This document shows, piece by piece, positions 1 to 64,000 of a stretch of 64,000 bases of DNA (its first letter is position 1; each line of letters begins with the position of its first letter). The DNA comes from Thermodesulfobacteriota bacterium. Its GTDB lineage: Bacteria; Desulfobacterota; Desulfarculia; JACQYL01. The stretch covers positions 2,368,001 to 2,432,000 of the forward strand of contig CAXXLZ010000002.1 of assembly GCA_963675595.2 (NCBI GenBank), in the 5' to 3' direction. Under the pieces are notes generated by a model. That model was not told the origin of the DNA. It ran no database searches and was given only the letters and a program-made list of their open reading frames with translations. A program made the translations under genes and the position numbers.

Positions 1-273
1 CAGATGCTCCGCACGCGACGTCGCTTCCGCCATCATCCTTTCCCGTTCTTTGTTTGCCTCCCGCTTTGCGTCCTCAAGCTGCCCATTAAACTCGACGAGA
101 AGGCGCTCTCCCTTATCGGCAAATTCGGATGCATCCTTCCGCGCCTGATCGATCCTTTCCTTCCGCTCCCTCACTGTTTCCAGCACCGGCCGAAACAGGA
201 GCCGGTTCAGGATGAACATGAGCAGAAGGAAGTTGATCAACTGCAGCGCCAGGGTGGCGTTTATGCTGATCAC
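1..273 (-). CDS. atpF: ATP synthase F0 subunit b/b' (5' part; runs off window edge)
   Basis: Hand translation from GTG at 273 gives MISINATLALQLINFLLLMFILNRLLFRPVLETVRERKERIDQARKDA..., a single TM helix plus charged coiled coil typical of b/b'. Follows atpE. Absent from the ORF track. Confidence 0.9.
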   Translation of the reverse strand, partial: MISINATLALQLINFLLLMFILNRLLFRPVLETVRERKERIDQARKDASEFADKGERLLVEFNGQLEDAKREANKERERMMAEATSRAEHL

Positions 274-306
274 CTTTCAGACTCCGTATCTTTTGGGTTT
301 CGCTTT

Positions 307-561
307 CTAGACCACAAAAATCAGAAGCAACGCTACGACCAGGGAGTAAATACCCGTGGATTCCGAAACAGCCTGCCCGACGAGCATCGTTCTGGTCAGC
401 AAACCGGCTTCCTGGGGATTTCTGCCGATGGCCTCACAAGCCTTACCCGCGGCAAAACCTTCACCCACGCCGGGTCCAATGGCGCCGAGTCCCATCGCGA
501 TACCCGCCCCCAACAGAGCCGCCGCCCGTACGATGTCCGCTCCTTCGATTCCTACTGCCAT
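307..561 (-). CDS. atpE: ATP synthase F0 subunit c (single hairpin, Na+-binding signature)
   Basis: 84 aa; GxGxG inner helix GPGVGEG, RNP loop, outer helix ESTGIY. Confidence 0.97.
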   Translation of the reverse strand: MAVGIEGADIVRAAALLGAGIAMGLGAIGPGVGEGFAAGKACEAIGRNPQEAGLLTRTMLVGQAVSESTGIYSLVVALLLIFVV

Positions 562-655
562 TTGATCATCCTCCGTAATGTTTATTTTGATCGCCTCTAT
601 TCGTTCAATTCTTTGTATGTGCCGACGGATGCAACGCCCTTCAAGCCCGCCACAT

Positions 656-1630
656 TTAGACCACGAAAATCAGGACGAGAGCTATCACCATTGCGTAAAT
701 CGCGGTGGATTGGGCCACCGCCTGACCCACCAGCATGGTTCGAGTCAACACACCGGTGGCTTCCGAACTTCGACTGACCCAGGTTACGGCTCCCTCGGCG
801 GTCATCCCGTTCCCGATCCCGGGTCCGATACCTCCGAATCCCATGCAAAGCCCTGCGGACAGGAGAGCGAAGGACGCGGTGAGCGTGGAAGACTCGGGGA
901 ACGTCTTGAACATCAGAATGAAGCTCACCAACAGACCGAAAATAGCCGGAGTTTGGGCCACGGCCTGTCCCACAAGCATGGCCGTTGTCGTGGCTCCCAG
1001 AGTGAGAGGTTGCCTGGCGATTCCCTGCGTGCTGGCTCCGGCCGCCATTCCGCCTCCGACGCCGGACCCGATGGCCGCCAACCCCGTGGAGAACCCCGCG
1101 CCCAGCAGCGCCGCCCAGGTAGGAGAGACGGGGGCTTTGCTGAAGTCCAGGAACATGAGCATAAAGGCCACCACCATGGAAAAAATGGCGGGCGTCTGGC
1201 AGACCGCGGAGCCGATGAGCATGTTGGTTGTGAGGGAGCCCGCCATTTTGGGCTGCCGCGCCAATCCTTCGCATGCACCGGCGGCGGGAAATCCCGAACC
1301 TACGCCCGAACCGATGGCTCCGAACCCCATGCACGCCCCCGCGCCGATGAGCGCCGCGGATTTGGCCGTCGTCTCACCGATATGATGATCCAGAAAGATC
1401 AGCAAAACAGCGATCACCAGTGCGAAAATACCCGCGGACTCGGCCACGGCCTGGCCGACCAACATGTTTCGCACAACATCGCTCGATGCTTGGGGACGTC
1501 TGGCGCTGGCGCGCGATGCAAAACCCGCACAGAATCCTTCCCCTACCGCAGCGCCGATGGCTCCGAGCCCGATGGCGATCCCGGCGCCGAGATACGCCGA
1601 ACCCATAACATAAATATGTGCCGTCTCCAC
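656..1630 (-). CDS. atpE: Fused four-hairpin ATP synthase subunit c (8 TM), one carboxylate site
   Basis: 324 aa with four c-subunit repeats; loops RRP/RQP/RQP/RSS; outer helices ESAGIF, QTPAIF, QTPAIF, QSTAIY; GTG start after purine-rich RBS. Confidence 0.93.
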   Translation of the reverse strand: METAHIYVMGSAYLGAGIAIGLGAIGAAVGEGFCAGFASRASARRPQASSDVVRNMLVGQAVAESAGIFALVIAVLLIFLDHHIGETTAKSAALIGAGACMGFGAIGSGVGSGFPAAGACEGLARQPKMAGSLTTNMLIGSAVCQTPAIFSMVVAFMLMFLDFSKAPVSPTWAALLGAGFSTGLAAIGSGVGGGMAAGASTQGIARQPLTLGATTTAMLVGQAVAQTPAIFGLLVSFILMFKTFPESSTLTASFALLSAGLCMGFGGIGPGIGNGMTAEGAVTWVSRSSEATGVLTRTMLVGQAVAQSTAIYAMVIALVLIFVV

Positions 1631-1648
1631 TTGGGCTATATCTCCCTT

Positions 1649-2323
1649 CTACTTAATCTGAACCGAAATATACACAAGGGTCAGCATGGTGAAAACAAAA
1701 GCCTGGATGGTTCCGACAAACAGTCCGAAAAACGCGAACAGGAAAGGCGGAATCACCAATTGCCAGACGAGGTGGGATACGACCAGAATGATGATGGACC
1801 CGCCCATGATGTTTCCATACAGACGGAAGGAGATGGAAACGACCTTGGCGATCTCACCAATCACGTTCAAAGGAGCCATGAAGAACATCGGCTGGCAATA
1901 CTCGGAGAGATACTGCTTCAAGCCTTTGGCCTTGATTCCGGAATAATGGGCGATGATAAACCCCAGCAGCCCCATGCTGAGAGGCGTATTCAAATCTTTG
2001 GTGGGCTCCGAAAGAAAAGGAATGATCCCGATCCAGTTACACAAGAGCAGAAACATGAAAAGCGCGCAAATCAAGGGAAAGTATTTTCGATAGTCCTTGA
2101 TTTCCAATGCGTCGCGAGTCAAGTCGTCGAAGGTCACGATAAAGAGCTCGGCGACATTCTGCAAACCTCCGGGAACATGGGCCAACTTTCGCGATGCGAG
2201 CACCGCGAACAAAATCAATACCCCCATGACGATCCACGTCATGATCAGGGTTTCTACGTTGAACACCAAATTGTAGTCCCCGAGCGTGAGCGTGTACTGC
2301 CAGACATTGGTTAATTCATCCAT
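1649..2323 (-). CDS. atpB: ATP synthase F0 subunit a
   Basis: PGGLQN, PTKDLN and SISFRLYGNI (essential Arg) motifs. Confidence 0.97.
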   Translation of the reverse strand: MDELTNVWQYTLTLGDYNLVFNVETLIMTWIVMGVLILFAVLASRKLAHVPGGLQNVAELFIVTFDDLTRDALEIKDYRKYFPLICALFMFLLLCNWIGIIPFLSEPTKDLNTPLSMGLLGFIIAHYSGIKAKGLKQYLSEYCQPMFFMAPLNVIGEIAKVVSISFRLYGNIMGGSIIILVVSHLVWQLVIPPFLFAFFGLFVGTIQAFVFTMLTLVYISVQIK

Positions 2324-2347
2324 TGTGCCTTCCCTGCCTTGTGGTCG

Positions 2348-2770
2348 TCAATATGTGATTCCCCTCCGAAAAAAATGAGCCCATCCAACATAATACAGCA
2401 GGATCGAAATCTGTGCATTGAAGACGCCGACACATGTGGCCACGATGCTGATCTGATCCGATCTGACGGCTATGATTAAAGGGAATGCCAGAAGAACGTA
2501 TCGGAGCAAAATGGAGAAAAAGGCTTCCACCCCCGCGCGTTTCGAACTCATACCCAACCGTCGAACGATCCCGCGTTTCATCAACGCGAAATTGGCCAGG
2601 CTGAAAACGCTCCCCAACACAAATCCTTTGGCCTCGCCGAAACGGGACATGGCAAGACATCCGAGCACCACCACCGCGCAGAGCACGGCTGCGGTTTTTG
2701 CCACGTTCACCACCGGGTCGTCCGCCCGAGGCTCATTCTCCGTTTTTCCGGTCTCGCTCGGTACCTTCAT
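2348..2770 (-). CDS. atpI: ATP synthase protein I (membrane)
   Basis: Four-TM protein (GFVLGSVFSLANF, LLRYVLL) immediately upstream of atpB; start reassigned to ATG at 2770. Confidence 0.8.
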   Translation of the reverse strand: MKVPSETGKTENEPRADDPVVNVAKTAAVLCAVVVLGCLAMSRFGEAKGFVLGSVFSLANFALMKRGIVRRLGMSSKRAGVEAFFSILLRYVLLAFPLIIAVRSDQISIVATCVGVFNAQISILLYYVGWAHFFRRGITY

Positions 2771-2984
2771 CGAGAACCTCTCTGATCTGGCGATACACCG
2801 TGTAGGCCCCTCCGATGACACCAAGAATCAGAAAAACGGTAGTGAAGAGCCCTTTTACCCCGAGCCACTTGTCTAGATAGTAACCGATGGCAAAGCAAAA
2901 GAGCACACAACCGACCATGGTGAGACCCAACTGGGTAACCAGTGTGAGGTTCTCCATCATGGCCTTCCGATCCTGTTTTTTCAT
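2733..2984 (-). CDS. AtpZ/AtpI family (ATPase gene 1) protein
   Basis: QLGLTMVGCVLFCFAIGYYLDKWLG...GG motif typical of AtpZ/AtpI; first gene of atp operon; start reassigned to ATG at 2984. Confidence 0.85.
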   Translation of the reverse strand: MKKQDRKAMMENLTLVTQLGLTMVGCVLFCFAIGYYLDKWLGVKGLFTTVFLILGVIGGAYTVYRQIREVLDEGTERDRKNGE

Positions 2985-3025
2985 AGAGCACGCGAATCGC
3001 TTGTGATTATTTTCTCGCAGTCGGG

Positions 3026-3055
3026 ACACTAATGCCTTTTGGATGCTTTTGTCAA
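3026..3055 (-). promoter_or_regulatory. Putative sigma70 promoter of atp operon
   Basis: Minus strand TTGACA-18 nt-TAGTGT about 40 nt upstream of the atpZ start. Confidence 0.5.
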
Positions 3056-3489
3056 GAGAAAACCTTGACGCCCATCGTGCCCAAATCAAAACATTCGGTA
3101 TCTTAAGACAATCTGCAAAGATCCGGAGCACACGGCTGTTTTCTCACGCGGCAGCCCCCTACCCCCGCCGGGACGACCGTCGGCCGCAACCGGCGATCAT
3201 GCAGCATAGCGCTCTATTATCGATTGTGCAAGCGGCTCAACAATGCATCAAAAAAAAGCTCCGGGAGCCGGGCCCTCGTCTCCAGGGGAGGAACGGACCC
3301 TCTCTGATTCGGCACGGCCCTACCCCCCTCCGGCCCCAAGAGGAAACCCCTTTCCATCTGCGGTTCAAGTATGCCATAGTTGTGAATCAAAGTACGAGCG
3401 GACCCGATGAACGAAGCCGCCTACCGCGAATCACCCACGAATCGGGATATCCCGTTCATTGGTCCCCGTCGGCGTTTTGGAGACTAGAC

Positions 3490-4650
3490 ATGCCTCAGCC
3501 CATAGATCAAGAAGAACTTTCGGTTCTTCTCGTCGATGATGAAGATGAATTCCGACAGCCTTTATTCAAACGCCTTTCCAGGCGGGGATTCCATGTCCGG
3601 GAGGCTTGCAACGGACGTGAAGCGCTGCTGGCTCTTGAAAAAGAACCCGCCGGCGTGGTGGTCATGGACGTCATGATGCCCGTTCTGGATGGAATAGAGG
3701 CTCTCAAAAGAATCAAACAGGAATTCCACGAAACCGAGGTCATCCTTCTCACCGGCTTTTCCAATACCGATCAGGGCGTATCCGGAATCAAAGCCGGAGC
3801 CTTTGACTATCTGTCCAAGCCCATTGAATTCGAACACCTCTTGGGCAAGATACGTCAAGCCGGCGACAAGCTGCTCCGACAAGAGGAAAAACGACGCGAA
3901 CTCGAGTTCCGCTCGCGAATGGAGCAGCAAATGATCGCAGCGGAACGTTTGGCCGCAGTGGGTACCATGGCCGCCGGAATCGCCCACGAAATCAACAACC
4001 CTCTCTCCATCATCGCGGAATCGGCCGGATGGATGAACACCCTTCTGGCCAAACCCGAGTTGGCCTCCATCCCTCACCGGGACGGATTAAAACTCGCTCT
4101 GGACAAGATCGAAAAGAGCGTCTCCCGCACCCGCACCATTACGCACCAACTACTGGGTTTCGTGCGCAAGGACGATTCCGTCGTTAAGGAAAGCAGCCTG
4201 TCCGAGCTCATTCAGGAAGTCATCGACCTCATGGGGACTCATGCCGGGGATTTAGGGGTGGTTCTCGAAAAAGACGTCGATACCCGGGCGGATACGATCT
4301 GGACCGATCCGTCGCAACTTCGCCAAGTGTTGGTGAATCTGGTATCCAACGCCATACAGGCGTCCTCGCGCGACGGTAAGGTGCTCATCCGTCTGGAGGA
4401 CGCACCCGAAGAGATCATCCTGTCGGTGAAGGATCAGGGCGAGGGCATTCCCAAAGAGAACTTGTGTCGAATCTTCGAACCGTTCTTCACCACCAAACCC
4501 CCGGGGAAAGGCACGGGGTTGGGACTTTCCATCAGTCGAAGTCTGGTGGAGAAGCTCGGAGGTAAGATCGACGTGGAGAGTCAACTCGGAAAAGGAAGCA
4601 CCTTCTCGGTGCGGCTTCCCAAGTTGAACCCCGTCGCAGACCGCTCATGA
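3490..4650 (+). CDS. Hybrid receiver-histidine kinase (REC-HisKA-HATPase)
   Basis: LLVDDE...DVMMP...KP receiver; AHEINNPL H-box; NLVSNA, DQGEGI, FEPFFTTK, GTGLGL boxes; likely start ATG 3490. Confidence 0.93.
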   Translation: MPQPIDQEELSVLLVDDEDEFRQPLFKRLSRRGFHVREACNGREALLALEKEPAGVVVMDVMMPVLDGIEALKRIKQEFHETEVILLTGFSNTDQGVSGIKAGAFDYLSKPIEFEHLLGKIRQAGDKLLRQEEKRRELEFRSRMEQQMIAAERLAAVGTMAAGIAHEINNPLSIIAESAGWMNTLLAKPELASIPHRDGLKLALDKIEKSVSRTRTITHQLLGFVRKDDSVVKESSLSELIQEVIDLMGTHAGDLGVVLEKDVDTRADTIWTDPSQLRQVLVNLVSNAIQASSRDGKVLIRLEDAPEEIILSVKDQGEGIPKENLCRIFEPFFTTKPPGKGTGLGLSISRSLVEKLGGKIDVESQLGKGSTFSVRLPKLNPVADRS

Positions 4651-4702
4651 CCGGATTCACGGCTCCGCTTCCGGCTTCGATCTCCAAACCGATCGCGGGC
4701 GG

Positions 4703-6085
4703 CTACTTTCGGATCACGGCCTCCAAGGAGATATTGTATTTCTTCATCCTATTCCACACCGTCATGCGGTGAACTCCAAGAATTTCGGCCGCCTTGGTCT
4801 TGCTTCCGCCGCTTAGACGCAACGCCTCGATGAGAGCCCTTCGCTCATCCCCGGACTCCGCATCGCCCGCGACGGAACCCTCCTTGACTTCCGGCTCCCC
4901 ACCGGCCTGCTGCATCGCCGGCAGGTGCTCAAGTTGTATGGAACCGGACTCCGCCACCACAAAAGCGTATTCGAGAGCGCTCCTCAGTTCCCTGACGTTC
5001 CCCGGCCAATTATAATCCATGAAGAATCTCATCACTTCGGGACTCGTCCCATTAATCCGCTTCTGATTACGTCTGCGCAGGTCCGCGGTGAAATGTCCCA
5101 CCAACAAGGGAATATCGTCTTTCCGCTCCCGCAAAGGGGGTAAATGAATGGGAATCACGTTGATACGGAAGAAAAGGTCTTCCCGAAACCGGCCTTCCGA
5201 TACCAACCGGGAAAGATTCCGGTTGGTCGCCGAAATGACCCGAACATCCACGTTCACCGGAGCGTGGTCTCCCACGCGTTCAAAACGCTTGGTCTCCAGC
5301 ACCCGCAACAGTTTGACCTGAGTGGCGGAGGGAATATCTCCGATTTCATCCAGGAAGATATCTCCCCCGTGCGCAGCTTCGAATCGCCCCACCCGGTGAC
5401 GATAGGCTCCGGTGAACGCCCCCTTCACGTGACCGAACAATTCGCTTTCCAGGAGAGACTCGTTCAAGGCCGCACAGTTGAATTGGATGAAGGGCCCTTC
5501 CTTCCTCCGCCCAAGGCTGTGAATCGCATGGGCCACCAGCTCCTTGCCCGTTCCGCTCTCACCATAGATCACCACCGGAGCGTCGCTTTGACCGGCTTTT
5601 TCGATGATCTGAAAAATCTTGCGCATGGCCCTACTCTTGCCCACCATGCCTTGAAAACCCGTGGCCGGTACTAGTAGACGCGAAAGTTCCTGAATCTTCT
5701 GATCGCGCCGATCCATTTCCGACAAGTCGATGAAGGTTTCCAGCGCGCCGATCACCTCGCCGTTTTCGTCCTGCAGCAGGCAGGCGTTTTTCAACGCGGC
5801 CACGAGACTTCCGTTCTTCTTCCCGAGCAAACACCGCTTGTCCTTCACGCCTCCCATCTCGAACAAGGCACACCAGTTCTTTCCGCCTTCGGAGCGGGTC
5901 AGATCGCAGGCGTCGCACTTCAGCACCGTGCAGGGAGCCCCCAACAACTCCTCTTTGGTAAATCCCGTCATCCTTTCGAAGGCCGTGTTCACCACAAGGA
6001 TTCTCCCTTCCGGCCCCACTACCATCAAACCGTCGCTCACCGCATTCAGAATGGTCTTCCAATGAACTCCGAAATCATTTGTCAT
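4703..6085 (-). CDS. sigma54-dependent transcriptional activator, Cys-rich PAS-AAA+-Fis HTH
   Basis: PAS N-terminus, GESGTGKE, GAFTGA, WPGNVREL, C-terminal HTH. Confidence 0.95.
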   Translation of the reverse strand: MTNDFGVHWKTILNAVSDGLMVVGPEGRILVVNTAFERMTGFTKEELLGAPCTVLKCDACDLTRSEGGKNWCALFEMGGVKDKRCLLGKKNGSLVAALKNACLLQDENGEVIGALETFIDLSEMDRRDQKIQELSRLLVPATGFQGMVGKSRAMRKIFQIIEKAGQSDAPVVIYGESGTGKELVAHAIHSLGRRKEGPFIQFNCAALNESLLESELFGHVKGAFTGAYRHRVGRFEAAHGGDIFLDEIGDIPSATQVKLLRVLETKRFERVGDHAPVNVDVRVISATNRNLSRLVSEGRFREDLFFRINVIPIHLPPLRERKDDIPLLVGHFTADLRRRNQKRINGTSPEVMRFFMDYNWPGNVRELRSALEYAFVVAESGSIQLEHLPAMQQAGGEPEVKEGSVAGDAESGDERRALIEALRLSGGSKTKAAEILGVHRMTVWNRMKKYNISLEAVIRK

Positions 6086-6241
6086 GCATCAATTCCTCGG
6101 CACGAATTTATCACATGATTAATCATCTTTTTGTCATATGCAAACATCGACACGGACCCTCCCCGGAAGACCTCGATACAGCACCTCTAATTTCTATTTT
6201 AATATCAATAAGATAGATCACGCAATCGCTTTCCAAGCCAT

Positions 6242-6257
6242 TGGCACGGAACTTGTT
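6242..6257 (+). promoter_or_regulatory. Putative sigma54 (-24/-12) promoter of the psr/phs operon
   Basis: TGGCACG-GAAC-TTGTT (GG-N10-GT variant); IHF-like TATCAATAAGATA about 30 nt upstream; divergent from a sigma54 activator. Confidence 0.6.
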
Positions 6258-6389
6258 AAAGCATTCTCACACCACGGTGAACCGTCCCGTCGTAGGGACA
6301 AGGGAAGAAACGAAACCGATTTCAGCCCTTCATCCGAAACTTATTTTGTTTATCAGATTCAACCGGATTGGCGCAACAAGGAGGCGACC

Positions 6390-6722
6390 ATGAAAAAGAT
6401 TCTGTCTCTGATTCTGGGCATTGTCCTGTTCCTAACGTCCGTCGGATTGGTATTCGCTTACGGCGACGGCAATTACCGCAAGGGCAAATACCTTTTCCGC
6501 AAGAATTGCCGCGCCTGCCATACGGAGGCGGGACAGGCCAAGGAGTTGAGCCCTCTGAGCAAAACCATGGCCGAATGGGAACAGGCGTTCAAACCCGAAA
6601 CCGCGGCCGGCTATCCCTGCAAGGATGAATGGGCGAAGCTTTCCGAAAGCGACCTCAACGACATCTACACCTATTTATATAAGCATGCCGCCGACTCTGC
6701 GACTCCGGCCAAGTGTAAGTAA
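6390..6722 (+). CDS. Periplasmic monoheme cytochrome c
   Basis: AAGGAGG RBS, Sec signal peptide MKKILSLILG..., single CRACH motif. Confidence 0.88.
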   Translation: MKKILSLILGIVLFLTSVGLVFAYGDGNYRKGKYLFRKNCRACHTEAGQAKELSPLSKTMAEWEQAFKPETAAGYPCKDEWAKLSESDLNDIYTYLYKHAADSATPAKCK

Positions 6723-6790
6723 GCTCCGTTACCGCTTTTCAATGAAACCATCGGAAGTTCAACCATTCCATGAACCTGAGGAAGACGACC

Positions 6791-8980
6791 ATGGGGACGA
6801 ATCAACCGCTCACACTTTCCCGCAGAAACTTCCTTAAAGTCGCGGGCGCCGCGGCTGCGGCCGGTACCGGGTTGATTCGGCCGAATTCAGCGAATTCGGC
6901 GACGCCCGAGGCGCCGAGTTTCGAGAGCAAATACTCGGTGTGCGACATGTGTTTCAACAAATGCAGTCTCATCGCCCGAGTGCGAAACGGGGTCGTGGAG
7001 AAGCTCGACCCCAACCCCAAATTCCACAAGTCCCGAGGGATGCTCTGCGCCCGCGGCAACGCCGGAGTCAGGCAGCTCTACGATCCGGACCGCCTGAAAT
7101 CTCCCCTTCTCCGAAAGGGAGAACGGGGCGAGGGAAAGTGGCAAAGGCTCACCTGGGACCAGGCTCTCGACCATGCCGCGGAACAGCTGCTCAAGATCGG
7201 TGAACAATACACGCGTTGCGGAGTCATGTTCATGGCCGGCGCGGACATGCAGTCCACTTTTGTCCATCGGTTCGCGGACGTCTACGGTTCGTACAATAAG
7301 CTGTCACATGAGTCCATGTGCCTGATCGCCGGAACACGGGGTTTTTTGGACACCTTCGGTGAAGTGCCCATTCCCGACATGCAGTACACGAAATACGTGG
7401 TCATGTCCGGAGCGAACCGCTTCGAAGCTTTGGTCACTCCCGACAGCATGGACCTTATGAAAGCCATGGCCGGCGGCTGCAAGCTGGTGGTGCTGGACCC
7501 CCGTTATACCAAAACGGCGGCCCTGGCCCATGAATACTTCCCCGTACGTCCCGGCACGGATATGGCCGTCATGCTGGCTTTTGCTCACGTGCTGATCACT
7601 GAGGGCCTGTACGATCGGGAATTCGTGGAACAGAAATGCTACGGCATCGAACAACTCGCCGAACACGTCAAGCAGTACTCCCCCGAATGGGCCGAGAAGG
7701 AATGCGAAATCCCGGCAGAGGCCATTCGCCGTATTGCCCGGGAAATGGCGGCCGCGGCTCCGCAAGCCATGATCTATCCCGGCCGTCGCAGCTCGAATTA
7801 CCGCAATTCCACTCAAATCCGACGGGCCTACGCCATTGTCAACGCGCTCCTGGGCAACTGGGATCGCCCCGGAGGTCTTACGGCGGCGAGGATGGTGGGG
7901 CTGAAGAGCCCCGGCTACGACGCACCGTTCTATGAATCCAATCCCTTCGAGCGCATCGACCACGGCGTGGCCAAATTGATGTTCGAGGAAGAAGGGTCTT
8001 TAAAAATCGCCCGCGACGCCGTGCTCCGAGAGGAGCCCTATCCGGTCAAGGGTTTCTTCACCTACAAGACCAACCCTATGCAAACGGCCGCCAACCGTTC
8101 CAAGACCATTGAAATGATCCGTAAACTGGATTTCATGTGCACGGTGGATATCGTCATGAGCGATACGGCGTGGATGGCGGACCTGGTGCTGCCGAGTCAG
8201 GCCGCTTTCGAACGCACGGACCCCTGTTCCGCCCAACAAGGTTCCTCGGCCTGCGCCTGTGTGGTCATGCGCGACCCGGTGGTGTCCGACCCCCTGTTTG
8301 AGTCCAAGCCGGTGTTCTGGATGATGAAGGAACTGGCCGACAGGCTGGACCTGGGCGAATATTTCGATCTTTCCATCGAAGAATACCGGAAAGAACAACT
8401 GCGGGACCTGCCCGGAGCCATGGACGCCTTGATCAACGACGGCGTTTACTATAACCCGAGCAAGCTCTACGGTGTTTACGAAGGCAGGATATTCAAAACC
8501 AAGACCCACAAGATCGAGCTGTTCAACGAAACCTATCAGCAAATGGGCTTGGACCCCCTGCCGGTGTACGAATCTCCGACCGCCCCACCGAAGAACCAAT
8601 TCCGCATGGTTGTCGGCAGAACGGCGACCATCACCCAAAGCAGCAGCCAGAACAACAGCCTGCTCCAGGAATTCGAGCCCGAAAACGATCTCTGGATTCA
8701 CCCCGACTCCGCCGCCGCCCTGGGCATTCACGACGGGGACCCTGTAACCGTTTCCGGCAAGGTCGGCGAGCAACGCATCCGTGCGCGCGTCACCCGACGC
8801 ACACGTCCGGATACGGTCTACATGCACACGGGCTACGGCGTGTTGAGCAAAGGCTTGAGCCGGTTGCAGGGTAAGGGCGCCTGCATCGCCCAAGTGCTCG
8901 AAGACGGTCTCGACGAGATCTCCGGCAACATGGCCATGCACGAGACCTTTGTGAAGATAACCAAGGAAAAGAAATCATGA
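6791..8980 (+). CDS. Molybdopterin oxidoreductase catalytic subunit, polysulfide/thiosulfate reductase (PsrA/PhsA) family
   Basis: Tat motif SRRNFLK; CDMCFNKC...C 4Fe-4S; HESMC Mo-ligand Cys; C-terminal molybdopterin-dinucleotide domain; B and C subunits downstream. Confidence 0.9.
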   Translation: MGTNQPLTLSRRNFLKVAGAAAAAGTGLIRPNSANSATPEAPSFESKYSVCDMCFNKCSLIARVRNGVVEKLDPNPKFHKSRGMLCARGNAGVRQLYDPDRLKSPLLRKGERGEGKWQRLTWDQALDHAAEQLLKIGEQYTRCGVMFMAGADMQSTFVHRFADVYGSYNKLSHESMCLIAGTRGFLDTFGEVPIPDMQYTKYVVMSGANRFEALVTPDSMDLMKAMAGGCKLVVLDPRYTKTAALAHEYFPVRPGTDMAVMLAFAHVLITEGLYDREFVEQKCYGIEQLAEHVKQYSPEWAEKECEIPAEAIRRIAREMAAAAPQAMIYPGRRSSNYRNSTQIRRAYAIVNALLGNWDRPGGLTAARMVGLKSPGYDAPFYESNPFERIDHGVAKLMFEEEGSLKIARDAVLREEPYPVKGFFTYKTNPMQTAANRSKTIEMIRKLDFMCTVDIVMSDTAWMADLVLPSQAAFERTDPCSAQQGSSACACVVMRDPVVSDPLFESKPVFWMMKELADRLDLGEYFDLSIEEYRKEQLRDLPGAMDALINDGVYYNPSKLYGVYEGRIFKTKTHKIELFNETYQQMGLDPLPVYESPTAPPKNQFRMVVGRTATITQSSSQNNSLLQEFEPENDLWIHPDSAAALGIHDGDPVTVSGKVGEQRIRARVTRRTRPDTVYMHTGYGVLSKGLSRLQGKGACIAQVLEDGLDEISGNMAMHETFVKITKEKKS

Positions 8981-9726
8981 AGACGCAGCTGGCAATGGTA
9001 ATCGACGCATCCAGGTGCTGGGACTGCAAAGCCTGCATGGCCGCCTGCAAAACGGCCAACAAGGTCCCCGAAGGGCAGTGGCGGAACTGGATCAAGAGCG
9101 TGGACCTGGACCTGGTGGAGCCCGGAGGAGGGCGGCTGATCTTCCAGCCGGGCAACTGCATGCACTGCAGCGAGCCTCTTTGTATCAAGGCTTGCCCCAC
9201 GGGCGCCACCTATCGAAACGAAGCCGACGGCACCGTCCTCATCAATCGGGAACTTTGCATCGGCTGCGGGCAGTGCCTGCCGGCCTGCCCTTACGGCGCA
9301 AGATTCAGACACGCGGAACTCAGGGTCGCGGACAAATGCGACTTCTGCGCCGAACGCAGGGCCGCCGGCCTGGAGCCCGCCTGCGTAGCCACCTGCCCAA
9401 CCAAGGCGCGTGCCTTTGGAAATCTTGCAGATCCGGAGAGCGAAGTCGCCCGCCTGCTCAAACGGAATGAGTCCGTGCAACTGGTTCAGGCCAAAAGCCC
9501 GACCGACCCCAACATTCGTTATCTCGGAAATCCCGGACGGACCGATTGGCCCGTGGAGGCGCAAATGCCCTCGGCATTCGGGTTCTGGAAGAACGTGGCG
9601 GGCCCGGTGGTCAAGATCTTCGTCGGATTTTCCGCTTTGGGCTTCGGCGCCATGCTGGCCAAGCAACTTTTCCTCCCCGATCATCCCGAGGAAGACCGCC
9701 AACCTGAGGAGAAACGCCATGAATAA
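8977..9726 (+). CDS. 4x[4Fe-4S] electron-transfer subunit (PsrB/PhsB-like) with C-terminal TM anchor
   Basis: CWDCKAC, CMHCSEPLC..CP, CIGCGQC..CP, KCDFC..C..CP; ATGA overlap with subunit A. Confidence 0.93.
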   Translation: MKTQLAMVIDASRCWDCKACMAACKTANKVPEGQWRNWIKSVDLDLVEPGGGRLIFQPGNCMHCSEPLCIKACPTGATYRNEADGTVLINRELCIGCGQCLPACPYGARFRHAELRVADKCDFCAERRAAGLEPACVATCPTKARAFGNLADPESEVARLLKRNESVQLVQAKSPTDPNIRYLGNPGRTDWPVEAQMPSAFGFWKNVAGPVVKIFVGFSALGFGAMLAKQLFLPDHPEEDRQPEEKRHE

Positions 9727-10453
9727 CCGAATGATCCGACGTCACGGACCGGGGGGCATTTTCATCCACTGGTTCAACGCGGTTTGCTGGTTTTTCCTCC
9801 TGGCCACCGGTCTGGGTCTCATCAAGAACCCGGACCTTCAGCCCTTGGGCCCATGGTGGCCCAACTTCATGAACTCTTTGTTCGGCGGCGGGGAAACTCT
9901 TTTGGCCGTCCATTGGGGCACCGGCGCGGTCTGGGCTGGCATCTGGCTGATCTTCATCCTGGCGGGTCTGCTTCGATACACGGCCCCGTTTCTACGACAA
10001 ATCTTCTCCTACCACCTTTCCAGGGACCTGGAGTGGATGATCAAGAAGCCCTTTCAAATGATCCTGGGAACCAAAGCCATGGCCGCCCTGGTTCGCCCTT
10101 TGGGTTGGGATGGAAACATGCCCGAACAGGGATTCTACAACGTCGGGCAGAAAGCGGCCGCGGTCGCCATGGCGGCCGGAGGCCTTGTCCTTGTGATCAC
10201 AGGCGTCATCATGACCCTATCCAAGTACTTCCTTTCCCCGAATCAGGTCCCCATGGTTCAGTGGAGCATCACCATCCACTTCATCGCGGCCGGCCTCACT
10301 TTCGGAGTGCTTCTGATCCACATCTATATGGCGGCGGTAAGCCGTGAGGAAAGGCCTGCGTTCATTTCCATGTTTACCGGGACGGTTCCGGAAGATTACG
10401 CGGCCCACCACCACGGTCTTTGGTACGAAGAAGTCAAAAACAGCGGTAAGTAA
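9719..10453 (+). CDS. Cytochrome b membrane anchor (PhsC/FdnI-like)
   Basis: RRH..IHWFNA, YNVGQK, IHF/IHIY heme-b His, SMFTGTV..YAAHHH; start ATG 9719. Confidence 0.9.
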   Translation: MNNRMIRRHGPGGIFIHWFNAVCWFFLLATGLGLIKNPDLQPLGPWWPNFMNSLFGGGETLLAVHWGTGAVWAGIWLIFILAGLLRYTAPFLRQIFSYHLSRDLEWMIKKPFQMILGTKAMAALVRPLGWDGNMPEQGFYNVGQKAAAVAMAAGGLVLVITGVIMTLSKYFLSPNQVPMVQWSITIHFIAAGLTFGVLLIHIYMAAVSREERPAFISMFTGTVPEDYAAHHHGLWYEEVKNSGK

Positions 10454-10488
10454 TAAAACCAAGGCTCAAAACAAGGAGGATGCATTCC

Positions 10489-11319
10489 ATGAAGCAGATC
10501 AAACTCTTGGCCGTTTTCATGCTCATAACGGTATTCCTGCTCCCCGTCACGGCCCTTCAGGCCGCGGAGGAAAAGAGCAGGGAACCGGCCTACAAGCCGT
10601 TCCACACCATTGTGGAAGCCGATTTCGTCAAGGAAATCGTGGACCAGAAAATCCCCGGTATCCTCATCGATGCACGGCCCAAACTCAAGAAATACGATGA
10701 GGGTCACATTCCCGGCGCGCTCAGCGTACCCACCACGCGATTTGAAACCATGAAGGGCTATCTGCCGACGGACAAGAACGCCCTGATCGTCTACTACTGT
10801 GAGGGGGTGAAATGCGCTCTGAGCCACAAGAGCGCCTACAAGGCCGAAGAGCTGGGCTACACCAACGTGAAGGTCTACGCCAAGGGATACCCCGAGTGGA
10901 AGGCCCTGTACGGTGAAGGCGCTCAAGGCCTCGCAGCCGCTCCCAAAGCGGCCGTTGATCCCGGCAAAAAGAAGTTCAAAGCCGGCAAGGCCGAAGGCAC
11001 CATGGATCAGGCCGTATTCGAGGAACTCCTCAAGAATGATCCCGACGCCGTGCTGCTGGTGGATGTGCGCGATCCTCACGAATTCAAGAAAGGCGCCTTC
11101 AAAAACAGCGTAAACATTCCCGTGGACGAGCTGGAGAAGCGCCTCGCCACCTGGAAGCCGGAAAAGCCCGTGGTCTATGTGTGCGGAACCGGAGCCCGCA
11201 GCGGTGAAGCCTATTACATGACATTGGACAAGCGCCCGGACATGATCGAAGTCTACTACGTGGACGGAGAGATCGTATGGGATCAGGACGGCGGACACAA
11301 GATGACGCCGCCCAAATAA
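10489..11319 (+). CDS. Periplasmic tandem-domain rhodanese (sulfurtransferase)
   Basis: Signal peptide; IDARP..GHIPGA..YYCEGVKC and VDVR..YVCGTGARS active-site loops. Confidence 0.92.
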   Translation: MKQIKLLAVFMLITVFLLPVTALQAAEEKSREPAYKPFHTIVEADFVKEIVDQKIPGILIDARPKLKKYDEGHIPGALSVPTTRFETMKGYLPTDKNALIVYYCEGVKCALSHKSAYKAEELGYTNVKVYAKGYPEWKALYGEGAQGLAAAPKAAVDPGKKKFKAGKAEGTMDQAVFEELLKNDPDAVLLVDVRDPHEFKKGAFKNSVNIPVDELEKRLATWKPEKPVVYVCGTGARSGEAYYMTLDKRPDMIEVYYVDGEIVWDQDGGHKMTPPK

Positions 11320-11364
11320 GCATCGAGTCTCTCCGAACCTCCAACGAGAGCATTCCCATCCTTT

Positions 11365-11394
11365 GCGGGGTTTCCCTTCACGGGGAGGCCCCGC
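11365..11394 (+). other. GC-rich stem-loop between the two rhodanese genes
   Basis: GCGGGGTTTCCCT-TCAC-GGGGAGGCCCCGC 13-bp stem with G-U pairs; no U-tract. Confidence 0.5.
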
Positions 11395-11420
11395 CTACCT
11401 GCAGATACACCGGTGCGCGT

Positions 11421-12464
11421 ATGAGGTCGGCAATTCCCGGAGTGGGTCGGTTCATGATCGGTTGGCTTCTGCTGACGGCGCTGCTTTTTCCGGCCGTCCG
11501 CTTAAGTGCCTCCGACCTTCCCCCGTCGGGCTCCGGGGACCTTCCGGTATGGGGGTCCCAGGTACTGGCCAAAGCAGCGGAATGCGGATACGGACTCATC
11601 ACGCCGCCCGAACTCGAATCACTCATTCATTCGGGCAAAGATTTCGTTCTACTGGACGTCCGACCACCTTATGAGTTCAGCCAGGGCCACCTGCCCGGGG
11701 CCGTCAACCTCGAATTTCACTTGGGCCATTTACACGAGCTCGATCCGGGTCGAAAAGAAGCGTTCGAAAAAATTCTCGGGCCCGACCCCCAACGCAACGT
11801 GGTGATTTACTGCCGAAGTTTCAGGTGACTGCGAAGCGAAGTGGCGGCTCGGTGGGCCGTGAAGCTCGGGTATGAAAACGTCTCCCAGTTCCCCTGGGGC
11901 TACCAGGGCTGGGTGGAAGCGCATTCCGGCAGAACGGGACCCGCTCCGGACACCCTGGGGCTCCGACCCGGCAACTACTTCCCCGCGTGCGGATTGACCG
12001 TTCTCGATGGGAAAAAAGATCGACCCTACCTGGGACTCGAAGCAAACGTGAAGTCCTTCGGCCTCAACGAAATCGGGAGCCCTTTCCTCCTGGTGGCCCT
12101 CTACAACGAACTCTGTTCCACCTGCCTCTCTCAGTTCCCCGTTTATGATTGCTTGTTCCAAGCCATCTCCAATGACCGGGAACTGAAGCCCCGCATCCGA
12201 TTCATCGGTTTGGGCGTGGAAAGCCTGAAACGGGAGGTGGCTAAATTCCGAAAGATGAAGGGGGTGGCCTTTCCCTTGTTCGCGGACGAACGCAGGGAGG
12301 TTTTCAACAGTGTGGGCCGGCCCTCCCTTCCCGTACTCTATCTGCTCAAAAAGGAGAGCTTCGGTCATCGCATACTCATGATCCACAAAGGCCCGGTGGA
12401 CGCCCCGGACCGATTTCTTTCCGCCGTCCGAGACTCGCTGCGTAAAGAAAGCTCGGGGCATTAA
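11421..12464 (+). CDS. Putative selenoprotein: signal peptide-rhodanese (CxxxxU)-thioredoxin-like (CxxC) fusion
   Basis: Two ORF-track ORFs are in one frame, separated only by TGA 11826-11828 inside the rhodanese active loop (VIYCRSFR*LRSEVAA); SECIS-like hairpin follows; C-terminal LCSTC thioredoxin-fold domain. Confidence 0.8.
11844..11860 (+). promoter_or_regulatory. Putative bacterial SECIS hairpin
   Basis: GCGGCTC-GGT-GGGCCGT stem-loop starting 15 nt after the in-frame TGA, with G at the start of the loop. Confidence 0.6.
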
Positions 12465-12489
12465 GGATGCTCCCATCCCTCGGAACCGT

Positions 12490-13113
12490 CTATTTGCCCA
12501 ACATCCGGGAACAAGTCTCCAGCAGACCCACGAGCATCTGGGCGGCCTCACCGTAAAAGGGCTCGGATTTCCCGCAAAGCAGGTCCCGCAAGCGGCCCGT
12601 CCAAGGCAGCAATTCGTCGGTGAGAAAAACACGGGCCTCGGCAAGAGCCGTAGGGTCCTCTCCGGTGAGGCCTTGCTCCAACAGAACGCCCAGGTATTCC
12701 AGCTCAAATGACAAATGGTCCGGAGGCGTTCCTTCCCGCCCGGCAAGTTCCAGTCCCCGCGCCCGAAAACGCTCCCGCATGCGCAAAGCCGCGGCGCCCA
12801 TGAGACGCCGATCCTCCTCGTAACAGGACTCGTACAGGTCCACGGCCGCGCCCCCCAGGTCGTTGACGAACAACCGGACGTAGACTTGCTCCAGAGCGTT
12901 TTCCAGCGCTTGAGCGTCGGGGAAGCCGTCGAGATAACGGATCAGGTCCCGCGCCGCGTCCGCGGAAGCCTCAGGCAGCAAAGACCGGACTTCCGCGATC
13001 TTGTCCCGAAAATGGTAGACCGACGGCCTTCCTCCGGTTTGGAGCGAGGGTCCCCAGAAGATCAACGCCGTCAGCGCGATGCCGTCCAGCAGCCGCTCCC
13101 ACTCTGATTGCAT
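12490..13113 (-). CDS. TorD/DmsD family molybdoenzyme maturation chaperone
   Basis: YVRLFV, LYESCY and PPDHLSFELEYL motifs. Confidence 0.9.
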   Translation of the reverse strand: MQSEWERLLDGIALTALIFWGPSLQTGGRPSVYHFRDKIAEVRSLLPEASADAARDLIRYLDGFPDAQALENALEQVYVRLFVNDLGGAAVDLYESCYEEDRRLMGAAALRMRERFRARGLELAGREGTPPDHLSFELEYLGVLLEQGLTGEDPTALAEARVFLTDELLPWTGRLRDLLCGKSEPFYGEAAQMLVGLLETCSRMLGK

Positions 13114-13345
13114 GATCCCTCCACGATTCAAATCGATTGGAATGGATCACTATATCCGTCGGGGAATCATTGTGTAAACGGGGAAAGGAGCCGCCGTCGT
13201 CATTCGCTGATGGGAGAATCGCCAGGGAAGCGTCTCCAAAAGGAACGTGGGGGGTTTTCCTCTGAAAACACCCCCACGAAATAACAGCCGACCTTGAATT
13301 TCGTTTCCGGTCGTAATCCACCGGGGAATCAACCCCGGGAAGGAA

Positions 13346-15460
13346 TCATTTGGAAGCCGCAACCTCACCTAACGGAAGCCGTTTGAAGCGGCCGCCCACC
13401 ACGATGGGATCGCCTTTGTAGCCCAGTTTTTCGAAGTCGATGTAATCGGTGGAGTTCACCAGGTCGAGCACGTCCCTGCCTTTGTAGTAGAGCTGTTTGA
13501 AATCCACTCCGGCGGAAGCCAGGGCCTTGAAGTCCACGTCCCGGTTGTCCTGGTGACAACGGTTGCACGTTTTCTCCCCGGTCAGGCTCTTGTGGCATTG
13601 CACGCAGGAAAGAGCACGTTCCTTGGGAACGATCTCGTGGTTCAGGCCCCAATACATCTTGGTTTCCACCCACTCGAATTCACCGCTGTAAGGCAGGCCC
13701 GCCGCCTCCATGCCGTCCTTCAGGGACTTCTGCCAATCCAACGTCTTCCAGTAGCCTCCGGGGCCGAAAAGATGCGGAGCCAGCAGGATCCGGTTTTTCG
13801 CATCGGCCGGCTGCTTTCCGGCCATGATCTTGAACGGGTAGATTTTCGATTTGGGATCGCGGATGTCGCCCACGGGTTCCGTGATGTTCACCACGCCCGA
13901 GTCGGGAATCCGGTCGCCCAGCAGTTGACGTTTCACCTTGCCGTTATACCAAGTGTACACGGGCTTCACGCTTTCCTTCCAGAGGAACTCCCCTTTCTTC
14001 CAGAAATAGTCGGGCATGCCGTATTTGTCTTTGTTCACTACCCGCTTCTTGTCGCCGGCCTTGGACCAATCCCACCAGGTCTTGGTCGGCTTGCATTTGG
14101 CATAGATGGGACTGTGACACGTGACGCAGGCCAATGTTTCCGCGTGGCGATTCAGGTGGTGGGAAAGCAGATTCCCGCTCACGTGCGCCGGAGCGGAGTG
14201 ACAATCCTCGCAGGACCGGCTTCCCTCGGCCACGGGAAGGGAGAGGCTTCTCCCGGATATCTTGTGATTCCGGGTCTTGTGGCAATCCCGGCACTGGAAG
14301 TCCAGACCGCCCATGTGAACGTCGCAATTCCTGGAAGGATAATAGAGTACTCCGTTCATATCGCCGTGCTTGACGGCGTCCCCGCCTCCTCCCTGGAAGT
14401 GGCAGTCGCCGCAGTTCTTCCTGGTGGGTTTGCCCACGCTTTTGGCGACCTTGACCAGGTCCACCTGAGGATACGGCATTCCGGCGTTGGGAGGCGATTT
14501 CCGATAGGTGAGGGTCCCATCGTGACACACCAGGCAGTCCATACGGGTCTTGTCGGAAAAGTCGAAGTTCGCGTCCTTCCAACCGTAACCCGCGTGGCAA
14601 CTGGTGCATCGAGGCCAATTGCTCGGCAAAGCGATGCAGAAGTTGTTGATGGTGTTGGTGGCTTTTCCCGATTGGACCTGTTTTTCATGCCCCACGGTAT
14701 ACGGGGAAGGGCCTTTCCACAACCAGTGGGCCGCGGTGAGCATGTCTTCCGCCTGCGCGTCGTGACACCTCAAACACTCCCGGGTGACCTGAGTCGGTTC
14801 CGGATTGTCCGGCAGTTGAACCAGCTTGGAATGATCGGGGACCTGTTTCCCATGGCAATCCGTGCATCCCACGGGACCTTGTCCCATCTCTTTGTGGCAC
14901 CCCATACATTGCCTGTGATAGGCCGCCTTCAATCCCACTCGACCCGGCACCTCGGGCTTGAAGGATTCCTGATGACAGGCGGCGCAACGCTCGGTTTCCG
15001 ACGCGGCCGGGTCATCCGGACGGTAGTGGTGGCACTTGAGACAATCCCCCACCTTGGCCGCATGCTTCTTGTGCATAAAGCGAACCGGCTCGTAGTCGTT
15101 TTCCTCTTTCTGAAGGATGGGACTGTTCAAATACAGATATCCATGTTTCAGCTCGTTCATGGTGGGAGCCTGATCGCCCAAACGTTGCTTCCGCTCCCAG
15201 GATGATTCCTCCTTTACGTCTTTCACGAAGGCCACCGGTTCGGCGGCACGCTGCTCGGCCTCCAACTGATCCACGGGGTGGAAAGGAGTGCCGTCGGGCA
15301 TCGTGGGTTCCGGAGGAGGAGGAAGTTCCATGGCGGGAGCGGCCTTGGCCGCCGCCTTCTCCTCTGCGGTGGTGCCGACCCCCTGAAACAGAAAGGCCAA
15401 GCCCACCAGGATCACCAGGATCGAACCGGCCAAAAGCCGGGATTTCTTTTTCATGCTCAT
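13346..15460 (-). CDS. Octaheme tetrathionate reductase (Otr)-family cytochrome extended to 13 CxxCH motifs
   Basis: N-terminal anchor; 4 CxxCH in a c3-like N-domain; Otr core (HWLW, INNFC, CTSCHAGYGW, GGGGDAVKHGD, WDWSKAG) with 8 CxxCH; one extra CNRCH. Confidence 0.88.
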   Translation of the reverse strand: MSMKKKSRLLAGSILVILVGLAFLFQGVGTTAEEKAAAKAAPAMELPPPPEPTMPDGTPFHPVDQLEAEQRAAEPVAFVKDVKEESSWERKQRLGDQAPTMNELKHGYLYLNSPILQKEENDYEPVRFMHKKHAAKVGDCLKCHHYRPDDPAASETERCAACHQESFKPEVPGRVGLKAAYHRQCMGCHKEMGQGPVGCTDCHGKQVPDHSKLVQLPDNPEPTQVTRECLRCHDAQAEDMLTAAHWLWKGPSPYTVGHEKQVQSGKATNTINNFCIALPSNWPRCTSCHAGYGWKDANFDFSDKTRMDCLVCHDGTLTYRKSPPNAGMPYPQVDLVKVAKSVGKPTRKNCGDCHFQGGGGDAVKHGDMNGVLYYPSRNCDVHMGGLDFQCRDCHKTRNHKISGRSLSLPVAEGSRSCEDCHSAPAHVSGNLLSHHLNRHAETLACVTCHSPIYAKCKPTKTWWDWSKAGDKKRVVNKDKYGMPDYFWKKGEFLWKESVKPVYTWYNGKVKRQLLGDRIPDSGVVNITEPVGDIRDPKSKIYPFKIMAGKQPADAKNRILLAPHLFGPGGYWKTLDWQKSLKDGMEAAGLPYSGEFEWVETKMYWGLNHEIVPKERALSCVQCHKSLTGEKTCNRCHQDNRDVDFKALASAGVDFKQLYYKGRDVLDLVNSTDYIDFEKLGYKGDPIVVGGRFKRLPLGEVAASK

Positions 15461-16626
15461 GCGTGTCCCTCCTCTTTACGCGCGCTGAGGACCGGCAAGT
15501 AGGTCACACATAGTCGGTAAAAGAAGATGATCGAGGACGTCAGCCCCAGAGTGATCGCGATTTCCCCCACGTGAGGATAATAAGGCCGCACCGAGTACGC
15601 GGGCTGAAATCCCACGATGAAGACGTTCATTCGATTCAGAGCCACACCGAGCACGATCAAGGTGCAGGCCACGAAAAGCCATTTTCTGGAACGCCTGACC
15701 CCCGGCATAAGCAGCATAATCCAGGGCAAGGCCACGCCTCCCAGCAATTCCACCAGAAAAGAATGACTCTGTGCCGACCCTTCCAGCAGATAAACGTACG
15801 CTTTTCTGACCACGAGATCGCCGATCTTCAGGGCCAGGTAGATGCCCAACAGGGCAATGGTGATGCGCGTCAGAGGCCTGAGGATCTCCATCTCGTCTTC
15901 AAGGCCGAAGGACCCGGTGGCCAAAGTGGTTTCAAACACCACCATGGGATACCCCACCGCGATGGCCGAGGTAAGAAACAGCAGCGGCAGTATGGGTGTA
16001 TACCAGAGGGGATGGACCTTGGTGGGCGCGATCAGCAGGAGCGAGCCGAGTCCGGACTGGTGCATGCAGGAGAGGACCACGCCCAAGATGATGAGGGCAG
16101 GCATGATCTTTTCCAGAAAATGACCGATCTTGTGCAAAATAGGGAGGACCTTCCCTACGCGTTCGGAAATCACCGGCAGGAACTCGAGGTGAAGCACCGT
16201 GGTGTACACCATGACGCACATGGCTACCTCGAAGAGCACCGAATTGGGCTGCCAGTAGAATATGGGATGCCAGACCGCCCAGTACCGACCGATGTCGAAA
16301 AACAACCCCACGGCCACGAAGGTGTACCCCAGCATGGCGGTGAGCAGCGCCGGACGAGTCACCCCCTCGTACCGACGGCGCCCGAGTATCTGTACCAGCG
16401 CCGCGGTGGTGAATCCGCCGGCCGCCAGAGCCACACCGGTAGCCACATCGAAACCGATCCAAAGACCCCACGGATAGTAGTTGTCCAGGTTGGTTACGGC
16501 TCCCAAGCCGCCCACTAAACGGGCGATAATGAAAAGGAGGCCCAACAACATGAACGCGAACAGCAACTGTGTGCCCGGAGTCCAGAAACGAGCCTCCAGG
16601 GGACGTGGTGAACCATGGGCATCCAT
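15457..16626 (-). CDS. NrfD/HybB-family quinone-interacting membrane subunit
   Basis: YPWGLWIGFDV..GVALAAGGF, DIGRYW, SVLFEVAMC, LSCMHQSGLGSL, PLWYTP motifs; start ATG 16626. Confidence 0.92.
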   Translation of the reverse strand: MDAHGSPRPLEARFWTPGTQLLFAFMLLGLLFIIARLVGGLGAVTNLDNYYPWGLWIGFDVATGVALAAGGFTTAALVQILGRRRYEGVTRPALLTAMLGYTFVAVGLFFDIGRYWAVWHPIFYWQPNSVLFEVAMCVMVYTTVLHLEFLPVISERVGKVLPILHKIGHFLEKIMPALIILGVVLSCMHQSGLGSLLLIAPTKVHPLWYTPILPLLFLTSAIAVGYPMVVFETTLATGSFGLEDEMEILRPLTRITIALLGIYLALKIGDLVVRKAYVYLLEGSAQSHSFLVELLGGVALPWIMLLMPGVRRSRKWLFVACTLIVLGVALNRMNVFIVGFQPAYSVRPYYPHVGEIAITLGLTSSIIFFYRLCVTYLPVLSARKEEGHA

Positions 16627-17534
16627 CACTCTCCTCCATTCCTTTCCTTCCGATGATTGACCCACATGAAACCGGCCAATACCGCATACAGGCTCGCCGG
16701 GGCCCACATATAGCTGAAGATGCCGTGCTGGATGGTCTCCGTCAGTTTGGGCATGGGTTTGGCGGGTACCTTTTGAAATCCCACCTTTTCGAAGGGAACC
16801 CCGGACAGGTACATCCACGAAGTCCCACCGGCCTCGAATTCGCCGTATATCGCGTCCACATATCGTCCGGGATCCCGACGGATCTTTTCATGAGCCAGTT
16901 CGAGAAGCCGGGCCCGTGGTCCGAACCGGATGGCCTCCACGGGGCATGCGGCCGCGCATCCGGGCTTTCCCCCATCCTTGACGATGCGGTCGAAGCAAAA
17001 GGTGCACTTCCTGACCTGAGGCGCCAGGGCCTCGTGGTATTCATAAGCCGGTATCTGGAACGGACAGGCCACCAGACAGTAGCGACAACCGATGCATTTG
17101 GACGCATCGTAGTGGACCGGGCCGTAGTCCTTTTTGGTCAGCGCCCCCACGATGCAGGCCGAAACACACGCGGGTTCGAGACAATGCATGCACTGCACTT
17201 TGACGAAAGTAGGAACAAGCTGATTCCTCTCGTCCACCCGTCCCGGATACCACCGGTTCACCACCGTATAAGCGCCCACGTCCGGACGCCGTTTTTCATC
17301 CAGGACCCTGGGATCGTCAAAAGGGATCGCCGGTTCGGGAAGCCCGTTCACTTGGTTACACGCCTGTTCACATTTGCGACATCCTACGCAGACCGTCAGA
17401 TCGACCAGGCATCCATAAGCCCCGCCCGCCGGGTCGTCGGAAACGACTGCGGGAAAAGCGGCGGACGGACTCAGCGCCCAAGTCGTACCGCTCAAACCCA
17501 CAAATCTCAAAAATGCTCTACGATCCATACCCAT
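16626..17534 (-). CDS. Tat-exported 4Fe-4S ferredoxin subunit (HybA/HmcB-like)
   Basis: MDRRAFL Tat signal; CVGCRKC, CMHCLEPAC, CIGCRYC, KCTFC; YGEFEAGGTS; C-terminal TM. Confidence 0.92.
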   Translation of the reverse strand: MGMDRRAFLRFVGLSGTTWALSPSAAFPAVVSDDPAGGAYGCLVDLTVCVGCRKCEQACNQVNGLPEPAIPFDDPRVLDEKRRPDVGAYTVVNRWYPGRVDERNQLVPTFVKVQCMHCLEPACVSACIVGALTKKDYGPVHYDASKCIGCRYCLVACPFQIPAYEYHEALAPQVRKCTFCFDRIVKDGGKPGCAAACPVEAIRFGPRARLLELAHEKIRRDPGRYVDAIYGEFEAGGTSWMYLSGVPFEKVGFQKVPAKPMPKLTETIQHGIFSYMWAPASLYAVLAGFMWVNHRKERNGGE

Positions 17535-17612
17535 CCTTCCTTAAATTCCTCCGATTAACAGCAGAATACGGACCGCCCGTGCGAGTCGGTCGAAACGCCT
17601 TCGTGCCCAATA

Positions 17613-17628
17613 ATCAAGAAGCATGCCT
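17613..17628 (-). promoter_or_regulatory. Putative sigma54 promoter of the FeS-NrfD-Otr operon
   Basis: Minus strand AGGCATG-CTTC-TTGAT (GG-N10-GA variant); IHF-like TTTCAATTGGTTA upstream; divergent from a sigma54 activator. Confidence 0.5.
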
Positions 17629-17755
17629 GAACCACCCCCCCTGGGACAAACATGTAACCAATTGAAATTACAGCTATACAAGTACTTTGTTCACTATTTC
17701 TTGATCAGGGAACCTATACGGTGTTAAACAGGTGTTTAAACTGTTGGAGGCATGA

Positions 17756-19126
17756 ATGAACGAGCAGGAACTGCAGGTTTACTGGAAAGATATCCTGAAC
17801 ACCATGAACGAAGGTTTGATGCTCATCGGGGCGGACGGGACGATTCTATTGGCCAACAAGGCCCTCTCGGACCTGTCCGGGTACTCGGAAGAGGAACTTG
17901 TAGGGTCCAACTGCTCCCTGTTTCATTCGGAAATTTGTGAACATGCGAGACTGGAAGGCGGCGCCAAGTGGTGCACCCTGTTCCAGGAAGGAACCTTCAA
18001 CATGAAACGGTGCCTGATCCTTAGAAAGGACGGCACCTGGGTCCCGGTGCTCAAGAACGCCGCCGTACTCAAGGCACAAGACGGAAAGCTGCTGGGAGCC
18101 GTGGAAACCCTTACCGATATTACGGAAATCCACAAGCGAGACCAGCGTATCGAACAGCTTTCCCGATTGCTCGAAGACACCGGCAGCTTCCACGGGTTGG
18201 TGGGCAGGTCCGCCGCCATGCAACACGTTTATGAAATCGCGGAAAGGGCCGCGCAAAGCGACGCCCCGGTCATTATTTATGGAGAAAGCGGGGTGGGAAA
18301 GGAACTCGTGGCCGAAGTCATCCACGATGTGGGCAAACGGCGGGACGGTCCGTATGTTGCTCTGAATTGCGCCGCCCTTAATGAATCTCTCCTGGAAAGC
18401 GAGTTGTTCGGTCACCGAAAGGGCGCCTTCACGGGTGCCTACCGCCACAACGTGGGGAGATTCGAGGCCGCTCACGGAGGCGACATCTTCCTCGATGAAA
18501 TCGGCGATCTGCCCCTGTCCATGCAGGTGAAGTTGTTGCGGGTCCTGGAATCCAAAGAGTTCGAGCGAGTGGGAGACCACCGGTCCATTTCGGTGGACGT
18601 CCGAATCATCGCCGCCACCAACCGGGACCTCGACAGATTGGTGGCACAAGGCCTGTTCAGGCAGGATTTCTATTTCAGGATCAACGTCATCCCAATCCAC
18701 GTTCCGCCGCTGCGGGAACGCATGGAGGACGTTCCCCTGTTGGTCCGCCATTTCATCGAAAAACTGGTGGAAAGAACGGGCAAGCGAATCCATGGAATCG
18801 CATCCGAAACCATGGACCTGTTCATGCGTCACTCGTGGCCCGGCAACGTCCGGGAACTCAAAAGCGCGTTGGAATACGCCTTTGTCATCGCGGACGAAGG
18901 GCACGTGGAACCTCGCCACCTGCCCGCCTCGATATTAGGAAAGGACATGATTCGGCAACAGATCGTACCGGACACGGAAGGAGAGGAGAAAAAGGCGCTT
19001 CTCGAGGCTCTGGACAAGGCCGGAGGCAATCAGACCAAAGCCGCCGAGATATTGGGAGTCTGTCGAACAACCGTATGGAACCGGATGCGAAAATACGGAA
19101 TTCAGATCAACAAAGGACTGAACTGA
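17756..19126 (+). CDS. sigma54-dependent activator, Cys-rich PAS-AAA+-Fis HTH (paralog of 4703-6085)
   Basis: GESGVGKE, GAFTGA, WPGNVREL, GGNQTKAAEILG HTH. Confidence 0.95.
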   Translation: MNEQELQVYWKDILNTMNEGLMLIGADGTILLANKALSDLSGYSEEELVGSNCSLFHSEICEHARLEGGAKWCTLFQEGTFNMKRCLILRKDGTWVPVLKNAAVLKAQDGKLLGAVETLTDITEIHKRDQRIEQLSRLLEDTGSFHGLVGRSAAMQHVYEIAERAAQSDAPVIIYGESGVGKELVAEVIHDVGKRRDGPYVALNCAALNESLLESELFGHRKGAFTGAYRHNVGRFEAAHGGDIFLDEIGDLPLSMQVKLLRVLESKEFERVGDHRSISVDVRIIAATNRDLDRLVAQGLFRQDFYFRINVIPIHVPPLRERMEDVPLLVRHFIEKLVERTGKRIHGIASETMDLFMRHSWPGNVRELKSALEYAFVIADEGHVEPRHLPASILGKDMIRQQIVPDTEGEEKKALLEALDKAGGNQTKAAEILGVCRTTVWNRMRKYGIQINKGLN

Positions 19127-19253
19127 TCATCGAAGCCCGTCACTTGGGCAGCCCACCCCGTTTTGCCCAACAAAGTCAAAAGGACCCGCCGTAAACGGTG
19201 GGCGCGTCCATTGGCGTCGCGCCCTCCCCAATAAAGGCCTCGTACGTTGGACT

Positions 19254-19592
19254 CTATCCCAAGGCCAGAACGATCCAACCCAGAATCACGACCACCAGCC
19301 AGGAACCCGCCAAGCCCCACAGAAACCGGCTCCAGGAAACGCCACACAGCCTCTTTGCCGATTGGACCACCCAGGTCCAGTTCAACCACAAGTGTACGAC
19401 CAGCAGGCTCAGGAACAACAAAGCCAATACCAGGTGCAGATCGCCCCAGGCATGCCGGTTCACCCCAAGGAATCCGCCGCCGCCCCTTCCCCCGGGAATA
19501 ACCAGAGCCAGCAACAGCCCCAAACCCGCCGTTGAGGAAAGGGCGACAAAAAGCAACGCATCCAACAGAACTTTCCAATCGTTCTTCTTCAC
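19254..19592 (-). CDS. DUF4405-like small membrane protein
   Basis: WGDLHL..LLVVHLWLNWTWV pattern; three TM; likely GTG start 19592. Confidence 0.7.
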   Translation of the reverse strand: MKKNDWKVLLDALLFVALSSTAGLGLLLALVIPGGRGGGGFLGVNRHAWGDLHLVLALLFLSLLVVHLWLNWTWVVQSAKRLCGVSWSRFLWGLAGSWLVVVILGWIVLALG

Positions 19593-19605
19593 GATTCTCT
19601 CCGAA

Positions 19606-20115
19606 TCAGCTGGAAGGAGGCACCCAATCGAAACGCTGCTCATGAATGGTGCCGCCCCACTGTTCTAATTCATGCTCCACGGTCATATGGAAGCCGTGCC
19701 TCTCATACAGGCGTTTGGCTGCGTCCAGGCCGCGGAAGGTCCAAAGGAAGGCACGAGGCACGTTGGTCTGCCGAGCAAAGACCACCGCCCGATCGATGAG
19801 CCGCGCCCCCACTCCGAGCCCGTGGAATTCGGGGGCCACGATGAACCATCGCAATCTGGCGCCGGCCGTGGAGGCCTCCTTTGCGTCCAAAACCACGGAG
19901 CCGGCAAAGGTTTCGCCGTGCCAAGCGGTCCATAGGCCGTCGCGTTCATCGACGAACCTTCCCATGAACTCCCCCAACTCCCTGGCCACCTGTGACTCGA
20001 AAGAAACGTCGAAGCCCCAGTTTTTGTGGTAATATTCAGCGTGCAACCCGATGATCTTTCCCAAAACACCGGGGGCATATCCACGAATAGCGATTTCTTT
20101 CACATCAACGGACAT
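19606..20115 (-). CDS. GNAT family N-acetyltransferase
   Basis: LRWFIVAPEFHGLGVGARL acetyl-CoA motif; LWTF..LDAAKRLYERHGF. Confidence 0.9.
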   Translation of the reverse strand: MSVDVKEIAIRGYAPGVLGKIIGLHAEYYHKNWGFDVSFESQVARELGEFMGRFVDERDGLWTAWHGETFAGSVVLDAKEASTAGARLRWFIVAPEFHGLGVGARLIDRAVVFARQTNVPRAFLWTFRGLDAAKRLYERHGFHMTVEHELEQWGGTIHEQRFDWVPPSS

Positions 20116-20185
20116 CCCGCTCCTTTCGAAGGGGCCGCGCGTTTACTTCGCCGACCCCGGACCGTTTCCTCTCTGCGGAGGGTTT

Positions 20186-20527
20186 ATGGGAGCCGCGGCA
20201 GGACGATTGTATCACCCCGACACGGGTACCTGGAAAACGATCCATCGAGGATTCTCCTGGCCGTGCCTTTTCCTGGGACCGTTCTGGTATGCGTCCAACG
20301 GTATGGGTGTCTGGACCCTGCGAGCCGTTCTGCTTTGCCCGGTGACCTTGGGCGTTTCGTGGCTGGTACTCCCCTTCTTCGCCAATCGGCAACGTATCGT
20401 TCACCTGTTGACATCGGGTTTTCTGCCGGACGAGGAGGCACACCGGTTTCTTTCCCTACATCACCTCATCACGCGATTCTGCCCCGTGGTTCACGGAGAA
20501 AACGACATTCGGCATCCTTCCGCCTGA
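20186..20527 (+). CDS. Hypothetical small membrane protein (DUF2628-like)
   Basis: GFSWPCLFLGPFWY...PFFAN...L..GF pattern with hydrophobic segments. Confidence 0.5.
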   Translation: MGAAAGRLYHPDTGTWKTIHRGFSWPCLFLGPFWYASNGMGVWTLRAVLLCPVTLGVSWLVLPFFANRQRIVHLLTSGFLPDEEAHRFLSLHHLITRFCPVVHGENDIRHPSA

Positions 20528-20598
20528 ACCCCCTGTAAAACACTTCGTGTGGCTGTAACTTGCGAAACACCAAAGGAAAGTGTGCAGTCTCCCGCCCA

Positions 20599-22821
20599 TC
20601 AGACGCCGCGGACAACATCACTTTCGGGAAACATGCGCCGGACGGCTCCGAGTTCGCGTTTCGCCTCGGCCAGTCGGGTTTTCAGGTGAGAATACCTTTT
20701 GCGGGTCCTATCGTTGTGAATCGCCATCTCCAAAGCTTTCTTCTGCCCCAGAAGAATCACGAGACGCTTGCCCCGGGTGATCGCGGTGTATACCAGATTT
20801 CTCTGCAGCAGGAGATAATGCTGAACCATCAAAGGGATGATGACCACCGGATACTCGCTGCCCTGGGACTTGTGTACGCTGGTGGCATAAGCCAGGGTAA
20901 TTTCGTCCAGATCCGAGAAATCGTAGGGCAGCACCCGGCCCTCGAATTCCACCAGTACGTTCCGATCCTCCCTGTCCACCGTAACGATCCGACCGATATC
21001 TCCGTTGTAGACTTCCTTATCGTAGTTGTTCCGGAGTTGCATGACCTTGTCACCCTTCCGAAACCCCGTGTCCCCTCGCTGTAGTTCAATGGGGCCCGGG
21101 TTGAGCACTTCCTGCAGCCTCAGGTTCAGGTTCGTCACACCCACAACACCCCGGTTCATGGGTGTCAGCACTTGGACCTGTTCCACGGGATCAAACCCGA
21201 AACGATTTTTAATCCGTTCCGTACAAAGCTCAACGATGGTTTCCAGCAGCTTCTCTTCTTGAGGGCGTTCGAAGAAATAGAAATCCGGCTCCCGGTCATG
21301 AACGTCCGTATGGAGCAAGGGCCACTTGCCCGCATTGATCCTGTGGGCGTTTACCACGATCATGCTTTCTTCGGCTTGTCGAAAAACCTGATCCAAACGA
21401 ATGACGGGCACGGTTTCCGAATCAATGATGTCCTTGAGCACCGTGCCGGGTCCGACCGAAGGCAACTGATCCACGTCCCCGACCAACACCAGCCGAGCAT
21501 CCTGAGGGATGGCCCTGAGTAGACTGTTCATCAGGCCCAGGTCCACCATGGAGACCTCGTCCACCACCAATGCGTCCGTTCTCAACGGATTGTCGTCGTT
21601 TTTCTTGAAAGAGCCTTCGTTGGGACTGAACTCCAGGAGGCGATGAATCGTTTTGGCTTCGTGGTCTGAAGATTGGGCCAGGCGTTTGGCGGCCCTCCCC
21701 GTGGGCGCGGCCAGGAGCACCGTCTTTCCCCGACGTTTGAGTATTTCGATCACTGCTCTGACCAAAGTGGTCTTTCCGGTGCCCGGGCCCCCGGTGATCA
21801 CCGTAACTTTGTGCGTCAGGGCCGTCTCCACCGCTTCTTTCTGTTTGGGCGCCAGATCCAGTCCCAGCCGCCGCCTTACCCAAACGGAAAGATCGTCCCA
21901 CCCGGGGATTTCATAGGTGTCCCCGCAAGCGAGCAATTCCAGCAATCCTTTGGCCACACCCTTTTCCGCCGCCTGAAGCCATTTGAGATAGACAAACTCT
22001 TCCGCCTCGCCCTCAAAGGAATCCCTGGCGACCAAGCCTCGATCCATCAGCCCTCGAACGCCCCTCTCGATGGTTTCCCTTTGTATGGACAGCAACTTCT
22101 CACACCGGTCGAGGAGCCGGTCTTGAGGAAAACACACGTGTCCCTGTTCCGCCAAAGCTTGAAGGACATACATGACACCGGCTTCGGCACGGAGTACGGA
22201 GTCCAAATCGAAGCCCAGGCTCCGCGCCAACCGGTCCGCGGTAAGGAAGCCCACACCTTGCAGGTCCATGGCCAGGCGGTACGGATTGTTCCGGATCACG
22301 TCCAGGGAACGTTTTCCGTACTCTTTGAATATTTTGACCGCCAATGCAGGCCCAAAGCCCATTCCTTGGAGGAACACCATGATTTCACGCACTTCTCGAT
22401 GTTCATTCCAAGATACCCGAATCTGTTCGAGACGCTTGGGACCGATTCCTTCGATCTCACGAAGCCGATCCAAGTCCCGGTCCAGGATTTCCAATGTGTC
22501 TTCGCCGAATTTTGAGACGATGCGTTCCGCCGTTCCGGGACCAATTCCCCGGACCAGGCCCGAACCCAAGTATTTCCGAATTCCATCGGATGACACGGGA
22601 AGAACGCTGCGGAATCGCTGGATCTTGATTTGAGGGCCATATTTAGGATGATTGTGCCATTCGCCGACGATTTCCAGGTGTTCTCCGGGGTCCACGCCCA
22701 CCAGGGGACCCACAACGCTGATCAGGCGGCCGTCGTCGAGAGAAACACGCGCCACCGTCCAACCCGAATCCTCGGCCTGGAAAGTAATCTGCTCCAATAT
22801 CCCCTTCAGTGTTACCGGCAT
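20599..22821 (-). CDS. recD2: ATP-dependent RecD2 helicase
   Basis: N-terminal OB/HhH region (GIGP), GGPGTGKTT, APTGRAAKRL, DEVSM, GDVDQLPSVG, HKSQGSE. Confidence 0.95.
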   Translation of the reverse strand: MPVTLKGILEQITFQAEDSGWTVARVSLDDGRLISVVGPLVGVDPGEHLEIVGEWHNHPKYGPQIKIQRFRSVLPVSSDGIRKYLGSGLVRGIGPGTAERIVSKFGEDTLEILDRDLDRLREIEGIGPKRLEQIRVSWNEHREVREIMVFLQGMGFGPALAVKIFKEYGKRSLDVIRNNPYRLAMDLQGVGFLTADRLARSLGFDLDSVLRAEAGVMYVLQALAEQGHVCFPQDRLLDRCEKLLSIQRETIERGVRGLMDRGLVARDSFEGEAEEFVYLKWLQAAEKGVAKGLLELLACGDTYEIPGWDDLSVWVRRRLGLDLAPKQKEAVETALTHKVTVITGGPGTGKTTLVRAVIEILKRRGKTVLLAAPTGRAAKRLAQSSDHEAKTIHRLLEFSPNEGSFKKNDDNPLRTDALVVDEVSMVDLGLMNSLLRAIPQDARLVLVGDVDQLPSVGPGTVLKDIIDSETVPVIRLDQVFRQAEESMIVVNAHRINAGKWPLLHTDVHDREPDFYFFERPQEEKLLETIVELCTERIKNRFGFDPVEQVQVLTPMNRGVVGVTNLNLRLQEVLNPGPIELQRGDTGFRKGDKVMQLRNNYDKEVYNGDIGRIVTVDREDRNVLVEFEGRVLPYDFSDLDEITLAYATSVHKSQGSEYPVVIIPLMVQHYLLLQRNLVYTAITRGKRLVILLGQKKALEMAIHNDRTRKRYSHLKTRLAEAKRELGAVRRMFPESDVVRGV

Positions 22822-23182
22822 GAAAAGCACTATATATAACCCGGGGTCCGGGATACAACGGAATAGTCGCCCGGAGCGACATCAAACGTCGGCACATACG
22901 CGGTCTTTCTTCGGTCGCCGCTTGATATTCGAGGGATAAATCCCTATGGTTGCACAGTTCGGTCATCATTGGCATAGGTTCTTGCGTTTTCGAAATCGGC
23001 TGTGCCCGCAGCTTTCTTCGGGTCTCACGTGACGCGCGTCCTATATGAGGTCCGAACGTTATTATTCGGAGAGTGATCCTTCGGCGCCGTTCGAGGCGGG
23101 ACTCGGTCGGGTCGCAGCTTCGAAGAATCAAAAACGCCGTTCCGCACCATCGACACGCTTAGGAAACCCCGAGGTGGAGCCC

Positions 23183-24037
23183 ATGACTGAAGCAGCCGAC
23201 CGTCGCTCGGCCGAAACCCTCGCCGTCCCTCCCCGTGTGGTGTCCGTTGTCTTCGCAGCCGGCAAGGGAACAAGAATGACCGGGTACGACGGCAACAAGA
23301 CCTTGCTGCCCTTATTACCCACTGATTCGCCTTTCCAGGGGGCGCGCCCCCTCCTTCACGAAGTGCTGTCCAATCTTCCTTCGGGCCCCAAGATTCTTGT
23401 GGTAAATCACCGAAAAGAAGACGTCATTTCAGCCACCGAGGAATTCGAGGTTTCCTGTGCCGAGCAGCCCGTAACCAACGGAACCGGGGGCGCTTTATTG
23501 GCGGCCCGGCCTTTGCTCATGGACGCCGTGGAGTCCGTGGTGCTTATCACCATGGGAGACGTGCCCCTCGTGCGCCGGAAAACCTACGAAGACCTCGTCG
23601 ACATGGCGCGTTACGCGCCTCTGGTGGTATTGGGGTTTCGTCCTTCGGAGCCGGCGCGTTACGGAGCCGTGGAAATGTCGGAAGAACGAGTTCGGCGAAT
23701 TACGGAATGGGCCTACTGGAAGGACTACTCCCCGGAGAAACGAGCCGGGCTCACGATTTTCAATTCCGGTATTTACGCGGCACAGAGAGATGTCCTTCTG
23801 GAAATGCTCCCCAAGCTCGAAAGGAATCCACATGTCGTCCACAAAGAACGGAACGGGCGCGTGGAACCCATCGAGGAGTTTTTCATTACGGATCTGGTGG
23901 AATTGATGGTCGCCGAGGGCATGTCCCCGAATTGTGTGGTCTGCGCCGATGAACGGGAAGTAATGGGCGTGGATACTCCGGAGGCTTTGAGGAGAGTTCA
24001 AGAAATCTACCGAAAACATTGGGCCGACTCCGCTTGA
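23183..24037 (+). CDS. Stand-alone GlmU-N-like nucleotidyltransferase
   Basis: AAGKGTRM, Q..TNGTGGA, MGDVPL, NSGIY, FITDLV, MGVDT; no hexapeptide acetyltransferase domain. Confidence 0.85.
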   Translation: MTEAADRRSAETLAVPPRVVSVVFAAGKGTRMTGYDGNKTLLPLLPTDSPFQGARPLLHEVLSNLPSGPKILVVNHRKEDVISATEEFEVSCAEQPVTNGTGGALLAARPLLMDAVESVVLITMGDVPLVRRKTYEDLVDMARYAPLVVLGFRPSEPARYGAVEMSEERVRRITEWAYWKDYSPEKRAGLTIFNSGIYAAQRDVLLEMLPKLERNPHVVHKERNGRVEPIEEFFITDLVELMVAEGMSPNCVVCADEREVMGVDTPEALRRVQEIYRKHWADSA

Positions 24038-24159
24038 AAAAAGCCCCCTCTCCCGGCTTCCGGTATCCAGACCAATCCCGTCCATCGAATACCGGCGAGA
24101 CCGTGGGAAGCCCGCCCCACTTCATTACCGCACGGTTCGAAACCGGCTTCTCCCTCCGA

Positions 24160-26004
24160 ATGGAAAAAGACGACCTGCATCGAACTCTGACGATTCAACA
24201 TGCCGGGGAGCTTTGCATCGGATTCCTTTCCCGAACGGCGCCCACTGAATTGGAGGGGTTCGAGAAATGCTTCGCCCAGATTGTGGAAAAATCGGACTGG
24301 GAGTACCCCGAGGAATCTCTGGTCCGAAGAAGTTTCGCCGGATATGCCTCCTTTGGATGCGCGAACGCCCCGTGGGGCGTCTTCGAAATCAAAGCGCAAC
24401 CCGACGCGCCCCGTACCATCCGCGGTAAACAATACCAGATTCTCGTGGCCGGCCTTTTCCTGGACTTCCTACGTTCCACGAAAAGGTCCCGATTCGAACA
24501 GGTTAAGGAAGAGTTCGAGGAACTCCTGGACTCGCTGATCAGAGCCTACTACGGATCCACATCCAACATCACCGGAGAAGACCTCAATCTGCTCCGAGAA
24601 GAGCTGAACCGCATCGGCCTGAATTATTTTCAGGTGTCCGGACATGTGAGGGAAGGTCATGTCCGGACCGAGACTCACCTGTCCGAATTCGAGGAACTCG
24701 CTCTCATTTGGGGAAGAGGCCCCATGATGGAAAAACGAATCGAAGAACTTCGGCGTCTCGCCCGGTCCCCCATGCCCATTCTTCTCACCGGAGAGACCGG
24801 TACGGGAAAGACCTTCTTAGCCGGTTTGATCCATAAGCTCAGTCCTCGGGCGGAGCGCCCCTGCTTGACGATCAACTGCGCCGCCATCCCCTCCAATCTG
24901 TTGCAGAGTGAACTATTCGGATATCGACGCGGCGCCTTTACCGGAGCGGTGCACGACAAGATGGGACTCCTCAAGAGCGCTGAAGGCGGGACCGTCTTGC
25001 TGGACGAAATCGGCGACTTGTCCAAGGAGGACCAAGTCAAGCTGCTGCAGGTATTGGAGGAGGGCAGAATATTGCCTTTGGGAAGCCTTAAAGAGACCAA
25101 GGTCGACGTTCGCTTTCTGGCGGGAACCAATCGCCCTTTGGAAGAAGACGTAAGAGAAGGACGATTCCGCAGCGACCTGTACTTCAGGCTCAAAGGAGCC
25201 CATTTTCATTTGCCCCCCTTGCGGGAACGTATGGAAGTCTTCGACGAATTGGTGCTGAGAATACTCCGACGCACGCTTCCGGACGAGAATTCTCCGCCCC
25301 GGCTCGCTTCACCGGAGGCCATGGAACTTCTGCGACTCCATTCATGGCCGGGCAACGTTCGGGAATTGGACAATGTGCTTCGGCGAGCTGCGGCTTTGGC
25401 GACGGGCGGCACCATCCGTCCACAACACTTACCCGACGAATTGTTGCCCGATCGATTCGTTCCTTTCCGGGGAGAATCCACTCGACGCCGGCTGTTGGCG
25501 CTCACATTGGCGGGGCTGGGACTGAACGATCCGTATCTAGGCAATCTCCTCTACGAAACATCGGGCATGAGTTTCACCGTCAATGATCTCTTGGTTCGCC
25601 ATCCGGCACTGGCGGCCGCAGGCGAAACGATCCGCCGTGAAAGCGTCTTGCGTAAGGCCCGGCGTCTCCTCGCGCCCTGCAAAGGTCCGATTCTCGAAGA
25701 GAACGGGCGTAGAGGTCCCGCGGTCCGTCTGCGTCTAAAACCGGCATTTCTGGAGGAGAACGACCGGCGACTGTTCCAAGCCGTGGACTCGGCGGTCCGC
25801 CGGGTGGGAGCTCCCAAACGCACCGCCTTCGCCCTGTACGACGCACTCAAAGCACATGCAGGCGAAGACACGCCCCTGGCGGTTCCCGCCGCGATGGCGG
25901 GACTTCGCCTTGCTGAATTCCTGGGCCTGATTCGTTTGATTGAGGAACAGGGGCAGGCGAAGGTTGAAGGAGACATGGTTCGTATTGAAACAACATCGTG
26001 TTGA
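24160..26004 (+). CDS. Atypical sigma54-dependent activator (unrecognised N- and C-terminal domains)
   Basis: GETGTGKT, NCAAIP..SELFG, GAFTGA, LDEIG, WPGNVREL; start uncertain. Confidence 0.88.
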   Translation: MEKDDLHRTLTIQHAGELCIGFLSRTAPTELEGFEKCFAQIVEKSDWEYPEESLVRRSFAGYASFGCANAPWGVFEIKAQPDAPRTIRGKQYQILVAGLFLDFLRSTKRSRFEQVKEEFEELLDSLIRAYYGSTSNITGEDLNLLREELNRIGLNYFQVSGHVREGHVRTETHLSEFEELALIWGRGPMMEKRIEELRRLARSPMPILLTGETGTGKTFLAGLIHKLSPRAERPCLTINCAAIPSNLLQSELFGYRRGAFTGAVHDKMGLLKSAEGGTVLLDEIGDLSKEDQVKLLQVLEEGRILPLGSLKETKVDVRFLAGTNRPLEEDVREGRFRSDLYFRLKGAHFHLPPLRERMEVFDELVLRILRRTLPDENSPPRLASPEAMELLRLHSWPGNVRELDNVLRRAAALATGGTIRPQHLPDELLPDRFVPFRGESTRRRLLALTLAGLGLNDPYLGNLLYETSGMSFTVNDLLVRHPALAAAGETIRRESVLRKARRLLAPCKGPILEENGRRGPAVRLRLKPAFLEENDRRLFQAVDSAVRRVGAPKRTAFALYDALKAHAGEDTPLAVPAAMAGLRLAEFLGLIRLIEEQGQAKVEGDMVRIETTSC

Positions 26005-26106
26005 AATGATCTTGTTGGGATACTATGAAACAGACGTTCGGAACGTCCAAGCTGCGACGTCGCGCACAAAGATCGTCATCCCCATGGAGGACGAGAAGCC
26101 GGAATC

Positions 26107-27807
26107 ATGAACGGACGTAATATCAGGAACATGGGGGCTCAGACGGGCCGATATCTTTCTTGGATAGGCGCACTGCTGGTCCTTGTTCTGGTACTCCTGC
26201 CGGCCTTGTTTCCGCCGGAAAGACGTCCCTCGCCCGTGGGAAGCGCCCCAAGAGCGGGAGGAGAGCTCAGGATCGACCTTCCCATTCCTCTGGGAGAATT
26301 CGATCTGCACTCTAAGTCGGGTAACGGAGCCTCCTTCGCTCTCCAAATGATGGTCAACATGCTTTGCCGTCTCGGGCCCGACGGTTCACCGCAGCCCGAA
26401 CTCGCCAAGTCCTGGACAATGACCCAACAAGGCCGAAAGTGGGAATTCATTCTCCATTCCCATGTCCGTTTCCACGACGGCACTTTCATGACTCCCAGGG
26501 ACGTCATCTATTCCCTGGAAACTCAATTTCGAAACGTGATTCCCCAGTTTCTGCGCATCGCCCGGTTTCGCGAAGATTCTCATCCGGATCGGGTGCTCGT
26601 GGAACTGGACCACCCGGTTCCCAACTTTCTGTCGTATCTTGCCTACGTCCCCATCTTCCCGTCCGGATCCTTCTCAAATCCACGCTGGTTCTCACATCCT
26701 GTGGGCACCGGTCCCTTTCGATTCCAGAGTCGCGACGGCCGGCGGGTGATCGTCCTCTCCTCCTTTCAGGATTATTTTGAAGGACGTCCCTGGCTCGATC
26801 GGCTGGTGCTGCGCCACCCCGGAGGTGAAGCGGAACTCCCTTGGAGGCTGTTGGAAGAAAAGACGGACTTGGTGCTGGAAATGAACCCCTGCTATGATTC
26901 CCTGCTGAAGACGGCCGATCACCTCCTTCACGTCGAGTCCGGCCCTCAGCATGTTCATTTCGTAATTCTGTTCAACACGAGCAAGCCTCCCCTAAACGAT
27001 GCCCGCATCCGAAACGCCCTGGCCATGGGCATTCAAACAAACGGTTTGAGCCCGAATCTTTTGCCCGACAAACAGAATCCGATGTTCGTTCCCTTGTCGA
27101 ATCAAAGATTCCAGCGCGCCGTGGAACTTCTGTCGGAGGCCGGTTGGAGAGACCACGACGGAGACGGCTACCTGGACAGAAACGGACAACGATTCGAGTT
27201 CTCCATCCTGGTGCCGGAAGAATATGCGCCCGAATACGACACCGTTTTGCGGGTCATGGCCCAGTGGAAACGCTTGGGAATCAGAGCCGACTGGCATGGG
27301 GGAAGCTACGCGAATCACTATGAAACGCGTCTCAATCCGGGCGATTTTCAAGCGACCTTATTCTATTTCCGACTCATGCCCGACGAGCCCGAATTTCTAT
27401 ATAATTTATGGCACCATAGCGGAATATGGAACTTCAGTCGTTATCACGACGAGGAAGCGGATCGCATTATCGAGGCCGCCATGACGGAAAGCGATCCTCA
27501 CCGGCGGCGGGACCTCTATGCCGGACTGAAGAAGGTCCTGGATCGGGACCATCCTTTCATTTACCTGGGGAGCAAACAGGTGAGCTGTTCCCTGTCCAAC
27601 TATTTTCAGGGCATGGAAGAAATTTACGGCCAAGGCCGATTCTCAAGAAGGTTTCACAAAGTCCGCCTGCTGGATGGAGCGCGCCCGGGCTCGCACCAGT
27701 TGACCGCCTACGCCCGGTCGCAGCCCCGAGCATTCTGGCAGACCTGGTTTCATCCGCTGGACCGGGTGGTCCGGACACTCTTTCCCATCGAGGACGATCA
27801 GAAGTAA
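26107..27807 (+). CDS. Family 5 (peptide/nickel) extracytoplasmic solute-binding protein, orphan
   Basis: PELAKSW, VRFHDGT, PVGTGPF, FNTSKPPLND..IRNAL, LLSEAGW.D.DGDG, NFSRY motifs; N-terminal TM anchor. Confidence 0.9.
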   Translation: MNGRNIRNMGAQTGRYLSWIGALLVLVLVLLPALFPPERRPSPVGSAPRAGGELRIDLPIPLGEFDLHSKSGNGASFALQMMVNMLCRLGPDGSPQPELAKSWTMTQQGRKWEFILHSHVRFHDGTFMTPRDVIYSLETQFRNVIPQFLRIARFREDSHPDRVLVELDHPVPNFLSYLAYVPIFPSGSFSNPRWFSHPVGTGPFRFQSRDGRRVIVLSSFQDYFEGRPWLDRLVLRHPGGEAELPWRLLEEKTDLVLEMNPCYDSLLKTADHLLHVESGPQHVHFVILFNTSKPPLNDARIRNALAMGIQTNGLSPNLLPDKQNPMFVPLSNQRFQRAVELLSEAGWRDHDGDGYLDRNGQRFEFSILVPEEYAPEYDTVLRVMAQWKRLGIRADWHGGSYANHYETRLNPGDFQATLFYFRLMPDEPEFLYNLWHHSGIWNFSRYHDEEADRIIEAAMTESDPHRRRDLYAGLKKVLDRDHPFIYLGSKQVSCSLSNYFQGMEEIYGQGRFSRRFHKVRLLDGARPGSHQLTAYARSQPRAFWQTWFHPLDRVVRTLFPIEDDQK

Positions 27808-27932
27808 CCTGCTGAAATCCCGACACTTCCTGCGAAAAAACCACTCCAATTCCCTGCCGAACACCTCTGCACGCTTCTTGCCTCTCCTTGCGACGACGCG
27901 CGTTCAAATCCAACACACAAGGAGAAACCGCA

Positions 27933-28019
27933 ATGCACGTAACGATTCGTTTGGCAACGTACGATTTCCGCTCGGCGCAACAGCTCTGCTGCTATATCGG
28001 CCCGCAAATTCTGACCTAA
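27933..28019 (+). CDS. Putative RiPP precursor peptide, 28 aa MHVTIRLATYDFRSAQQLCCYIGPQILT
   Basis: AAGGAG RBS (27919-27924) 8 nt before ATG; Cys-Cys core; directly upstream of radical SAM/SPASM gene; below ORF-track length cutoff. Confidence 0.75.
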   Translation: MHVTIRLATYDFRSAQQLCCYIGPQILT

Positions 28020-28056
28020 GAAACCGATCAAGCCCGCCGGCCGGCTGATTTCATTC

Positions 28057-28078
28057 AGGGGTCTCCGGACCCCTTTTT
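28057..28078 (+). terminator. Intrinsic terminator between precursor and maturase
   Basis: AGGGGTC-TCCG-GACCCCT followed by TTTT (and a further T-run). Confidence 0.75.
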
Positions 28079-28099
28079 ACCTTTTTCTCGGGGAATTCC

Positions 28100-29455
28100 A
28101 TGCATACGATCAACCCTGTTCCCTCCAGGTATTTGGTGGAACACGAAACAGCTTGGGACGGGACGCCTTGGACGGTCCTGTTCCATTCCCTGAACCGGGG
28201 TCTCAAAATCCTGGAGCCCTCAATATGGCGGGACTTCCAATCCGGAAGAATGGATGGGAGGCATCGGCCGCTGTTCCAGGAACTGTGCGAAATGGGATTT
28301 CTGGTGTCGCCCTCGCTGGACGAAACCAGATTGCTCTCCAATTGGCGTTACAGCCGATTCCTGGATACCCGCTCCATGACGTTCAAAATCCAGGTGACGG
28401 AAGCCTGCAACCTGCGATGCGTATTCTGCATTCAGGAGGGCATGAAGGGGCCGGTTCACATGTCCGACGAAACCTCTCGCCGGTGTGCCGCGCTCATCGA
28501 AGAACTCATTGAAAGCAGGCGCCCGGACTCCATCAAGATCATGATCACCGGAGGCGAACCACTGCTCAACTTTGAAAGCATCCAAACGCTTGGGGCTCTG
28601 GTTCATTTCTGCAGGGGCCGAGGAGTCGACGTTGAATTCAGCCTGACCACCAACGGGGTGCTTCTGGATCGTTCCACGGCGAGAAATCTCAGCCGTTTGG
28701 GCATGCATACGGTCCGCGTCTCTCTGTTCGGTCCGCCCGATCTTCATGATCGACACCGGGTGTTCGAAGGCGGCCGAGGGTCCTACGATCTCATCGAGCG
28801 CAACCTCGTTGAAGCATCGGAGTTTCTGACTTTCCGTCCCGCGATCCAGTACGACGAGGACACCTCCGACTACCTCCGATATCCCGAGCTCTTTGATCGT
28901 CTGCTGGACGTCGGACTGGGCGGTTCGGTGCATGACATGGAATTCGGTGCTTTGCTTCCCCGCGAACTGGATTTCGACCGACGCGCCCGGCCGGATTGTT
29001 CAGGCCCGAGCCGTCCCGACATCTACTTCTTCCTGGAACAAGAGGCTCGGAAACGGGGATTCCGTGAATTGGGACCGCCGCCTTCCGTGGGATGCCTCGC
29101 CAACCGGCGAGGTTCCCTGGTCATCGACGTCAACGGCAACCTGATAAGCTGTCCGGGAGTTTCCCACGAATGGCACCCGGAGCTCACGTATGGGAACGTG
29201 TACCGAGGCGTGGATTTCACCGCGGAATCCCAGATCATCGCCCCGCCGTTGCCGGACGGCTGCGGTGAATGCTCCCTGGCCGGCCTGTGCGACGGCGGTT
29301 GTCGCCAACAAGCACTGGTCGGAAGCGGAACCTTTCACGGTGTATTCTGCAGCAAGGAATATCTCGAGTCCGTCATACGGCAATACATGGAAGACACGGT
29401 GATCGGGTATCTCAAAGAAAACGCGCCCCGATTCAACAATGCCCAAGCGGCATGA
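28100..29455 (+). CDS. Radical SAM/SPASM peptide maturase
   Basis: N-terminal RRE-like segment ending L.EMGFLV; CNLRCVFC; GGEPLL; TTNG; full SPASM Cx13Gx4C..Cx2Cx5Cx3C..C. Confidence 0.92.
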   Translation: MHTINPVPSRYLVEHETAWDGTPWTVLFHSLNRGLKILEPSIWRDFQSGRMDGRHRPLFQELCEMGFLVSPSLDETRLLSNWRYSRFLDTRSMTFKIQVTEACNLRCVFCIQEGMKGPVHMSDETSRRCAALIEELIESRRPDSIKIMITGGEPLLNFESIQTLGALVHFCRGRGVDVEFSLTTNGVLLDRSTARNLSRLGMHTVRVSLFGPPDLHDRHRVFEGGRGSYDLIERNLVEASEFLTFRPAIQYDEDTSDYLRYPELFDRLLDVGLGGSVHDMEFGALLPRELDFDRRARPDCSGPSRPDIYFFLEQEARKRGFRELGPPPSVGCLANRRGSLVIDVNGNLISCPGVSHEWHPELTYGNVYRGVDFTAESQIIAPPLPDGCGECSLAGLCDGGCRQQALVGSGTFHGVFCSKEYLESVIRQYMEDTVIGYLKENAPRFNNAQAA

Positions 29456-30720
29456 ACCGGCATCTCCGAATCCTGGCCGGGGCGGACTTTCTCTCCGTTT
29501 CGGCCGGACAACTATTGGGGTTGGCTCTTTGTGAGCTCCTGGTTTTAGGCAGACACCAGGGCGAGAGGAATCTGCTCTTCCTCTTGGCGGCCGCTCAGAC
29601 ACCGGCTTTTTTGCTCTCCTTCGTATCGGGCGGACTACTGGATCGGTCCAACCCTGCGCGCATCCTTTTCGTCTGTGGGGCGGCCAAGGCCCTGCCCGCG
29701 CTTCTTCTCTCCCTCGTTCCCGGCTCCCATGTGGTTGTGTTCCTCATCTACGCCTTCCACTCCGCGGCGGACCTGCTTCATATTTCGGCCAGGAGCACTT
29801 TGGTGCCCTTTCTCTTCCCTCCCGAAGACATCATGCATGCCAATGCGTTTCGGCAAAAAGCGGCTTTGACCGGCGGCATCTTGGGGCCCATCTGCATGGG
29901 CTGGATCGTGTCGCAGGCAGGACCCGTCAAGGCACTCATTTTGTGCGCCTTTCTTTGCTTCATTTCCGGAGTGCCGGGAGTCCTTCTGATGAAACCCTCG
30001 GAGATGTCACGACGACGACTCGTCCGGGAATCTCCGCCTCCGTCCGCCACGGCGCGAAACCTGCCGGTTCTCCAATGGCTTCTCCTTCTGTTCATGTCCG
30101 CCGGGGCGGGCGGGCTGTTCCAGTACGCGTCGCCTCTTTGGATCGACGGCCGATCCTGGGGAAATGCCGCAGCCTTGGGCGCCGTATTCTCGCTGTTCAA
30201 CGCCGGCTCCTTCGCAGGAGCAATCCTGGTTTCCAGAATGGGATGTATGTCGAGAGTCCCGATGCTCAGATTGGGCATGATTTCGGAAGGCGCCGGGATC
30301 CTCGCTTTGGCCGCACCTCTCTGCTCCCTCCCGCCGTTTCTTGGTATTTTCATGTTCTTGGGAGTCACCTCTGTTTCTCGTCATATCCTTATCGAGAGTC
30401 GGATCCAGGCGTTGGCCCCGCCGATGTTCATGGGACGAACCATGTCCGCAGCGTACGGCCTGAGAGCTCTGGCAACGGTCTCCGGGGCGGGATTGGGTTT
30501 TCTGGTGTTCTCCCGTTTCGGCATCAACGCCCTGCTTCTGGCCTGCGGATTTTTTCTGTTCCTCGGCGCTCTGTGCAATCCGCCGTCCCCGGCTTCGTTG
30601 AAAGAAGGATTCAAGCCTTTCAGCCGCGCACCCCTCCGCCGCGGGGCTGCAGTTTCGCCTCCCATCCCGGCCGAACAAAAGGCTCCGTCTTGCAAGGAAC
30701 GCCCGAATCTGTCAGACTAA
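29452..30720 (+). CDS. MFS transporter (probable exporter)
   Basis: About 12 hydrophobic segments, GGLLDR motif A, Q..APP.FMGR; ATGA coupling to the rSAM gene. Confidence 0.85.
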   Translation: MNRHLRILAGADFLSVSAGQLLGLALCELLVLGRHQGERNLLFLLAAAQTPAFLLSFVSGGLLDRSNPARILFVCGAAKALPALLLSLVPGSHVVVFLIYAFHSAADLLHISARSTLVPFLFPPEDIMHANAFRQKAALTGGILGPICMGWIVSQAGPVKALILCAFLCFISGVPGVLLMKPSEMSRRRLVRESPPPSATARNLPVLQWLLLLFMSAGAGGLFQYASPLWIDGRSWGNAAALGAVFSLFNAGSFAGAILVSRMGCMSRVPMLRLGMISEGAGILALAAPLCSLPPFLGIFMFLGVTSVSRHILIESRIQALAPPMFMGRTMSAAYGLRALATVSGAGLGFLVFSRFGINALLLACGFFLFLGALCNPPSPASLKEGFKPFSRAPLRRGAAVSPPIPAEQKAPSCKERPNLSD

Positions 30721-30795
30721 TCATCAGTCGATCTTCGCAATTACCGGCGGGCATCTTCCCGTCCCGCCTCGGACCCATGGGTACGGCGGCGAACA

Positions 30796-32253
30796 ATGGC
30801 ACAGACGAATCCCTTTTCTTCCGATCCCACTCAAGTCAAGATCATCGCCACTTTGGGGCCCGCCTCCTCTTCGGCGGATGCCGTCCGGCGTCTGATTCGC
30901 GCCGGCGTGGACGGGTTCCGTTTCAACTTCAGCCACGGTACCCACGATTCACACAGACAAATCTTTGTCACGGCCAGGGAATGCATCCAAGAAGCCGATC
31001 GCCCTTTGGCCCTCATTCAGGACATTCAGGGGCCCAAACTGCGGGTGGGACGACTTGAGAACGGAAGTCTGGAACTGCGGGAGGACGCCCAAGTCTTCAT
31101 TGCTCCCACCCCGATTCAGGGAAGCGGAGACCGATTTTCCGTAAGCTACCGCAACCTGCTGGAGGACGTTCAAAGCGGAGAGATCCTGCTCCTGGACGAC
31201 GGCAAAATTCGGCTTGAAGCCGACGGCACCCGAGATGGGATGCTGGCATGCCGCGTTCTCGAAGGCGGAGTCCTGCTGGAAAACAAGGGAGTCAATCTGC
31301 CGGGAACCACGACTTCTCTCCCCCCCCTCACGGAAAAGGACCTGGCGGACATCGAGTTCGGCGTAACACTCGGATTCGATTATGTAGCCCTCTCCTTCGT
31401 CCAAAAGGCCGACGACATCGAGTTGCTTCGCAACACCTTGAAACGCTTCGGTCGTCAAGTGCCCATCATCGCCAAGCTGGAACGTCCCGCCGTGCTGAGT
31501 CGGTTGGACGAAATCATCCCGGCGTCGGACATGGTAATGGTGGCCCGTGGAGATTTGGGCATCGAGGTCCGCGTGGAACGTGTTCCGGTTCTACAAAAAC
31601 AAATCATTCGCAAAGCCAATATCCTCGGTGTCCCGGTCATTACAGCCACGCAAATGCTTGAATCCATGATCGAACATCATTTTCCCACTCGGGCGGAGGC
31701 AACCGACGTGGCCAACGCGGTCTACGACGGCACCGATGCCGTGATGCTCTCCGGAGAAACGAGTGTGGGGCACGATCCCGTACGAGTCGTGGCCATGATG
31801 AAGAAGATCATCCGCGAAGCGGAAGCATTTCCGGAAGCCTACACACTGTTCAGCAGCTCGAAACACGAACCCCGAGAGGATCCGTCCGTAGCTCACGCCC
31901 TCTGCCATCTAGCCTCTTCGGCGTACCGGCATTTTCCCCTGAAGGGCATTTGGATTTATACTCAAACCGGGGCTACGGCCGTCATCGTCTCCAAATTCAA
32001 ACCGCAGAACAATATCTATGCCTTTTCTCCGTATGAACAAGTTCGCCGGAGAATGGCGCTGCTCTGGGGGGTCACTCCCATGGAGGCACCCGTCTTCGAA
32101 AGTTCGGAAGCCTGTATTCAGTGGATGAACGACCATGCGCTGAAAACCGGCCTCGCCCGATCCGGCGACGTAGTGGCCGTCACCGTCGGCTCTCCCATCC
32201 CGGATAAGACCCAGACCAATCTACTGAAGCTGCACGTGATTTCAGAAAATTAA
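30796..32253 (+). CDS. pyk: Pyruvate kinase
   Basis: KIIATLGPAS, RFNFSHG, IIAKLE, MVARGDLG, ATQMLESM, DAVMLSGET. Confidence 0.98.
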   Translation: MAQTNPFSSDPTQVKIIATLGPASSSADAVRRLIRAGVDGFRFNFSHGTHDSHRQIFVTARECIQEADRPLALIQDIQGPKLRVGRLENGSLELREDAQVFIAPTPIQGSGDRFSVSYRNLLEDVQSGEILLLDDGKIRLEADGTRDGMLACRVLEGGVLLENKGVNLPGTTTSLPPLTEKDLADIEFGVTLGFDYVALSFVQKADDIELLRNTLKRFGRQVPIIAKLERPAVLSRLDEIIPASDMVMVARGDLGIEVRVERVPVLQKQIIRKANILGVPVITATQMLESMIEHHFPTRAEATDVANAVYDGTDAVMLSGETSVGHDPVRVVAMMKKIIREAEAFPEAYTLFSSSKHEPREDPSVAHALCHLASSAYRHFPLKGIWIYTQTGATAVIVSKFKPQNNIYAFSPYEQVRRRMALLWGVTPMEAPVFESSEACIQWMNDHALKTGLARSGDVVAVTVGSPIPDKTQTNLLKLHVISEN

Positions 32254-32268
32254 AAGGAGTTCCCGAAC

Positions 32269-34140
32269 ATGTCCCTGTCCAACGAGGCTCAACAACGGCT
32301 CGATACGCTGTTGCGGCGTATCCGGGCCGAAAAGAAATCATACGCTCCGGGAACCGAAACCACGGAACATCTATCCGACGTCCTGGAACTTCCGGAGATG
32401 AAGTCGTTCTCTTCAAGGGATGAGGCCGGAAGCCAATTGGCGTCCATATTCAAGTCCTACGATATTCGAGGCGTGGTGATTTCCTACCTCGACTCGAAAA
32501 CGGGCGGCACCATCCAAGCCAACCTCACACCGGCCTTGGCCGAACGGATCGGCAGGGCCTTGGCCGGCGTGGTTTTTCATGACCTGCCCGGTTCCGTCAA
32601 AGGACTCGCTCCCGGCGACTGCTTCGTCATCGGAATGGATAACGGGAACACTTCTCCGGTTATTCTGGAAGGACTGGCCTCCGGCCTGACCCGAGGAGGA
32701 GTCAACGTCTTTCTGCTGGGTGAAGGGTGTACGGGAGAGATTTACAGCACCATTCAGCGTCTCAAGGCCCAAGGTGGAATCATGATCACCCGTTCTCACG
32801 TTGAGAAAGAATACAACGGCATGAAGATCGTCTTGGGAAAGGAGGCACTGCACAGCAAGTTCATCGATCAAATCCGGGATGCGGTCCTGCTGGGCGAAGC
32901 CGTCCGCGTGGAACCGCCCGCATCCGGGATCGAGAACAACGACCGGCTGACGCGCAGTATTTACAAAAGCTCTCTCATCGAAGAGTTCAAACCCCTGCTT
33001 GCCGAAGGACGGGCTCCCGTTGCACTGAATTTCGGCGGTGGAACCGCCAGGCTTTACGAAGACACTTTCCGGGAGATATTGGGTGAACGGCTGACGCACA
33101 CTTTCCGATCGGACAACGATCCCGAAGCCCTGGCCGGACTTCCCGATCCAACGCAACCGAGATATCTTTCGGATCAGATCGCCTGGTCGCAGGCACACCC
33201 CCATGTGACGCTGTTCAGCTTCGATCTGGATGCGGATCGCGTTTCGGCCATGGTGGGAGGAAACCTCTTCCTCGGTGATATGATGGCCTTTCCTCTGGCC
33301 GCGCATAAGCTCCAGGTGGACGTTCCCCGTCTGTCCGCGAGGCTTGCGGAATTGGGAAAAACCTTCGACCGTTCCGAGGTGGAACGTATCGCGGGTACCG
33401 TGCTGGCGGATCCTCGTTGCACCAAACAGCTCAGCCAGCTGGTGCAACGCCTCGGGGGACAAGCGGTTCAACATCGCATCGGACATTCCCACATCAAGGC
33501 CACCATGAATCGGCTCATGGGAACCCTGGCGGAAGTCACGGGCTATTCCGATCCGGCGGCTTTGGTTGCGCAAACCGGCTATGTTATGTGGCAGGCCGAA
33601 TACTCACTGCATTTTTTCGGTACCGACGATCACGGTGTTCCCTCGGACGACGCTCTCCGTTTTACACTGAAGTTCATCTCCGTGATGGATCATTTCGAAA
33701 AGGTCTGGTCCGAACCCAATCTCACCATCGACCGTTTCATCGGACGACTCGAAGAGCAAGGCATGTTCGGGAGTTTCTTTCAAGCCCCCGAAATCCGCAC
33801 GGTATACGACAATGAGGACAAGGCCCGGGTGGTGGCCGATGTGGAAAAAGCCTTTCAGAAATTGTCCGCGGACAACGACTGGCAATTGGCGGGCATGGAT
33901 ACCTTGGGAGACGGATTTCGAGTGGACATGCCGGACGGCTTCATTCTTTTCCGATATTCCAACACCTCCCCAAAACTCACCATGCGCATCGAGGCGGGAA
34001 ACCGGGAACGATGGCGGCACTATTTCGAGCTGTTGTTCAGTCACTATAACCGTTTGAGGAAGCCCGAATACACATTGGACATGAACGAGAACTCCTTTCT
34101 TAAAGACCGTTTCGGCATTGAGAATCCCGACGGGATATAG
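32269..34140 (+). CDS. Divergent alpha-D-phosphohexomutase family protein
   Basis: FKSYDIRG, ITRSH (phosphoserine loop), DLDADR (metal loop), RYSNT. Confidence 0.85.
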   Translation: MSLSNEAQQRLDTLLRRIRAEKKSYAPGTETTEHLSDVLELPEMKSFSSRDEAGSQLASIFKSYDIRGVVISYLDSKTGGTIQANLTPALAERIGRALAGVVFHDLPGSVKGLAPGDCFVIGMDNGNTSPVILEGLASGLTRGGVNVFLLGEGCTGEIYSTIQRLKAQGGIMITRSHVEKEYNGMKIVLGKEALHSKFIDQIRDAVLLGEAVRVEPPASGIENNDRLTRSIYKSSLIEEFKPLLAEGRAPVALNFGGGTARLYEDTFREILGERLTHTFRSDNDPEALAGLPDPTQPRYLSDQIAWSQAHPHVTLFSFDLDADRVSAMVGGNLFLGDMMAFPLAAHKLQVDVPRLSARLAELGKTFDRSEVERIAGTVLADPRCTKQLSQLVQRLGGQAVQHRIGHSHIKATMNRLMGTLAEVTGYSDPAALVAQTGYVMWQAEYSLHFFGTDDHGVPSDDALRFTLKFISVMDHFEKVWSEPNLTIDRFIGRLEEQGMFGSFFQAPEIRTVYDNEDKARVVADVEKAFQKLSADNDWQLAGMDTLGDGFRVDMPDGFILFRYSNTSPKLTMRIEAGNRERWRHYFELLFSHYNRLRKPEYTLDMNENSFLKDRFGIENPDGI

Positions 34141-34214
34141 ACACGACGGTCCGACCGTCGCGCCGCAAGGTCCGGCCCGACGGTCATGACGCCTTATTTC
34201 CGTCTCACCGGCTT

Positions 34215-35789
34215 ATGAACACACCCCTCCCCATACAGGAAGCCTTGAAAGACCCGCGATGTTATCCTCACCGACCGGATCGTGTGGATTTTGTGGAAAC
34301 GCACATCTCTTGGGTCTTCCTGGCAGGCGATCTCGTATATAAAGTCAAAAAACCTTTGGATTTCGGCTTCCTGGATTTTACCACTCTCGAAAAGCGCAGG
34401 CACTTCTGCGAGGAAGAGGTTCGGCTCAACCGTCGACTGGCCCCGGAGTACTATTTGGGCACGGTTCCGATCGTTCGAAAAGGCGAGGATTTCGTCGTGG
34501 AAGGAAGCGGGCCGGCCGAGGAGTTCGCGGTGAAAATGTTGCGAATGCCTCAAGAAAGAATGATGGACCGAATCCTGGACCGAGGGGAAGCAATCGACGA
34601 ATCGGCGATCATTCGCATTGCCTCCCTGTTGGCTGAATTCTACGAGAATGCGGAAACGGGAGGAAGAGTAGATCGATACGGCGAAATCGACGTGATCCGG
34701 TACAATACGGATGAAGATTTCAAACAGATGAAAGACTATATCGGAGTGGCCCTGTCTCAGAAGAGATTCGATACCATCCGGGAATACACAAATTCATTCT
34801 ACGAGAATCGGGAACTCTTTCAGTCTCGAATCCTCAACGGGCGAATCCGAGAATGCCACGGCGACCTCCATTCCGGAAACATCTGTCTTGCCGACGAAGT
34901 GGTGATTTTCGACTGCATCGAGTTCAATCCCAGGTTTCGATGCTCGGACACGGCGGCGGACGTGGCTTTCCTGGCCATGGATCTGGATTTCAGAAATCGT
35001 GCTGATCTTTCCAATCTTTTCGTAAGAACCTTCAGCGAACGCTCCGGCGACTCCCAATGCCTCGAATTGATGAATTTCTACAAATGCTACCGTGCCTGCG
35101 TCCGAGGCAAGGTGCTCTCTTTCGAGTTCGACCAACCCGAGGCCTCCGTCGATTGGAGGCGTCAAGGTCTAGAGACGGGTAAACGCTATTTCGCTCTGGC
35201 GGAACGCTACACCGGCTGTGGGCGCCGTCCCAAGCTGCTCGTGGTGTTCGGACTCATGGGAACCGGCAAAACGACCCTTGCGGAGGCCATGGCCAAGGTT
35301 TGTGACGCTCCGGTCATCCAGTCGGACCTGGTACGGAAGTATCTGTCCGGCGTCGCCCCTACGGAACGACGTTTGGAATCCTTTGGCAAAGGAATATACT
35401 CTTCCGAAACAACGGGGGAAACCTATCGCAGGATGCTCATGGACGCCGAAAAGTTTCTGGCCCAGGGCCAGGACGTCATCCTGGACGCCTCATTCTCCAA
35501 ACGAGAACATCGGGGTTGGGTCCTGGAGACGGCACGTCGCCTTGATGCCGAACCTTGCTTCATCCAGTGCGTGTGCGGCGAAGGGACCGTGAGGGAAAGG
35601 CTGGCCCGCAGAGCGGAAGCTCCTCTCACCGTGTCCGACGGACGCTGGGAGCTATTTCATTCTCAAAAAGCACGGTTCGAGCCTCCGGATGAAATCGATC
35701 CGAAGCGCCTTTTCCGTGTGGACAGCGAAGAACCCGTAGACCGACTGCTGAACACTCTCCGCACAATTTTCGAAAACGAGGGTCAATGA
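34215..35789 (+). CDS. Aminoglycoside-phosphotransferase-like kinase fused to AAA_33/gluconate-kinase domain
   Basis: ETHISWV, YKVKKP, ECHGDLH..NI, FDCIEFN; GLMGTGKTT, SDLVRK. Confidence 0.9.
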   Translation: MNTPLPIQEALKDPRCYPHRPDRVDFVETHISWVFLAGDLVYKVKKPLDFGFLDFTTLEKRRHFCEEEVRLNRRLAPEYYLGTVPIVRKGEDFVVEGSGPAEEFAVKMLRMPQERMMDRILDRGEAIDESAIIRIASLLAEFYENAETGGRVDRYGEIDVIRYNTDEDFKQMKDYIGVALSQKRFDTIREYTNSFYENRELFQSRILNGRIRECHGDLHSGNICLADEVVIFDCIEFNPRFRCSDTAADVAFLAMDLDFRNRADLSNLFVRTFSERSGDSQCLELMNFYKCYRACVRGKVLSFEFDQPEASVDWRRQGLETGKRYFALAERYTGCGRRPKLLVVFGLMGTGKTTLAEAMAKVCDAPVIQSDLVRKYLSGVAPTERRLESFGKGIYSSETTGETYRRMLMDAEKFLAQGQDVILDASFSKREHRGWVLETARRLDAEPCFIQCVCGEGTVRERLARRAEAPLTVSDGRWELFHSQKARFEPPDEIDPKRLFRVDSEEPVDRLLNTLRTIFENEGQ

Positions 35790-35820
35790 AATTCTTAACG
35801 GACTGGGGAGATTCAAGCAC

Positions 35821-37548
35821 ATGAAGATGCATACCAGGATTTCGGAGATGCAGGAGGCTTTGGCCGTAGCTCGGGGAGACAAGCCGGCGGACCTAGTGGT
35901 CCGGGGAGGCGCGACCGCCGATGTCTTCTCCGGACGTTTCGAAAAGAACGACATCGCGATCCATGGAAACAAAATCGTGGGAAGCGGCGCCTATACCGGG
36001 AATACGATCGTGGATGCCTCGGGCAAGTACGTTCTCCCCGGGTTCATTGAAGGCCATATCCATCTTGAGAGCACGCTTCTTGCTCCTCCGGAGACCGCCC
36101 GTTGCATGGTCCCTCGGGGCACCACGTGCGTGGTGGCGGACCCCCACGAGATCACCAATGTCTTAGGCTCGGAAGGCGTTGAATACATGTTGGAGTCGAC
36201 CCGAGACCTGCCCATGGACTTCTTCTTCATGCTCCCTTCCTGCGTGCCCGCCACCCATCTGGAAACCGCCGGGGACGTGTTCGGAGTGGAAGACCTGTTG
36301 CGTCTCAAAGACCGCCCGAGAATTCTGGGGCTTGCCGAAATGATGAATTTTCCGGGCACGGTGTACGGCATGGAAGCCGTCGTTGAGAAGCTCCTCGCCT
36401 TCGGCGACGGTGTGAGAGACGGGCACGCCCCTCTCCTTCGCGGAGCCGGTCTCAATGCGTATCTATATGCCGGTCCCGGCTCCGATCATGAGTGTACCGA
36501 GATTGAAGAGGCTGCGGAGAAGTTGTCCAAAGGCATGATGGTGATGATCCGGCAGGGAACCCAGGCTGCGGACCTCGAGACCCTGCTGCCTCTGGTGACG
36601 CCTTTGAACTGTCGCCGAACCATGCTGGTCACCGACGACCGGGACCCGCAGGAACTTCTCGAGTTGGGTCATTTGGACCACAATCTGCGTCTGGCCGTGG
36701 CCCAAGGTCTGGACCCCATCATCGCAATCCGCATGGTGACTCTCAACCCGGCGGAATACTTTCGTCTGTATGGGAGAGGCGCCCTGGCACCAGGATATAC
36801 GGCCGACGTGGTCATCGTGGACGATCTCAAGACCTTTCGAGTGGACACCGTGATTCAAAGAGGGCGTGTGACCGTGTCCAATGGGATGCCGATTCATGAC
36901 TTTCCCCAACCTCTCGCCGGGAAGGCGCTACGGACAATGCACTTGGGAGAACTGCCGTCGGATGCTTTCCGGATTCCCGCGACGGGAAGTTCCGCACGTG
37001 TGATCCGGGTAATGGAGGGAAGCATCCTGACCCGAGCGGAAAGCCGATCCGTTAAGATTCAGGACGGCCTGGCGGTATCCGACCCGGAACAGGACGTGAT
37101 CAAACTGGTCGTGCTGGAGCGGCACCATGCTTCCGGACGCATAGGCAAGGGGCTGGTTTCAGGTCTTGGGTTGAAGGCGGGAGCCATCGCCTCCACCGTG
37201 GCTCATGACTCTCACAACATCGTGGCGGCGGGCGTGGAGGACGAAGCCGTCATGCGGGCGGTTCGAGAGGTGGAACGCATGGGGGGCGGGCTGGCCGCGG
37301 CTTCGGCCGATCGGGTCCTGGCGACGCTCCCCCTGCCCGTGGCCGGCCTGATGTCGGTGGAACCGGTCCGCGAAGTGATCGGACGAAAAACCCGCCTACG
37401 CGAGATTTGCGCCGACCTGGGCTCCGGTCTGAAAGACCCCTTTATGGCCCTGTCCTTTCTGGCTCTCCCGGTAATTCCCGAACTCAAACTCACCGACAGG
37501 GGTCTGGTGGACGTGGGGAAATTCGACTTCGTCCCCCTGTTCTTATAG
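35821..37548 (+). CDS. ade: Adenine deaminase
   Basis: PGFIEGHIHLES, DPHEI, LAEMMNFP, DGHAP, SDHEC, TDD, AHDSHN. Confidence 0.96.
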   Translation: MKMHTRISEMQEALAVARGDKPADLVVRGGATADVFSGRFEKNDIAIHGNKIVGSGAYTGNTIVDASGKYVLPGFIEGHIHLESTLLAPPETARCMVPRGTTCVVADPHEITNVLGSEGVEYMLESTRDLPMDFFFMLPSCVPATHLETAGDVFGVEDLLRLKDRPRILGLAEMMNFPGTVYGMEAVVEKLLAFGDGVRDGHAPLLRGAGLNAYLYAGPGSDHECTEIEEAAEKLSKGMMVMIRQGTQAADLETLLPLVTPLNCRRTMLVTDDRDPQELLELGHLDHNLRLAVAQGLDPIIAIRMVTLNPAEYFRLYGRGALAPGYTADVVIVDDLKTFRVDTVIQRGRVTVSNGMPIHDFPQPLAGKALRTMHLGELPSDAFRIPATGSSARVIRVMEGSILTRAESRSVKIQDGLAVSDPEQDVIKLVVLERHHASGRIGKGLVSGLGLKAGAIASTVAHDSHNIVAAGVEDEAVMRAVREVERMGGGLAAASADRVLATLPLPVAGLMSVEPVREVIGRKTRLREICADLGSGLKDPFMALSFLALPVIPELKLTDRGLVDVGKFDFVPLFL

Positions 37549-37573
37549 AGGGAAGCCGTCACTCCAAAACAAA

Positions 37574-37606
37574 ACGAGCGGGACATCGGACGGATGTCTC
37601 GCTCGT
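37574..37606. terminator. Hairpin between convergent ade and PPIase genes
   Basis: ACGAGCGGGACATC-GGACG-GATGTCTCGCTCGT 14-bp stem with A-run on the left. Confidence 0.65.
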
Positions 37607-37639
37607 CGTTCTCATGCTCCGGCGGCGACCGCCGACGGA

Positions 37640-38617
37640 TCAGATGAAAATTTGCACGTCGGCCTTGTCCATCAAATTCTTCATGAAGTTCTTTTGAGCG
37701 TCTTCCAGCATGACCTGCTTAATGGCGATTTCAATGCCCTTCTTGGCCTTTTCATAGGGAATCACATTTTCAGGAACCACCTGATCCGCTTTGATAATGT
37801 GATATCCGTACCGGGTCTTCACGACACCGCTCACCTCGCCCTCCTTTAAGGAAAACGCTGCCTCTTCAAATTCCGGCGGCATGCTTCCCGGAGTCAAAGA
37901 GCCGATCAGACCTCCTTTAAGTCGGCTGGGATCAGTGGAATACTCTTCCGCCACTTTGGCAAAGTCCGCGCCCGCCTTGATCTTCGCGAGAGCTTCCTCA
38001 GCCTTCTCCTTGGCCGCTTGGTGAACGGCTTCCGAAGAGTTTTGAGGTACTTCAATCACGATATGCCGGACCACGACGGTCTTGGGTTTAAAGAATCGTT
38101 CCACGTTCTCTTTGTAGAAATCGTGCAGTTCTTTTTCCGTTAGCACAAATTCCTTTTCCGCAAGCCGACCGACCAGCTTCTGAGCGGCGATGAAATCCCA
38201 TACCTGCGTCCTGAACATGTCCATGGGAATCATGGCTTCCTTCAGGTTTTCTTCGAATTTCTTCTTTCCTCCCTGTGAAACCATGAGACGACCGACCTCT
38301 CGGTCCACCTCCTCGGGTGTAATCTCGATCATGTATTTCCTGGTTTCCTGCTGAAGCAGGAGGTGCTGGATTTCCTGCATCAAAGCGACCCTGGTTACCT
38401 CCTCAAAAGCCTTTTTTCCCGAGTCGGTCCCTTTATCCTCGTGCCATTTCCTGAGCAGGATATTGATAGGCTTCTCAAGTTGCGAGGCGAGCACGGGTTC
38501 GCCGTTGACCGTTGCCACGACTTCCGGCAACGATTTGATGTCGGCGGCTTGAACCGAACCGGCCGCCCATAGGAAGATGCCCAGAAGGGCCATCACGGAT
38601 AGGAACTTGTTAAGCAT
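37640..38617 (-). CDS. PpiC-type peptidyl-prolyl isomerase (SurA/PrsA-like)
   Basis: Signal peptide, VATVNG, RHIVI, FAKVAEEYS.D..GG.IG, FEEAAF, TRYGYHII. Confidence 0.93.
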   Translation of the reverse strand: MLNKFLSVMALLGIFLWAAGSVQAADIKSLPEVVATVNGEPVLASQLEKPINILLRKWHEDKGTDSGKKAFEEVTRVALMQEIQHLLLQQETRKYMIEITPEEVDREVGRLMVSQGGKKKFEENLKEAMIPMDMFRTQVWDFIAAQKLVGRLAEKEFVLTEKELHDFYKENVERFFKPKTVVVRHIVIEVPQNSSEAVHQAAKEKAEEALAKIKAGADFAKVAEEYSTDPSRLKGGLIGSLTPGSMPPEFEEAAFSLKEGEVSGVVKTRYGYHIIKADQVVPENVIPYEKAKKGIEIAIKQVMLEDAQKNFMKNLMDKADVQIFI

Positions 38618-38785
38618 TGGTGGTACCCCTTGATGGTGGTCGTATTCGCGGGAGCACGGCGCATGGAGCCCCCGCCGGTTTGACGAATATCCGTGAAACG
38701 GGTTCCCGGAAATTCGGCGTATCTTAGGAAAAGGCCCGGAGTGCTGTCAAGGCATGGTCGTTGTGACGCTTTTCACGTTTTTCCA

Positions 38786-38815
38786 TTGACGCCTTCAGAA
38801 GTCGTTTGATACATT
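38786..38815 (+). promoter_or_regulatory. Putative sigma70 promoter of folD
   Basis: TTGACG-18 nt-TACATT with extended TG. Confidence 0.55.
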
Positions 38816-38898
38816 GGCATCTTCGTTGACTCCACTAAAACCAGCGCATCAAGAGATTGCGCAACCGAGACTATACTCCACGATGAAAGGAGAAAGGG

Positions 38899-39780
38899 AT
38901 GGCCGCTAAGGTGATTAAGGGCGCCGAGGTCGCCAAGCAGATCCGAGAGGAACTCAAGGCGGAAGTCGCCGAGATGAAAGAAAAACATGGTATCGTTCCC
39001 GGACTGGTAACGATACTCGTGGGTGAAAATCCGGCGTCTCAAAGTTACGTGCGGGCCAAGTCCGCTACCGCCAAGGAACTCGGTTTCCATTCCGTCCAGG
39101 AAAACCGACCCGCCGACATTTCGGAAGAGGACCTGCTGGCACTCATCGACCAGTTCAACAAGGACCCGGAGACTCACGGGATCCTCGTGCAACTGCCTCT
39201 CCCCAAGCACATCAATGAAACCCGCGTCCTCTACGCCATTGATCCCGACAAAGACGTGGACGGATTCCATCCCGTAAACGTCGGCAAACTGATGATCGGT
39301 ACCTCCGAATTCCTTCCCTGCACGCCCGCCGGCATCCAGGAACTGCTGGTGCGTTGCGGCGCCCCGCTTGAGGGTGCGGAAGTGGTCGTGGTGGGCCGCT
39401 CCAACATCGTGGGCAAGCCCATCGCCGTTATGCTGATGCAGAAGGGTGCCAACGCCAACTCTACCGTGACCGTGGTTCACACCCGAACCAAAGACGTGGC
39501 GTTCCACACCAAACGTGCGGACATCCTGATCGCCGCGGTCGGCGTCACCGAATACGTCAAAGGCGACATGATCAAGGAAGGCGCCTATGTGATCGACGTG
39601 GGCGTCAACGAAGTGGGTCGCACGGCGGAAGGGAAACGCATCCTCAAGGGTGACGTGGAATACGAAGCCTGCGCCGAAAAAGCGGCGGCGATTACACCGG
39701 TGCCCGGCGGCGTCGGCCCCATGACCATCACCATGCTCATGAAGAACACGGTGAAGGCCGCCAAAATGCGCATTAAATAG
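38899..39780 (+). CDS. folD: Methylenetetrahydrofolate dehydrogenase/cyclohydrolase
   Basis: YVRAK, GILVQLPLP, KDVDGFH, PCTP, GRSNIVGKP, TPVPGGVGPMT. Confidence 0.98.
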   Translation: MAAKVIKGAEVAKQIREELKAEVAEMKEKHGIVPGLVTILVGENPASQSYVRAKSATAKELGFHSVQENRPADISEEDLLALIDQFNKDPETHGILVQLPLPKHINETRVLYAIDPDKDVDGFHPVNVGKLMIGTSEFLPCTPAGIQELLVRCGAPLEGAEVVVVGRSNIVGKPIAVMLMQKGANANSTVTVVHTRTKDVAFHTKRADILIAAVGVTEYVKGDMIKEGAYVIDVGVNEVGRTAEGKRILKGDVEYEACAEKAAAITPVPGGVGPMTITMLMKNTVKAAKMRIK

Positions 39781-39835
39781 GCGCAGCAGAAATTCGCGAG
39801 TCCGGAAGGAAACGCCTTACGGACCCCCACGAAAA

Positions 39836-39864
39836 CCGCCTGGATCTGGTGTAGACCGGGACGG
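39836..39864 (+). ncRNA. pan RNA motif (cis-regulatory hairpin with two bulged A) upstream of panB
   Basis: CCG-CCTGG-A-TC-TGGTGTA-GA-CCGGG-A-CGG: stem with one bulged A on each strand, in the panB leader, followed by a terminator. Confidence 0.75.
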
Positions 39865-39897
39865 GAAAGTGATGGGACATGATATCATTTTTTTCTT

Positions 39898-39932
39898 AAG
39901 CCCTCTTGACGAGCTCAGGGGGGCTTTTTTTT
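39898..39932 (+). terminator. Intrinsic terminator/attenuator in panB leader
   Basis: AAGCCCTCTTGA-CGAGC-TCAGGGGGGCTT followed by a T-run, 13 nt before the panB ATG. Confidence 0.85.
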
Positions 39933-39945
39933 CCGGAGCGAGGCA

Positions 39946-40785
39946 ATGAGCGAAAAAAGAAGCAAGGTGACCATACCGTACCTGCTGGAACGGAAGCGCA
40001 GCGGAAGCAAAATCAGTATGTTGACGGCCTACGACTTTTCCATGGCGTCCATCATGGACGAGGCCGGCGTCGACATGGTCCTGGTGGGAGACAGCCTGGG
40101 AATGGTCGTCCTGGGATATGAATCCACCGTACCGGTGACCATGGACGAAATGCTTCATCACTGCAAAGCGGTGCGCAGAGGCATCAAGCATGCTTTCCTG
40201 GTGGGAGACATGCCCTTCATGTCCTACCAAATTTCAAAGGAGGAGGCCTTGCACAACGCGGGCCGTTTCATCAAGGAAGCCGGCTGCGACGCCGTGAAGA
40301 TCGAAGGCGGAGTGGAAATCGCGGACACGGCGGCCTTCCTGGTGAAAATGGGGGTACCCGTAGTGGGTCATATTGGTCTCACTCCCCAGACCGCCACTTC
40401 CCTGGGTGGTTTCAAAGTACAGGGCAAGGACATCGAATCGGCCAGAAAGCTTCTCGAATCGGCCAGAGCCTTGGACGGAGCCGGAATCTGTTCACTGGTC
40501 ATCGAATGCGTCCCCGACAAGGTGGCTGAAAAGATCACCGAGTCCATCAGTGCGCCGACCATCGGAATCGGCGCGGGTTCGGGATGTGACGGGCAAGTGC
40601 TGGTCTCCAACGACCTGTTGGGTCTTTTCCGGAAATTCACGCCCAAGTTCGTCAAGAAATACGCCGACCTGTTTCCACTCATCGACGAAGCCGTCAAGAA
40701 CTACATCAAGGAAGTGTCCGAAGGTACGTTTCCCGGAGAAGAGCATACCTTCGTCATGAAGGAAGACCTGAGCGACTTATCCTGA
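39946..40785 (+). CDS. panB: 3-methyl-2-oxobutanoate hydroxymethyltransferase
   Basis: LTAYD, LVGDSLGM, DMPFMSY, VKIEGG, GHIGLTPQ, GIGAG..DGQVLV. Confidence 0.98.
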   Translation: MSEKRSKVTIPYLLERKRSGSKISMLTAYDFSMASIMDEAGVDMVLVGDSLGMVVLGYESTVPVTMDEMLHHCKAVRRGIKHAFLVGDMPFMSYQISKEEALHNAGRFIKEAGCDAVKIEGGVEIADTAAFLVKMGVPVVGHIGLTPQTATSLGGFKVQGKDIESARKLLESARALDGAGICSLVIECVPDKVAEKITESISAPTIGIGAGSGCDGQVLVSNDLLGLFRKFTPKFVKKYADLFPLIDEAVKNYIKEVSEGTFPGEEHTFVMKEDLSDLS

Positions 40786-40879
40786 CGTTTGGACACCTAC
40801 GGAGGAAGACCCGCTTAGGGCGCGTTTTCCTCCATTCTTTCGGGACGGATTGATTAAGACTTTACAGGGAGGCGTTTCC

Positions 40880-41815
40880 TTGAAATTCTGCGTCGTGGGT
40901 CCGGGAGCCATGGGCTGCCTGTTTGCGGCCTACTTTCAGCAAGCCGGATTTGATGTGGCACTCCTGGACCATCGCCCCGACCGGGCGGCTCTCATAGCGT
41001 CCAGCGGTATCGTGGTGGAAGGCGTACGGGGTCGGCATGAAGTTCCCGTGCGCGTCATCTCCGACCCGACGGAAGCGGATCGACCCGATGCGGTTTTGGT
41101 CTGCGTCAAGTCATACGACACGTTTGAGGCCGGGAAGACTCTTCGGCAAATCATCGACGACGACACCCCCGTGATCACCGTGCAAAACGGCCTCGGGAAC
41201 GTGGACGCCCTATTACAGTCGCTTGGGGGCAAAGGACGGATTGTCGCCGGGATCACTTCCCAGGGAGCGACCGTGCTGGGGCCCGGGCATGTGCGTCACG
41301 CCGGAGAAGGGGATACGTTCCTCGGCGCGGCGTCTGCGGATTCGGGCGATTCGCTGGATAAGCTTCTAAGCTGTTTCGACAAAGCGGGTTTTCCCGCAAG
41401 CGCGGTGGAAAACATCCAAGATTTGATCTGGAGCAAGCTCATCGTCAACGTGGGTATCAACGCGCTCACGGCCCTCACACGCCTGAAAAACGGGGAAATT
41501 GCACACCACGACGGGACTCTGGCTCTAATGGATCACGCGGTCCGAGAAGCGGTAGCCCTCACCGAGGCTCTGGGCATCCGTCTGGTTTATTCCGATCCCT
41601 TGGGGCAGGTGAAAAAAGTGGCCGAACTCACCTCTGGAAACGTCTCGTCCATGCTTCAGGACGTACTGAGGAACAAACGAACTGAAATCGACTTCATCAA
41701 CGGAGCCATCGTCCGGCAAGGCGAGGCTTTAGGCATTCCCACACCGGTCAACGAGTTTCTGACCCATTTGGTGCGCACCATGCAAGAAACCTACGACCTG
41801 CAGGTAACCATTTGA
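40880..41815 (+). CDS. panE: 2-dehydropantoate 2-reductase
   Basis: GPGAMG, VKSYD, QNGLG, WSKLIVN..IN, SSMLQD..RTEIDFING; TTG start after AGGGAGG. Confidence 0.95.
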   Translation: MKFCVVGPGAMGCLFAAYFQQAGFDVALLDHRPDRAALIASSGIVVEGVRGRHEVPVRVISDPTEADRPDAVLVCVKSYDTFEAGKTLRQIIDDDTPVITVQNGLGNVDALLQSLGGKGRIVAGITSQGATVLGPGHVRHAGEGDTFLGAASADSGDSLDKLLSCFDKAGFPASAVENIQDLIWSKLIVNVGINALTALTRLKNGEIAHHDGTLALMDHAVREAVALTEALGIRLVYSDPLGQVKKVAELTSGNVSSMLQDVLRNKRTEIDFINGAIVRQGEALGIPTPVNEFLTHLVRTMQETYDLQVTI

Positions 41816-41972
41816 AATTGTGGGAAAGCTTCGAATCGACAAACCTTGAGGCTTAAGTTGGGAACCGTAGGGTCACATCCGGGTGTGCTGCGGTACGGCC
41901 GGGTTCATTAGTGTTTCATCGTTATCCGCATTGAAGCCCGATGCCACCCGAAACCGGGAGAGGAGCAGGTTG

Positions 41973-42980
41973 ATGAGCATCCTTCGTTTCCTTTCGGCGT
42001 TCTTCATGACGTGCTGTTTCTTGTTCTCCGCCGGCGCGGTCGCCGCAGCCGATGAGGATTTTCCCTTCGAGCCTTTCTCCCATAGAAACCAAGGCGTCCC
42101 CGCCATGCTCTTTTTGCCTTTCGAGCCGGCTCCGGCCCGGACTCTGCAAAAAGGCGCCCTGCAGACTCGACTGGACGTCCACTATTCCAACATCTCCACC
42201 CAGGAATCCAACGCCAACGGGTCTCTTGATTTCGACATCGAGTTCATGGAGTCCACCTTGCGGGCCGATTACGGGATAACGGACAGGTTTCAGCTCGGCA
42301 TCAGCATTCCCTATCGATATTACTGGGGGGGATTCCTCGACGGGTTCATCGAAGGCTTCCACGACTTCTTCGGCTTTCCCGACGGCGGTCGAGAAAGCAT
42401 CCCCAATGATCTGACGCACATCGATTGGCAATATCGCGGTTCCACGATCTCCGCGATCTCCTCTTCAAGCCACGGGCTTGGAGACATCTCGCTCATCGGG
42501 AAATATGCGCTTCTGCTGGAAGGACGCTACGCCCCGGCGGTAAGCGCCATAGCGCACGTGCGATTTCCCACCGGGGACGAGGATGAAATGCTCGGAGCGG
42601 GAAGAATCGGTTACGGTGGAGGACTGGCCGCGGACAAGCGATTCGGACGTTTCGTACTGAATGCCAATCTCCAATATTTCGTGCTCGACCAACCCGACTC
42701 TTTCGGCGAACTCGAAGTAAAGAATTCCCTGGCCTACTCCTTTATGACGGGCTATCGCCTGATCGGCGGGTTCATCCCCATGATACAGGTCAACGGCGCA
42801 ACTCCCCTTTTCGAGGACACGGGTCTCGGGCCGTTGGACAAGAATCTGCTCGAATTGATCGTGGGGTTTCAGCTCAATTTCACGGAAGCGACCCGCTTCC
42901 AGTTCGGTTTCGTGGAGGACCCCATCAGCGGTACCAGCCCGGATTTCTCAGTATTTTTCGGTTTGATCCAGGCGTTCTAG
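41973..42980 (+). CDS. Outer-membrane beta-barrel protein (DUF3187-like)
   Basis: Signal peptide, GGFLDGFIEGFHDFFG, GLGDI, PTGD, C-terminal Phe. Confidence 0.75.
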   Translation: MSILRFLSAFFMTCCFLFSAGAVAAADEDFPFEPFSHRNQGVPAMLFLPFEPAPARTLQKGALQTRLDVHYSNISTQESNANGSLDFDIEFMESTLRADYGITDRFQLGISIPYRYYWGGFLDGFIEGFHDFFGFPDGGRESIPNDLTHIDWQYRGSTISAISSSSHGLGDISLIGKYALLLEGRYAPAVSAIAHVRFPTGDEDEMLGAGRIGYGGGLAADKRFGRFVLNANLQYFVLDQPDSFGELEVKNSLAYSFMTGYRLIGGFIPMIQVNGATPLFEDTGLGPLDKNLLELIVGFQLNFTEATRFQFGFVEDPISGTSPDFSVFFGLIQAF

Positions 42981-43147
42981 CCGGCTCCTGATAAACGAGT
43001 ACGGGAGGACGTTCGCGGTGTGCATTTTCGTGGGGGTCCGAACGGGCCTCCACGGAATCGGAGGCCGCCCATGCGCCGGCCACAAGAAGCGCGGCCGCAC
43101 CCGGGAAGTATCCCCTTGCGAACCGTATGGGAACCTCTCCTGACAGC

Positions 43148-43289
43148 CCGTTGAAAAAAGCCGGTTGCCACAGGTTGATGAAAAACGATGACATGCAAGG
43201 CGCGCAAATCTCGAGGAATGAGACGTACATAGAGTACATCGCAGTGACGAGGGATGGAGCCCAACGCCGCAGATCGCGTTTTTCAACGG
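43148..43289. mobile_element. MITE-like non-autonomous element with 11-bp terminal inverted repeats
   Basis: CCGTTGAAAAA (43148-43158) and TTTTTCAACGG (43279-43289) flank about 120 nt of non-coding sequence between convergent genes. Confidence 0.65.
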
Positions 43290-43318
43290 CCCGCTGACGG
43301 TCAACGTCTCAGCCGGCC

Positions 43319-44227
43319 TCAGGACGCCTTCCCTCCCGCCAACACCTCCAGAGCCCTGAACAGCGACTGAGTGCCCATGGAACCGTACCCGAGCGCCCTG
43401 GCCCCCAGGTAAAGCTGACGGCAGAGGGCGAGGCCGGGCAGAGGAAGGTTCATTTGTTCCGCTTCCTTGAGGACGATTCCCATGTCTTTGAGGAAATGCT
43501 CGATCACAAAGCCCGGATTCATGTCGCCCTTGGCGATCCTGGGTCCATAATTGGATAGAGCCCAGTTGGCCGCCGCTCCGGACCCCACGACTTCGATTAC
43601 CTCGTTGATATTCAGGCCGGCCTTGACGGCATAGAGAAGACATTCCACCATACCGATCATGGCGCCTGCGACCATGATCTGATTCGAGGCTTTGGTATGC
43701 TGGCCGCTTCCGGCCTTTCCCATAAGTCGAATGCTTTTTCCCATGGTCTGGAACAATGGGAGCACGAATTCGAAGGGTTCCGGGTCTCCTCCGACCATAA
43801 TGGAAAGGGTTCCAGCCCTAGCCCCCACGTCTCCACCGGAAACGGGAGCGTCCAGCACCCGGATTCCCTTCTCGCCGCCCTCACGATGGATTTCAACCGC
43901 CAACGAAGGTTCGCTGGTGGTCATGTCCACGAAGACGCCGCCCTTCCCAAGACCGTTTATGGCCCCCCGATCGCCGAGAGCCACTTCCCTAACATCCTCG
44001 GGCAATCCCACGATGGCGAACACCACGTCGGACTCTCGGGCGACTTCCAGCGGAGAGTCCGCCCAGCGCGCGCCTTTGTCCAACAAAGATTGAGCTCGCG
44101 ACCGCGTGCGGTTAAAGACCGTGGTTGGATAGCCTGCGTCGAGCACGTGCCCGCACATGGAAAGTCCCATGATGCCCGTACCGATCCAACCCACTCGGGT
44201 CTTCTCCGGAGTAACTGCTGCCGTCAT
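43319..44227 (-). CDS. NAD(P)-dependent beta-hydroxyacid dehydrogenase (3-hydroxyisobutyrate/tartronate semialdehyde reductase family)
   Basis: GWIGTGIMG, DAPVSGGD, GSGQHTK..NQ, F..HF.KD. Confidence 0.93.
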   Translation of the reverse strand: MTAAVTPEKTRVGWIGTGIMGLSMCGHVLDAGYPTTVFNRTRSRAQSLLDKGARWADSPLEVARESDVVFAIVGLPEDVREVALGDRGAINGLGKGGVFVDMTTSEPSLAVEIHREGGEKGIRVLDAPVSGGDVGARAGTLSIMVGGDPEPFEFVLPLFQTMGKSIRLMGKAGSGQHTKASNQIMVAGAMIGMVECLLYAVKAGLNINEVIEVVGSGAAANWALSNYGPRIAKGDMNPGFVIEHFLKDMGIVLKEAEQMNLPLPGLALCRQLYLGARALGYGSMGTQSLFRALEVLAGGKAS

Positions 44228-44372
44228 TGTGCCTCCTGCTGGTTGTTGAACTCGAAATAAATGCCTCGCGGCACATGGCCTGAAATGAAGAGCCGCCGGG
44301 TTCAACGATTTGACTTGGCGGGACGTTAGGTGATTTCGAAACGGACCGCCGGAGCGCCGTCTCGAGGAAACG

Positions 44373-44663
44373 TCAAGATCCGCCCGCCGAAGTCCTCTTT
44401 GTCAGCATCGTGGCCTGCTTATCACGCCGATCGTCCACTTTCAGTTGAAGCGAGATGCGTTGCGCCCCTTCTTCCGCGTGAGCCCCGTGTATCTTCTTCA
44501 CGAGAGCGAACAACGAATCCAGGTCCGGTACTTCCACACAGGTCCCCATGGCACCGATCTCATAAGGATAGCCGGATTCCTTGATCACGGCCACGCCCTT
44601 TCTCACGAAGCGCCCCAAACTGGTTCCCTCCCCGATGGGGAAAACCGAAATTTCCGCGATCAT
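44373..44663 (-). CDS. MTH1187/thiamine-binding family protein
   Basis: MIAEISVFPIG..S, GAMGT.VE, KVDDRRDK. Confidence 0.88.
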   Translation of the reverse strand: MIAEISVFPIGEGTSLGRFVRKGVAVIKESGYPYEIGAMGTCVEVPDLDSLFALVKKIHGAHAEEGAQRISLQLKVDDRRDKQATMLTKRTSAGGS

Positions 44664-44698
44664 GTTCTCCTCCTTTTCAACGTATCCCGAAAACGGGA

Positions 44699-45895
44699 TC
44701 ACAGTTTGATCTTACGGGTCACCCGGAACAGTAAGATGATCGTCAGGATGATGCCCAGGGATACTCCCGTCATGGCGATGAACACGGCGGACAACGACCA
44801 CCCTTCCTGCACCCAAGCGGCGAACTTGACCGCCAGGGACCCAACCCCGAAGGTCAACACGAATTTGGTTCCATAGGCGCTGTGCCGAAGCTTTTCCGGG
44901 GTCAGCTTGGCCACCAGCGTATTCTCGATGGGCTGCATGCCCAACAAAAACAGCATATACCCCATGGTCGCCAGAAGCAACGGAACGTCCGCCGTCCAGG
45001 CCATGGTGAACACCATGGGCAAGGCCAAGCCGTGAAAAATGAGATACCCCCATCTGGGTTCGTGCTTTTCGGCAAACCGCCCCCCGAGATACTGGCCGAG
45101 CATCCCGATAACGAACACCAAAGAGGTCAACGCGGTGGCGGCTACGTTCCTGGACGTGGGAAACCAGCGAACCTCGCTCATGGCGTCGAAAATTGCCTGA
45201 CTGTTCAATTCGAAGTAGGAAGGAAGCACCACCGTTGCGCTTCTGTACGCGATACCCCCGAGCATCATGACGATGCAGAGCACCATGAAACCCTTGGCCA
45301 ACGTCCCCACGGGGTGGTTGTCGGTGCGCTCCTTCTTTTCGGGCTCCGCAGTGGGCATGAACAACATCAAAGCCGCTCCCACGAGATTCAACACGCCCAG
45401 AAAGAGATAGGCCCCTTTACACCCGTACGCGTGATTGATCACGCCCGTGAGAATGGGGGCCACGGCGAGACCCGCGTTTCCCGCGATGCCGTTGTACCCC
45501 ATCGCCATGCTCATGCGTGTCATTCCGCGGGAAATCAGGCCTAATCCGGCGGGGTGATAGATCCCTGAGAACAAGCCGATACCCGCCAGGCAAACGGCGA
45601 AGATACCGGGCGAATCCAGAAAGGACGACGCCGCCAGCCCGCAGGCTCCGGCTCCGGCGTAGAAGACCAGAAGCAGAGGCTTGGCTCCGATCGCGTCGCT
45701 CGCCAGGCCCCACGGCAAGGCCGTCAATCCGAACAGCATGTACATCCAGAACGAAAGTGCCAAGACTTCACCGATGGGCATGCCGTACTGATCGGCCAGG
45801 GGCAATACCAGTGCCGGGAAGACCAGCATGTTGAAATGACTCATAAAATGACCAAAAGAGGTCACAGCCAGAATATTTCGCTCGTTTTTGCTCAT
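44699..45895 (-). CDS. MFS transporter
   Basis: GHFMSH, G..SD..G motif A, GIYHPAG; about 12 TM; start ATG 45895. Confidence 0.9.
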   Translation of the reverse strand: MSKNERNILAVTSFGHFMSHFNMLVFPALVLPLADQYGMPIGEVLALSFWMYMLFGLTALPWGLASDAIGAKPLLLVFYAGAGACGLAASSFLDSPGIFAVCLAGIGLFSGIYHPAGLGLISRGMTRMSMAMGYNGIAGNAGLAVAPILTGVINHAYGCKGAYLFLGVLNLVGAALMLFMPTAEPEKKERTDNHPVGTLAKGFMVLCIVMMLGGIAYRSATVVLPSYFELNSQAIFDAMSEVRWFPTSRNVAATALTSLVFVIGMLGQYLGGRFAEKHEPRWGYLIFHGLALPMVFTMAWTADVPLLLATMGYMLFLLGMQPIENTLVAKLTPEKLRHSAYGTKFVLTFGVGSLAVKFAAWVQEGWSLSAVFIAMTGVSLGIILTIILLFRVTRKIKL

Positions 45896-46235
45896 ATTGA
45901 CTCCTATGCGACTTCGAGACGACGCTGCAAAGCAGACATGTATTAATGGCAAGGCGTCCGCTTGTCCAGTACTATCTCGAAGACTCGTCCGGACCCGCAA
46001 AGCCCGAGTCGGGAAACTTGGACGATCGAGGCTCGGAGGTCGGCATGCAAGGCCCCGTCGACCGCCTTGGGCATGGAGGGACCGAAGCGGCCTCTTCGCC
46101 GTGGGCGAAACCGCCCGGACTCTTCCCAATGTCCCGGAAGATGGTTATGCTATGCAATGTTTGCACGTGAATTCGCCGTAGATCCAACCGGACCGTTCAG
46201 CAAGCCGGGACCCATACCCGGCATGGGAGACTTGA

Positions 46236-46751
46236 ATGATTTCAGAAAAGGATGAAGTGCTTCAAGGGCTGAAGACTGCAATGGAAGCTGAACTGGCGGG
46301 TAATGCGTTTTACTCCAACGCCGCCGCCGCCACTTCCGACACCAAAGGCAAGGAAACCTTTTCCCGTCTGGCCAAGGAAGAGATGGGTCATTTCAACTAC
46401 CTCAGGCATCAGTATCGATCCGTGCTCAAAACCGGGGATTACGACTTCTCAGAAGAATTTGTTCGCAGCGGGGACGCTCACTCCGCCGGCCCCGTGTTCA
46501 GCCCGGAGCTGAAGGATCGGGTCAAGGACGCGCACTTCGAGATCAGCGCCCTGACCATCGGCATGAAACTGGAAATGGACGCGATCCGCTTCTATGGATC
46601 CCTGGCCGAGAAAGCCGAAAACGAAAAGGCCAAGCAATTCTATAAGGAGTTGGTGGAGTGGGAAAAAGTCCACTATGATTCTTTTTCTCAGGAGCTCGAA
46701 ATGCTCAAAGAAGCGTATTGGCAGGCGAACCAATTCGTGCCTCTGGTCTAA
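46236..46751 (+). CDS. Ferritin-like (rubrerythrin family) diiron protein
   Basis: E..G..FY, EEMGH, E.DA..FY, WEKVH. Confidence 0.9.
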   Translation: MISEKDEVLQGLKTAMEAELAGNAFYSNAAAATSDTKGKETFSRLAKEEMGHFNYLRHQYRSVLKTGDYDFSEEFVRSGDAHSAGPVFSPELKDRVKDAHFEISALTIGMKLEMDAIRFYGSLAEKAENEKAKQFYKELVEWEKVHYDSFSQELEMLKEAYWQANQFVPLV

Positions 46752-46893
46752 ACCCCCATTCCGACCACTACTTCCCGGAGGGATGATACGGCCATGGGTT
46801 CCGAGAGATCACTTCCCCGGAACCGATCGTTTCCGCAGGCGTTTCTTCACGGAACCCATGGCCGTCCCCTCCAAATCATTACCCGACTTCGAG

Positions 46894-47886
46894 TCAAACG
46901 CGCCCCAAACAATCCGGATCGATGTGGCGCAAGTGGGCGGTTCCCGCCATAATCATGATCCGACGAAGCTCGGACGTAATGCTTTCCACCACCCCGCGCA
47001 CGCCGTCGGAGCCGTCGGCGGCCAGCCCATACAGAATGGGGCGCCCTAGTCCCACCAAAACGGCCCCGTGGGCCAGCCCTTTGAACACGTCGCTCCCCCT
47101 TCGAAATCCTCCGTCCATGAAAACGGGAACCTTCGCATCCAGCACGTTGCGGATTTCCTCGATAACCTGTAGCGGATGGGGCAGATAATCCAACGTGTGC
47201 GCGCCGTGGTTGGAAACCATAACGGCATCGGCACCCGCTTCCGCAGATCGTTTCGCGTCGTGAGCGCTCAAGACGCCTTTAAACACCAGAGGCCGATCGA
47301 CCCGTTTTCGGATTTCAGCCAACTCCGTCATGGAAAAGGGGGCGCAGTTCTTGGCCACCTGTCGGTCTCCGATTTTGGTTCCCTGACCCGCGTCGATCTC
47401 GACCCCGACCCAGGTCACCCCGGCTTCCTGGATCCGGTTCAGCTCTTCATGCACTTTGTCTCGATCTTCATACGGTTTGACATTCTGGATCACCGGAACC
47501 CCCAAGGCAACGAGTTCCTTCAAATTTTCCGGCACCGGAGTCCCGGTCCAGACAAGTGACCCCACCGACTTCAGCCCTTCCGCCACCAGTCGAAGACCAT
47601 CTTCCCGAATTGCGGGAATCGGCATGGTCATGGCGCTCATGATCACCGGAGTGCTCAACTGCACCCCCAGCACCGTGACGTCGGTAAAGGCTTCTTTGGG
47701 GGCGTCGACGGCGCGCTGTCTGATAAAAAAGCGGTCCAGAGCTTCCCGGTCGTTACGGAACACCCAGCCCGTTTCCACGGCGCCCAGGGTAAACCCGATC
47801 TTTCGGCCGAGAAGTTCCTCCTCTCCCCTCGCGTAGATCTCGGTCAATTCCACAAAAAGCTCCTTCTCCGGTCGGTTATTATTCAT
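46894..47886 (-). CDS. FMN-dependent alpha-hydroxy acid oxidase family protein
   Basis: LVFKGVL, VSNHG, DGGFRRGSDVFKGLA.GA..V.LGRP. Confidence 0.88.
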   Translation of the reverse strand: MNNNRPEKELFVELTEIYARGEEELLGRKIGFTLGAVETGWVFRNDREALDRFFIRQRAVDAPKEAFTDVTVLGVQLSTPVIMSAMTMPIPAIREDGLRLVAEGLKSVGSLVWTGTPVPENLKELVALGVPVIQNVKPYEDRDKVHEELNRIQEAGVTWVGVEIDAGQGTKIGDRQVAKNCAPFSMTELAEIRKRVDRPLVFKGVLSAHDAKRSAEAGADAVMVSNHGAHTLDYLPHPLQVIEEIRNVLDAKVPVFMDGGFRRGSDVFKGLAHGAVLVGLGRPILYGLAADGSDGVRGVVESITSELRRIMIMAGTAHLRHIDPDCLGRV

Positions 47887-48090
47887 GATTGGGTACTATT
47901 GTCTTCTCTTTCTTTGACGAAAACCTACTCTAATCTATACAATAGGATCAATTCAAAGTCCCTCCTCCCGATCCTTCCGAGGCGGGACGCAATCATCGGC
48001 ATAAAGTTTGCCCTCAAACGCCAACGGTCATGCCGTTCACCAAAGGGCTGAAGCAGACCTCTCAGGTGCACAGGTAAAGGAGATACTGCA

Positions 48091-48720
48091 ATGGCGGACG
48101 CGTCCCAGCGAGGCTACAAACGAATGGACGACTACCTGTCCTTCACGTATCGCATGATTTCCGATCATGATTTTGAGGTGCTGAAAGGCAAATATCTTGC
48201 GGGTACGCTGGAAGAAGAGCAGACCGCCGATACCCAGTCCGCGCTTTACGAACTTGAGACGGCCTCCGATGATCAACCGGTTCTCAAAGTGCTCCAGCCG
48301 CTCCTCCAGGGCCTTTTCCAGAAGATGTCCATGCTCGACCGAAAAATGGACACCATCATCGCCCTGCTTCGAGGGGACAAAAATGCCGAGGCCATGGTAC
48401 ACCAGCCTCGAGAAATCAACATTTCCGGCAGCGGTTGCATGTTCAAAACGGAAAAGGCGCCCGAGGAAGGAACATTCGTCGAGATTCGAATTTTTCTATC
48501 GGACGGCGGCCGGACCGTCGTTCCGGCCCTCGGCAAGGTGGCCTATGTTAAAGGTGACGAACAAGGTTCCTACTCGGTCGGGGTTCACTTCGAAGCCATC
48601 AGCTACAAAAGCAGAGAACGGCTGATCCAATACATCTTCAAATCCGAAAGAGCCCTTCTGCGGGCACAAAAAGAAGGGGACACGGTGGATCAACTCCGTT
48701 CGTTGAGGCCCATGAAATAG
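48091..48720 (+). CDS. PilZ domain protein
   Basis: NISGSG c-di-GMP motif, GVHF, ERLIQYIF..ER. Confidence 0.8.
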   Translation: MADASQRGYKRMDDYLSFTYRMISDHDFEVLKGKYLAGTLEEEQTADTQSALYELETASDDQPVLKVLQPLLQGLFQKMSMLDRKMDTIIALLRGDKNAEAMVHQPREINISGSGCMFKTEKAPEEGTFVEIRIFLSDGGRTVVPALGKVAYVKGDEQGSYSVGVHFEAISYKSRERLIQYIFKSERALLRAQKEGDTVDQLRSLRPMK

Positions 48721-48844
48721 CAGCCGTCGGCAGGGCGGCGTCGACGGGCGGATAAGAGCTACGAGCAAACCCGCATGCATCTCCCGGCCGAGGGATTCCT
48801 TGTCGCCGCGAACCCGGCGGAACCCAAGTCTTCCCCATCGGACA

Positions 48845-50239
48845 TCACGTCGGCTCGGAAAATTGGTCGATCAACCGGAGAAGTTCATCGGTTTTCGATT
48901 CCATGAGCGATCGGTTTTCTCTGCTTTCCACGTTCAGGCGCAGCAACGGTTCGGTATTCGATTTTCTCAGATTAAATCGCCATTGATCCTGAAAGGCCAA
49001 AGAAACGCCATCGGTGTGATCCTCTTCCGTCGCACGGGAGGCGTAGCGGGCGAGCACCCGATCCATGATTCCATCCGGATCAACCACACGTCGGTTGATT
49101 TCGCCGCTGCAAGGGTACTTCGCCATGCGCTCGCCCACCAATTCGGCCAAGGTGCGACCGGTGCTGGAAACCGCCTGCGCCGTCAGGAGCCAGGGAATCA
49201 TGCCGGAATCGCAATAGAAGAAATCCTTGAAATAATGATGCGCCGACATTTCTCCCCCGTATAAGCCGTCAACCTCCCGAAGCAGGGCCTTCATGAACGC
49301 ATGACCCGTACGTCCCATCACCGGGATCCCTCCCAGGTTTCGTACGATTTCCACCGTGTTCCAATACAAGCGGGTATCGTGCAGGATGCGGCTCTTTGGG
49401 CGGCCTTCGAGAAGCCGTTCCGCCAGGAGTCCCACCACGTAGTACCCTTCCACATAGCGGCCGGATTCATCAAAAAAGAAGCAGCGATCGAAATCTCCGT
49501 CCCAAGCCACGCCCATGCCCGCACTGTGCCGCCGAACCGCGTTGGAGGTTGCTTCCCGGTTTTCCGGAAGAAGGGGATTGGGCACCCCGTTGGGAAACCG
49601 ACCATCGGGCTCCATGAACAACCGTACGAGATTGAAAGGAAGACGCTCCCCCAACTGATCCACGATCGGCCCGGCGCATCCGTTGCCCGCGTTCGCCACC
49701 AAAGTCATGGGCTCGAGTTCGTCCGGATCGATGAATCCCAGGACCGTCCGGACGTATTCCGTCAGAACGGATTCCTCTCTGCAAACGCCCGCCGGTCCCA
49801 CCGCAGGAAAATTCCTGGTCCGAACCCGCCGCTCAAGGGCCGGCAGGTCCCGATCCCCATTCATGGGTACGGCGCCTCCTCGAACCATTTTGATTCCGTT
49901 TTCGTCTCGGGGGTTGTGACTGGCGGTGATCATCACTCCGCCGCCCATGCCCGGTCGGGCGGCTGCGAAATAGACCATCTCCGTGCCGCACAGGCCGATG
50001 TCCAGGGCGTCCGCACCGCCCTCGTTGAGTCCGTGGATCAGGGCCCGCTGAAGATCGGGGCTGCTCAACCGAACGTCCCTGCCCACGGCCACGGGCCCGC
50101 CGGGTCGGACCTCGGCCACATAGGCTCTGCCGATGAAGTAGGCCAGTTCCTCGTTGATTTCATCGGGGACCTTGCCGCGCACGTCGTATGCTTTGAAATA
50201 GGGCAGACGTTCTTCCTTCGGAGTCGATTCGCGTTGCAC
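48845..50239 (-). CDS. Phosphomannomutase (ManB/CpsG-like)
   Basis: FKAYDVRG, ITASHNP, DGDFDR, GEMSAHHYF, RKSNTEP. Confidence 0.95.
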   Translation of the reverse strand: MQRESTPKEERLPYFKAYDVRGKVPDEINEELAYFIGRAYVAEVRPGGPVAVGRDVRLSSPDLQRALIHGLNEGGADALDIGLCGTEMVYFAAARPGMGGGVMITASHNPRDENGIKMVRGGAVPMNGDRDLPALERRVRTRNFPAVGPAGVCREESVLTEYVRTVLGFIDPDELEPMTLVANAGNGCAGPIVDQLGERLPFNLVRLFMEPDGRFPNGVPNPLLPENREATSNAVRRHSAGMGVAWDGDFDRCFFFDESGRYVEGYYVVGLLAERLLEGRPKSRILHDTRLYWNTVEIVRNLGGIPVMGRTGHAFMKALLREVDGLYGGEMSAHHYFKDFFYCDSGMIPWLLTAQAVSSTGRTLAELVGERMAKYPCSGEINRRVVDPDGIMDRVLARYASRATEEDHTDGVSLAFQDQWRFNLRKSNTEPLLRLNVESRENRSLMESKTDELLRLIDQFSEPT

Positions 50240-50422
50240 GCCTTCGCCTTTTCCGTTACATGTTCAATAATCGAGAGTTCACGTGGCGACCTAAAGAAAA
50301 GCGGGCATGAGTCGTTTCCATCCCACGGTTTCAGGAAGTTTAGCATGGGGATACCTTTCGCGCCATCCCTTGGCACCTTCCCGACGGCTGGAAACATTGT
50401 TCCGACTTTTTCATGAAAAAAG

Positions 50423-50451
50423 TTGACTTCCAATCGAGAGTTCATTATAAA
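50423..50451 (+). promoter_or_regulatory. sigma70 promoter of rplU-rpmA
   Basis: TTGACT-17 nt-TATAAA upstream of the GAGGAGG RBS. Confidence 0.7.
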
Positions 50452-50484
50452 TCTCTTTTCTTACATTCCGAGGAGGTTCCCGAG

Positions 50485-50799
50485 ATGTACGCAGTCATTC
50501 AAACCGGCGGAAAGCAATATAAGGTCTCTCCCGGGGACATTTTGCGCGTTGAAAAGCTCGAAGGAGATGTGGGCACGGACGTGGATCTCGGTCCCGCCCT
50601 TCTCCTGGCCGAAGAAGAAGATATCAAAATCGGCCGACCCACCCTGGATAACGTCTCCGTTACGGGCCGAATCGTAGAGCAGGATCGGGCGAAAAAAATC
50701 ATCGTTTTCAAGGCGAAACGTAGAAAAGGGTATCGCAAGAAACGCGGACACCGCCAGCATTACACCGCCCTTAGAATTACAGAGATCAAGGAGAACTAG
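50485..50799 (+). CDS. rplU: 50S ribosomal protein L21
   Basis: [14 protein letters not shown]...GHRQ. Confidence 0.99.
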
Positions 50800-50801
50800 C
50801 C

Positions 50802-51059
50802 ATGGCACACAAAAAGGCGGGTGGAAGCTCGAGGAACGGTCGCGACAGCCACGGCCAGAGGCGTGGTGTTAAACGTTTCGGTGGACAAGCGGTTCGAGCC
50901 GGCAACATTCTGGTCCGGCAGTGCGGCACCAAGTTCCATCCCGGAACCAACGTGGGCCTGGGAAAAGATTATACTCTGTTCTCTCTGATCGACGGTGTCG
51001 TCAAGTTTGAACGTTACGATCGAACCCGCCAGAAGGTGAGTGTTTATCCCGTTCAGTGA
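50802..51059 (+). CDS. rpmA: 50S ribosomal protein L27
   Basis: [16 protein letters not shown]. Confidence 0.99.
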
Positions 51060-51234
51060 GAGACTGGGACCGCCCGCCATCGGTGGACTCCGGCGGCGGG
51101 CGTATCGCCTCGGAACACCGCCCGCGCTCCTTCCGCAGAACCGTATCCCACTTAAGAACCCTTTGTCCGAACCTCTGAGCGGATCGCCGATTATATGTGT
51201 TCTCCCGACGCGACGGAGACTGTTTTCGGAGTAA

Positions 51235-52278
<1,044 letters not shown>

Positions 52279-52291
52279 GGAGTCGCCTTCC

Positions 52292-53470
52292 TTGCAAGCA
52301 ATCGAACTTGAAACGCAGCGGGAACAACGCACCGCAATCATGCGTAACGTCCGCCGAATCGTGGTCAAGATCGGAAGCGCCGTGGTGGCCACGGACGATG
52401 GCCTGGATACGAATTCCATCGCCCGTTTGGCAAACCAGGTGGCCGCTCTGAGGGAAAGGGGCGTCGAAGTGATCATGGTCTCTTCAGGCGCCATCGCCGC
52501 CGGCTCGCAAAAAGTGGGTCGGTGTCACCAACTTCGGTCCATTCCTGAAAAGCAGGCCGCAGCAGCGGTGGGTCAACCCAAACTCTTTCAGGCATGGGAA
52601 GACGTCTTCTCCACACACGGTCTCATCATCGGACAGATATTGCTCACCCGAGACGATCTGTCCAACCGCAGACGTTACCTCAATTCCAGAAACACGCTTT
52701 TCACACTGCTGCACTGGGGCATCATTCCCATCATCAACGAAAACGATACGGTCATGGTCGAGGAGATCAAGTTCGGAGACAACGACAACCTATCCTGCAT
52801 GATCGTCAGCCTCATTGAAGCCGGAGCGTATATCAATCTCAGCCAAGTGGACGGGCTGTACAATAAAGATCCCAGAACGCACGCGGATGCTCGGTATCTG
52901 CACGTCGTCCCGCGCGTTACCAAAAAAGTCATGGACATGGCTTCCAAGGATCCCGGAGCATTCGGCCGCGGCGGAATGCGGTCCAAATTGACCGCGGCCA
53001 AGAAGGTGGCCATGGTCGGTGTTCCCACGGTGATCGCGGACGGAAAGAGGGAAAACGTCCTTCTGGACATCATGGACGGTGAGGAAGTGGGTACGCTGTT
53101 TCTGCCCGAAGAAACCAGATTGGACAACCGCAAGTACTGGATCGCCTTCACCACCAAGGCCGAGGGCAGCCTTCTCATCGACGACGGCGCCTGTTGGGCT
53201 TTGACCGAGCGAGGGAAAAGCCTTCTGCCGTCCGGAATCCGGGACGTGCAGGGCAACTTCGGCATTGGGGCCAAAGTCCGGCTGGTGGGCCCCGAAAACC
53301 AGGAAATCGGCGTCGGTCTGGTCAACTATCCCGCGGACGAGATTAGGAAAATCAAGGGTTGCAAAACCGGCCGGATTCAGGAAGAATTGGGCTACAAATT
53401 CTATGATGAAGTCATTCATCGGGACAATATGGTCATTTCCAAGGAAGCGTGCGCCGTTACCATGGAATGA
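52292..53470 (+). CDS. proB: Glutamate 5-kinase
   Basis: VVKIGS, VSSGA, INENDT, FGDND, GGM.SK, PUA domain. Confidence 0.98.
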
Positions 53471-53487
53471 TCCGGGAGTGTGGGCGA

Positions 53488-54744
53488 GTGGAAACGAAAC
53501 GCATGATAGCTGAGATGACGACCGAGGCGCGGCGTGCCGCCCGGTTGCTCTCCCGTTCCGGGAGCACGTCCAAGAACGACGCGCTTTTTGCCGTGGCCGA
53601 CGGTCTGGAAACCCGCTCAAGCGAGATCAAGACCGAAAATCAAAAGGACGTGGAGGCCGCCCGGGAAAAAGGTATGAAGGCCGCTTTCATCGACCGCCTG
53701 ACCCTCACCGACAAGATCATCGGTGAAATGGCTCAAGGGTTGAGGGAAGTGGCGGCGTTGCCGGACCCCGTGGGCGAAATCACCCGCATGTGGACGCGTC
53801 CCAACGGCCTTCGTGTGGGCCGCATGCGCATTCCGTTGGGCGTGATCGGTTTCATCTATGAGTCTCGTCCCAACGTCACCGTGGACGCCGCAGGCCTATG
53901 CCTGAAATCCGGAAACGCCATCATTCTCAAAGGCGGATCCGAGGCCATGCACTCCAACGTGGTGCTCGCGAAGATTCTCCAAGAAAGCATTCGCTCCGCC
54001 GGCCTTCCCGGAGGCGCGGTGCAATTGATTACTTCGAGAGACCACCAAGCAGTTTGGGAGTTGGTCCAAAGGGACGACGCCGTAGACCTCCTCATCCCTC
54101 GAGGGGGAGAGCAGCTGATTCGCCAGGTTGTCCAGGAATCCCGCATTCCCGTGTTGAGACACGAAAAGGGGGTCTGCCACGTTTATGTGGACTCCGGGGC
54201 GGACCTGAACATGGCCGTTGAAATCGCCTACAACTCCAAGGTGCAACGGCCCGGCGTCTGCAACGCCATGGAAACCCTCTTGGTGGACGCCGCCGTGGCC
54301 GACGCGTTTCTGCCTCCCATGGTGGAGCGCTTCAAGCAAGCCGGAGTAACGCTCAAAGGCTGCCCTGATACCCGCAGGCGATATCCGGATATGGCCGAAG
54401 CCGTAGAAGAAGATTGGACAACGGAATATGAAGACCTGATCTTGTCCGTCCGCATCGTACAAGGTTTGGACGAGGCCATGGATCATATCGCTCAGTTCGG
54501 CTCGAGACACACCGAGGCCATTGTCACCGAGAACTATGAACGGGCCATGCGCTTCGTCCGAGAAACGGATTCATCCTTGGTGCTCGTAAATGCGTCAACG
54601 CGCTTCAACGATGGGTTCCAACTCGGGCTCGGAGCCGAGATCGGTATCAGCACCGTGAAACTGCACGCATTCGGCCCCATGGGGCTCGAGGAATTGACCA
54701 CCACGAAATTCATCGCTTTCGGCAACGGTCAACTTAGAAGCTAG
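53488..54744 (+). CDS. proA: Glutamate-5-semialdehyde dehydrogenase
   Basis: [44 protein letters not shown]; start uncertain. Confidence 0.97.
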
Positions 54745-54774
54745 TCCACTTAGGGAAACCAAGGGATTCTCGTT

Positions 54775-55419
54775 ACGCGGATCGGAGTTTTCGGAGGCAC
54801 GTTCGACCCACCGCATTATGGCCATCTTCGCTTGGCGGAGGAGGTGAGGGAGCTGCTTGGCCTGGATCGCGTCATCTTTATGGTCGCGGCGGTTCCTCCA
54901 CATAAGTTTGGAATGAACACGGACTTCAGTCTGCGGTTCCGACTGACCTCTTTGGCGGTGGAAGGGCATCCCGGTTTCGTCTGCTCGGATCTAGAGTCGA
55001 CGCTCCCCGGCAAGTCCTACTCCGTTCAAACCCTGGATCGACTTCACCGGGAATACCCTACGGGTGAAGCTCGTCTTTTTTTTGTCGTCGGAGCCGACTC
55101 CTTTCTCGAACTCAGGACCTGGAAAGCCTATGACGAGCTTCCCGAGCTCGCCTCACTGGTCGTGGTGCGAAGGCCGGGCTTTTCGCCCGAGCGTGTGGAA
55201 ACGTTCTTAAAGGAAACCTTTCCAGGGTACGTGGAGACCGAGGGAACATTCGAATATCGACATCCGTCCCTCCAGCCGATGTATCTCCCGCCCTCCACTC
55301 GACTGGACATCTCCTCCACCTTGATCCGAAACCTGGTTTGTCAGGGCAAGAGCATCCGCTATCTGCTCCCGGAAGCCGTCCGAAAAACCATAGAAGACAG
55401 GGGGTTATATCTCCAGTGA
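54775..55419 (+). CDS. nadD: Nicotinate-nucleotide adenylyltransferase (apparent non-canonical start)
   Basis: RIGVFGGTFDPPHYGH (HxGH), PPHK, SYSV.TL, GADSF..W, ISST.IR; synteny proA-nadD-rsfS. Confidence 0.93.
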   Translation, partial: TRIGVFGGTFDPPHYGHLRLAEEVRELLGLDRVIFMVAAVPPHKFGMNTDFSLRFRLTSLAVEGHPGFVCSDLESTLPGKSYSVQTLDRLHREYPTGEARLFFVVGADSFLELRTWKAYDELPELASLVVVRRPGFSPERVETFLKETFPGYVETEGTFEYRHPSLQPMYLPPSTRLDISSTLIRNLVCQGKSIRYLLPEAVRKTIEDRGLYLQ

Positions 55420-55766
55420 CCGTCGATTCTCTTGTAAAGGCCCGTGAGGCGGCTCAAATCATGTTAAACAAGAAGGCGGAAGACCTGTCTATCTTGGATG
55501 TGAGGAAGCTCGCCTCTTTCACGGACTTCTTCATCATTTGTTCGGCCCGCTCCTCCCGTCAGGTACAGGCCGTTGCCGAGGAAACCGTCGAGAAGCTCAA
55601 AGAACTCGGTTTCCGGCCCTTGGGTAGGGAAGGTCTGAAGGATAGCGAGTGGGTACTTCTGGATTACGGAGACGTGATCATTCACATCTTCCTGTCTCCC
55701 GCCAGAGAATTTTACGATCTCGAAGGCTTCTGGTCCGAGGCCGAACGAATCCCGGCCACCGCTTGA
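55416..55766 (+). CDS. rsfS: Ribosome silencing factor
   Basis: KKAED..ILDV, TDFFIICS, WVLLDYGDVIIHIF..REFYDLE; GTG start overlapping the nadD stop. Confidence 0.96.
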   Translation: MTVDSLVKAREAAQIMLNKKAEDLSILDVRKLASFTDFFIICSARSSRQVQAVAEETVEKLKELGFRPLGREGLKDSEWVLLDYGDVIIHIFLSPAREFYDLEGFWSEAERIPATA

Positions 55767-55987
55767 CCCAAGAAGCACTCGAGGTGTGGGACCGGATCCG
55801 GTGTGTAGGTCCTCCGGATGTATGGACGCGGACCAAAGGCGACCCCGTCCGGAAATCCCGGTTCAGTCGGACCACAGGGATTTCCGCCCGGCGAGGGTCC
55901 CCGAAGACGACACTTCTCCGTTGAGCAAAAAGAAAAGGCTCGCGGTCCGGATCCCGCACCCGCTCCCAGGCTGAAAGGAAGGCACTG

Positions 55988-57490
55988 ATGAATCGCAAAA
56001 CCAACCCCCGAAGAGGCTCAACGGCCGTGGGGGTGCTTCTGCTCTTCTTCGTGCTTGGGATCATCTTTCCCTCACCTTCTTCCGCTTTGATGACGCCCAA
56101 GGAAGAGGCCGACATGGGGAAGGAGGTACTCCAGCAAATCAAACGCTCTTTCCCACTGGTGAAAGACGAATCGATCGAGGAATACATCAACAAGGTCGGA
56201 CATGAAATCGTAGAGCACGTGGGACATACGGACTTCCCCTACGAATTCTTCGTGGTGGACAACGGAGGTCTCAACGCTTTCGCCGTGCCGGGGGGCTATA
56301 TTTTCATATACCGGGGACTCATCGACATCATGTCCGGTGAAAGCGAGTTGGCCTCCGTGCTGAGCCACGAAATCGGACACGTCCAAGCAAGGCACATCGC
56401 TCGGCGCATGGAGCAATCCATGCCGTTGAACATCGCCACCATGGCGGCCGCTATTGCGGCCGTTTTGGCCGGAGGCGGCAAAGCAGCCACCGCCATCATC
56501 GCCGGAGCTACGGCGGCCAACGCCAGTTTCCAGTTGGCCTACAGCCGTCAGAACGAGGAAGAGGCGGACCGCCTCGGCATGAAATACCTGGAAGCCTCGG
56601 ACTACGACGTCCGTGCGTTTCCAATCGTGTTCAGAAAGATGGTCGAAAGCAAGTTTCTGAACTCCGATGCGGTTCCCACGTATCTCTCGACACACCCGGG
56701 TTTGAACGACCGAATCGTGTACATGGAAAACATGATCAACGCGGGCCAATATCCGGTCGATGAAGCCAAGGAAGACAAAACGAAAGAACGCTTCCTGGAA
56801 GCCAAGGTCAGGCTGATTGCTCTCTACGACCAACCGGAAGCCGGTACCTCCAAGTTGGAGGACATTGCAAAAGCCCAAGGCGGATCCCTTCCTCACTTCG
56901 GCATGGGTCTCCTTTTGGAGAGAGCCCGTCGAAACCATGAGGCCATGCAGGAATATTACAAGGCCATAAAATTGGACCCGGACAAACCCGAATATCTGAC
57001 CCAACTAGGCTCCGCCTGTTATTCCACGGGTAATTGCACGCAAGCTGCCGGCTACCTGGATCGAGCATTAAAGCTCGACCCCGACAATCCTCGTGCTTTA
57101 CTCTACATGGCCAGGGTGCGGCTGGAAGATCGACGCTACAAGGACGCTCAGAAACTTCTGGAGAAACTGAAACACATCGACCGCGACGACCTGGAAGTCT
57201 ACCAATACCTCGGGCTGGCCTATGGTCGCGACGGCCAACTGAGCCTGGCTCATGAGTATTACGCGGTGTATTTCGAACGTTCCGGCGATTTGAGAAACGC
57301 CCGGTACCACTACGATAAGGCTCTGGAATATGCTCAGGACGGCACTCGCAGGCAAGCTCTCAAAGATCGCATCCGTGAGCTGGAAAACCCGAAAAAGAAG
57401 AAGGAAGAGCCGCCTGTTGCTTTGGGACCTTCAGAGTCAGAGGGCGTTGGCAAGCTCGGCGGCCTGAGAGGCTTCCTCTTCGCCCAATAG
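55988..57490 (+). CDS. M48 metalloprotease with TPR repeats (BepA/YfgC-like)
   Basis: NAFAVPGG, HEIGH, YSRQNEEEAD, YLSTHP, C-terminal TPRs. Confidence 0.93.
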   Translation: MNRKTNPRRGSTAVGVLLLFFVLGIIFPSPSSALMTPKEEADMGKEVLQQIKRSFPLVKDESIEEYINKVGHEIVEHVGHTDFPYEFFVVDNGGLNAFAVPGGYIFIYRGLIDIMSGESELASVLSHEIGHVQARHIARRMEQSMPLNIATMAAAIAAVLAGGGKAATAIIAGATAANASFQLAYSRQNEEEADRLGMKYLEASDYDVRAFPIVFRKMVESKFLNSDAVPTYLSTHPGLNDRIVYMENMINAGQYPVDEAKEDKTKERFLEAKVRLIALYDQPEAGTSKLEDIAKAQGGSLPHFGMGLLLERARRNHEAMQEYYKAIKLDPDKPEYLTQLGSACYSTGNCTQAAGYLDRALKLDPDNPRALLYMARVRLEDRRYKDAQKLLEKLKHIDRDDLEVYQYLGLAYGRDGQLSLAHEYYAVYFERSGDLRNARYHYDKALEYAQDGTRRQALKDRIRELENPKKKKEEPPVALGPSESEGVGKLGGLRGFLFAQ

Positions 57491-60400
57491 CCCTGCCGCC
57501 TCCGCCAATCGCCGGTAAAGAGGTTGAGCCTGCAAGTAGGCATGAGGCAGCTGGAGAGCGCGCAGCATCAACCGCATTTCCAATCGCAGATCTCCGGTTT
57601 CCCCGGCCGCACGTGCGGCCAAAGCAAAGGCTTCGAAGCTTCGAGGGTTGGTTCCGAGCATGCTTTCCACATAACGCATGGCTTCCTCGTACCAACCTTT
57701 ACCCACCAAGTATTTCACCGCCGAGACGTTGAAAGCCGCATCCTCCGGATCGTCCGACAGGACGGACTCTAAGACTTCCACGGCGCCTTCCTTGTCCCCC
57801 AGCGCCCACCGATAGTCCGCTCGTCCCAAGACCAATCGTTTCTCCAGGGGATGAGACGCCTGCAGCTCAGTGAAAACCGCTTCTCCGAGCTGAGAATCAT
57901 GATGATATCGAGCCGCACCCGCGAGAGCTCGTATGAGCGGCAAGGAATCCGGATGCACCGCGAGTCCCGCTTTCAAGACCTGCAGAGCTTTCTCCTCCCG
58001 GTCCTGAGCCAAAAGCAGTCTTACCGATTGGAGATATACATCGGAAAGCAGCCGGGGACGCAGCGCAACGGCTCGATCCAAGGCATGGGAGGCCTCTTCG
58101 ATGAGGCCGCGACAATCCGGCCCCATCAGGTCCCAATCATAGGACAAGCGAACTTCTCCCTCGACGTCGCCTTCAAGCGGATTTGCCGCCGCGTGACCAC
58201 AGGAGGCTCGAAACTTGTTTAGGAGCGCTTCCGCCTTGATTCGATAAGCCTTGATTTCTTGACTGTTGAGCTTCAGGACATGATCCGCCGCCCGGATCAC
58301 TTCCTCCGGTGCGGCTCCCGACTTAAACAGAAAAGCGACATGCTCGGTTTCCAGATAGGGGAAGACCGGAAAAAGCTTTCTTGTCGTTTGGAGCCAAAGC
58401 ATTGCCGACCGCGTCGCGCGAGCGCCCTCCTCTATGGTTTTCGCGCGAGAGATACGCCGATCGAAGAAGCCATAGAAATAGAAGGCGCGAACCGGATCAT
58501 AGGGTTCCAGTGCTCGGGCACGCCGCAGGGCCTCCAACGAGGCGTTCTCCAGTTGCTCCGGCCCCTCTTCAAAGTCCTCTCGAGAATCGCCGTTCAGATT
58601 CTCCACCGCATCCCAGTACACCAGGGAAAGTTGCGTCTGAGATTGGGCGAAACCGGGGGCTAGTCGCACCTGCTCTTCGAACAACGAACAGGCCGTGCGC
58701 CACACGATTCGCCGCACGCGCGGCTCCGGATGATCCTGCGGCAGGAAAATGCCTCGCCTCCAGGCGGAGCCCGCGGCTCCCAGCATATCCGCGCGGGCGG
58801 GCTGAATACACCAGAACCAGGAGCACACCCCGAAAAAGACCACGCCCAGTCCGAATCCCACTCGCGAAAGCGTCCCCGCGCAACCTGCGAAACCACGTTG
58901 GTTCCCTCGGGACAACGACCAAGCCGCCGCAAGAAGACAGAGGATCACCCAAGCCGCATAGACCACTACGGAAAGGCTCCCCAATCGGGACATTCGGAGA
59001 ATTCCCCTTGCCGATTCCTCTGCACCGGAGCCCGTGAGCGACACCGTAAGGCTTCCCAGGAGAACATGGTGCGCGCCTTTAAGCAGGCAGAACGCCAGAA
59101 ATCCGAGAACTGCGGTCGACAACACCCCACGCAGAGCGCGGACGATCCATGCCGAAGAATTCGTCCCGCCTTTCCCGCTTTCCAGGGAAGCGGCGAAGCC
59201 GCCCCAAAGGACCGGCAACAAGAGCAGTCCGACATAGAACAGGACCGTCTTGGCTCTCATAGGAAAATGACCCGGAGCGAGAAAAGGCTTCAACGCATAC
59301 CCGAGGGAACTTCCCTCGTGAGGATACGCGTACACCAGTTGAGCCGCCTCCGGCAGCAGTTTCAAGCCCGGCACCGCTTGAACGAAGGAGAAAGTCATCG
59401 TGCCGCAGGCCAGAGCCAGGAGAATCCCGAAGACCGTCGCTCTGGAAGCATCCTCGTTTGTCGAGACGGACTGCGCAAGGCCTCCGGCCGAACTCTGCTC
59501 CCGGCCTTGCACTTCTCCGACCAACGAGCCGGATGCGACCGAAGACGACTCATCAGCTTGCCTCAGTCCGACTCCTCGCACGGCCACGGCCGCCAAAGCG
59601 CCCGCAAAGACCCAGAACAACGTGCGGGACGCCATGACTTCCAGACTCACCGCGGTCTCGGCCCAGTGAACGGCCAGAGATACCAGCAGCCCCACCAGTG
59701 GAAACCACACGCCGTGAACCGTACTTGATTTGAGCCTCCTCACCGGGGCGAACAAGACAAAGGCTGCGAGGCCGGCCAAAAAGCCCACATGAATGCCCAC
59801 ACCGATGAAAGGAAGGCCGAAAAGCACGATGGCTCCGCCCGCTCCGGTGCCGGCCCCCCCCCAAAGGGACACGACCAATCGACGACGCCTTGTTCGATCC
59901 ATGCGAAAGCCCAGCGAGGCTAGGCCGTAGGTTAGGATGCGCTGAAAAAGCAGCAGAAACACCGCGATTCCCGCAATCCCCGTGGACAGCATCAGGTCCA
60001 GACCAAGATTGTGCGCTCGATCCGCGCTTTCCGTGGGGGCATGGTGCGGCGCCATGGATGAGGGGTAATGGGCGCGAAACACCGCGGCCCCCTGCTCCCG
60101 GCCGAACCCGATGAGAAAGCGAATGGAATGCAGAGAATCCTCCACCGGTTCGGTTTCCGGATCGACTGGAACGGCCCTCATGGGAGGGTCGGAAAAAATG
60201 CCGTTGACATAGGCTTCCCAGTAATCGATCCGCTCTCTGACCGTTCCCGCACGCAAAGCTGTTTGCTGAGCGGTTTCCGCGGCATCGGAGAACAGCTCCG
60301 GGACCTCCCGGAAGTCCACCGTGCGGCTCCGAAGCCCGAAACCCAGAGCGAACAGAAGGATGAGGGCAACGGTGAACATCCACGCGGGCAAGGCCGACGA

Positions 60401-61399
60401 CACGGCTCTCGACCTTATGGTTCCCAGGAAGAATAGTACGGCCGACAAGCAGCCGAGCACCGGGAAGAGCCACCACGGGGCGTGAGGGCCCCCCGGCAGG
60501 AATCCCGTGGCGACGACCGGAGCGAGGCCTCCCGCGATTCCGGAGCCCATCAGGCAGATCACCGCCCGAATGCGCCCGCCTTGGACTACCGAATCCTTCC
60601 AGTGCCGACGGAATCGCCAGAGGATCATACCCGTGAGCACCAGCCCGAAAGCCAAAGCCAGGAAGGGGCCTCGGCTTTGGGTGAACCAGAGAACCAGAAG
60701 CTGCAGCAGAGCCGCCGACCCGTAAAGCATTGCCCGCCAGAGGACCAGACCCTCGTGCGCTCCGCTTTCCTTCGGCACACTCAGGTTCCGAAGAAACTCG
60801 GCCAAGGTGGGAAAAAACACCATGATCAGATACGCGCCCAGAAAGATGGGATTCCCCAAAGTGGACGCAATGCGATCCCGAGTCGGCTCACTCCAAGAAA
60901 GGGGGTCGATGCCGAAATACTGAGAAAGGCCGTACAGGCAAACGGGGATGCTGGTCCAGACGGTTGCCTGGAGCAGGAGTCGAAACGCCTTTGCGCTTCG
61001 CAGAAACAGCCAAACCGACAGGAACAGGACAAGAGAGGCCAGTAATGTGGCGAGTCCTCCAAACCGGAAGACCTCTCCCCGGAGAGCCACGCCGGGGCTC
61101 AGGGAAAAGAGCGTGGAGAGCACATTGACGGCAATAAACGCCGCCAGGGCGCGAGCCAAGGGAGACCCGAAGAAGGACCGTAGGGTTCGCCGAGAAAGCG
61201 GGACCATGAGAATGAGTGCGATCACCGATACGAGAGCGATCATTCTCAGAAGAATGCCTTTGTGGTACTCGAACACGCTCAGCGATTGGAGATTCATATG
61301 TAAAGGAACGACGACCGACGCGCAGAGCCAACAACATTCGGGCAATGCGGAAACGTAACGTTTAAGTCGTGAGATCGTGAATCGAGAAGGCACGTTCAA
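57437..61399 (-). CDS. Large O-antigen ligase (Wzy_C/WaaL)-like membrane protein with C-terminal TPR-like region
   Basis: YGLSQYFG.DP, RIASTLGNPIFLGAYL, TQSRG, R..YW, GFG.E, DRAHN..LD; many TM helices; helical C-terminus. Confidence 0.8.
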   Translation of the reverse strand: MNVPSRFTISRLKRYVSALPECCWLCASVVVPLHMNLQSLSVFEYHKGILLRMIALVSVIALILMVPLSRRTLRSFFGSPLARALAAFIAVNVLSTLFSLSPGVALRGEVFRFGGLATLLASLVLFLSVWLFLRSAKAFRLLLQATVWTSIPVCLYGLSQYFGIDPLSWSEPTRDRIASTLGNPIFLGAYLIMVFFPTLAEFLRNLSVPKESGAHEGLVLWRAMLYGSAALLQLLVLWFTQSRGPFLALAFGLVLTGMILWRFRRHWKDSVVQGGRIRAVICLMGSGIAGGLAPVVATGFLPGGPHAPWWLFPVLGCLSAVLFFLGTIRSRAVSSALPAWMFTVALILLFALGFGLRSRTVDFREVPELFSDAAETAQQTALRAGTVRERIDYWEAYVNGIFSDPPMRAVPVDPETEPVEDSLHSIRFLIGFGREQGAAVFRAHYPSSMAPHHAPTESADRAHNLGLDLMLSTGIAGIAVFLLLFQRILTYGLASLGFRMDRTRRRRLVVSLWGGAGTGAGGAIVLFGLPFIGVGIHVGFLAGLAAFVLFAPVRRLKSSTVHGVWFPLVGLLVSLAVHWAETAVSLEVMASRTLFWVFAGALAAVAVRGVGLRQADESSSVASGSLVGEVQGREQSSAGGLAQSVSTNEDASRATVFGILLALACGTMTFSFVQAVPGLKLLPEAAQLVYAYPHEGSSLGYALKPFLAPGHFPMRAKTVLFYVGLLLLPVLWGGFAASLESGKGGTNSSAWIVRALRGVLSTAVLGFLAFCLLKGAHHVLLGSLTVSLTGSGAEESARGILRMSRLGSLSVVVYAAWVILCLLAAAWSLSRGNQRGFAGCAGTLSRVGFGLGVVFFGVCSWFWCIQPARADMLGAAGSAWRRGIFLPQDHPEPRVRRIVWRTACSLFEEQVRLAPGFAQSQTQLSLVYWDAVENLNGDSREDFEEGPEQLENASLEALRRARALEPYDPVRAFYFYGFFDRRISRAKTIEEGARATRSAMLWLQTTRKLFPVFPYLETEHVAFLFKSGAAPEEVIRAADHVLKLNSQEIKAYRIKAEALLNKFRASCGHAAANPLEGDVEGEVRLSYDWDLMGPDCRGLIEEASHALDRAVALRPRLLSDVYLQSVRLLLAQDREEKALQVLKAGLAVHPDSLPLIRALAGAARYHHDSQLGEAVFTELQASHPLEKRLVLGRADYRWALGDKEGAVEVLESVLSDDPEDAAFNVSAVKYLVGKGWYEEAMRYVESMLGTNPRSFEAFALAARAAGETGDLRLEMRLMLRALQLPHAYLQAQPLYRRLAEAAGLLGEEEASQAAELANAL

Positions 61400-61762
61400 A
61401 CTCTACTTATCTTTGCAGTGATTAAGCGGCATATGGATCGCTTCTTCTATGTGGAGGATTCTCATTCCAATATCATATCTTCTGGGTTCAGTAATCAACA
61501 TGTTGATTTTTCCACTCGATAAACACCAAGGCGAACCGGCGCATTCAAAGATTGGAGGACGGTTTGTTTCCGAACAACATTAAGACTTGACCCTGTTTGT
61601 TGGATAGCGGATAATTTTTAAGGGAATAGGCTGGGGATATTTTAGTCGCTCGCAGAGGAAAACAGGTCTCGCATTGATGATCGCCGTGCACACCCATACC
61701 GGCGGGGGCTTGGTTCGTCGGCTCAGCCTCCTCCATGCAAACGGCTTGACCAAGGAGCCCCC

Positions 61763-63055
61763 ATGCGAATTAGAGCAATGATCCTCCTGGCCGTGTTTGC
61801 GGCCCTTGTCGCGGTCGGCACGTCGGTCTTCGCCCAGCCGCCCTGGACCAAAACGATTTACGTGGACGGCGTGGGTTCCTCATGGCCTTCCAATTCGACG
61901 ATTTCCGGAACCGCTGGAACGGTTTTTTCCGTGGTGGACGAAATCAACCCTAATTCGATCCTGACGGAAACATGGGAACCGGGCTCACTGGACATGAGCT
62001 ACCGGACTTATGGGACGGCGCTTTCGACTACCGACGGCGACGGCACGGTGGTGATGACCAGTTCCTCCTACTCCGGCAAGATGGTGAAGACCTACACCCT
62101 CCTCCCCGGCTGCTGGACTCGAACCACGGTAGGAGAATATGTCTTTTCCTTGTATCTCAGGAGCAGACCCATCACGGTGACGCTCCAGCACGAAGGCCCC
62201 ATTTGGACCAAAACCGTCGACGGCGTTTCCTGGACTTCGGGATTGAGCCGGGAGAAGGAAACCGCCGATACCGTGCCGGTATCCGACGTGCTGAATCGAT
62301 GCGGCATCCTGACGGAAACCTGGAACCCGGACCGCCTGTCCATAGACTACGATCTGGTGAACGCCAACGTCGTTGATAACTCTTCCGGGCAATTCGTCAT
62401 CAGCACTACCGGGGTGCCCGCCTACGTAACCAAGACCTACACTCTGCTGCCCTGTGATTGGGAATCGGTGGCGGTCAATGAGCAGTTCCAGTATTTCAAC
62501 GGTTCCTCCTACACCACCGAGACTCGTCCTTTCACCCTGACCAAGGACCCTCCCGTGCTCGCCATTGCGGGTCAGGTTGAAACCCAGAAGGTGCTGCCCG
62601 GGTCGTTGGCCACCTTTTCCCTCACCTGCGGCAACACCGGAGGCTTCGACAACGCCGTCTCCGTGATCAGCTACTTCCCGGCCGAGGCTCCCTACGTTTC
62701 CGCGATCCCCTCGCCCACCATCGTCACGGGTACCGAGGCGGTGGAATGGCAATTTCCCAATGGCCTGAGCGCGGGCGATCCCTGCGGATTCCAGGTGACC
62801 GTTCAAATACTTCCGAACACCCAAATCGGGACGCCCATCGTCATTTCCAACGTAATCGTGGGGCATACCCGAGCCGTGGCCGACGTGTATCCCGATCCGG
62901 GTGACCCTCAGGACGACCCTTTTGTTTTCATCGCCGTCGGGGAGCCGGATCCTCCGGCGACGGTCTCCACCCTGACGGAATGGGGACTGTTGCTCTTCGC
63001 ACTCCTGCTTGCCGCCGGCTCAGTCCTGGTCCTGCGCAGACACCATAAGGTGTGA
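61763..63055 (+). CDS. Secreted surface protein with IPTL-CTERM-like sorting signal and internal repeats
   Basis: Signal peptide; two WTKT..ILTETW..KTYTLLP.(C) domains; DUF11-like third domain; C-terminus VSTLTEWGLLLFALLLA..RRH. Confidence 0.85.
   Translation: MRIRAMILLAVFAALVAVGTSVFAQPPWTKTIYVDGVGSSWPSNSTISGTAGTVFSVVDEINPNSILTETWEPGSLDMSYRTYGTALSTTDGDGTVVMTSSSYSGKMVKTYTLLPGCWTRTTVGEYVFSLYLRSRPITVTLQHEGPIWTKTVDGVSWTSGLSREKETADTVPVSDVLNRCGILTETWNPDRLSIDYDLVNANVVDNSSGQFVISTTGVPAYVTKTYTLLPCDWESVAVNEQFQYFNGSSYTTETRPFTLTKDPPVLAIAGQVETQKVLPGSLATFSLTCGNTGGFDNAVSVISYFPAEAPYVSAIPSPTIVTGTEAVEWQFPNGLSAGDPCGFQVTVQILPNTQIGTPIVISNVIVGHTRAVADVYPDPGDPQDDPFVFIAVGEPDPPATVSTLTEWGLLLFALLLAAGSVLVLRRHHKV
62168..62477 (+). 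repeat. Direct repeat copy 1 (paralogous domain shared with 63691-64000)
   Basis: Highly similar DNA, e.g. tcctggacttcgggattgagccgggagaa and tgcggcatcctgacggaaacctggaacccgga in both copies. Confidence 0.9.
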
Positions 63056-63204
63056 CGAAAACTTTTTCGAGCCTTCCAAGAAAGGCATTTTAAATTCCCT
63101 GTTCTTGGAACTATGCCCATGGGGGTTTCCTCCTCCACCGAAAGTCGTGGCGCGCGGCCGACGATCCTGTTGCGCCCGAACATAGAAACGACCAAGGAGC
63201 TCTT

Positions 63205-64000
63205 ATGAGAATGCTTGCCGTAATTCTCGCCGTTGCGATTCTGTTTCCGGCCGCCTTTCCTGTTTTCGTACAAGCCTGGGACAAGACCATTTATGAGGAA
63301 GGACTTGAAGGGTCCTCCTCCAGCACCTGGTCACCGGGCATCACCGTGTCGCGGCCCGCGGGCGCCATTTTCACCGTGGTCGACGTAATCCCTCCGGAAA
63401 CCATCCTCACGGAAACCTGGTCACCGGGTCTCTTATCTTTGGAATACTCAACCGACGGATACGACATGCAAGCTTCGGACGTCGACGGCCTCATGGTCAT
63501 GACCAACTTTGAAGAGGAGGGCCCCGCTATGGCCGTCAAGACCTATACCCTCCTTGCCGGCTGTTGGACCCAAACAACCGTTGGAGAGTATCTGAATTCC
63601 GCCTATTTCGGTGGCCAGACTCACTCCTTGCCCTCCAAATCCCTCGGCAATTTCCAGTTGAGAAGGCTCAACGGCATTGGTATCCACAGGCCCATCACGG
63701 TGACGCAGCAGCCCGACGGGCCCGTTTGGACCAAGACCGTCGACGGTGTTTCCTGGACTTCGGGATTGAGCCGGGAGAAAGAAACCGCCGATACCGTACC
63801 CGTGTCGGATATCCTGAATCAATGCGGCATCCTGACGGAAACCTGGAACCCGGAACGGCTGTCCATGGATTACGCCCTGGTGAACGCCAATGTCATCGAA
63901 AACTCCTCGGGGCGATTCGTCATCAGCAGCACCGGAGCGCCCGCTTACGTGACCAAGACCTACACCATGCTGCCCTGTGATTGGGAATCCGTCACGGTCA
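63205..64000 (+). CDS. Tandem paralog of the 61763 surface protein (3' end beyond window)
   Basis: Hand translation MRMLAVILAVAILFPAAFPVFVQAWDKTIY..ILTETWSPG..KTYTLLAGCW..WTKTVDGVSWTSGLSREKETADTVP; same GACCAAGGAGC RBS context; absent from ORF track. Confidence 0.9.
   Translation, partial: MRMLAVILAVAILFPAAFPVFVQAWDKTIYEEGLEGSSSSTWSPGITVSRPAGAIFTVVDVIPPETILTETWSPGLLSLEYSTDGYDMQASDVDGLMVMTNFEEEGPAMAVKTYTLLAGCWTQTTVGEYLNSAYFGGQTHSLPSKSLGNFQLRRLNGIGIHRPITVTQQPDGPVWTKTVDGVSWTSGLSREKETADTVPVSDILNQCGILTETWNPERLSMDYALVNANVIENSSGRFVISSTGAPAYVTKTYTMLPCDWESVTV
63691..64000 (+). repeat. Direct repeat copy 2
   Basis: Matches 62168-62477 with many synonymous-type substitutions. Confidence 0.9.

Follow-up and report, generated by a model that had tools for sequence, protein, structure and literature searches.

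The number of ion sites per turn of the rotor sets the ion/ATP ratio, the basic exchange rate of membrane bioenergetics. To our knowledge, Acetobacterium woodii has the only characterised bacterial F-type ring with a dead site, one in eleven hairpins. Its c1 subunit has two hairpins (four helices, about 18 kDa), one of which is dead. Fused hairpins with fewer ion sites and fewer ions per turn are also known from NtpK of Enterococcus hirae and from eukaryotic c/c'' (PMC9171764), and archaeal c subunits with 2, 3 or 13 hairpins have been described (bioRxiv 10.64898/2026.10.01.756066). In the single-chain c10 of Bacillus PS3, fused F-type hairpins make a working rotor (PMC8809890). One Glu-to-Gln hairpin in this ring abolished ATP synthesis (PMC8809890, citing Mitome 2004). 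Desulfococcus oleovorans carries a complete second Fo set away from F1, and the a and c subunits of this set group apart from those of the host (Koumandou and Kossida 2014, PMC4154653). In Desulfatiglandales, genomes with two to four copies of atpE have been noted (PMC13343851). In the literature searched, no F-type c subunit with more than two hairpins is described; the hybrid-rotor review of Brandt and Muller 2015 may list multi-copy or multi-hairpin atpE genes.

The window analysed here is a 64,000-nucleotide stretch of a Thermodesulfobacteriota genome. An Fo operon is found at its start, with the following genes:

1-273, minus strand: 5' part of atpF', the b' stator subunit (PF00430), continuing past the window start
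307-561, minus strand: atpE2, single-hairpin c subunit of 84 aa (PF00137, E=1.8e-18)
656-1630, minus strand: atpE1, four-hairpin (8-helix) F-type c subunit of 324 aa, from the open reading frame, its translation and four PF00137 stretches
1649-2323, minus strand: atpB, Fo a subunit (224 aa; PF00119, E=1.4e-54), whose essential Arg is R167 of the stretch SISFRLYGN
2348-2824, minus strand: atpI, assembly factor (PF03899, E=3.6e-09), start codon uncertain
2733-3131, minus strand: atpZ, ATPase_gene1 family (PF09527, E=5e-17)

The order is atpZ-I-B-E1-E2-F'-F, and the operon ends after atpF, with no F1 genes. L008 contains both stator genes in full, atpF' at 11845-12273 and atpF (b) at 11270-11848, and the next gene is a Usp gene on the opposite strand. 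The true start of atpZ is likely the in-frame ATG at 2984. R167 of AtpB is conserved at 95% or more among 78 aligned orthologues, and AtpB shares only 35.6% identity with the other F-type a subunit of the same genome. Range 307-1630, singled out by an earlier sequence-only reading, covers both c genes. A strong GGAGGA Shine-Dalgarno sequence and an ATG start are found for atpE2; atpE1 has a long spacer and starts with GTG (translation of 656-1630, minus strand), an in-frame ATG being present at codon 9.

AtpE1 is composed of four hairpins. Comparison with Pfam gave four ATP-synt_C stretches (PF00137, E=2.8e-53, 178.4 bits for a cut-off of 24). The AlphaFold2 model (mean pLDDT 97.0, pTM 0.93) shows helical hairpins joined by short linkers. 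The four hairpins are 38-51% identical among themselves and 46-56% identical to AtpE2. Their polar loops read RRP, RQP, RQP and RSS, so that hairpin 4 departs from the R-x-P motif (RN.. in relatives). Aligning each hairpin to AtpE2 gives the following residues at positions 32/63/64/65/66/67/70 of the Ilyobacter numbering:

AtpE2: E V S E S T Y, a complete two-carboxylate Na+-type motif
AtpE1 hairpin 1: E V A E S A F, live, with E31 and E64
AtpE1 hairpin 2: S V C Q T P F, carboxylate replaced by Gln (Q145)
AtpE1 hairpin 3: G V A Q T P F, carboxylate replaced by Gln (Q226)
AtpE1 hairpin 4: N V A Q S T Y, carboxylate replaced by Gln (Q307), but keeping S308-T309-Y312

The sequence-only reading had described four fused hairpins, both glutamates in the first one only (GEG and ESAGIF) with Gln in the other three, S-T-x-x-Y (QSTAIY) kept in the fourth and loss of Thr and Tyr from the first. 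The Pfam stretches and the alignment to AtpE2 bear out this description. The carboxylate that PF00137 places in the C-terminal helix of every hairpin is found in hairpin 1 only (E64). By sequence homology, AtpE1 is a member of the c-subunit family; the functional residue is absent from three of its four units. In its own numbering, the AtpE2 motif is E34...V65-S-E67-S68-T69-x-x-Y72, which corresponds to the two-carboxylate Na+ site of Fusobacterium nucleatum (PMC3692424). It is invariant in 79 of 79 single-hairpin c genes, taken from 78 related loci. This motif suggests that the hybrid Fo would be specific for Na+.

The closest solved relative of AtpE1 is A. woodii c1, both by sequence (4bem_J, E=1.4e-24) and by fold (Foldseek E=6.9e-07, with a TM of 0.81 normalised to the target). 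Note that solved chains cover at most half of the AtpE1 model, with query-normalised TM values of 0.46 or less. The two systems have much in common. In A. woodii and Clostridium aceticum, a multi-hairpin c gene of an F-type set directly precedes a single-hairpin c gene with the Na+ motif. This arrangement is shared by the window operon, whose order atpB-atpE1-atpE2-atpF' recurs in 78 of 80 related loci. Moreover, hairpin 1 of A. woodii c1 is live and has Phe where Tyr70 would stand (Q..E-T-S..F), and hairpin 2 (Q..Q-T-T..Y) has exchanged Glu for Gln yet retains T-T-Y for the neighbouring site. The differences are also clear. AtpE1 has four hairpins with three consecutive dead sites, and its multi-hairpin relatives reach five dead sites, against one in A. 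woodii c1. Position 32 is Glu in AtpE1, giving two carboxylates, but Gln in A. woodii c1. Finally, the A. woodii genes form one complete atpIBE1E2E3FHAGDC operon (PMC7911925), whereas here the Fo operon stands without F1 and a plain Fo is encoded elsewhere.

V/A-type proteolipids also resemble AtpE1, with fused hairpins, reduced ion residues and a fold TM of about 0.8 over two hairpins. However, V/A-type enzymes have a different a subunit and different stalks, whereas the window operon encodes an F-type a subunit (PF00119) and b/b' subunits (PF00430), and its nearest sequences are F-type. In addition, dead hairpins alternate with live ones in V/A-type rings, whereas AtpE1 has an arc of three dead hairpins. 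The operon also differs from that of the N-ATPase (atpD-atpC-atpQ-atpR-atpB-atpE-atpF-atpA-atpG, with AtpR and no delta), since AtpZ and AtpI are present, and AtpR and F1 genes are missing. The ectopic Fo of D. oleovorans is probably the same kind of locus as the hybrid operon. The part of that study available to us treats it as a species-specific duplication or possible transfer and mentions neither a multi-hairpin c subunit, dead sites nor sharing of F1 (PMC4154653).

Among 8000 scored database candidates, 2314 proteins of 178-567 aa reach E<=0.001. Homologs are present in 38 of 401 sampled genomes, covering 30 of 255 genera of the phylum. Ligand residues were compared in 201 close relatives, made of 121 database proteins (the window protein being counted twice) and 80 genomic loci, from genomes that are related and not independent. 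Glu65 is kept by the first hairpin in 200/201 of them. Tyr70 is present in the last hairpin of all 201, as part of Q-S-T-Y (158), E-S-T-Y (42) or Q-A-K-Y (1). In internal hairpins, Tyr70 depends on the following hairpin: it is found in 40/44 cases if the next hairpin is live and in 1/698 if the next hairpin is dead. The ligand pattern is kept in relatives with 3 to 6 hairpins. AtpE1 is a conserved gene, a design kept in sulfate-reducer-type bacteria, and its pattern is far beyond chance. The Tyr70 distribution is as expected if residues 66, 67 and 70 complete the site of the following hairpin, which argues that the retained ligands face outward, to the neighbouring subunits. The sequence-only reading had made the same proposal for AtpE1 and had staked it beforehand on conservation of the pattern in homologs; the neighbour rule in the 201 relatives supports the proposal, and the pattern is conserved.

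The rule is also visible as natural variation. Forty-two of the 201 proteins are fusions in which a live E-S-T-Y hairpin follows a Q-S-T-Y hairpin. In the four-hairpin family (n=78), hairpin 3 changes from Pro/Phe (57-58/78) to Thr/Tyr (19/78) exactly where hairpin 4 changes from Asn/Gln to Glu/Glu (19/78). A single-hairpin c gene with E..ESTY comes directly after the multi-hairpin gene in 78 of 80 loci; the two exceptions are one locus at a contig end and one solitary extra copy. A tree of individual hairpins (FastTree, 82 columns), read by its topology and for broad grouping only, groups them by position, so that hairpins are orthologous by position across the 3-6-hairpin forms. Among database proteins, P0005 (434 aa) is off-pattern, with six hairpin matches of which the first is dead.

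With the essential carboxylate absent from three of its four hairpins, AtpE1 might be suspected not to be a working rotor part at all, being either a tandem duplication in decay or a protein of assembly or regulation that stays outside the ring. We regard this as very improbable. The reading frame is intact and the structure model is confident, in addition to the spread over 30 genera. Conservation is as high in the dead hairpins as in the live one: over the 78 AtpE1 sequences, mean column identity is 0.79-0.81 in hairpins 2 and 3 and 0.78-0.79 in hairpins 1 and 4, whereas the linkers reach 0.46-0.59. The Q-T-P-F substitutions are specific and invariant, Q145, T146 and P147 each being kept in 77/78 sequences. 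As judged from these alignments, the dead hairpins of AtpE1 are under purifying selection. Covariation between neighbouring hairpins and their orthology by position across the 3-6-hairpin forms also argue against a protein without a role in the ring.

Our preferred reading, which we consider probable, is that AtpE1 occupies four adjacent positions of a mixed Na+-coupled ring made mainly of AtpE2, within a second Fo that docks on the canonical F1. Hairpin 1 would give E31 and E64 to one complete site, closed by the Ser, Thr and Tyr of the preceding subunit. Hairpin 4, itself ion-blind, would contribute S308, T309 and Y312 to the next subunit's site. Inside AtpE1, interfaces 1/2, 2/3 and 3/4 would be permanently neutral, with Gln for Glu and, in the internal hairpins, T-P-F for S-T-Y. 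With three neutral interfaces in each AtpE1, there would therefore be three fewer ions per turn per copy, and a ring of N hairpins with k AtpE1 copies would carry N-3k ions. The four-hairpin anatomy and its conservation, the neighbour rule and the numbers of a and gamma genes are observed; from them we infer co-assembly of AtpE1 with AtpE2, Na+ coupling, a common F1 and a lowered ion/ATP ratio.

A multimer model of AtpE1 with AtpE2, the check suggested by the sequence-only reading, is consistent with co-assembly, which the natural fusions and the neighbour rule also support indirectly. With two copies of AtpE2, ipSAE was 0.76, against 0.00 for the best control; at least 97% of contacts were common to the runs and the partner pLDDT was at least 83. 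The mark used for complex models was reached by 58/80 solved complexes and 2/110 mismatched pairs, but this model was run outside that calibration, with custom alignments and two partner copies, and its high score may stem from resemblance to the A. woodii ring already solved. In the model, one AtpE2 (residues 65-72) lies against residues 60 and 64 of AtpE1, and the other (residues 63 and 67) lies against residues 305-313.

The ligand pattern fits a ring built of AtpE1 only equally well, since hairpin 4 of one copy could serve hairpin 1 of the next. For instance, three copies would give 12 hairpins, 3 sites, 1 Na+ per ATP and a threefold symmetry matching that of F1, AtpE2 being separate or a filler. 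Relatives with four, five or six hairpins, taken two or three times, would also give plausible rings of 10-15 hairpins, and the L015 MAG carries a solitary extra E1-type gene with no a or c gene beside it. We nevertheless hold such a ring to be unlikely. AtpE2 adjoins the multi-hairpin gene in nearly all loci and is the better conserved of the two (mean column identity 90% for the AtpE2 family versus 73% for AtpE1). In the solved ring of A. woodii, subunits are mixed at 9:1 (PMC9171764; 4BEM chains). The stronger ribosome-binding site and ATG start of AtpE2, against the GTG and long spacer of AtpE1, point the same way, this being a weak guide to amounts. By textbook thermodynamics, a ratio of one ion per ATP would be too low for synthesis under physiological gradients.

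The mixed ring would need an F1. Three a genes and two gamma genes are found in the genome. Its ATPase loci are an N-ATPase operon (L010), which accounts for one a/gamma pair, an F1 operon atpF'FHAGDC, an atpZ-I-B-E set with a plain c subunit and the hybrid operon. None of the 80 related hybrid loci has F1 genes within 8 kb. The number of a genes exceeds that of gamma genes by one in 5/5 relatives with long assemblies. Across the phylum, the difference between a and gamma genes is +1 in 31, +2 in 1 and 0 in 5 of the 37 genomes with a multi-hairpin c subunit, versus +1 in 1, 0 in 37 and -1 in 2 of the 40 genomes without one. Fragmentary gamma matches are present in 3 of the 5 positive genomes without a surplus a gene. 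The surplus a gene indicates that two membrane motors appear to share one F1. The second Fo sector (a, E1, E2, b' and b, with the factors AtpZ and AtpI) has no F1 of its own and would have to dock on the single canonical F1. The cell would then have two F1Fo enzymes with different coupling sites and different gear ratios. Between the two Fo sets, the stator subunits share only 28-29% identity, so it is not obvious that both would bind the same delta and F1. In four other, more distant lineages, the hybrid Fo genes are contiguous with F1 genes. The hybrid Fo operon without F1 genes and the surplus of a over gamma across the phylum are, together, what is new here; the sequence-only reading had not noticed that F1 genes are missing from the operon.

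Whether such an enzyme would work as a synthase bears on a further reading, in which the hybrid Fo serves solely to export Na+ at the expense of ATP, with a V-ATPase-like high gear, never as a synthase, and F1 pushes the dead arc through. Since Bacillus PS3 lost ATP synthesis with one Glu-to-Gln hairpin (PMC8809890), three consecutive ones might not turn under load. Synthases classically turn into pumps by losing carboxylates from duplicated c subunits (PMC9171764), and the retained plain Fo (atpZ-I-B-E) could carry out synthesis. Against this, enzymes with V-type c subunits do make ATP: that of A. woodii does, and the enzyme of PMC9171764 works at 90-150 mV. The hybrid Fo shares an operon with the only canonical F1 in the four lineages mentioned above. 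In one of these, G386 (95% complete), no F-type Fo other than the hybrid was found except the N-type. Furthermore, our genome already has an N-ATPase, the usual candidate for a Na+ pump. We find a pump that never makes ATP doubtful. Between an enzyme that mainly makes ATP at a low Na+ cost and one that pumps Na+ up a steep gradient, we lean slightly towards competence for synthesis.

The Bacillus PS3 ring has one Gln hairpin, engineered, whereas AtpE1 has three, natural, with co-adapted neighbouring residues. A single dead site stopped synthesis in PS3 and the widespread natural family has three to five in a row, which therefore makes this family a direct test case. The multi-hairpin family bears on how rotors cross ion-blind arcs and on the lower limit of the ion/ATP ratio in energy-limited anaerobes. 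Two membrane motors per catalytic head, if true, would provide a modular switch of coupling ion or gear.

A broader proposal can be made only tentatively, and we would not expect all of it to hold. Many Desulfobacterota might have a two-gear ATP synthase, with one F1 common to a plain c-ring and to a Na+-type hybrid ring carrying an evolved ion-blind arc of 3-5 hairpins. In a 12-hairpin ring, the four-hairpin stride of AtpE1 would equal one 120-degree step of F1. In the extreme case, three AtpE1 copies would be symmetry-matched to F1 and use one Na+ per ATP. On this proposal, the co-adapted Gln-Thr-Pro hairpins would reveal how a rotor passes uncharged positions under load, which a single engineered Glu-to-Gln hairpin cannot do. 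Cultured, non-pathogenic carriers exist (Desulfatibacillum alkenivorans, Desulfosarcina variabilis and Desulfocarbo indianensis), so these ideas can be tested at the bench.

The accessory genes atpI and atpZ are found in 76 and 75 of the 80 related loci, respectively. Control of the operon by the neighbouring sigma-54 activator (4703-6085) was considered and rejected: TGGCAC-N5-TTGCW, with at most 2 mismatches allowed, occurs 17 times where 24 occurrences would be expected, none of them upstream of atpZ. Homologs of this activator are near the operon in only 6/80 related loci, and kinase homologs in 28/80. A run search with window positions 280-3000 returned no RNA run and six runs of unknown kind (contigs, three studies). 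A TTGACA-type promoter-like element is visible by eye near 3054.

The window opens inside an operon on the minus strand, listed here in transcription order:

2733-3131, minus strand, atpZ, first gene transcribed
2348-2824, minus strand, atpI
1649-2323, minus strand, atpB (a subunit)
656-1630, minus strand, atpE1 (324 aa)
307-561, minus strand, atpE2
273 to beyond the window start, minus strand, atpF'

Beyond the window (locus L008), the remainder of atpF' is followed by atpF and the operon end; the next gene encodes a universal stress protein on the opposite strand. The four fused hairpins of AtpE1 that had been read from the sequence are borne out by four PF00137 stretches (Pfam, E=2.8e-53). 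These hairpins are 38-51% identical among themselves and 46-56% identical to AtpE2. An AlphaFold2 model of AtpE1 built from a 78-row alignment is helical and confident, with a mean pLDDT of 97.0 and a pTM of 0.93.

The ion ligands were tabulated by alignment to AtpE2.

Residues at Ilyobacter positions 32, 63, 64, 65, 66, 67 and 70
AtpE1 hairpin 1: E V A E S A F
AtpE1 hairpin 2: S V C Q T P F
AtpE1 hairpin 3: G V A Q T P F
AtpE1 hairpin 4: N V A Q S T Y
AtpE2: E V S E S T Y

The sequence-only reading was exact on these points: glutamates occur in hairpin 1 only, with Gln in hairpins 2-4, and hairpin 4 keeps QSTAIY while hairpin 1 has lost T and Y. Hairpins are called live hereafter if they keep Glu65 and dead if they have Gln there. 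AtpE2 has the same ligands as the two-carboxylate Na+ site in the solved Fusobacterium nucleatum ring, where one subunit binds Na+ through Glu32 and Glu65, its neighbour does so through its Val63 carbonyl and Ser66, and Tyr70 and Thr67 complete the hydrogen-bond network (PMC3692424).

The proposed search for homologs and their distribution recovered a whole family. A word-indexed protein search returned 2314 proteins of 178-567 aa at E<=0.001 among 8000 scored candidates. The best 120 of these were analysed together with the query, so that the window's protein is counted twice in the resulting 121 sequences, of which 10 have four hairpins, 86 five and 25 six. One database protein, P0005 (434 aa, six hairpins), has a truncated first hairpin and a live third one; it departs from what the rest of the family shows, perhaps because the gene was mis-called or is rearranged. 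An exhaustive search of 50%-identity representatives gave 1670 matches at E<=0.001, including two- and three-hairpin forms as well as unrelated archaeal-type many-hairpin proteins. In species-representative genomes, 592 stretches matched the pattern and 512 were confirmed by tblastn. We examined the best 80 of these 512 loci; the gene has four hairpins in 77 and five in 3. Among the named carriers are Desulfosarcina variabilis, Desulfatibacillum alkenivorans DSM 16219, Desulfocarbo indianensis and the Olavius symbionts Delta 1 and Delta 4. When the window's phylum was sampled evenly, 38/401 genomes and 30/255 genera gave a match at E<=1e-40. Dead and live hairpins are equally conserved, with mean column identities of 0.79-0.81 and 0.78-0.79, respectively; the linkers are lower, at 0.46-0.59. 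Of 78 sequences, 77 retain Q145, and the same count holds for T146 and for P147.

Among the best 80 of 512 loci, the window's live-dead-dead-dead arrangement is found at 58. A live-dead-dead-live sister type, in which hairpin 3 is Q-T-T-Y and not Q-T-P-F, is found at 18 (L047, L067 and 16 more; e.g. L047:7995-8969), D. variabilis and D. alkenivorans included. One locus is live-dead-live-dead, again with Tyr on the hairpin preceding the live one, and three have five hairpins. We then pooled the 121 proteins (best 120 plus query) and the best 80 loci into 201 close relatives. In this set, Tyr70 occurs on 40/44 internal hairpins preceding a live hairpin, on 1/698 preceding a dead one, and on the C-terminal hairpin in 201/201. 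The idea that the retained ligands are those facing neighbouring c monomers thus stands. Because the sequences are related and not independent, Fisher values carry little weight, but the rule holds across several different architectures. As judged from these alignments, hairpin i would contribute residues 66, 67 and 70 to close the site of hairpin i+1, which is the arrangement of solved rings, and the hairpin following AtpE1 in the ring would necessarily be live.

Two further features fit this neighbour rule. A live E-S-T-Y hairpin is fused behind a Q-S-T-Y hairpin in 42 of the 201 close relatives. A separate single-hairpin c gene lies downstream at 78 of the best 80 of 512 loci, and the single-hairpin c genes at these loci are E..ESTY in 79/79. 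At one of the two exceptions the sequence is cut 324 bases past the gene; the other is a solitary extra copy in a MAG with a full operon. This four-hairpin copy (L015:7983-8960) has no a or single-hairpin c gene alongside, and the full operon is on another contig (L046). A FastTree of the hairpins, weak data with 82 columns, groups them by position, places the monomeric c clade next to the C-terminal hairpins and has the extra hairpins of five- and six-hairpin forms arise inside the middle types.

The best solved match is c1 of Acetobacterium woodii (4bem_J), whether compared by sequence (E=1.4e-24, residues 8-161) or by structure (Foldseek E=6.9e-07; TM 0.81 normalised to the target, 0.46 to the query). 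The structure search found no solved chain spanning four hairpins. A. woodii c1 has the same design as AtpE1, with Q..E-T-S..F in hairpin 1 and Q..Q-T-T..Y in hairpin 2, in agreement with its published description (PMC7911925); AtpE1 has two further ion-blind hairpins inserted. The A. woodii ring contains nine c2/3 and one c1 (PMC9171764). A 2026 preprint on rotary ATPase evolution, in the excerpt available, names A. woodii as the sole F-type case (bioRxiv 10.64898/2026.10.01.756066), and a search of the literature available found no published description of F-type c subunits with at least three hairpins. Modelled as a complex, AtpE1 and two copies of AtpE2 scored 0.76 versus 0.00 for the best control, in a setup that departs from the tool's calibration; this mark is attained by 58/80 solved complexes and 2/110 mismatched pairs. 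The runs have at least 97% of contacts in common, with partner pLDDT of at least 83. On the hairpin 1 side, AtpE2 residues 65-72 contact AtpE1 residues 60 and 64. On the hairpin 4 side, AtpE1 residues 305-313 contact residues 63 and 67 of the other AtpE2. The predicted contacts agree with the neighbour rule, but may reflect likeness to the solved ring.

The AtpE2 gene begins with ATG and is preceded by a GGAGGA Shine-Dalgarno and an A/U-rich leader (562-655); AtpE1 starts with GTG, 10-11 nt after AAGGGAG (1631-1648). Production of AtpE2 in excess would fit these signals.

In the window's genome, 6.79 Mb in size and 98% complete, there are three a genes, two gamma genes and three loci with c genes. 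ATP synthase genes lie at four loci:

G000:C2:1917328-1923675 (L010 7304-14098), complete N-ATPase operon atpD-C-Q-R-B-E-F-A-G, with AtpR
F1 operon with stator, atpF'-F-H-A-G-D-C
plain Fo locus, atpZ-I-B-E; c is Q..M-V-E-S-L..Y; b genes absent
window operon, a, E1, E2, b', b

The N-ATPase c subunit also has a two-carboxylate motif (E..V-E-S-T..Y); with the a and c genes of that operon, the genome holds three different a/c-ring sets. The window's a, b' and b are only 36%, 28% and 29% identical to their canonical counterparts in the same genome, so the set is an ancient lineage of its own, not a copy made recently. No F1 gene was found within 8 kb at any of the best 80 of 512 loci. The number of a genes minus that of gamma genes is +1 in 5/5 relatives with long assemblies. 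Among 37 sampled genomes with a multi-hairpin c, it is +1 in 31, +2 in one where gamma was not found, and 0 in five, three of which have fragmentary gamma matches. Among 40 sampled genomes without multi-hairpin c, it is 0 in 37, -1 in 2 and +1 in one (66% complete, gamma not found). Four more distant lineages have delta-alpha-gamma-beta-epsilon directly adjoining the hybrid Fo genes; in genome G021, which is one of these, it is the plain atpZ-I-B-E set, without b genes, that is ectopic. In genome G386, locus L095 (G386:C2:44001-60000) reads delta-alpha-gamma-beta-epsilon-atpZ-I-a-c4-c1-b'-b, with Met at position 32 of hairpin 1; the genome, which is 95% complete, yielded no F-type Fo beyond this hybrid one and one N-type. 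From these counts and contiguities, the hybrid Fo appears to be a regular partner of canonical F1, and most carriers appear to have two Fo motors per F1. An ectopic duplicated Fo has been published for Desulfococcus oleovorans, in text that makes no link to multi-hairpin c in the part available (PMC4154653).

If an N-hairpin ring includes AtpE1 k times, it would pass N-3k ions per turn; an assumed N of 11 with k of 1 would give 8 ions per turn, or 2.7 per ATP versus 3.7. The Gln hairpins, permanently neutral, could face lipid and the a-subunit Arg alike. Since they would provide no ratchet step, the rotor would have to be carried over about three hairpin widths, by F1 in hydrolysis and by stored elastic energy and fluctuation in synthesis. 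In Bacillus PS3, one Glu-to-Gln hairpin stops ATP synthesis (PMC8809890), so the invariant Gln-Thr-Pro-Phe set looks like a specific adaptation. As to direction, the PS3 result and analogy with V-ATPases point to a pump, the gene content of G386 and the synthesis of ATP by enzymes that have V-type c subunits (PMC9171764) to a synthase. The window's genome encodes two Rnf/Nqr-type D subunits, so such complexes could plausibly feed a Na+ or H+ circuit. AtpB keeps the essential Arg. Its N153 and G175 are each at least 95% conserved in 78 orthologues, and at both positions the genome's canonical a subunit has Glu; a conserved Glu, E157, lies four residues after N153. These Asn and Gly substitutions may reflect a different ion path.

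Upstream of the operon, assigned from translation only, are a receiver-histidine kinase hybrid (3043-4650, plus strand) and a PAS/sigma-54 activator (4703-6085, minus strand), and farther upstream a molybdopterin oxidoreductase cluster with 4Fe-4S and membrane subunits (6770-10453, plus strand).

Follow-up and report, generated by a model that had tools for sequence, protein, structure and literature searches.

A predicted periplasmic rhodanese-thioredoxin selenoprotein encoded beside a Psr/Phs-like enzyme in Desulfobacterota

Selenocysteine (Sec)-containing rhodaneses have been predicted as families since 2005, and five rhodanese forms are among the 119 prokaryotic selenoprotein families in Table 1 of a 2026 review, none of the Sec-rhodaneses being experimentally verified in that catalogue (PMC13188914). 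Form 1 (PF00581; representative WP_010941598.1) is listed with the motif UxxS, while form 5, TsoB (NF045694), is a rhodanese/DsbD fusion-like selenoprotein with the motif UxxxxU (PMC13188914). In rhodanese domains, as summarized in PMC8533005, the active-site loop comprises six residues, with the catalytic Cys first and usually Arg, Thr or Ser last. There is also functional precedent for coupling the fold to thioredoxin, which a rhodanese can use as sulfur acceptor: TSTD1 hands thiosulfate sulfur to thioredoxin (PMC11957799). Neither a rhodanese-ResA fusion nor a link between a Sec-rhodanese and Psr/Phs enzymes is listed among the 119 families in the table of PMC13188914, and the accessible portions of PMC9312934, PMC1976440, PMC13326102 and PMC12998232 hold no description of a rhodanese-ResA selenoprotein. 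Within the portions of the literature searched, TsoB, reportedly defined by Haft and Tolstoy 2025, was named only in the 2026 catalogue, and a search for Sec rhodaneses together with thiosulfate reductase and TlpA found nothing closer.

The gene described here lies in a 64,000-nucleotide window (the whole stretch of DNA analysed, from contig CAXXLZ010000002.1 of assembly GCA_963675595.2), where one frame translates into 347 residues interrupted by a single in-frame TGA (Table 1). The sequence around this codon is VVIYCRSFR-U-LRSEVAARWAVKLGYENVSQFPWGYQGW, and its translation bears out the original prediction, made from the DNA letters, that the TGA falls within a rhodanese catalytic loop (YCRSFR-U-LRS); the upstream neighbouring rhodanese indeed carries the YCEGVKCALS with which that loop had been compared. 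The rhodanese domain, which had been said to continue normally past the TGA, is matched by PF00581 on both sides of it (67.5 bits against a gathering cut-off of 22.2). Gene calling with table 11 cuts the frame as had been anticipated, one ORF ending at 11828 and a second, of 207 residues, starting with GTG at 11841, and the N- and C-terminal halves stand as separate protein-database entries (P0032 and P0002). The product is predicted to be exported to the periplasm because a hydrophobic N-terminal stretch is present, as it is in all 28 sequences examined (Kyte-Doolittle 12-mer of at least 2.0); no lipobox was seen in the N-terminal leader. In an AlphaFold2 model built from a 25-row alignment, with Cys in place of Sec (mean pLDDT 85.5, pTM 0.65), both domains are well formed and the linker between them is of low confidence (pLDDT below 50 at residues 174-178).

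Table 1. Features of the selenoprotein gene and its operon (window coordinates)
Feature	Position	Strand	Basis or detail
Possible sigma-54 -24/-12 site, imperfect	6242..6255	+	Motif scan; chance expectation 0.4 per window, weak alone
Small monohaem cytochrome c, first operon gene	6390..6722	+	Pfam; related loci
PsrA/PhsA-like molybdopterin subunit, Tat-exported	6770..8980	+	NCBIfam PhsA 541 bits; PDB 2vpw E 1.7e-123; TAT signal
PsrB/PhsB-type Fe-S subunit	8977..9726	+	Pfam, NCBIfam
Cytochrome b membrane anchor, FdnI/PhsC type	9719..10453	+	PF01292, TIGR01583
Tandem two-domain rhodanese, N-terminal hydrophobic leader, CxxxxC in domain 1	10480..11319	+	Pfam; 25/28 related loci
G+C-rich 13-bp perfect hairpin without U tract, between tandem rhodanese and selenoprotein gene	11365..11394	+	Sequence; terminator scan did not call it
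Selenoprotein gene, 347 aa: signal peptide, CxxxxU rhodanese, ResA/TlpA-like CxxC domain	11421..12464	+	Translation, alignment, Pfam, AlphaFold2 model
Predicted Sec-type signal peptide: basic n-region, hydrophobic core	11421..11510	+	Sequence; cleavage site approximate
Rhodanese domain, residues 61-166, closest to TsoB-type rhodanese	11601..11918	+	PF00581 E 1.6e-18; NF045694 E 3e-25 on residues 47-167
Cys131, classical rhodanese active-site Cys position	11811..11813	+	Alignment to solved rhodaneses; ends strand 126-130 in model
In-frame TGA, Sec136	11826..11828	+	Translation, ortholog alignments, independent contigs
Predicted bacterial SECIS hairpin gcggctc-GGU-gggccgu	11844..11860	+	7-bp stem, GGU loop 22 nt after UGA, -9.3 kcal/mol
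Thioredoxin-fold domain, ResA/TlpA/DsbE type	11955..12455	+	Foldseek top matches ResA; VIA-align Z 16.7, rmsd 2.3 A, 140 aligned, DsbE-like 3gl3; ResA profile match E 2e-8
C232-x-x-C235 motif	12114..12125	+	36/37 distinct orthologs; at start of helix 233-237
Pro304, thioredoxin-fold cis-proline position (inferred from ResA alignment)	12330..12332	+	Invariant in alignments A1, A2; aligns with ResA LPT
TorD/DmsD-type chaperone, convergent	12490..13131	-	Pfam, NCBIfam; 20/28 related loci

Among described selenoproteins, TsoB is the best NCBIfam match, and the two share a rhodanese subfamily and the pairing of a Sec-rhodanese with a CxxC thioredoxin domain; the TsoB-like protein of the same genome is 36% identical over 119 residues, and Sec136 aligns with its second Sec. 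The window protein nevertheless scores 88.3 bits against the TsoB cut-off of 805, has no DsbD membrane domain, carries one Sec (CxxxxU) in place of two (UxxxxU), lies in another neighbourhood, and has a ResA-type thioredoxin domain to which that of TsoB shows no significant similarity. By analogy, its architecture resembles TsoB minus the membrane DsbD module. Form 1 shares the domain and the motif, here U-L-R-S, but its catalogue entry, with which the comparison was made by listed motif, gives no thioredoxin fusion or Psr/Phs context (PMC13188914); in a homology-based database the protein could end up under form 1 with its fusion unrecorded. Form 3 (NF041203, CxU) is excluded by score (15.9 bits vs 115) and by motif, and the rhodanese-thioredoxin protein stays below the cut-off of every NCBIfam model. 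Outside the selenoproteins, the nearest functional comparison is Sud (1qxn), which we take to be a periplasmic polysulfide-sulfur transferase serving Psr: it is likewise an exported rhodanese tied to polysulfide reductase, and matches in sequence (E 6e-6), but is a single-domain, single-Cys protein without the two-residue loop insertion, Sec or thioredoxin domain described below. TSTD1 (6bev) is both a sequence and a fold match, but the TSTD1-thioredoxin couple consists of two separate intracellular proteins with a single catalytic Cys and no Sec. Taken together, the Sec site is of a known kind, and the rhodanese-ResA architecture and the fixed Psr/Phs partnership appear new; the family gives the Sec-rhodanese class a fixed enzymatic partner and natural Sec/Cys pairs.

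On comparative grounds, the TGA almost certainly encodes selenocysteine within one conserved gene. The genome (98% complete) has the full Sec machinery whose presence the original prediction had made a point to check, namely selA, selB, selD and a tRNA-Sec with anticodon UCA, all above curated cut-offs, and its selD itself contains an in-frame TGA. All 16 full-length homologs from a first protein search (local identity 43-50%) carry Cys at position 136; the search also gave 8 C-terminal halves, the window's own not counted. The alternation of Cys and TGA expected of homologs was found at the DNA level as well: among 28 related loci from genomes and metagenomes, a few of them near-duplicates, the 27 that cover codon 136 have TGA (15) or TGC (12) and nothing else. 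In a short-protein search, all 23 N-half matches, the window's own included, stop at the residue just before 136, and a wider profile search, at the protein level, found 38 of the best 150 representatives to be N-terminal fragments ending right before the Sec position, which exposes a systematic annotation error. A misread TGC or TGT had also been considered; contigs from runs of two other studies retain the TGA, which rules out sequencing error as its source, and in one other-study strain none of 13 differences in 201 nt falls in the TGA or in 11835-11872.

The distribution of the two codons suggests, from the alignments and tree, repeated Sec/Cys switches in the family. In a midpoint-rooted tree that places the window's sequence on a long branch, two well-supported nodes join TGA sequences with Cys clades as sisters (locus L048 at one, loci L041 and L043 at the other). 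Loss of the Sec machinery was considered as the origin of the Cys forms and rejected: selA and a TGA-containing selD are present in each of the 12 relatives tested, of which 8 have the Cys form and 4 the TGA form. Since all eight Cys-form genomes retain the Sec system, selenium is not essential to the rhodanese-thioredoxin protein. That the TGA is instead a true stop, in a pseudogene or between two separate genes, is barely credible, for while the GTG-initiated downstream ORF and three TGA orthologs without the loop GG discussed below could be cited for it, the break would sever the rhodanese active-site loop, the site is Cys or TGA in 27 of 27 loci with TGA recurring at several places in the tree, and the frame past the TGA is open and conserved, with a SECIS signature and the Sec machinery present.

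A SECIS-like hairpin with a G-starting loop had been proposed downstream of the TGA, and one was found that conforms to the bacterial consensus as coded in our own script from the legend to Fig. 2A of PMC13188914 (G-starting loop 16-37 nt after the UGA, stem of 4-16 bp, folding energy of -7.5 kcal/mol or lower). Of the distinct downstream sequences, 12 of 15 with TGA but 0 of 10 with TGC have a hairpin at 21-22 nt with GG in its loop, a comparison among kin that are not independent, so that kinship inflates any test of it. The energy filter is also passed by 7 of the 10 TGC orthologs, most of which form a stem at this place, and folding energy was discarded as SECIS evidence, being no better than that of shuffled sequences (z -0.22 to +0.62); it is the loop GG, not folding energy, that discriminates TGA from TGC sequences. 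Random genomic TGAs are followed by a passing hairpin with G[G/U] in 161 of 8999 cases (1.8%). The three TGA orthologs without a GG-loop hairpin are L041, L043 and L048, in two of which a change of LRSG to LRGG gives rise to a hairpin nearer the UGA, at a distance of about 10 nt; a non-canonical SECIS or a recent switch is possible in these three, and a comparison of the SelD hairpins of their genomes for a lineage-specific SECIS gave no clear pattern. In the window's own genome, a similar hairpin at 19-22 nt accompanies SelD and three other Sec rhodaneses. The latter (G000:C2:2112288-2112650 on the minus strand, C1:758365-758628 on the plus strand and C1:1450561-1450854 on the minus strand) comprise one TsoB-like rhodanese-DsbD-thioredoxin protein with UxxxxU and two multi-domain proteins with CxxxxU, and in all three the UGA is followed at 21-22 nt by a hairpin with a GG loop.

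As aligned to solved rhodaneses, Sec136 is not at the classical rhodanese Cys position, which is that of Cys131. The loop C-R-S-F-R-U contains a two-residue insertion relative to those structures, with Sec as its sixth residue and inside the insertion, and thus departs from the classical single-Cys sulfurtransferase loop of the GlpE/PspE/Sud type; in the model, Cys131 lies at the end of its strand and residue 136 caps helix 137-148. All 37 distinct close orthologs have Cys or Sec at position 136, and 36 of them retain Cys131; the first count is partly the product of selection, as the search pattern required C or U, although an unconstrained pattern also gave only C or U. Nine full-length representatives of more distant clusters, counted without P0131 (a differently built rhodanese-TlpA fusion lacking the +5 Cys), all have Cys at 136, while position 131 is Asp in four; CxxC is kept in eight. 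The classical Cys131 is therefore, judging from these alignments, a dispensable cysteine in distant members, and position 136 is likely the working nucleophile, with 131 an optional resolving residue, because 131 becomes Asp where 136 stays Cys. One single-domain relative, P0080, has Trp at position 136 in its protein entry.

The fused CxxC thioredoxin-like domain of the original prediction was recovered, by fold matches to ResA, DsbE and TlpA, with C232xxC235 as its motif. With thioredoxin fold, CxxC and conserved proline it qualifies as ResA/TlpA-like, and it resembles the ResA/TlpA/DsbE thiol-disulfide reductases in fold (Z about 16-17, rmsd 2.3-2.9 A), in having CxxC at a helix start and in the proline. 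It differs from them in sequence (14-20% identity; below all Pfam and NCBIfam cut-offs, with 19-21 bits vs 170 for NF002854 and 15-16 vs 26 for PF00578 and PF08534), in the change of their WC motif to [LM]C in the window family, and in its placement behind a rhodanese, with the leader as the only membrane anchor. The companion claim, that the rhodanese has its own thiol-redox domain, holds for this protein but not as an obligatory feature of the family: CxxC is lost in P0018 and P0183, four single-domain representatives (P0079, P0081, P0086 and P0111) are without the thioredoxin domain, and the same operon slot in genome G369 holds a rhodanese-only Cys version. Because of that slot, the rhodanese domain is, by comparison of sequences, regarded as the constant part and the thioredoxin domain as usual but not obligatory; natural loss of the classical Cys and of the thioredoxin domain thus both occur within the family. 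A TlpA-like domain with the sequence DRAYLG is also present in three exported-looking proteins of the same genome (G000:C2:2034457, C2:3501238 and C2:2710646), two of which have a C-terminal extension with CDLCH; one of these two lies upstream of phosphate-ABC-transporter-like genes, by translation.

The genes from cytochrome c through the tandem rhodanese to the selenoprotein gene, which closes the operon, are separated by 47, -4, -8, 26 and 101 nt. Wherever a related locus extends 6.5 kb or more upstream (19 loci), cytochrome c, psrA, psrB and the cytochrome b gene precede the gene, and PsrA is 67-74% identical to that of the window in every one of the 12 genomes, out of 60 relatives, that have a rhodanese-thioredoxin gene, in agreement with the proposed association with a Psr/Phs enzyme. 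The molybdoenzyme subunit falls short of the PhsA cut-off (694 bits for NF012032), but since PhsA is still its best family and 2vpw its best PDB match, the enzyme is predicted to work like Psr/Phs, with a substrate that the family does not assign. Six sister-clade operons whose PsrA is 60-66% identical have no rhodanese-thioredoxin gene in the 17 kb fetched, and their PsrA copies lie behind an Fe-S/NrfD/octaheme module without cytochrome b; the rhodanese(-thioredoxin) gene thus goes with the cytochrome b-anchored PsrA clade. In 14 of 19 orthologous operons the cytochrome c gene is preceded by a canonical sigma-54 site, a sigma-70 promoter and terminator scan gave nothing above chance, and the hairpin between the last two genes could tune the selenoprotein level or stabilise the upstream message.

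Several neighbouring arrangements deserve separate mention. A module of HybA-like Fe-S, NrfD, tetraheme plus octaheme and TorD genes converges on the operon in the window (12490-17534, minus strand), its octaheme protein scoring 529 bits on TIGR04315, above the cut-off. In the six sister-clade loci (L076-L081), the same Fe-S/NrfD/octaheme genes stand directly upstream of psrA-psrB in one operon, replacing the cytochrome b anchor, an arrangement that amounts to an octaheme tetrathionate-reductase-like plus Psr-like unit. One of these psr operons (L079:7805-8929, G055:C38) encodes a multi-domain rhodanese with two in-frame TGAs, in YCQGPTUKLS and YCQGFTUKLS, and the neighbouring rhodanese type is therefore also a selenoprotein in some genomes.

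With about even confidence, we read the product as a predicted periplasmic rhodanese-thioredoxin fusion that would act as a redox-active sulfurtransferase beside the Psr/Phs-like enzyme, binding and giving off sulfane sulfur, with Sec136 as nucleophile and the CxxC for reset. In such a mechanism, SelB would read the hairpin and Sec136 would be inserted, the product leaving through the Sec pathway. The selenolate of Sec136, or the thiolate in Cys forms, would attack an S-S bond, be it in polysulfide, in thiosulfate or in a partner protein that carries a persulfide, the tandem rhodanese for example; Cys131, where present, would resolve the adduct to a Cys131-Sec136 selenylsulfide, with sulfide released or sulfur handed on. 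The fused C232xxC235 domain would then re-reduce the rhodanese site, drawing electrons from a carrier of DsbD/CcdA type whose gene lies elsewhere. DsbD_TM genes are found in the window's genome (three matches) and in 12 of 12 relatives but also in 10 of 14 control genomes, and their presence therefore says little for this last step. There is a precedent for Sec as the S-S-cleaving residue in MccSep (PMC13510729). More tentatively, the protein could be a self-resetting periplasmic Sec-dependent persulfide/polysulfide reductase, its chemistry shifted five residues from the classical Cys to Sec, that together with the cytochrome b-anchored Psr/Phs clade would form an uncatalogued Se-dependent sulfur-respiration or disproportionation module of Desulfobacterota. 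For sulfate-reducing bacteria the family offers a further candidate step in periplasmic sulfur respiration, and were the reductase reading true, annotation pipelines would routinely cut the protein of a Se-dependent module in two.

Three other functions were weighed. The protein may, though this is rather unlikely, be a Sud-like carrier whose Sec-rhodanese domain concentrates polysulfide sulfur for the Mo site of PsrA, with the thioredoxin domain only resetting oxidised protein. The rhodanese-only versions, in the same operon slot (G369) and among the representatives, would fit such a role, as would the appearance of Sud itself among the sequence matches; yet 25 of 28 loci already have a tandem CxxxxC rhodanese for it, Sud shows a single Cys in the alignment and no residue opposite the Sec, it is the classical persulfide Cys that is lost in four of nine distant members, and the CxxC is retained in 36 of 37 close orthologs. 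It is distinctly improbable that we are dealing with a maturation or repair factor, one that would keep persulfides and disulfides off client cysteines (those of the apo-cytochrome c CxxCH and of the tandem rhodanese) where the periplasm is rich in polysulfide, in the way that ResA and CcmG serve apo-cytochromes. Such a role would suit a C-terminal domain nearest to ResA/DsbE/CcmG structures and an operon with cytochrome c in 19 of 19 complete loci, and thioredoxin has been called a depersulfidase in a title cited in PMC11957799; against it, the sister-clade operons with an octaheme cytochrome, and so with far more haem sites, are without the gene in the stretch fetched, and the domain that is always retained is the rhodanese, not the thioredoxin. 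Handling of selenium or another chalcogen or metalloid (selenite, polyselenide), TsoB-like or ExtH-like, instead of sulfur respiration is very unlikely: the TsoB rhodanese domain is the best NCBIfam match, the genome's TsoB lies near an arsenic-resistance-like cluster (by translation) and rhodaneses can hold Se as perselenide (PMC11957799), but the fixed partner is PsrA/PhsA-like at 541 bits, as against 183-192 for the selenate reductases YnfE/F and 169 for ArrA, and having Sec says nothing about Se as substrate.

The rhodanese-thioredoxin gene is rare across the phylum, phylum-wide searches giving 6 and 7 positives among 401 genomes (one of the 7 rhodanese-only), counts that are a lower bound with five candidates scored per genome. 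Viral contigs searched for the protein gave no match, and the named relatives that carry the family are Desulfobacterota, Desulfoferula mesophila and Salidesulfovibrio brasiliensis among them with Cys forms. Elsewhere in the window, an ATP synthase operon has, besides a single c subunit, a 324-residue protein that apparently consists of four fused c-subunit hairpins (656-1630 and 307-561, both on the minus strand).

Follow-up and report, generated by a model that had tools for sequence, protein, structure and literature searches.

The window analysed here, a stretch of 64,000 nucleotides from the genome of a Thermodesulfobacteriota bacterium (GCA_963675595.2, CAXXLZ010000002.1:2368001-2432000), contains a cluster of five genes, all of them co-oriented on the + strand in the ORF map. 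The genes and associated elements are the following:

24160..26004 (alternative TTG start at 24034), + strand: atypical sigma54 enhancer-binding protein (PF00158 and AAA_lid_14)
26107..27807, + strand: orphan family-5 periplasmic solute-binding protein, SBP_bac_5 (PF00496)
27867..27882, + strand: degenerate promoter-like element of the -24/-12 (sigma54) type, its end lying 50 nt 5' of the peptide ATG
27919..27925, + strand: Shine-Dalgarno sequence of the peptide gene, AAGGAGA, 7 nt 5' of the ATG
27933..28019, + strand: precursor peptide gene of 28 codons, a conserved short ORF upstream of the radical SAM gene
28057..28084, + strand: GC-rich hairpin and T-run, a candidate attenuating terminator between the peptide and maturase genes
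28100..29455, + strand: radical SAM/SPASM peptide maturase, TIGR04280-related, with an N-terminal extension of about 95 residues
29452..30720, + strand: MFS transporter (PF07690), proposed inner-membrane exporter

This layout confirms a preliminary description of the locus, which had reported five co-oriented genes including a short ORF with a strong ribosome-binding site before a radical SAM gene. The translational coupling it had noted is also present, the stop of the radical SAM gene and the start of the MFS gene (PF07690 at 64.6 bits) overlapping as ATGA at 29452-29455, and no protease gene was found among the ORFs of the cluster, as had been remarked. The alternative TTG start of the activator overlaps the stop of the gene upstream. 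Gene content, conservation, family placement and a predicted interface between the binding protein and a kinase were computed here, conservation being followed in 23 loci of the maturase clade (the clade loci), with L111 (119 aligned residues) and L112 (25% identity) left out of the counts.

The 28-residue peptide has a hydrophobic, strand-like stretch near its N-terminus, and its invariant residues are Cys19-Cys20 and Pro24. The expectation that a conserved short Cys-Cys peptide would accompany the radical SAM homologues was borne out, since an ORF with the Cys-Cys-x3-Pro motif, common to all the peptides found, lies just upstream of the enzyme in 19 of the 23 clade loci. Two of the other four are interrupted by contig ends; in G046 and G030, the 500 nt that precede the radical SAM gene yielded no peptide. 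A scan of the genome for the motif gave nine matches, among which only the window ORF adjoins a strong match to the geopeptide-maturase model, the other eight being taken, by eye, as chance. Judged on this conservation, the 28-codon ORF is a real gene. Its exact sequence is absent from a collection of 15 billion proteins. The peptide has no match to the geopeptide model TIGR04229 at E<=10 and does not reach its membership cut-off of 30 bits; six-frame searches of five genomes (G000, G001, G002, G003 and G014) with this model gave no match at the peptide locus either. The best match of TIGR04229 in the genome (window 57379-57432, 20.2 bits, E 0.006) falls inside an M48/TPR protein and was taken as chance.

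In the spacer that follows the peptide gene, the hairpin at 28057..28084 has seven pairs, five of them G-C, and a T-rich tail, and it also appears in the minimum free energy fold. The hairpin scan as a whole was not above shuffled sequences (8 found against 8.9 expected), and the peptide-maturase spacer of the window has a z-score of -0.63; strong hairpins occupy this spacer in five other loci (z -2.3 to -4.5).

The maturase belongs to the radical SAM superfamily, with PF04055 at 59.9 bits against a cut-off of 29.5 and an invariant CxxxCxxC motif formed by C103, C107 and C110. The SPASM pattern consists of seven C-terminal cysteines, Cx9-15Gx4C ... Cx2Cx5Cx3C ... C. The complete seven-cysteine domain previously ascribed to the enzyme was recovered, with C332, C351, C388, C391, C397, C401 and C417 invariant in nine of nine aligned homologues, and G346 likewise; no match to the Pfam SPASM model was obtained at E<=0.01, Pfam reporting only Radical_SAM and Fer4_12. 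For the RRE-like N-terminus of the preliminary description, the support is indirect: about 95 residues precede the SAM motif, and the HMMs of RiPP maturases (TIGR04280, TIGR04463, CefB) align from residue 22-26 onwards. The PqqD/RRE Pfam model gave no match at E<=10 in any of eight N-terminal pieces.

The best family for this enzyme is TIGR04280 (196.6 bits, E 7.1e-58, residues 22-431, model positions 16-422 of 428; 196.1 bits in the six-frame search), whose curated cut-off of 400 bits is not reached. In a quick-search tree of 38 rows, it falls in a 12-row clade (SH-aLRT 97) that is sister to a 22-row group holding 13 rows of at least 400 bits, and a branch with support of 100 sets it apart from QhpD-like outgroups; on the QhpD model, the enzyme scores 98.6 bits. 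The grouping with anaerobic sulfatase maturases (anSMEs) that the preliminary description had regarded as contrary to its proposal was not seen: TIGR03942, with a cut-off of 349, aligns to the SAM core alone and scores 61.5 bits, and the PDB anSME match (E 6e-7) covers residues 99-234 only. A Cys-Cys short ORF directly upstream of a TIGR04280-related radical SAM gene, used here as the working definition of a geopeptide-like superfamily, is what the window contains. The sequence data support the short ORF and the radical SAM/SPASM enzyme, with its coupled MFS, as a conserved precursor-maturase pair.

The closest known relative is the geopeptide system (TIGR04229 plus TIGR04280), in which a strand-like leader and a Cys-Cys core are likewise encoded directly upstream of a radical SAM/SPASM enzyme with an N-terminal extension, the TIGR04280 model covering the full length of the window enzyme. 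Each of the two systems is linked to a TonB-dependent receptor, to a sensor kinase and to a periplasmic binding protein that has no transporter. The differences are several: the window enzyme scores 196.6 bits against a cut-off of 400 and sits in a separate 12-row clade, with a peptide that lacks a TIGR04229 match; the Pro at +4 after the Cys pair is invariant in the window clade, whereas true geopeptides vary at this position; SBP_bac_5 takes the place of PF04392 as binding protein; the MFS is coupled to the enzyme and the receptor/kinase module is unlinked; and regulation would involve sigma54 factors, including an atypical activator. Cys-Cys ORFs were found at 20 of the 23 true-geopeptide loci examined, most of them with an acidic stretch, which agrees with the earlier remark that geopeptide leaders are acidic and that of the window is not; a Cys-Cys short ORF also precedes the radical SAM gene in three of five intermediate loci. 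The earlier view of an undescribed RiPP system holds only in part: the pair represents a divergent sister clade of a system already defined in databases, and it falls below both geopeptide HMM cut-offs. The literature search returned no study of geopeptide or TIGR04280, families that are database-defined, and nothing on TonB-linked radical SAM RiPPs or on RaS-RiPPs in Geobacter. The two papers retrieved, PMC9389541 (streptococcal RaS-RiPPs) and PMC7996765 (Aneurinibacillus genomes), have no bearing on the window system.

With respect to characterised enzymes, the ranthipeptide maturase PapB, the SCIFF maturase CteB, QhpD and the sactipeptide synthases share with the window enzyme a radical SAM core and a seven-Cys auxiliary-cluster region, and the thioether-forming radical SAM/SPASM maturases act on cysteine-bearing short substrates encoded next door and appear among its sub-threshold HMM and PDB matches. 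However, the window enzyme scores far below their cut-offs (PapB, 120 against 340; SCIFF, 63 against 425), and CteB matches it over the SAM core only; thioether chemistry on the Cys-Cys pair is putative.

The family-5 binding protein (PF00496, 162.3 bits against a gathering score of 32.4) has an N-terminal hydrophobic segment, and it is an orphan, as had been claimed: the flanking ORFs encode neither an ABC permease nor an ATPase. It adjoins the peptide-radical SAM pair in 13 of the 23 clade loci, five of the other ten being cut contigs. The pair can exist without it, since five clade loci with ample flanks (G040, G046, L104, L106 and L107) have no binding protein nearby. The MFS gene lies directly 3' of the radical SAM gene in 11 of the 23, and both the binding protein and the MFS recur across several families of the phylum. 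The adjacency in 13 loci supports the assignment of the family-5 binding protein to the peptide-radical SAM system.

In several relatives, the neighbourhood is more extensive. The order in L034 and L036 is response regulator, TonB receptor, SBP5, peptide, radical SAM, MFS and Cache kinase, whereas G003 has kinase, regulator, atypical activator, SBP5, peptide and radical SAM, with the receptor alongside. SBP5 and a Cache kinase also occur in five of eight intermediate-scoring loci, and the 11 true geopeptide loci scanned contain a TonB receptor (11/11), a PF04392 binding protein (9) and a kinase (8), counts that rest on 80 of 155 ORFs submitted. When the G003 receptor and kinase are compared with the genome under study, their best homologues adjoin at G000:C2:2.5987-2.6026 Mb (receptor, 40% identity, E 2e-130, a reciprocal match; kinase, E 1.4e-49, the next match being 1.1e-29). 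This receptor/kinase/regulator module lies about 205 kb from the window cluster. The same split, with this module away from the peptide cluster, is seen in G001 and G002. On the LuxO model, whose cut-off is 800, the unlinked response regulator reaches 303.5 bits.

Complex prediction supports docking of the window binding protein on the unlinked kinase, at its periplasmic domain, with scores of 0.73, 0.72 and 0.74, the best control giving 0.01; the mark used is reached by 58 of 80 solved complexes and by 2 of 110 mismatched pairs. At least 58% of contacts are common to the runs, the partner pLDDT is at least 79, and the alignments, made for this analysis, are shallow (15 and 10 rows). The 60 best matches of the kinase profile among PDB sequences all leave the periplasmic part of the kinase uncovered. 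As the sensing module is unlinked here, it is connected to the cluster by orthology and by a single structure prediction. It had been suggested that the binding protein captures the peptide, which may feed back on the activator; SBP5 does appear as part of the system, but the structural model predicts its docking on the unlinked kinase, rather than direct signalling to the adjacent activator.

Periplasmic binding proteins that act through sensor kinases are known from LuxP-LuxQ, which responds to AI-2, and TorT-TorS, and siderophores are sensed by two-component systems such as PfeS/PfeR. The window system would resemble these systems in a transporter-less periplasmic binding protein, here predicted to dock on a kinase, and in an output through a sigma54 regulator. 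It would differ from them in the ligand, a self-made radical SAM-modified peptide needing a TonB receptor to reach the periplasm, in the family of the binding protein (family 5) and in the Cache-like sensor domain.

The activator at the head of the cluster contains the AAA+ sigma54 domain (PF00158, 201.7 bits) and AAA_lid_14, and the GAFTGA loop visible in its alignment identifies it as a sigma54 enhancer-binding protein. It was rightly called atypical, as Pfam detects neither a Response_reg receiver nor HTH_8 and the protein is not of the canonical NtrC type; the activators at L034, L035 and L083 carry both domains, and so does the unlinked regulator of the genome under study. Its orthologues adjoin the SBP or the radical SAM gene in G001, G002, G003, G014, G046 and L038. 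The N- and C-terminal pieces gave no Pfam match at E<=10. For the C-terminal domain, the model (pLDDT 88.4, pTM 0.80) predicts a tandem winged helix in place of the Fis-type HTH; the best fold matches are all winged-helix modules, none of them decisive (Foldseek E 0.015-0.2; VIA Z up to 7.1), and the profile search against PDB sequences returned only matches of E 0.7-1.3, to heat-shock-factor winged helices. The N-terminal domain is modelled as all helices with low confidence (pLDDT 62.2) and is of no known family, a word-based homologue search retrieving only the protein itself. The literature search found no account of a sigma54 enhancer-binding protein with a winged-helix DNA-binding domain.

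The sigma54 -24/-12 consensus consists of GG and GC doublets 10 nt apart. The element of the window is TG-N10-GC, with canonical spacing and TG replacing the GG doublet. Elements of this type precede the peptide gene at the corresponding position in 13 loci of relatives, as GG-N10-GC (6 loci), GG-N10-GA (6) or GG-N10-GT (1), against a background of 0.05 strong sigma54 sites per kb per strand in this genome. G001 and G002 have GG-N8-GC, with the hexamers 2 nt too close, and G014 has none. Thus, sigma54 control is weakest exactly in the sub-clade of the window. No sigma54 site was found in the divergent kinase/receptor region of the unlinked module.

The make-export-sense module proposed in the preliminary description is suggested by the gene content of the relatives. 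Its sensing arm, which that description could not see, would be made up of a TonB receptor together with a Cache-type histidine kinase and the sigma54 response regulator of this kinase. We consider that the locus makes a small ribosomal peptide product that is exported, re-imported and sensed, and give this reading a probability of about one half. Its chemistry, export, re-import, binding-protein ligand and regulatory wiring we infer as follows. The N-terminal domain of the maturase would bind the 28-residue precursor through its N-terminal strand-like leader, and the enzyme would then modify the peptide at or around the invariant Cys-Cys-x3-Pro core, most likely by introducing one or two thioether cross-links of the sacti- or ranthipeptide type. 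The coupled MFS pump would carry the peptide out over the inner membrane; no route for its export over the outer membrane was identified. After accumulating outside, the peptide would return over the outer membrane through the dedicated TonB-dependent receptor and be captured in the periplasm by the family-5 binding protein, and the loaded protein would dock on the periplasmic domain of the sensor kinase. The sigma54 response regulator of this kinase and the atypical activator that heads the cluster would jointly drive the -24/-12-type peptide promoter, closing an autoinducing loop. The circuit would be split in this organism, with activator, binding protein, precursor, maturase and pump in the window, and with the receptor, the kinase and its response regulator at a distance of about 205 kb.

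A metallophore function, in which the modified Cys-Cys peptide would chelate a metal outside the cell, return through the TonB receptor and be held as a complex by SBP5, in the manner of methanobactin or nickel-metallophore uptake, the kinase merely reporting the loaded chelate, seems unlikely. Methanobactin operons contain a precursor, a TonB-dependent receptor (MbnT), a family-5 binding protein (MbnE) and an exporter; the window system is similar in that its ribosomal peptide is accompanied by an exporter, by a TonB receptor and by a family-5 binding protein that lacks a transporter. Two invariant adjacent cysteines would also suit a chelator, and the nearest NCBIfam and PDB relatives of the binding protein, all far below cut-offs, include oligopeptide, nickel, staphylopine and metallophore binders. 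The binding protein reaches no NCBIfam equivalog (the best, Opp4A, at 107.5 bits against 650), and none of the 60 PDB matches listed for it is a chain named as methanobactin-binding, which is no test of relatedness. Unlike the window system, methanobactin operons have a modifying enzyme that is not a radical SAM protein; the window system includes a kinase and sigma54 regulators and shows no sign of being regulated by metals. Neither a metal-responsive regulator nor an ABC permease occurs in any annotated locus, and the receptors reach the cut-off of no specific siderophore or copper family, the best being of B12 type (186-207 bits against 600). FecCD and Peripla_BP_2 beside the pair in L085, considered as metallophore import, belong to a CobS/CobT/CobU cobalamin salvage operon. 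The thiols would be consumed if the enzyme makes thioethers, and the dedicated kinase, the sigma54 regulator and the predicted binding-protein/kinase interface fit sensing better.

Somewhat less probable still is an antimicrobial RiPP with autoinduction, a bacteriocin-like product for which the MFS would provide export and self-protection and the kinase and regulator would boost synthesis, as nisin, once sensed, boosts its own production. This proposal accounts for the same gene content as a sensed peptide signal and overlaps that reading without excluding it. The hairpin after the precursor gene is typical of bacteriocin operons, and radical SAM/SPASM enzymes make several antimicrobial sactipeptides and ranthipeptides. 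But there is no immunity gene, and a leader-cleaving ABC exporter or protease is likewise absent; the core, at about 10 residues, is very short, and it would be odd for a producer to import a toxin through a TonB receptor of its own. An intracellular cofactor-like or redox peptide with the binding protein, MFS and activator as unrelated neighbours is improbable, for although five clade loci have peptide and radical SAM only, with neither binding protein nor MFS nearby, the ATGA coupling, the recurrence of the binding protein (13/23) and the MFS (11/23) in several families of the phylum, and the linkage of receptor and kinase to the pair across the whole superfamily argue against it.

Returning to the sensed peptide, we propose, tentatively and as possible rather than probable, a peptide autoinducer circuit of an undescribed kind in anaerobes bearing an outer membrane, where a Cys-Cys peptide cross-linked by a radical SAM enzyme would be re-imported through a TonB receptor and sensed by a family-5 binding protein that signals to a Cache kinase and on to sigma54 promoters. 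In this organism, the circuit would be split and would include a second-tier activator with a tandem winged helix for the Fis-type HTH and a new helical N-domain.

Peptide quorum sensing is textbook knowledge in Gram-positive bacteria and, to our knowledge, almost unknown among diderms, one reason being that the outer membrane does not let peptides of this size through unaided. The literature search found no description of such peptide signalling in outer-membrane-bearing bacteria. The locus provides a compact and testable set, comprising a substrate of 28 residues, a single enzyme, a binding protein and a kinase domain whose interface has been predicted, and it points to an unannotated class of sigma54 activators with a predicted winged-helix DNA-binding end. 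Should the product be a metallophore instead, it would represent a new chemical class of ribosomal metal chelator in relatives of sulfate reducers. If the proposed circuit is true, the diderm gap would be filled by a self-made, enzyme-modified peptide that has a TonB importer, a periplasmic receptor and a kinase of its own, and the geopeptide families, so far named in databases, would gain a function.

The five genes of the cluster lie head-to-tail on the + strand, the co-orientation that had been read from the sequence alone, and a hairpin separates the peptide gene from the enzyme gene:

24160 (ATG) or 24034 (TTG) to 26004, + strand, sigma54 activator; the TTG overlaps the stop codon of the upstream nucleotidyltransferase gene
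26107-27807, + strand, family-5 solute-binding protein
27933-28019, + strand, short ORF of 28 codons, preceded at 7 nt by the ribosome-binding site AAGGAGA
28057-28084, between the peptide and enzyme genes, GC-rich hairpin of seven pairs with a T-run
28100-29455, + strand, radical SAM enzyme of 451 residues
29452-30720, + strand, MFS transporter

The last two genes are translationally coupled, as had been claimed, the ATG of the transporter overlapping the stop codon of the enzyme as ATGA. The flanks encode a RecD2-type helicase, a GlmU-like nucleotidyltransferase, pyruvate kinase, a phosphoglucomutase-like protein and others, with no ABC permease, ATPase or protease among them, which agrees with an orphan binding protein and a cluster devoid of proteases. 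The gene for the GlmU-like sugar-1-phosphate nucleotidyltransferase (23045-24037) abuts that of the activator, a position kept in the relatives G001 and G002 and at locus L103 and not in more distant loci, and it is probably a matter of synteny rather than a component of the system. On the minus strand, at 13346-19126, genes for a multihaem cytochrome c (704 aa), an NrfD-type membrane subunit and a 4Fe-4S protein adjoin a divergent PAS-domain sigma54 activator with a normal HTH_8, and this group looks like a separate respiratory module.

On comparative grounds, the short ORF is a conserved gene. The radical SAM (rSAM) enzyme has homologues with 31-52% identity at 23 loci (the clade loci), taken from eight genomes of the kin search, five genomes of further species and ten metagenome contigs; rows repeating G002 and G014 were not counted anew, and L111 and L112 were excluded as too distant or too short. 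A short Cys-Cys peptide of ~28-34 codons, of the kind anticipated in the preliminary description, is found directly upstream on the same strand at 19 of these loci. In all 19 peptides a Cys-Cys pair precedes three variable positions and a proline, at ~4-9 residues from the C-terminus, and most have a hydrophobic run near the N-terminus. Two of the four peptide-less loci (L102, L110) are cut by contig ends, and no peptide ORF was found within 500 nt in the other two, G046 and G030. A motif scan of the whole window genome gave nine matches, and only the window ORF adjoins a strong match to the geopeptide maturase model; the other eight were judged by eye to be chance. The exact peptide sequence is absent from a collection of 15 billion proteins, so that no pipeline behind that collection had called it as a gene. 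The peptide-enzyme spacer holds strong hairpins in the five other loci that were folded (z -2.3 to -4.5), which fits a high precursor-to-enzyme transcript ratio.

In the enzyme, Pfam detects a radical SAM core, whose CxxxCxxC motif is C103/C107/C110, and the seven C-terminal cysteines are invariant across nine aligned homologues, bearing out the complete 7-Cys SPASM pattern initially described. Among NCBIfam models it best matches TIGR04280, that of the geopeptide maturase (196.6 bits, E 7e-58, residues 22-431, below the cut-off of 400 bits), lower-ranked matches being other RiPP maturase models. The anaerobic sulfatase maturase model reaches 61.5 bits over the SAM core only, setting the enzyme apart from that group, and the closest solved structures likewise align with the SAM core only. 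The N-terminal ~95 residues fall within the span of RiPP-maturase models and have no Pfam match to PqqD; the label 'RRE-like' is plausible for this region. Judging from the enzyme class only, the chemistry would consist of thioether links from one or both cysteines.

The relation to geopeptides was examined in a sample of 401 Thermodesulfobacteriota genomes, of which 25 have a TIGR04280 match over the cut-off (true geopeptide systems) and 47 have one at E<=1e-35. A Cys-Cys ORF with a variable core lies upstream in 20 of the 23 true geopeptide loci examined, and the leaders at those 20 loci are mostly acidic, as the preliminary description had it. The window peptide does not match the 22-position geopeptide precursor model, TIGR04229. 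In a tree of 33 enzymes and five outgroup proteins, obtained by a quick search, the window enzyme belongs to a 12-row clade (SH-aLRT 97) whose sister is a 22-row group that includes the true maturases along with some intermediates; the QhpD-like outgroups are set off by a branch of support 100, while P0048, meant as an outgroup, fell inside on a long branch. Because of this placement, and because both curated cut-offs are missed, the system is best classed, from its sequences, as a divergent family, sister to the geopeptide system and a member of it by neither cut-off.

Two further observations concern the precursor model. Its best match in the window genome (57379-57432 in the window, 20.2 bits, E 0.006) falls within an M48 peptidase/TPR protein of 500 residues (55988-57490) and was taken as chance. 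Five identical weak matches (12.4 bits), each in a 61-residue frame, are found in the same genome, designated G000 (G000:C1:1429963, C2:913569, C2:1645230, C2:4282577 and C2:4285138), and point to a repeated element with at least five copies.

Elements of the -24/-12 type, searched for with a sigma54 consensus, occur ~50-125 nt upstream of the peptide ATG in clade loci. They have the form GG-N10-GC at six loci (L034, L036, L037, L038, L105, L109), GG-N10-GA at six others (G040, L035, L104, L106, L107, L108) and GG-N10-GT in G003. Since L034 and L036 are close kin, as are L104, L106 and L107, the independent cases are fewer than 13; strong sites have a background of 0.05 per kb per strand in the window genome. 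The window element (27867-27882) has the correct spacing with TG in place of GG, in G001 and G002 both hexamers are present but sit 2 nt too close together, and no such element was seen upstream of the G014 peptide. Sigma54 control of the precursor appears to have good support across the clade, whereas in the window's sub-clade it is uncertain.

The activator at the head of the cluster is atypical, in line with the first reading: it has an AAA+ sigma54 domain with GAFTGA and lacks both a receiver and HTH_8. Its N-domain, for which no family was found, is all-helical in a low-confidence prediction. The last 175 residues of the activator are a conserved feature of seven cluster-linked activators. 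A search of 1.8 billion proteins returned the same domain in ~30 of its 150 leading representatives, many being ~380-residue proteins made of AAA+ plus this domain. Its model (pLDDT 88.4, pTM 0.80) comprises two helix-strand modules, and the leading fold matches are all winged-helix (SelB, Fur/PerR, MarR, IclR and Fic C-termini), with middling scores that are no proof of kinship (Foldseek E 0.015-0.2, VIA Z up to 7.1). The domain profile matches 16 of the 401 genomes, mostly in 230-320-residue frames of one other family, and only G000, G345 and G351 carry it in frames of the size of a sigma54 enhancer-binding protein. In that family, f17, the domain was found in 12/12 sampled genomes (loci L114-L141), mostly in two copies per genome, and its proteins are small (230-320 residues) and not sigma54 activators. 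From its place at the cluster head, and next to the regulator in G003, the activator may form a second regulatory tier.

Neighbouring genes in relatives, assigned by Pfam scans, extend the system. At L034 and L036 the order is sigma54 response regulator, TonB-dependent receptor, family-5 binding protein, peptide, rSAM enzyme, MFS transporter and dCache-HAMP kinase; L035 has regulator, receptor, binding protein, peptide and enzyme; and G003 has kinase, regulator, atypical activator, binding protein, peptide and enzyme, with the receptor alongside. Among the 23 clade loci, the binding protein adjoins the peptide-enzyme pair in 13 (five of the remaining ten being cut contigs), an MFS gene comes directly after the enzyme in 11, and seven have an adjacent receptor and/or kinase; in five loci the pair stands by itself despite ample flanking sequence. 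On the metagenome contig L105, the binding-protein gene (1042-2630) and the kinase gene (4082-6355) are each in two overlapping or adjacent frames, through either decay or assembly error. Intermediates (240-312 bits) have a family-5 binding protein and a Cache kinase in 5/8 cases, and the true geopeptide loci scanned have a TonB receptor (11/11), a PF04392 binding protein (9/11) and a kinase (8/11), counts based on 80 of 155 candidate ORFs, with L074 contributing none.

In G000, the best homologue of the G003 receptor (40% identity, E 2e-130, a reciprocal match) neighbours that of the G003 kinase (28% over the full length, E 1.4e-49, the second match being 1.1e-29) at G000:C2:2598743-2602621, a site ~205 kb away from the cluster. 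A sigma54 response regulator and the kinase (G000:C2:2598674-2600500, minus strand) occupy one strand of this module, and the receptor and a 921-residue protein the other. Because the module lies apart from the cluster in G000, G001 and G002, an ancestral cassette seems to have been split in the family of the window genome. The 921-residue protein (L097:12627-15392, that is, G000:C2:2602626-2605391, outside the window), encoded immediately after the TonB-dependent receptor, matches nothing in Pfam or NCBIfam; in G001 the receptor is likewise followed by a homologue with 40% identity, others are located elsewhere in G002 and G003, and the protein may belong to the uptake module as well.

A complex was modelled with residues 46-566 taken from the binding protein (15-row alignment) and residues 40-282 from the kinase (10-row alignment), the kinase part being its periplasmic stretch between two predicted membrane helices. 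Residues 381-388 of the binding protein and 92-99 of the kinase lie at the predicted interface. The scores were 0.73, 0.72 and 0.74, against 0.01 for the best control; at least 58% of contacts are common to the runs, and partner pLDDT is at least 79. The docking mark was reached by 58/80 solved complexes and 2/110 mismatched pairs, counts that apply only roughly because our own alignments were used. Among the 60 best PDB sequence matches of the kinase profile there is none that spans the periplasmic part, which makes a score drawn from memorised sequences unlikely; a fold-level likeness to other binding-protein/kinase pairs possibly lies behind the score. The prediction is support, not proof, for docking of the orphan binding protein on the periplasmic domain of the unlinked kinase.

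Taking into account gene content, conservation and this one interface prediction, the most economical reading, to which we give a probability of about 0.5, is that the peptide would be made, modified, exported, re-imported, bound and sensed. A metallophore would show an identical layout of importer, binding protein and exporter, but the loci annotated contain no metal regulator, permease or specific receptor family, and we consider it unlikely. An autoinducing antimicrobial, which overlaps with the signalling reading, seems a little less probable still.

In searches of openly accessible articles, nothing was found on this peptide-rSAM system. The common denominator of the superfamily would be a modified peptide, an outer-membrane importer, a transporter-less periplasmic binding protein and a sensor kinase. 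What is new here is the split architecture, the predicted interface between binding protein and kinase, the invariant Cys-Cys-x3-Pro core of the clade and the winged-helix activator.
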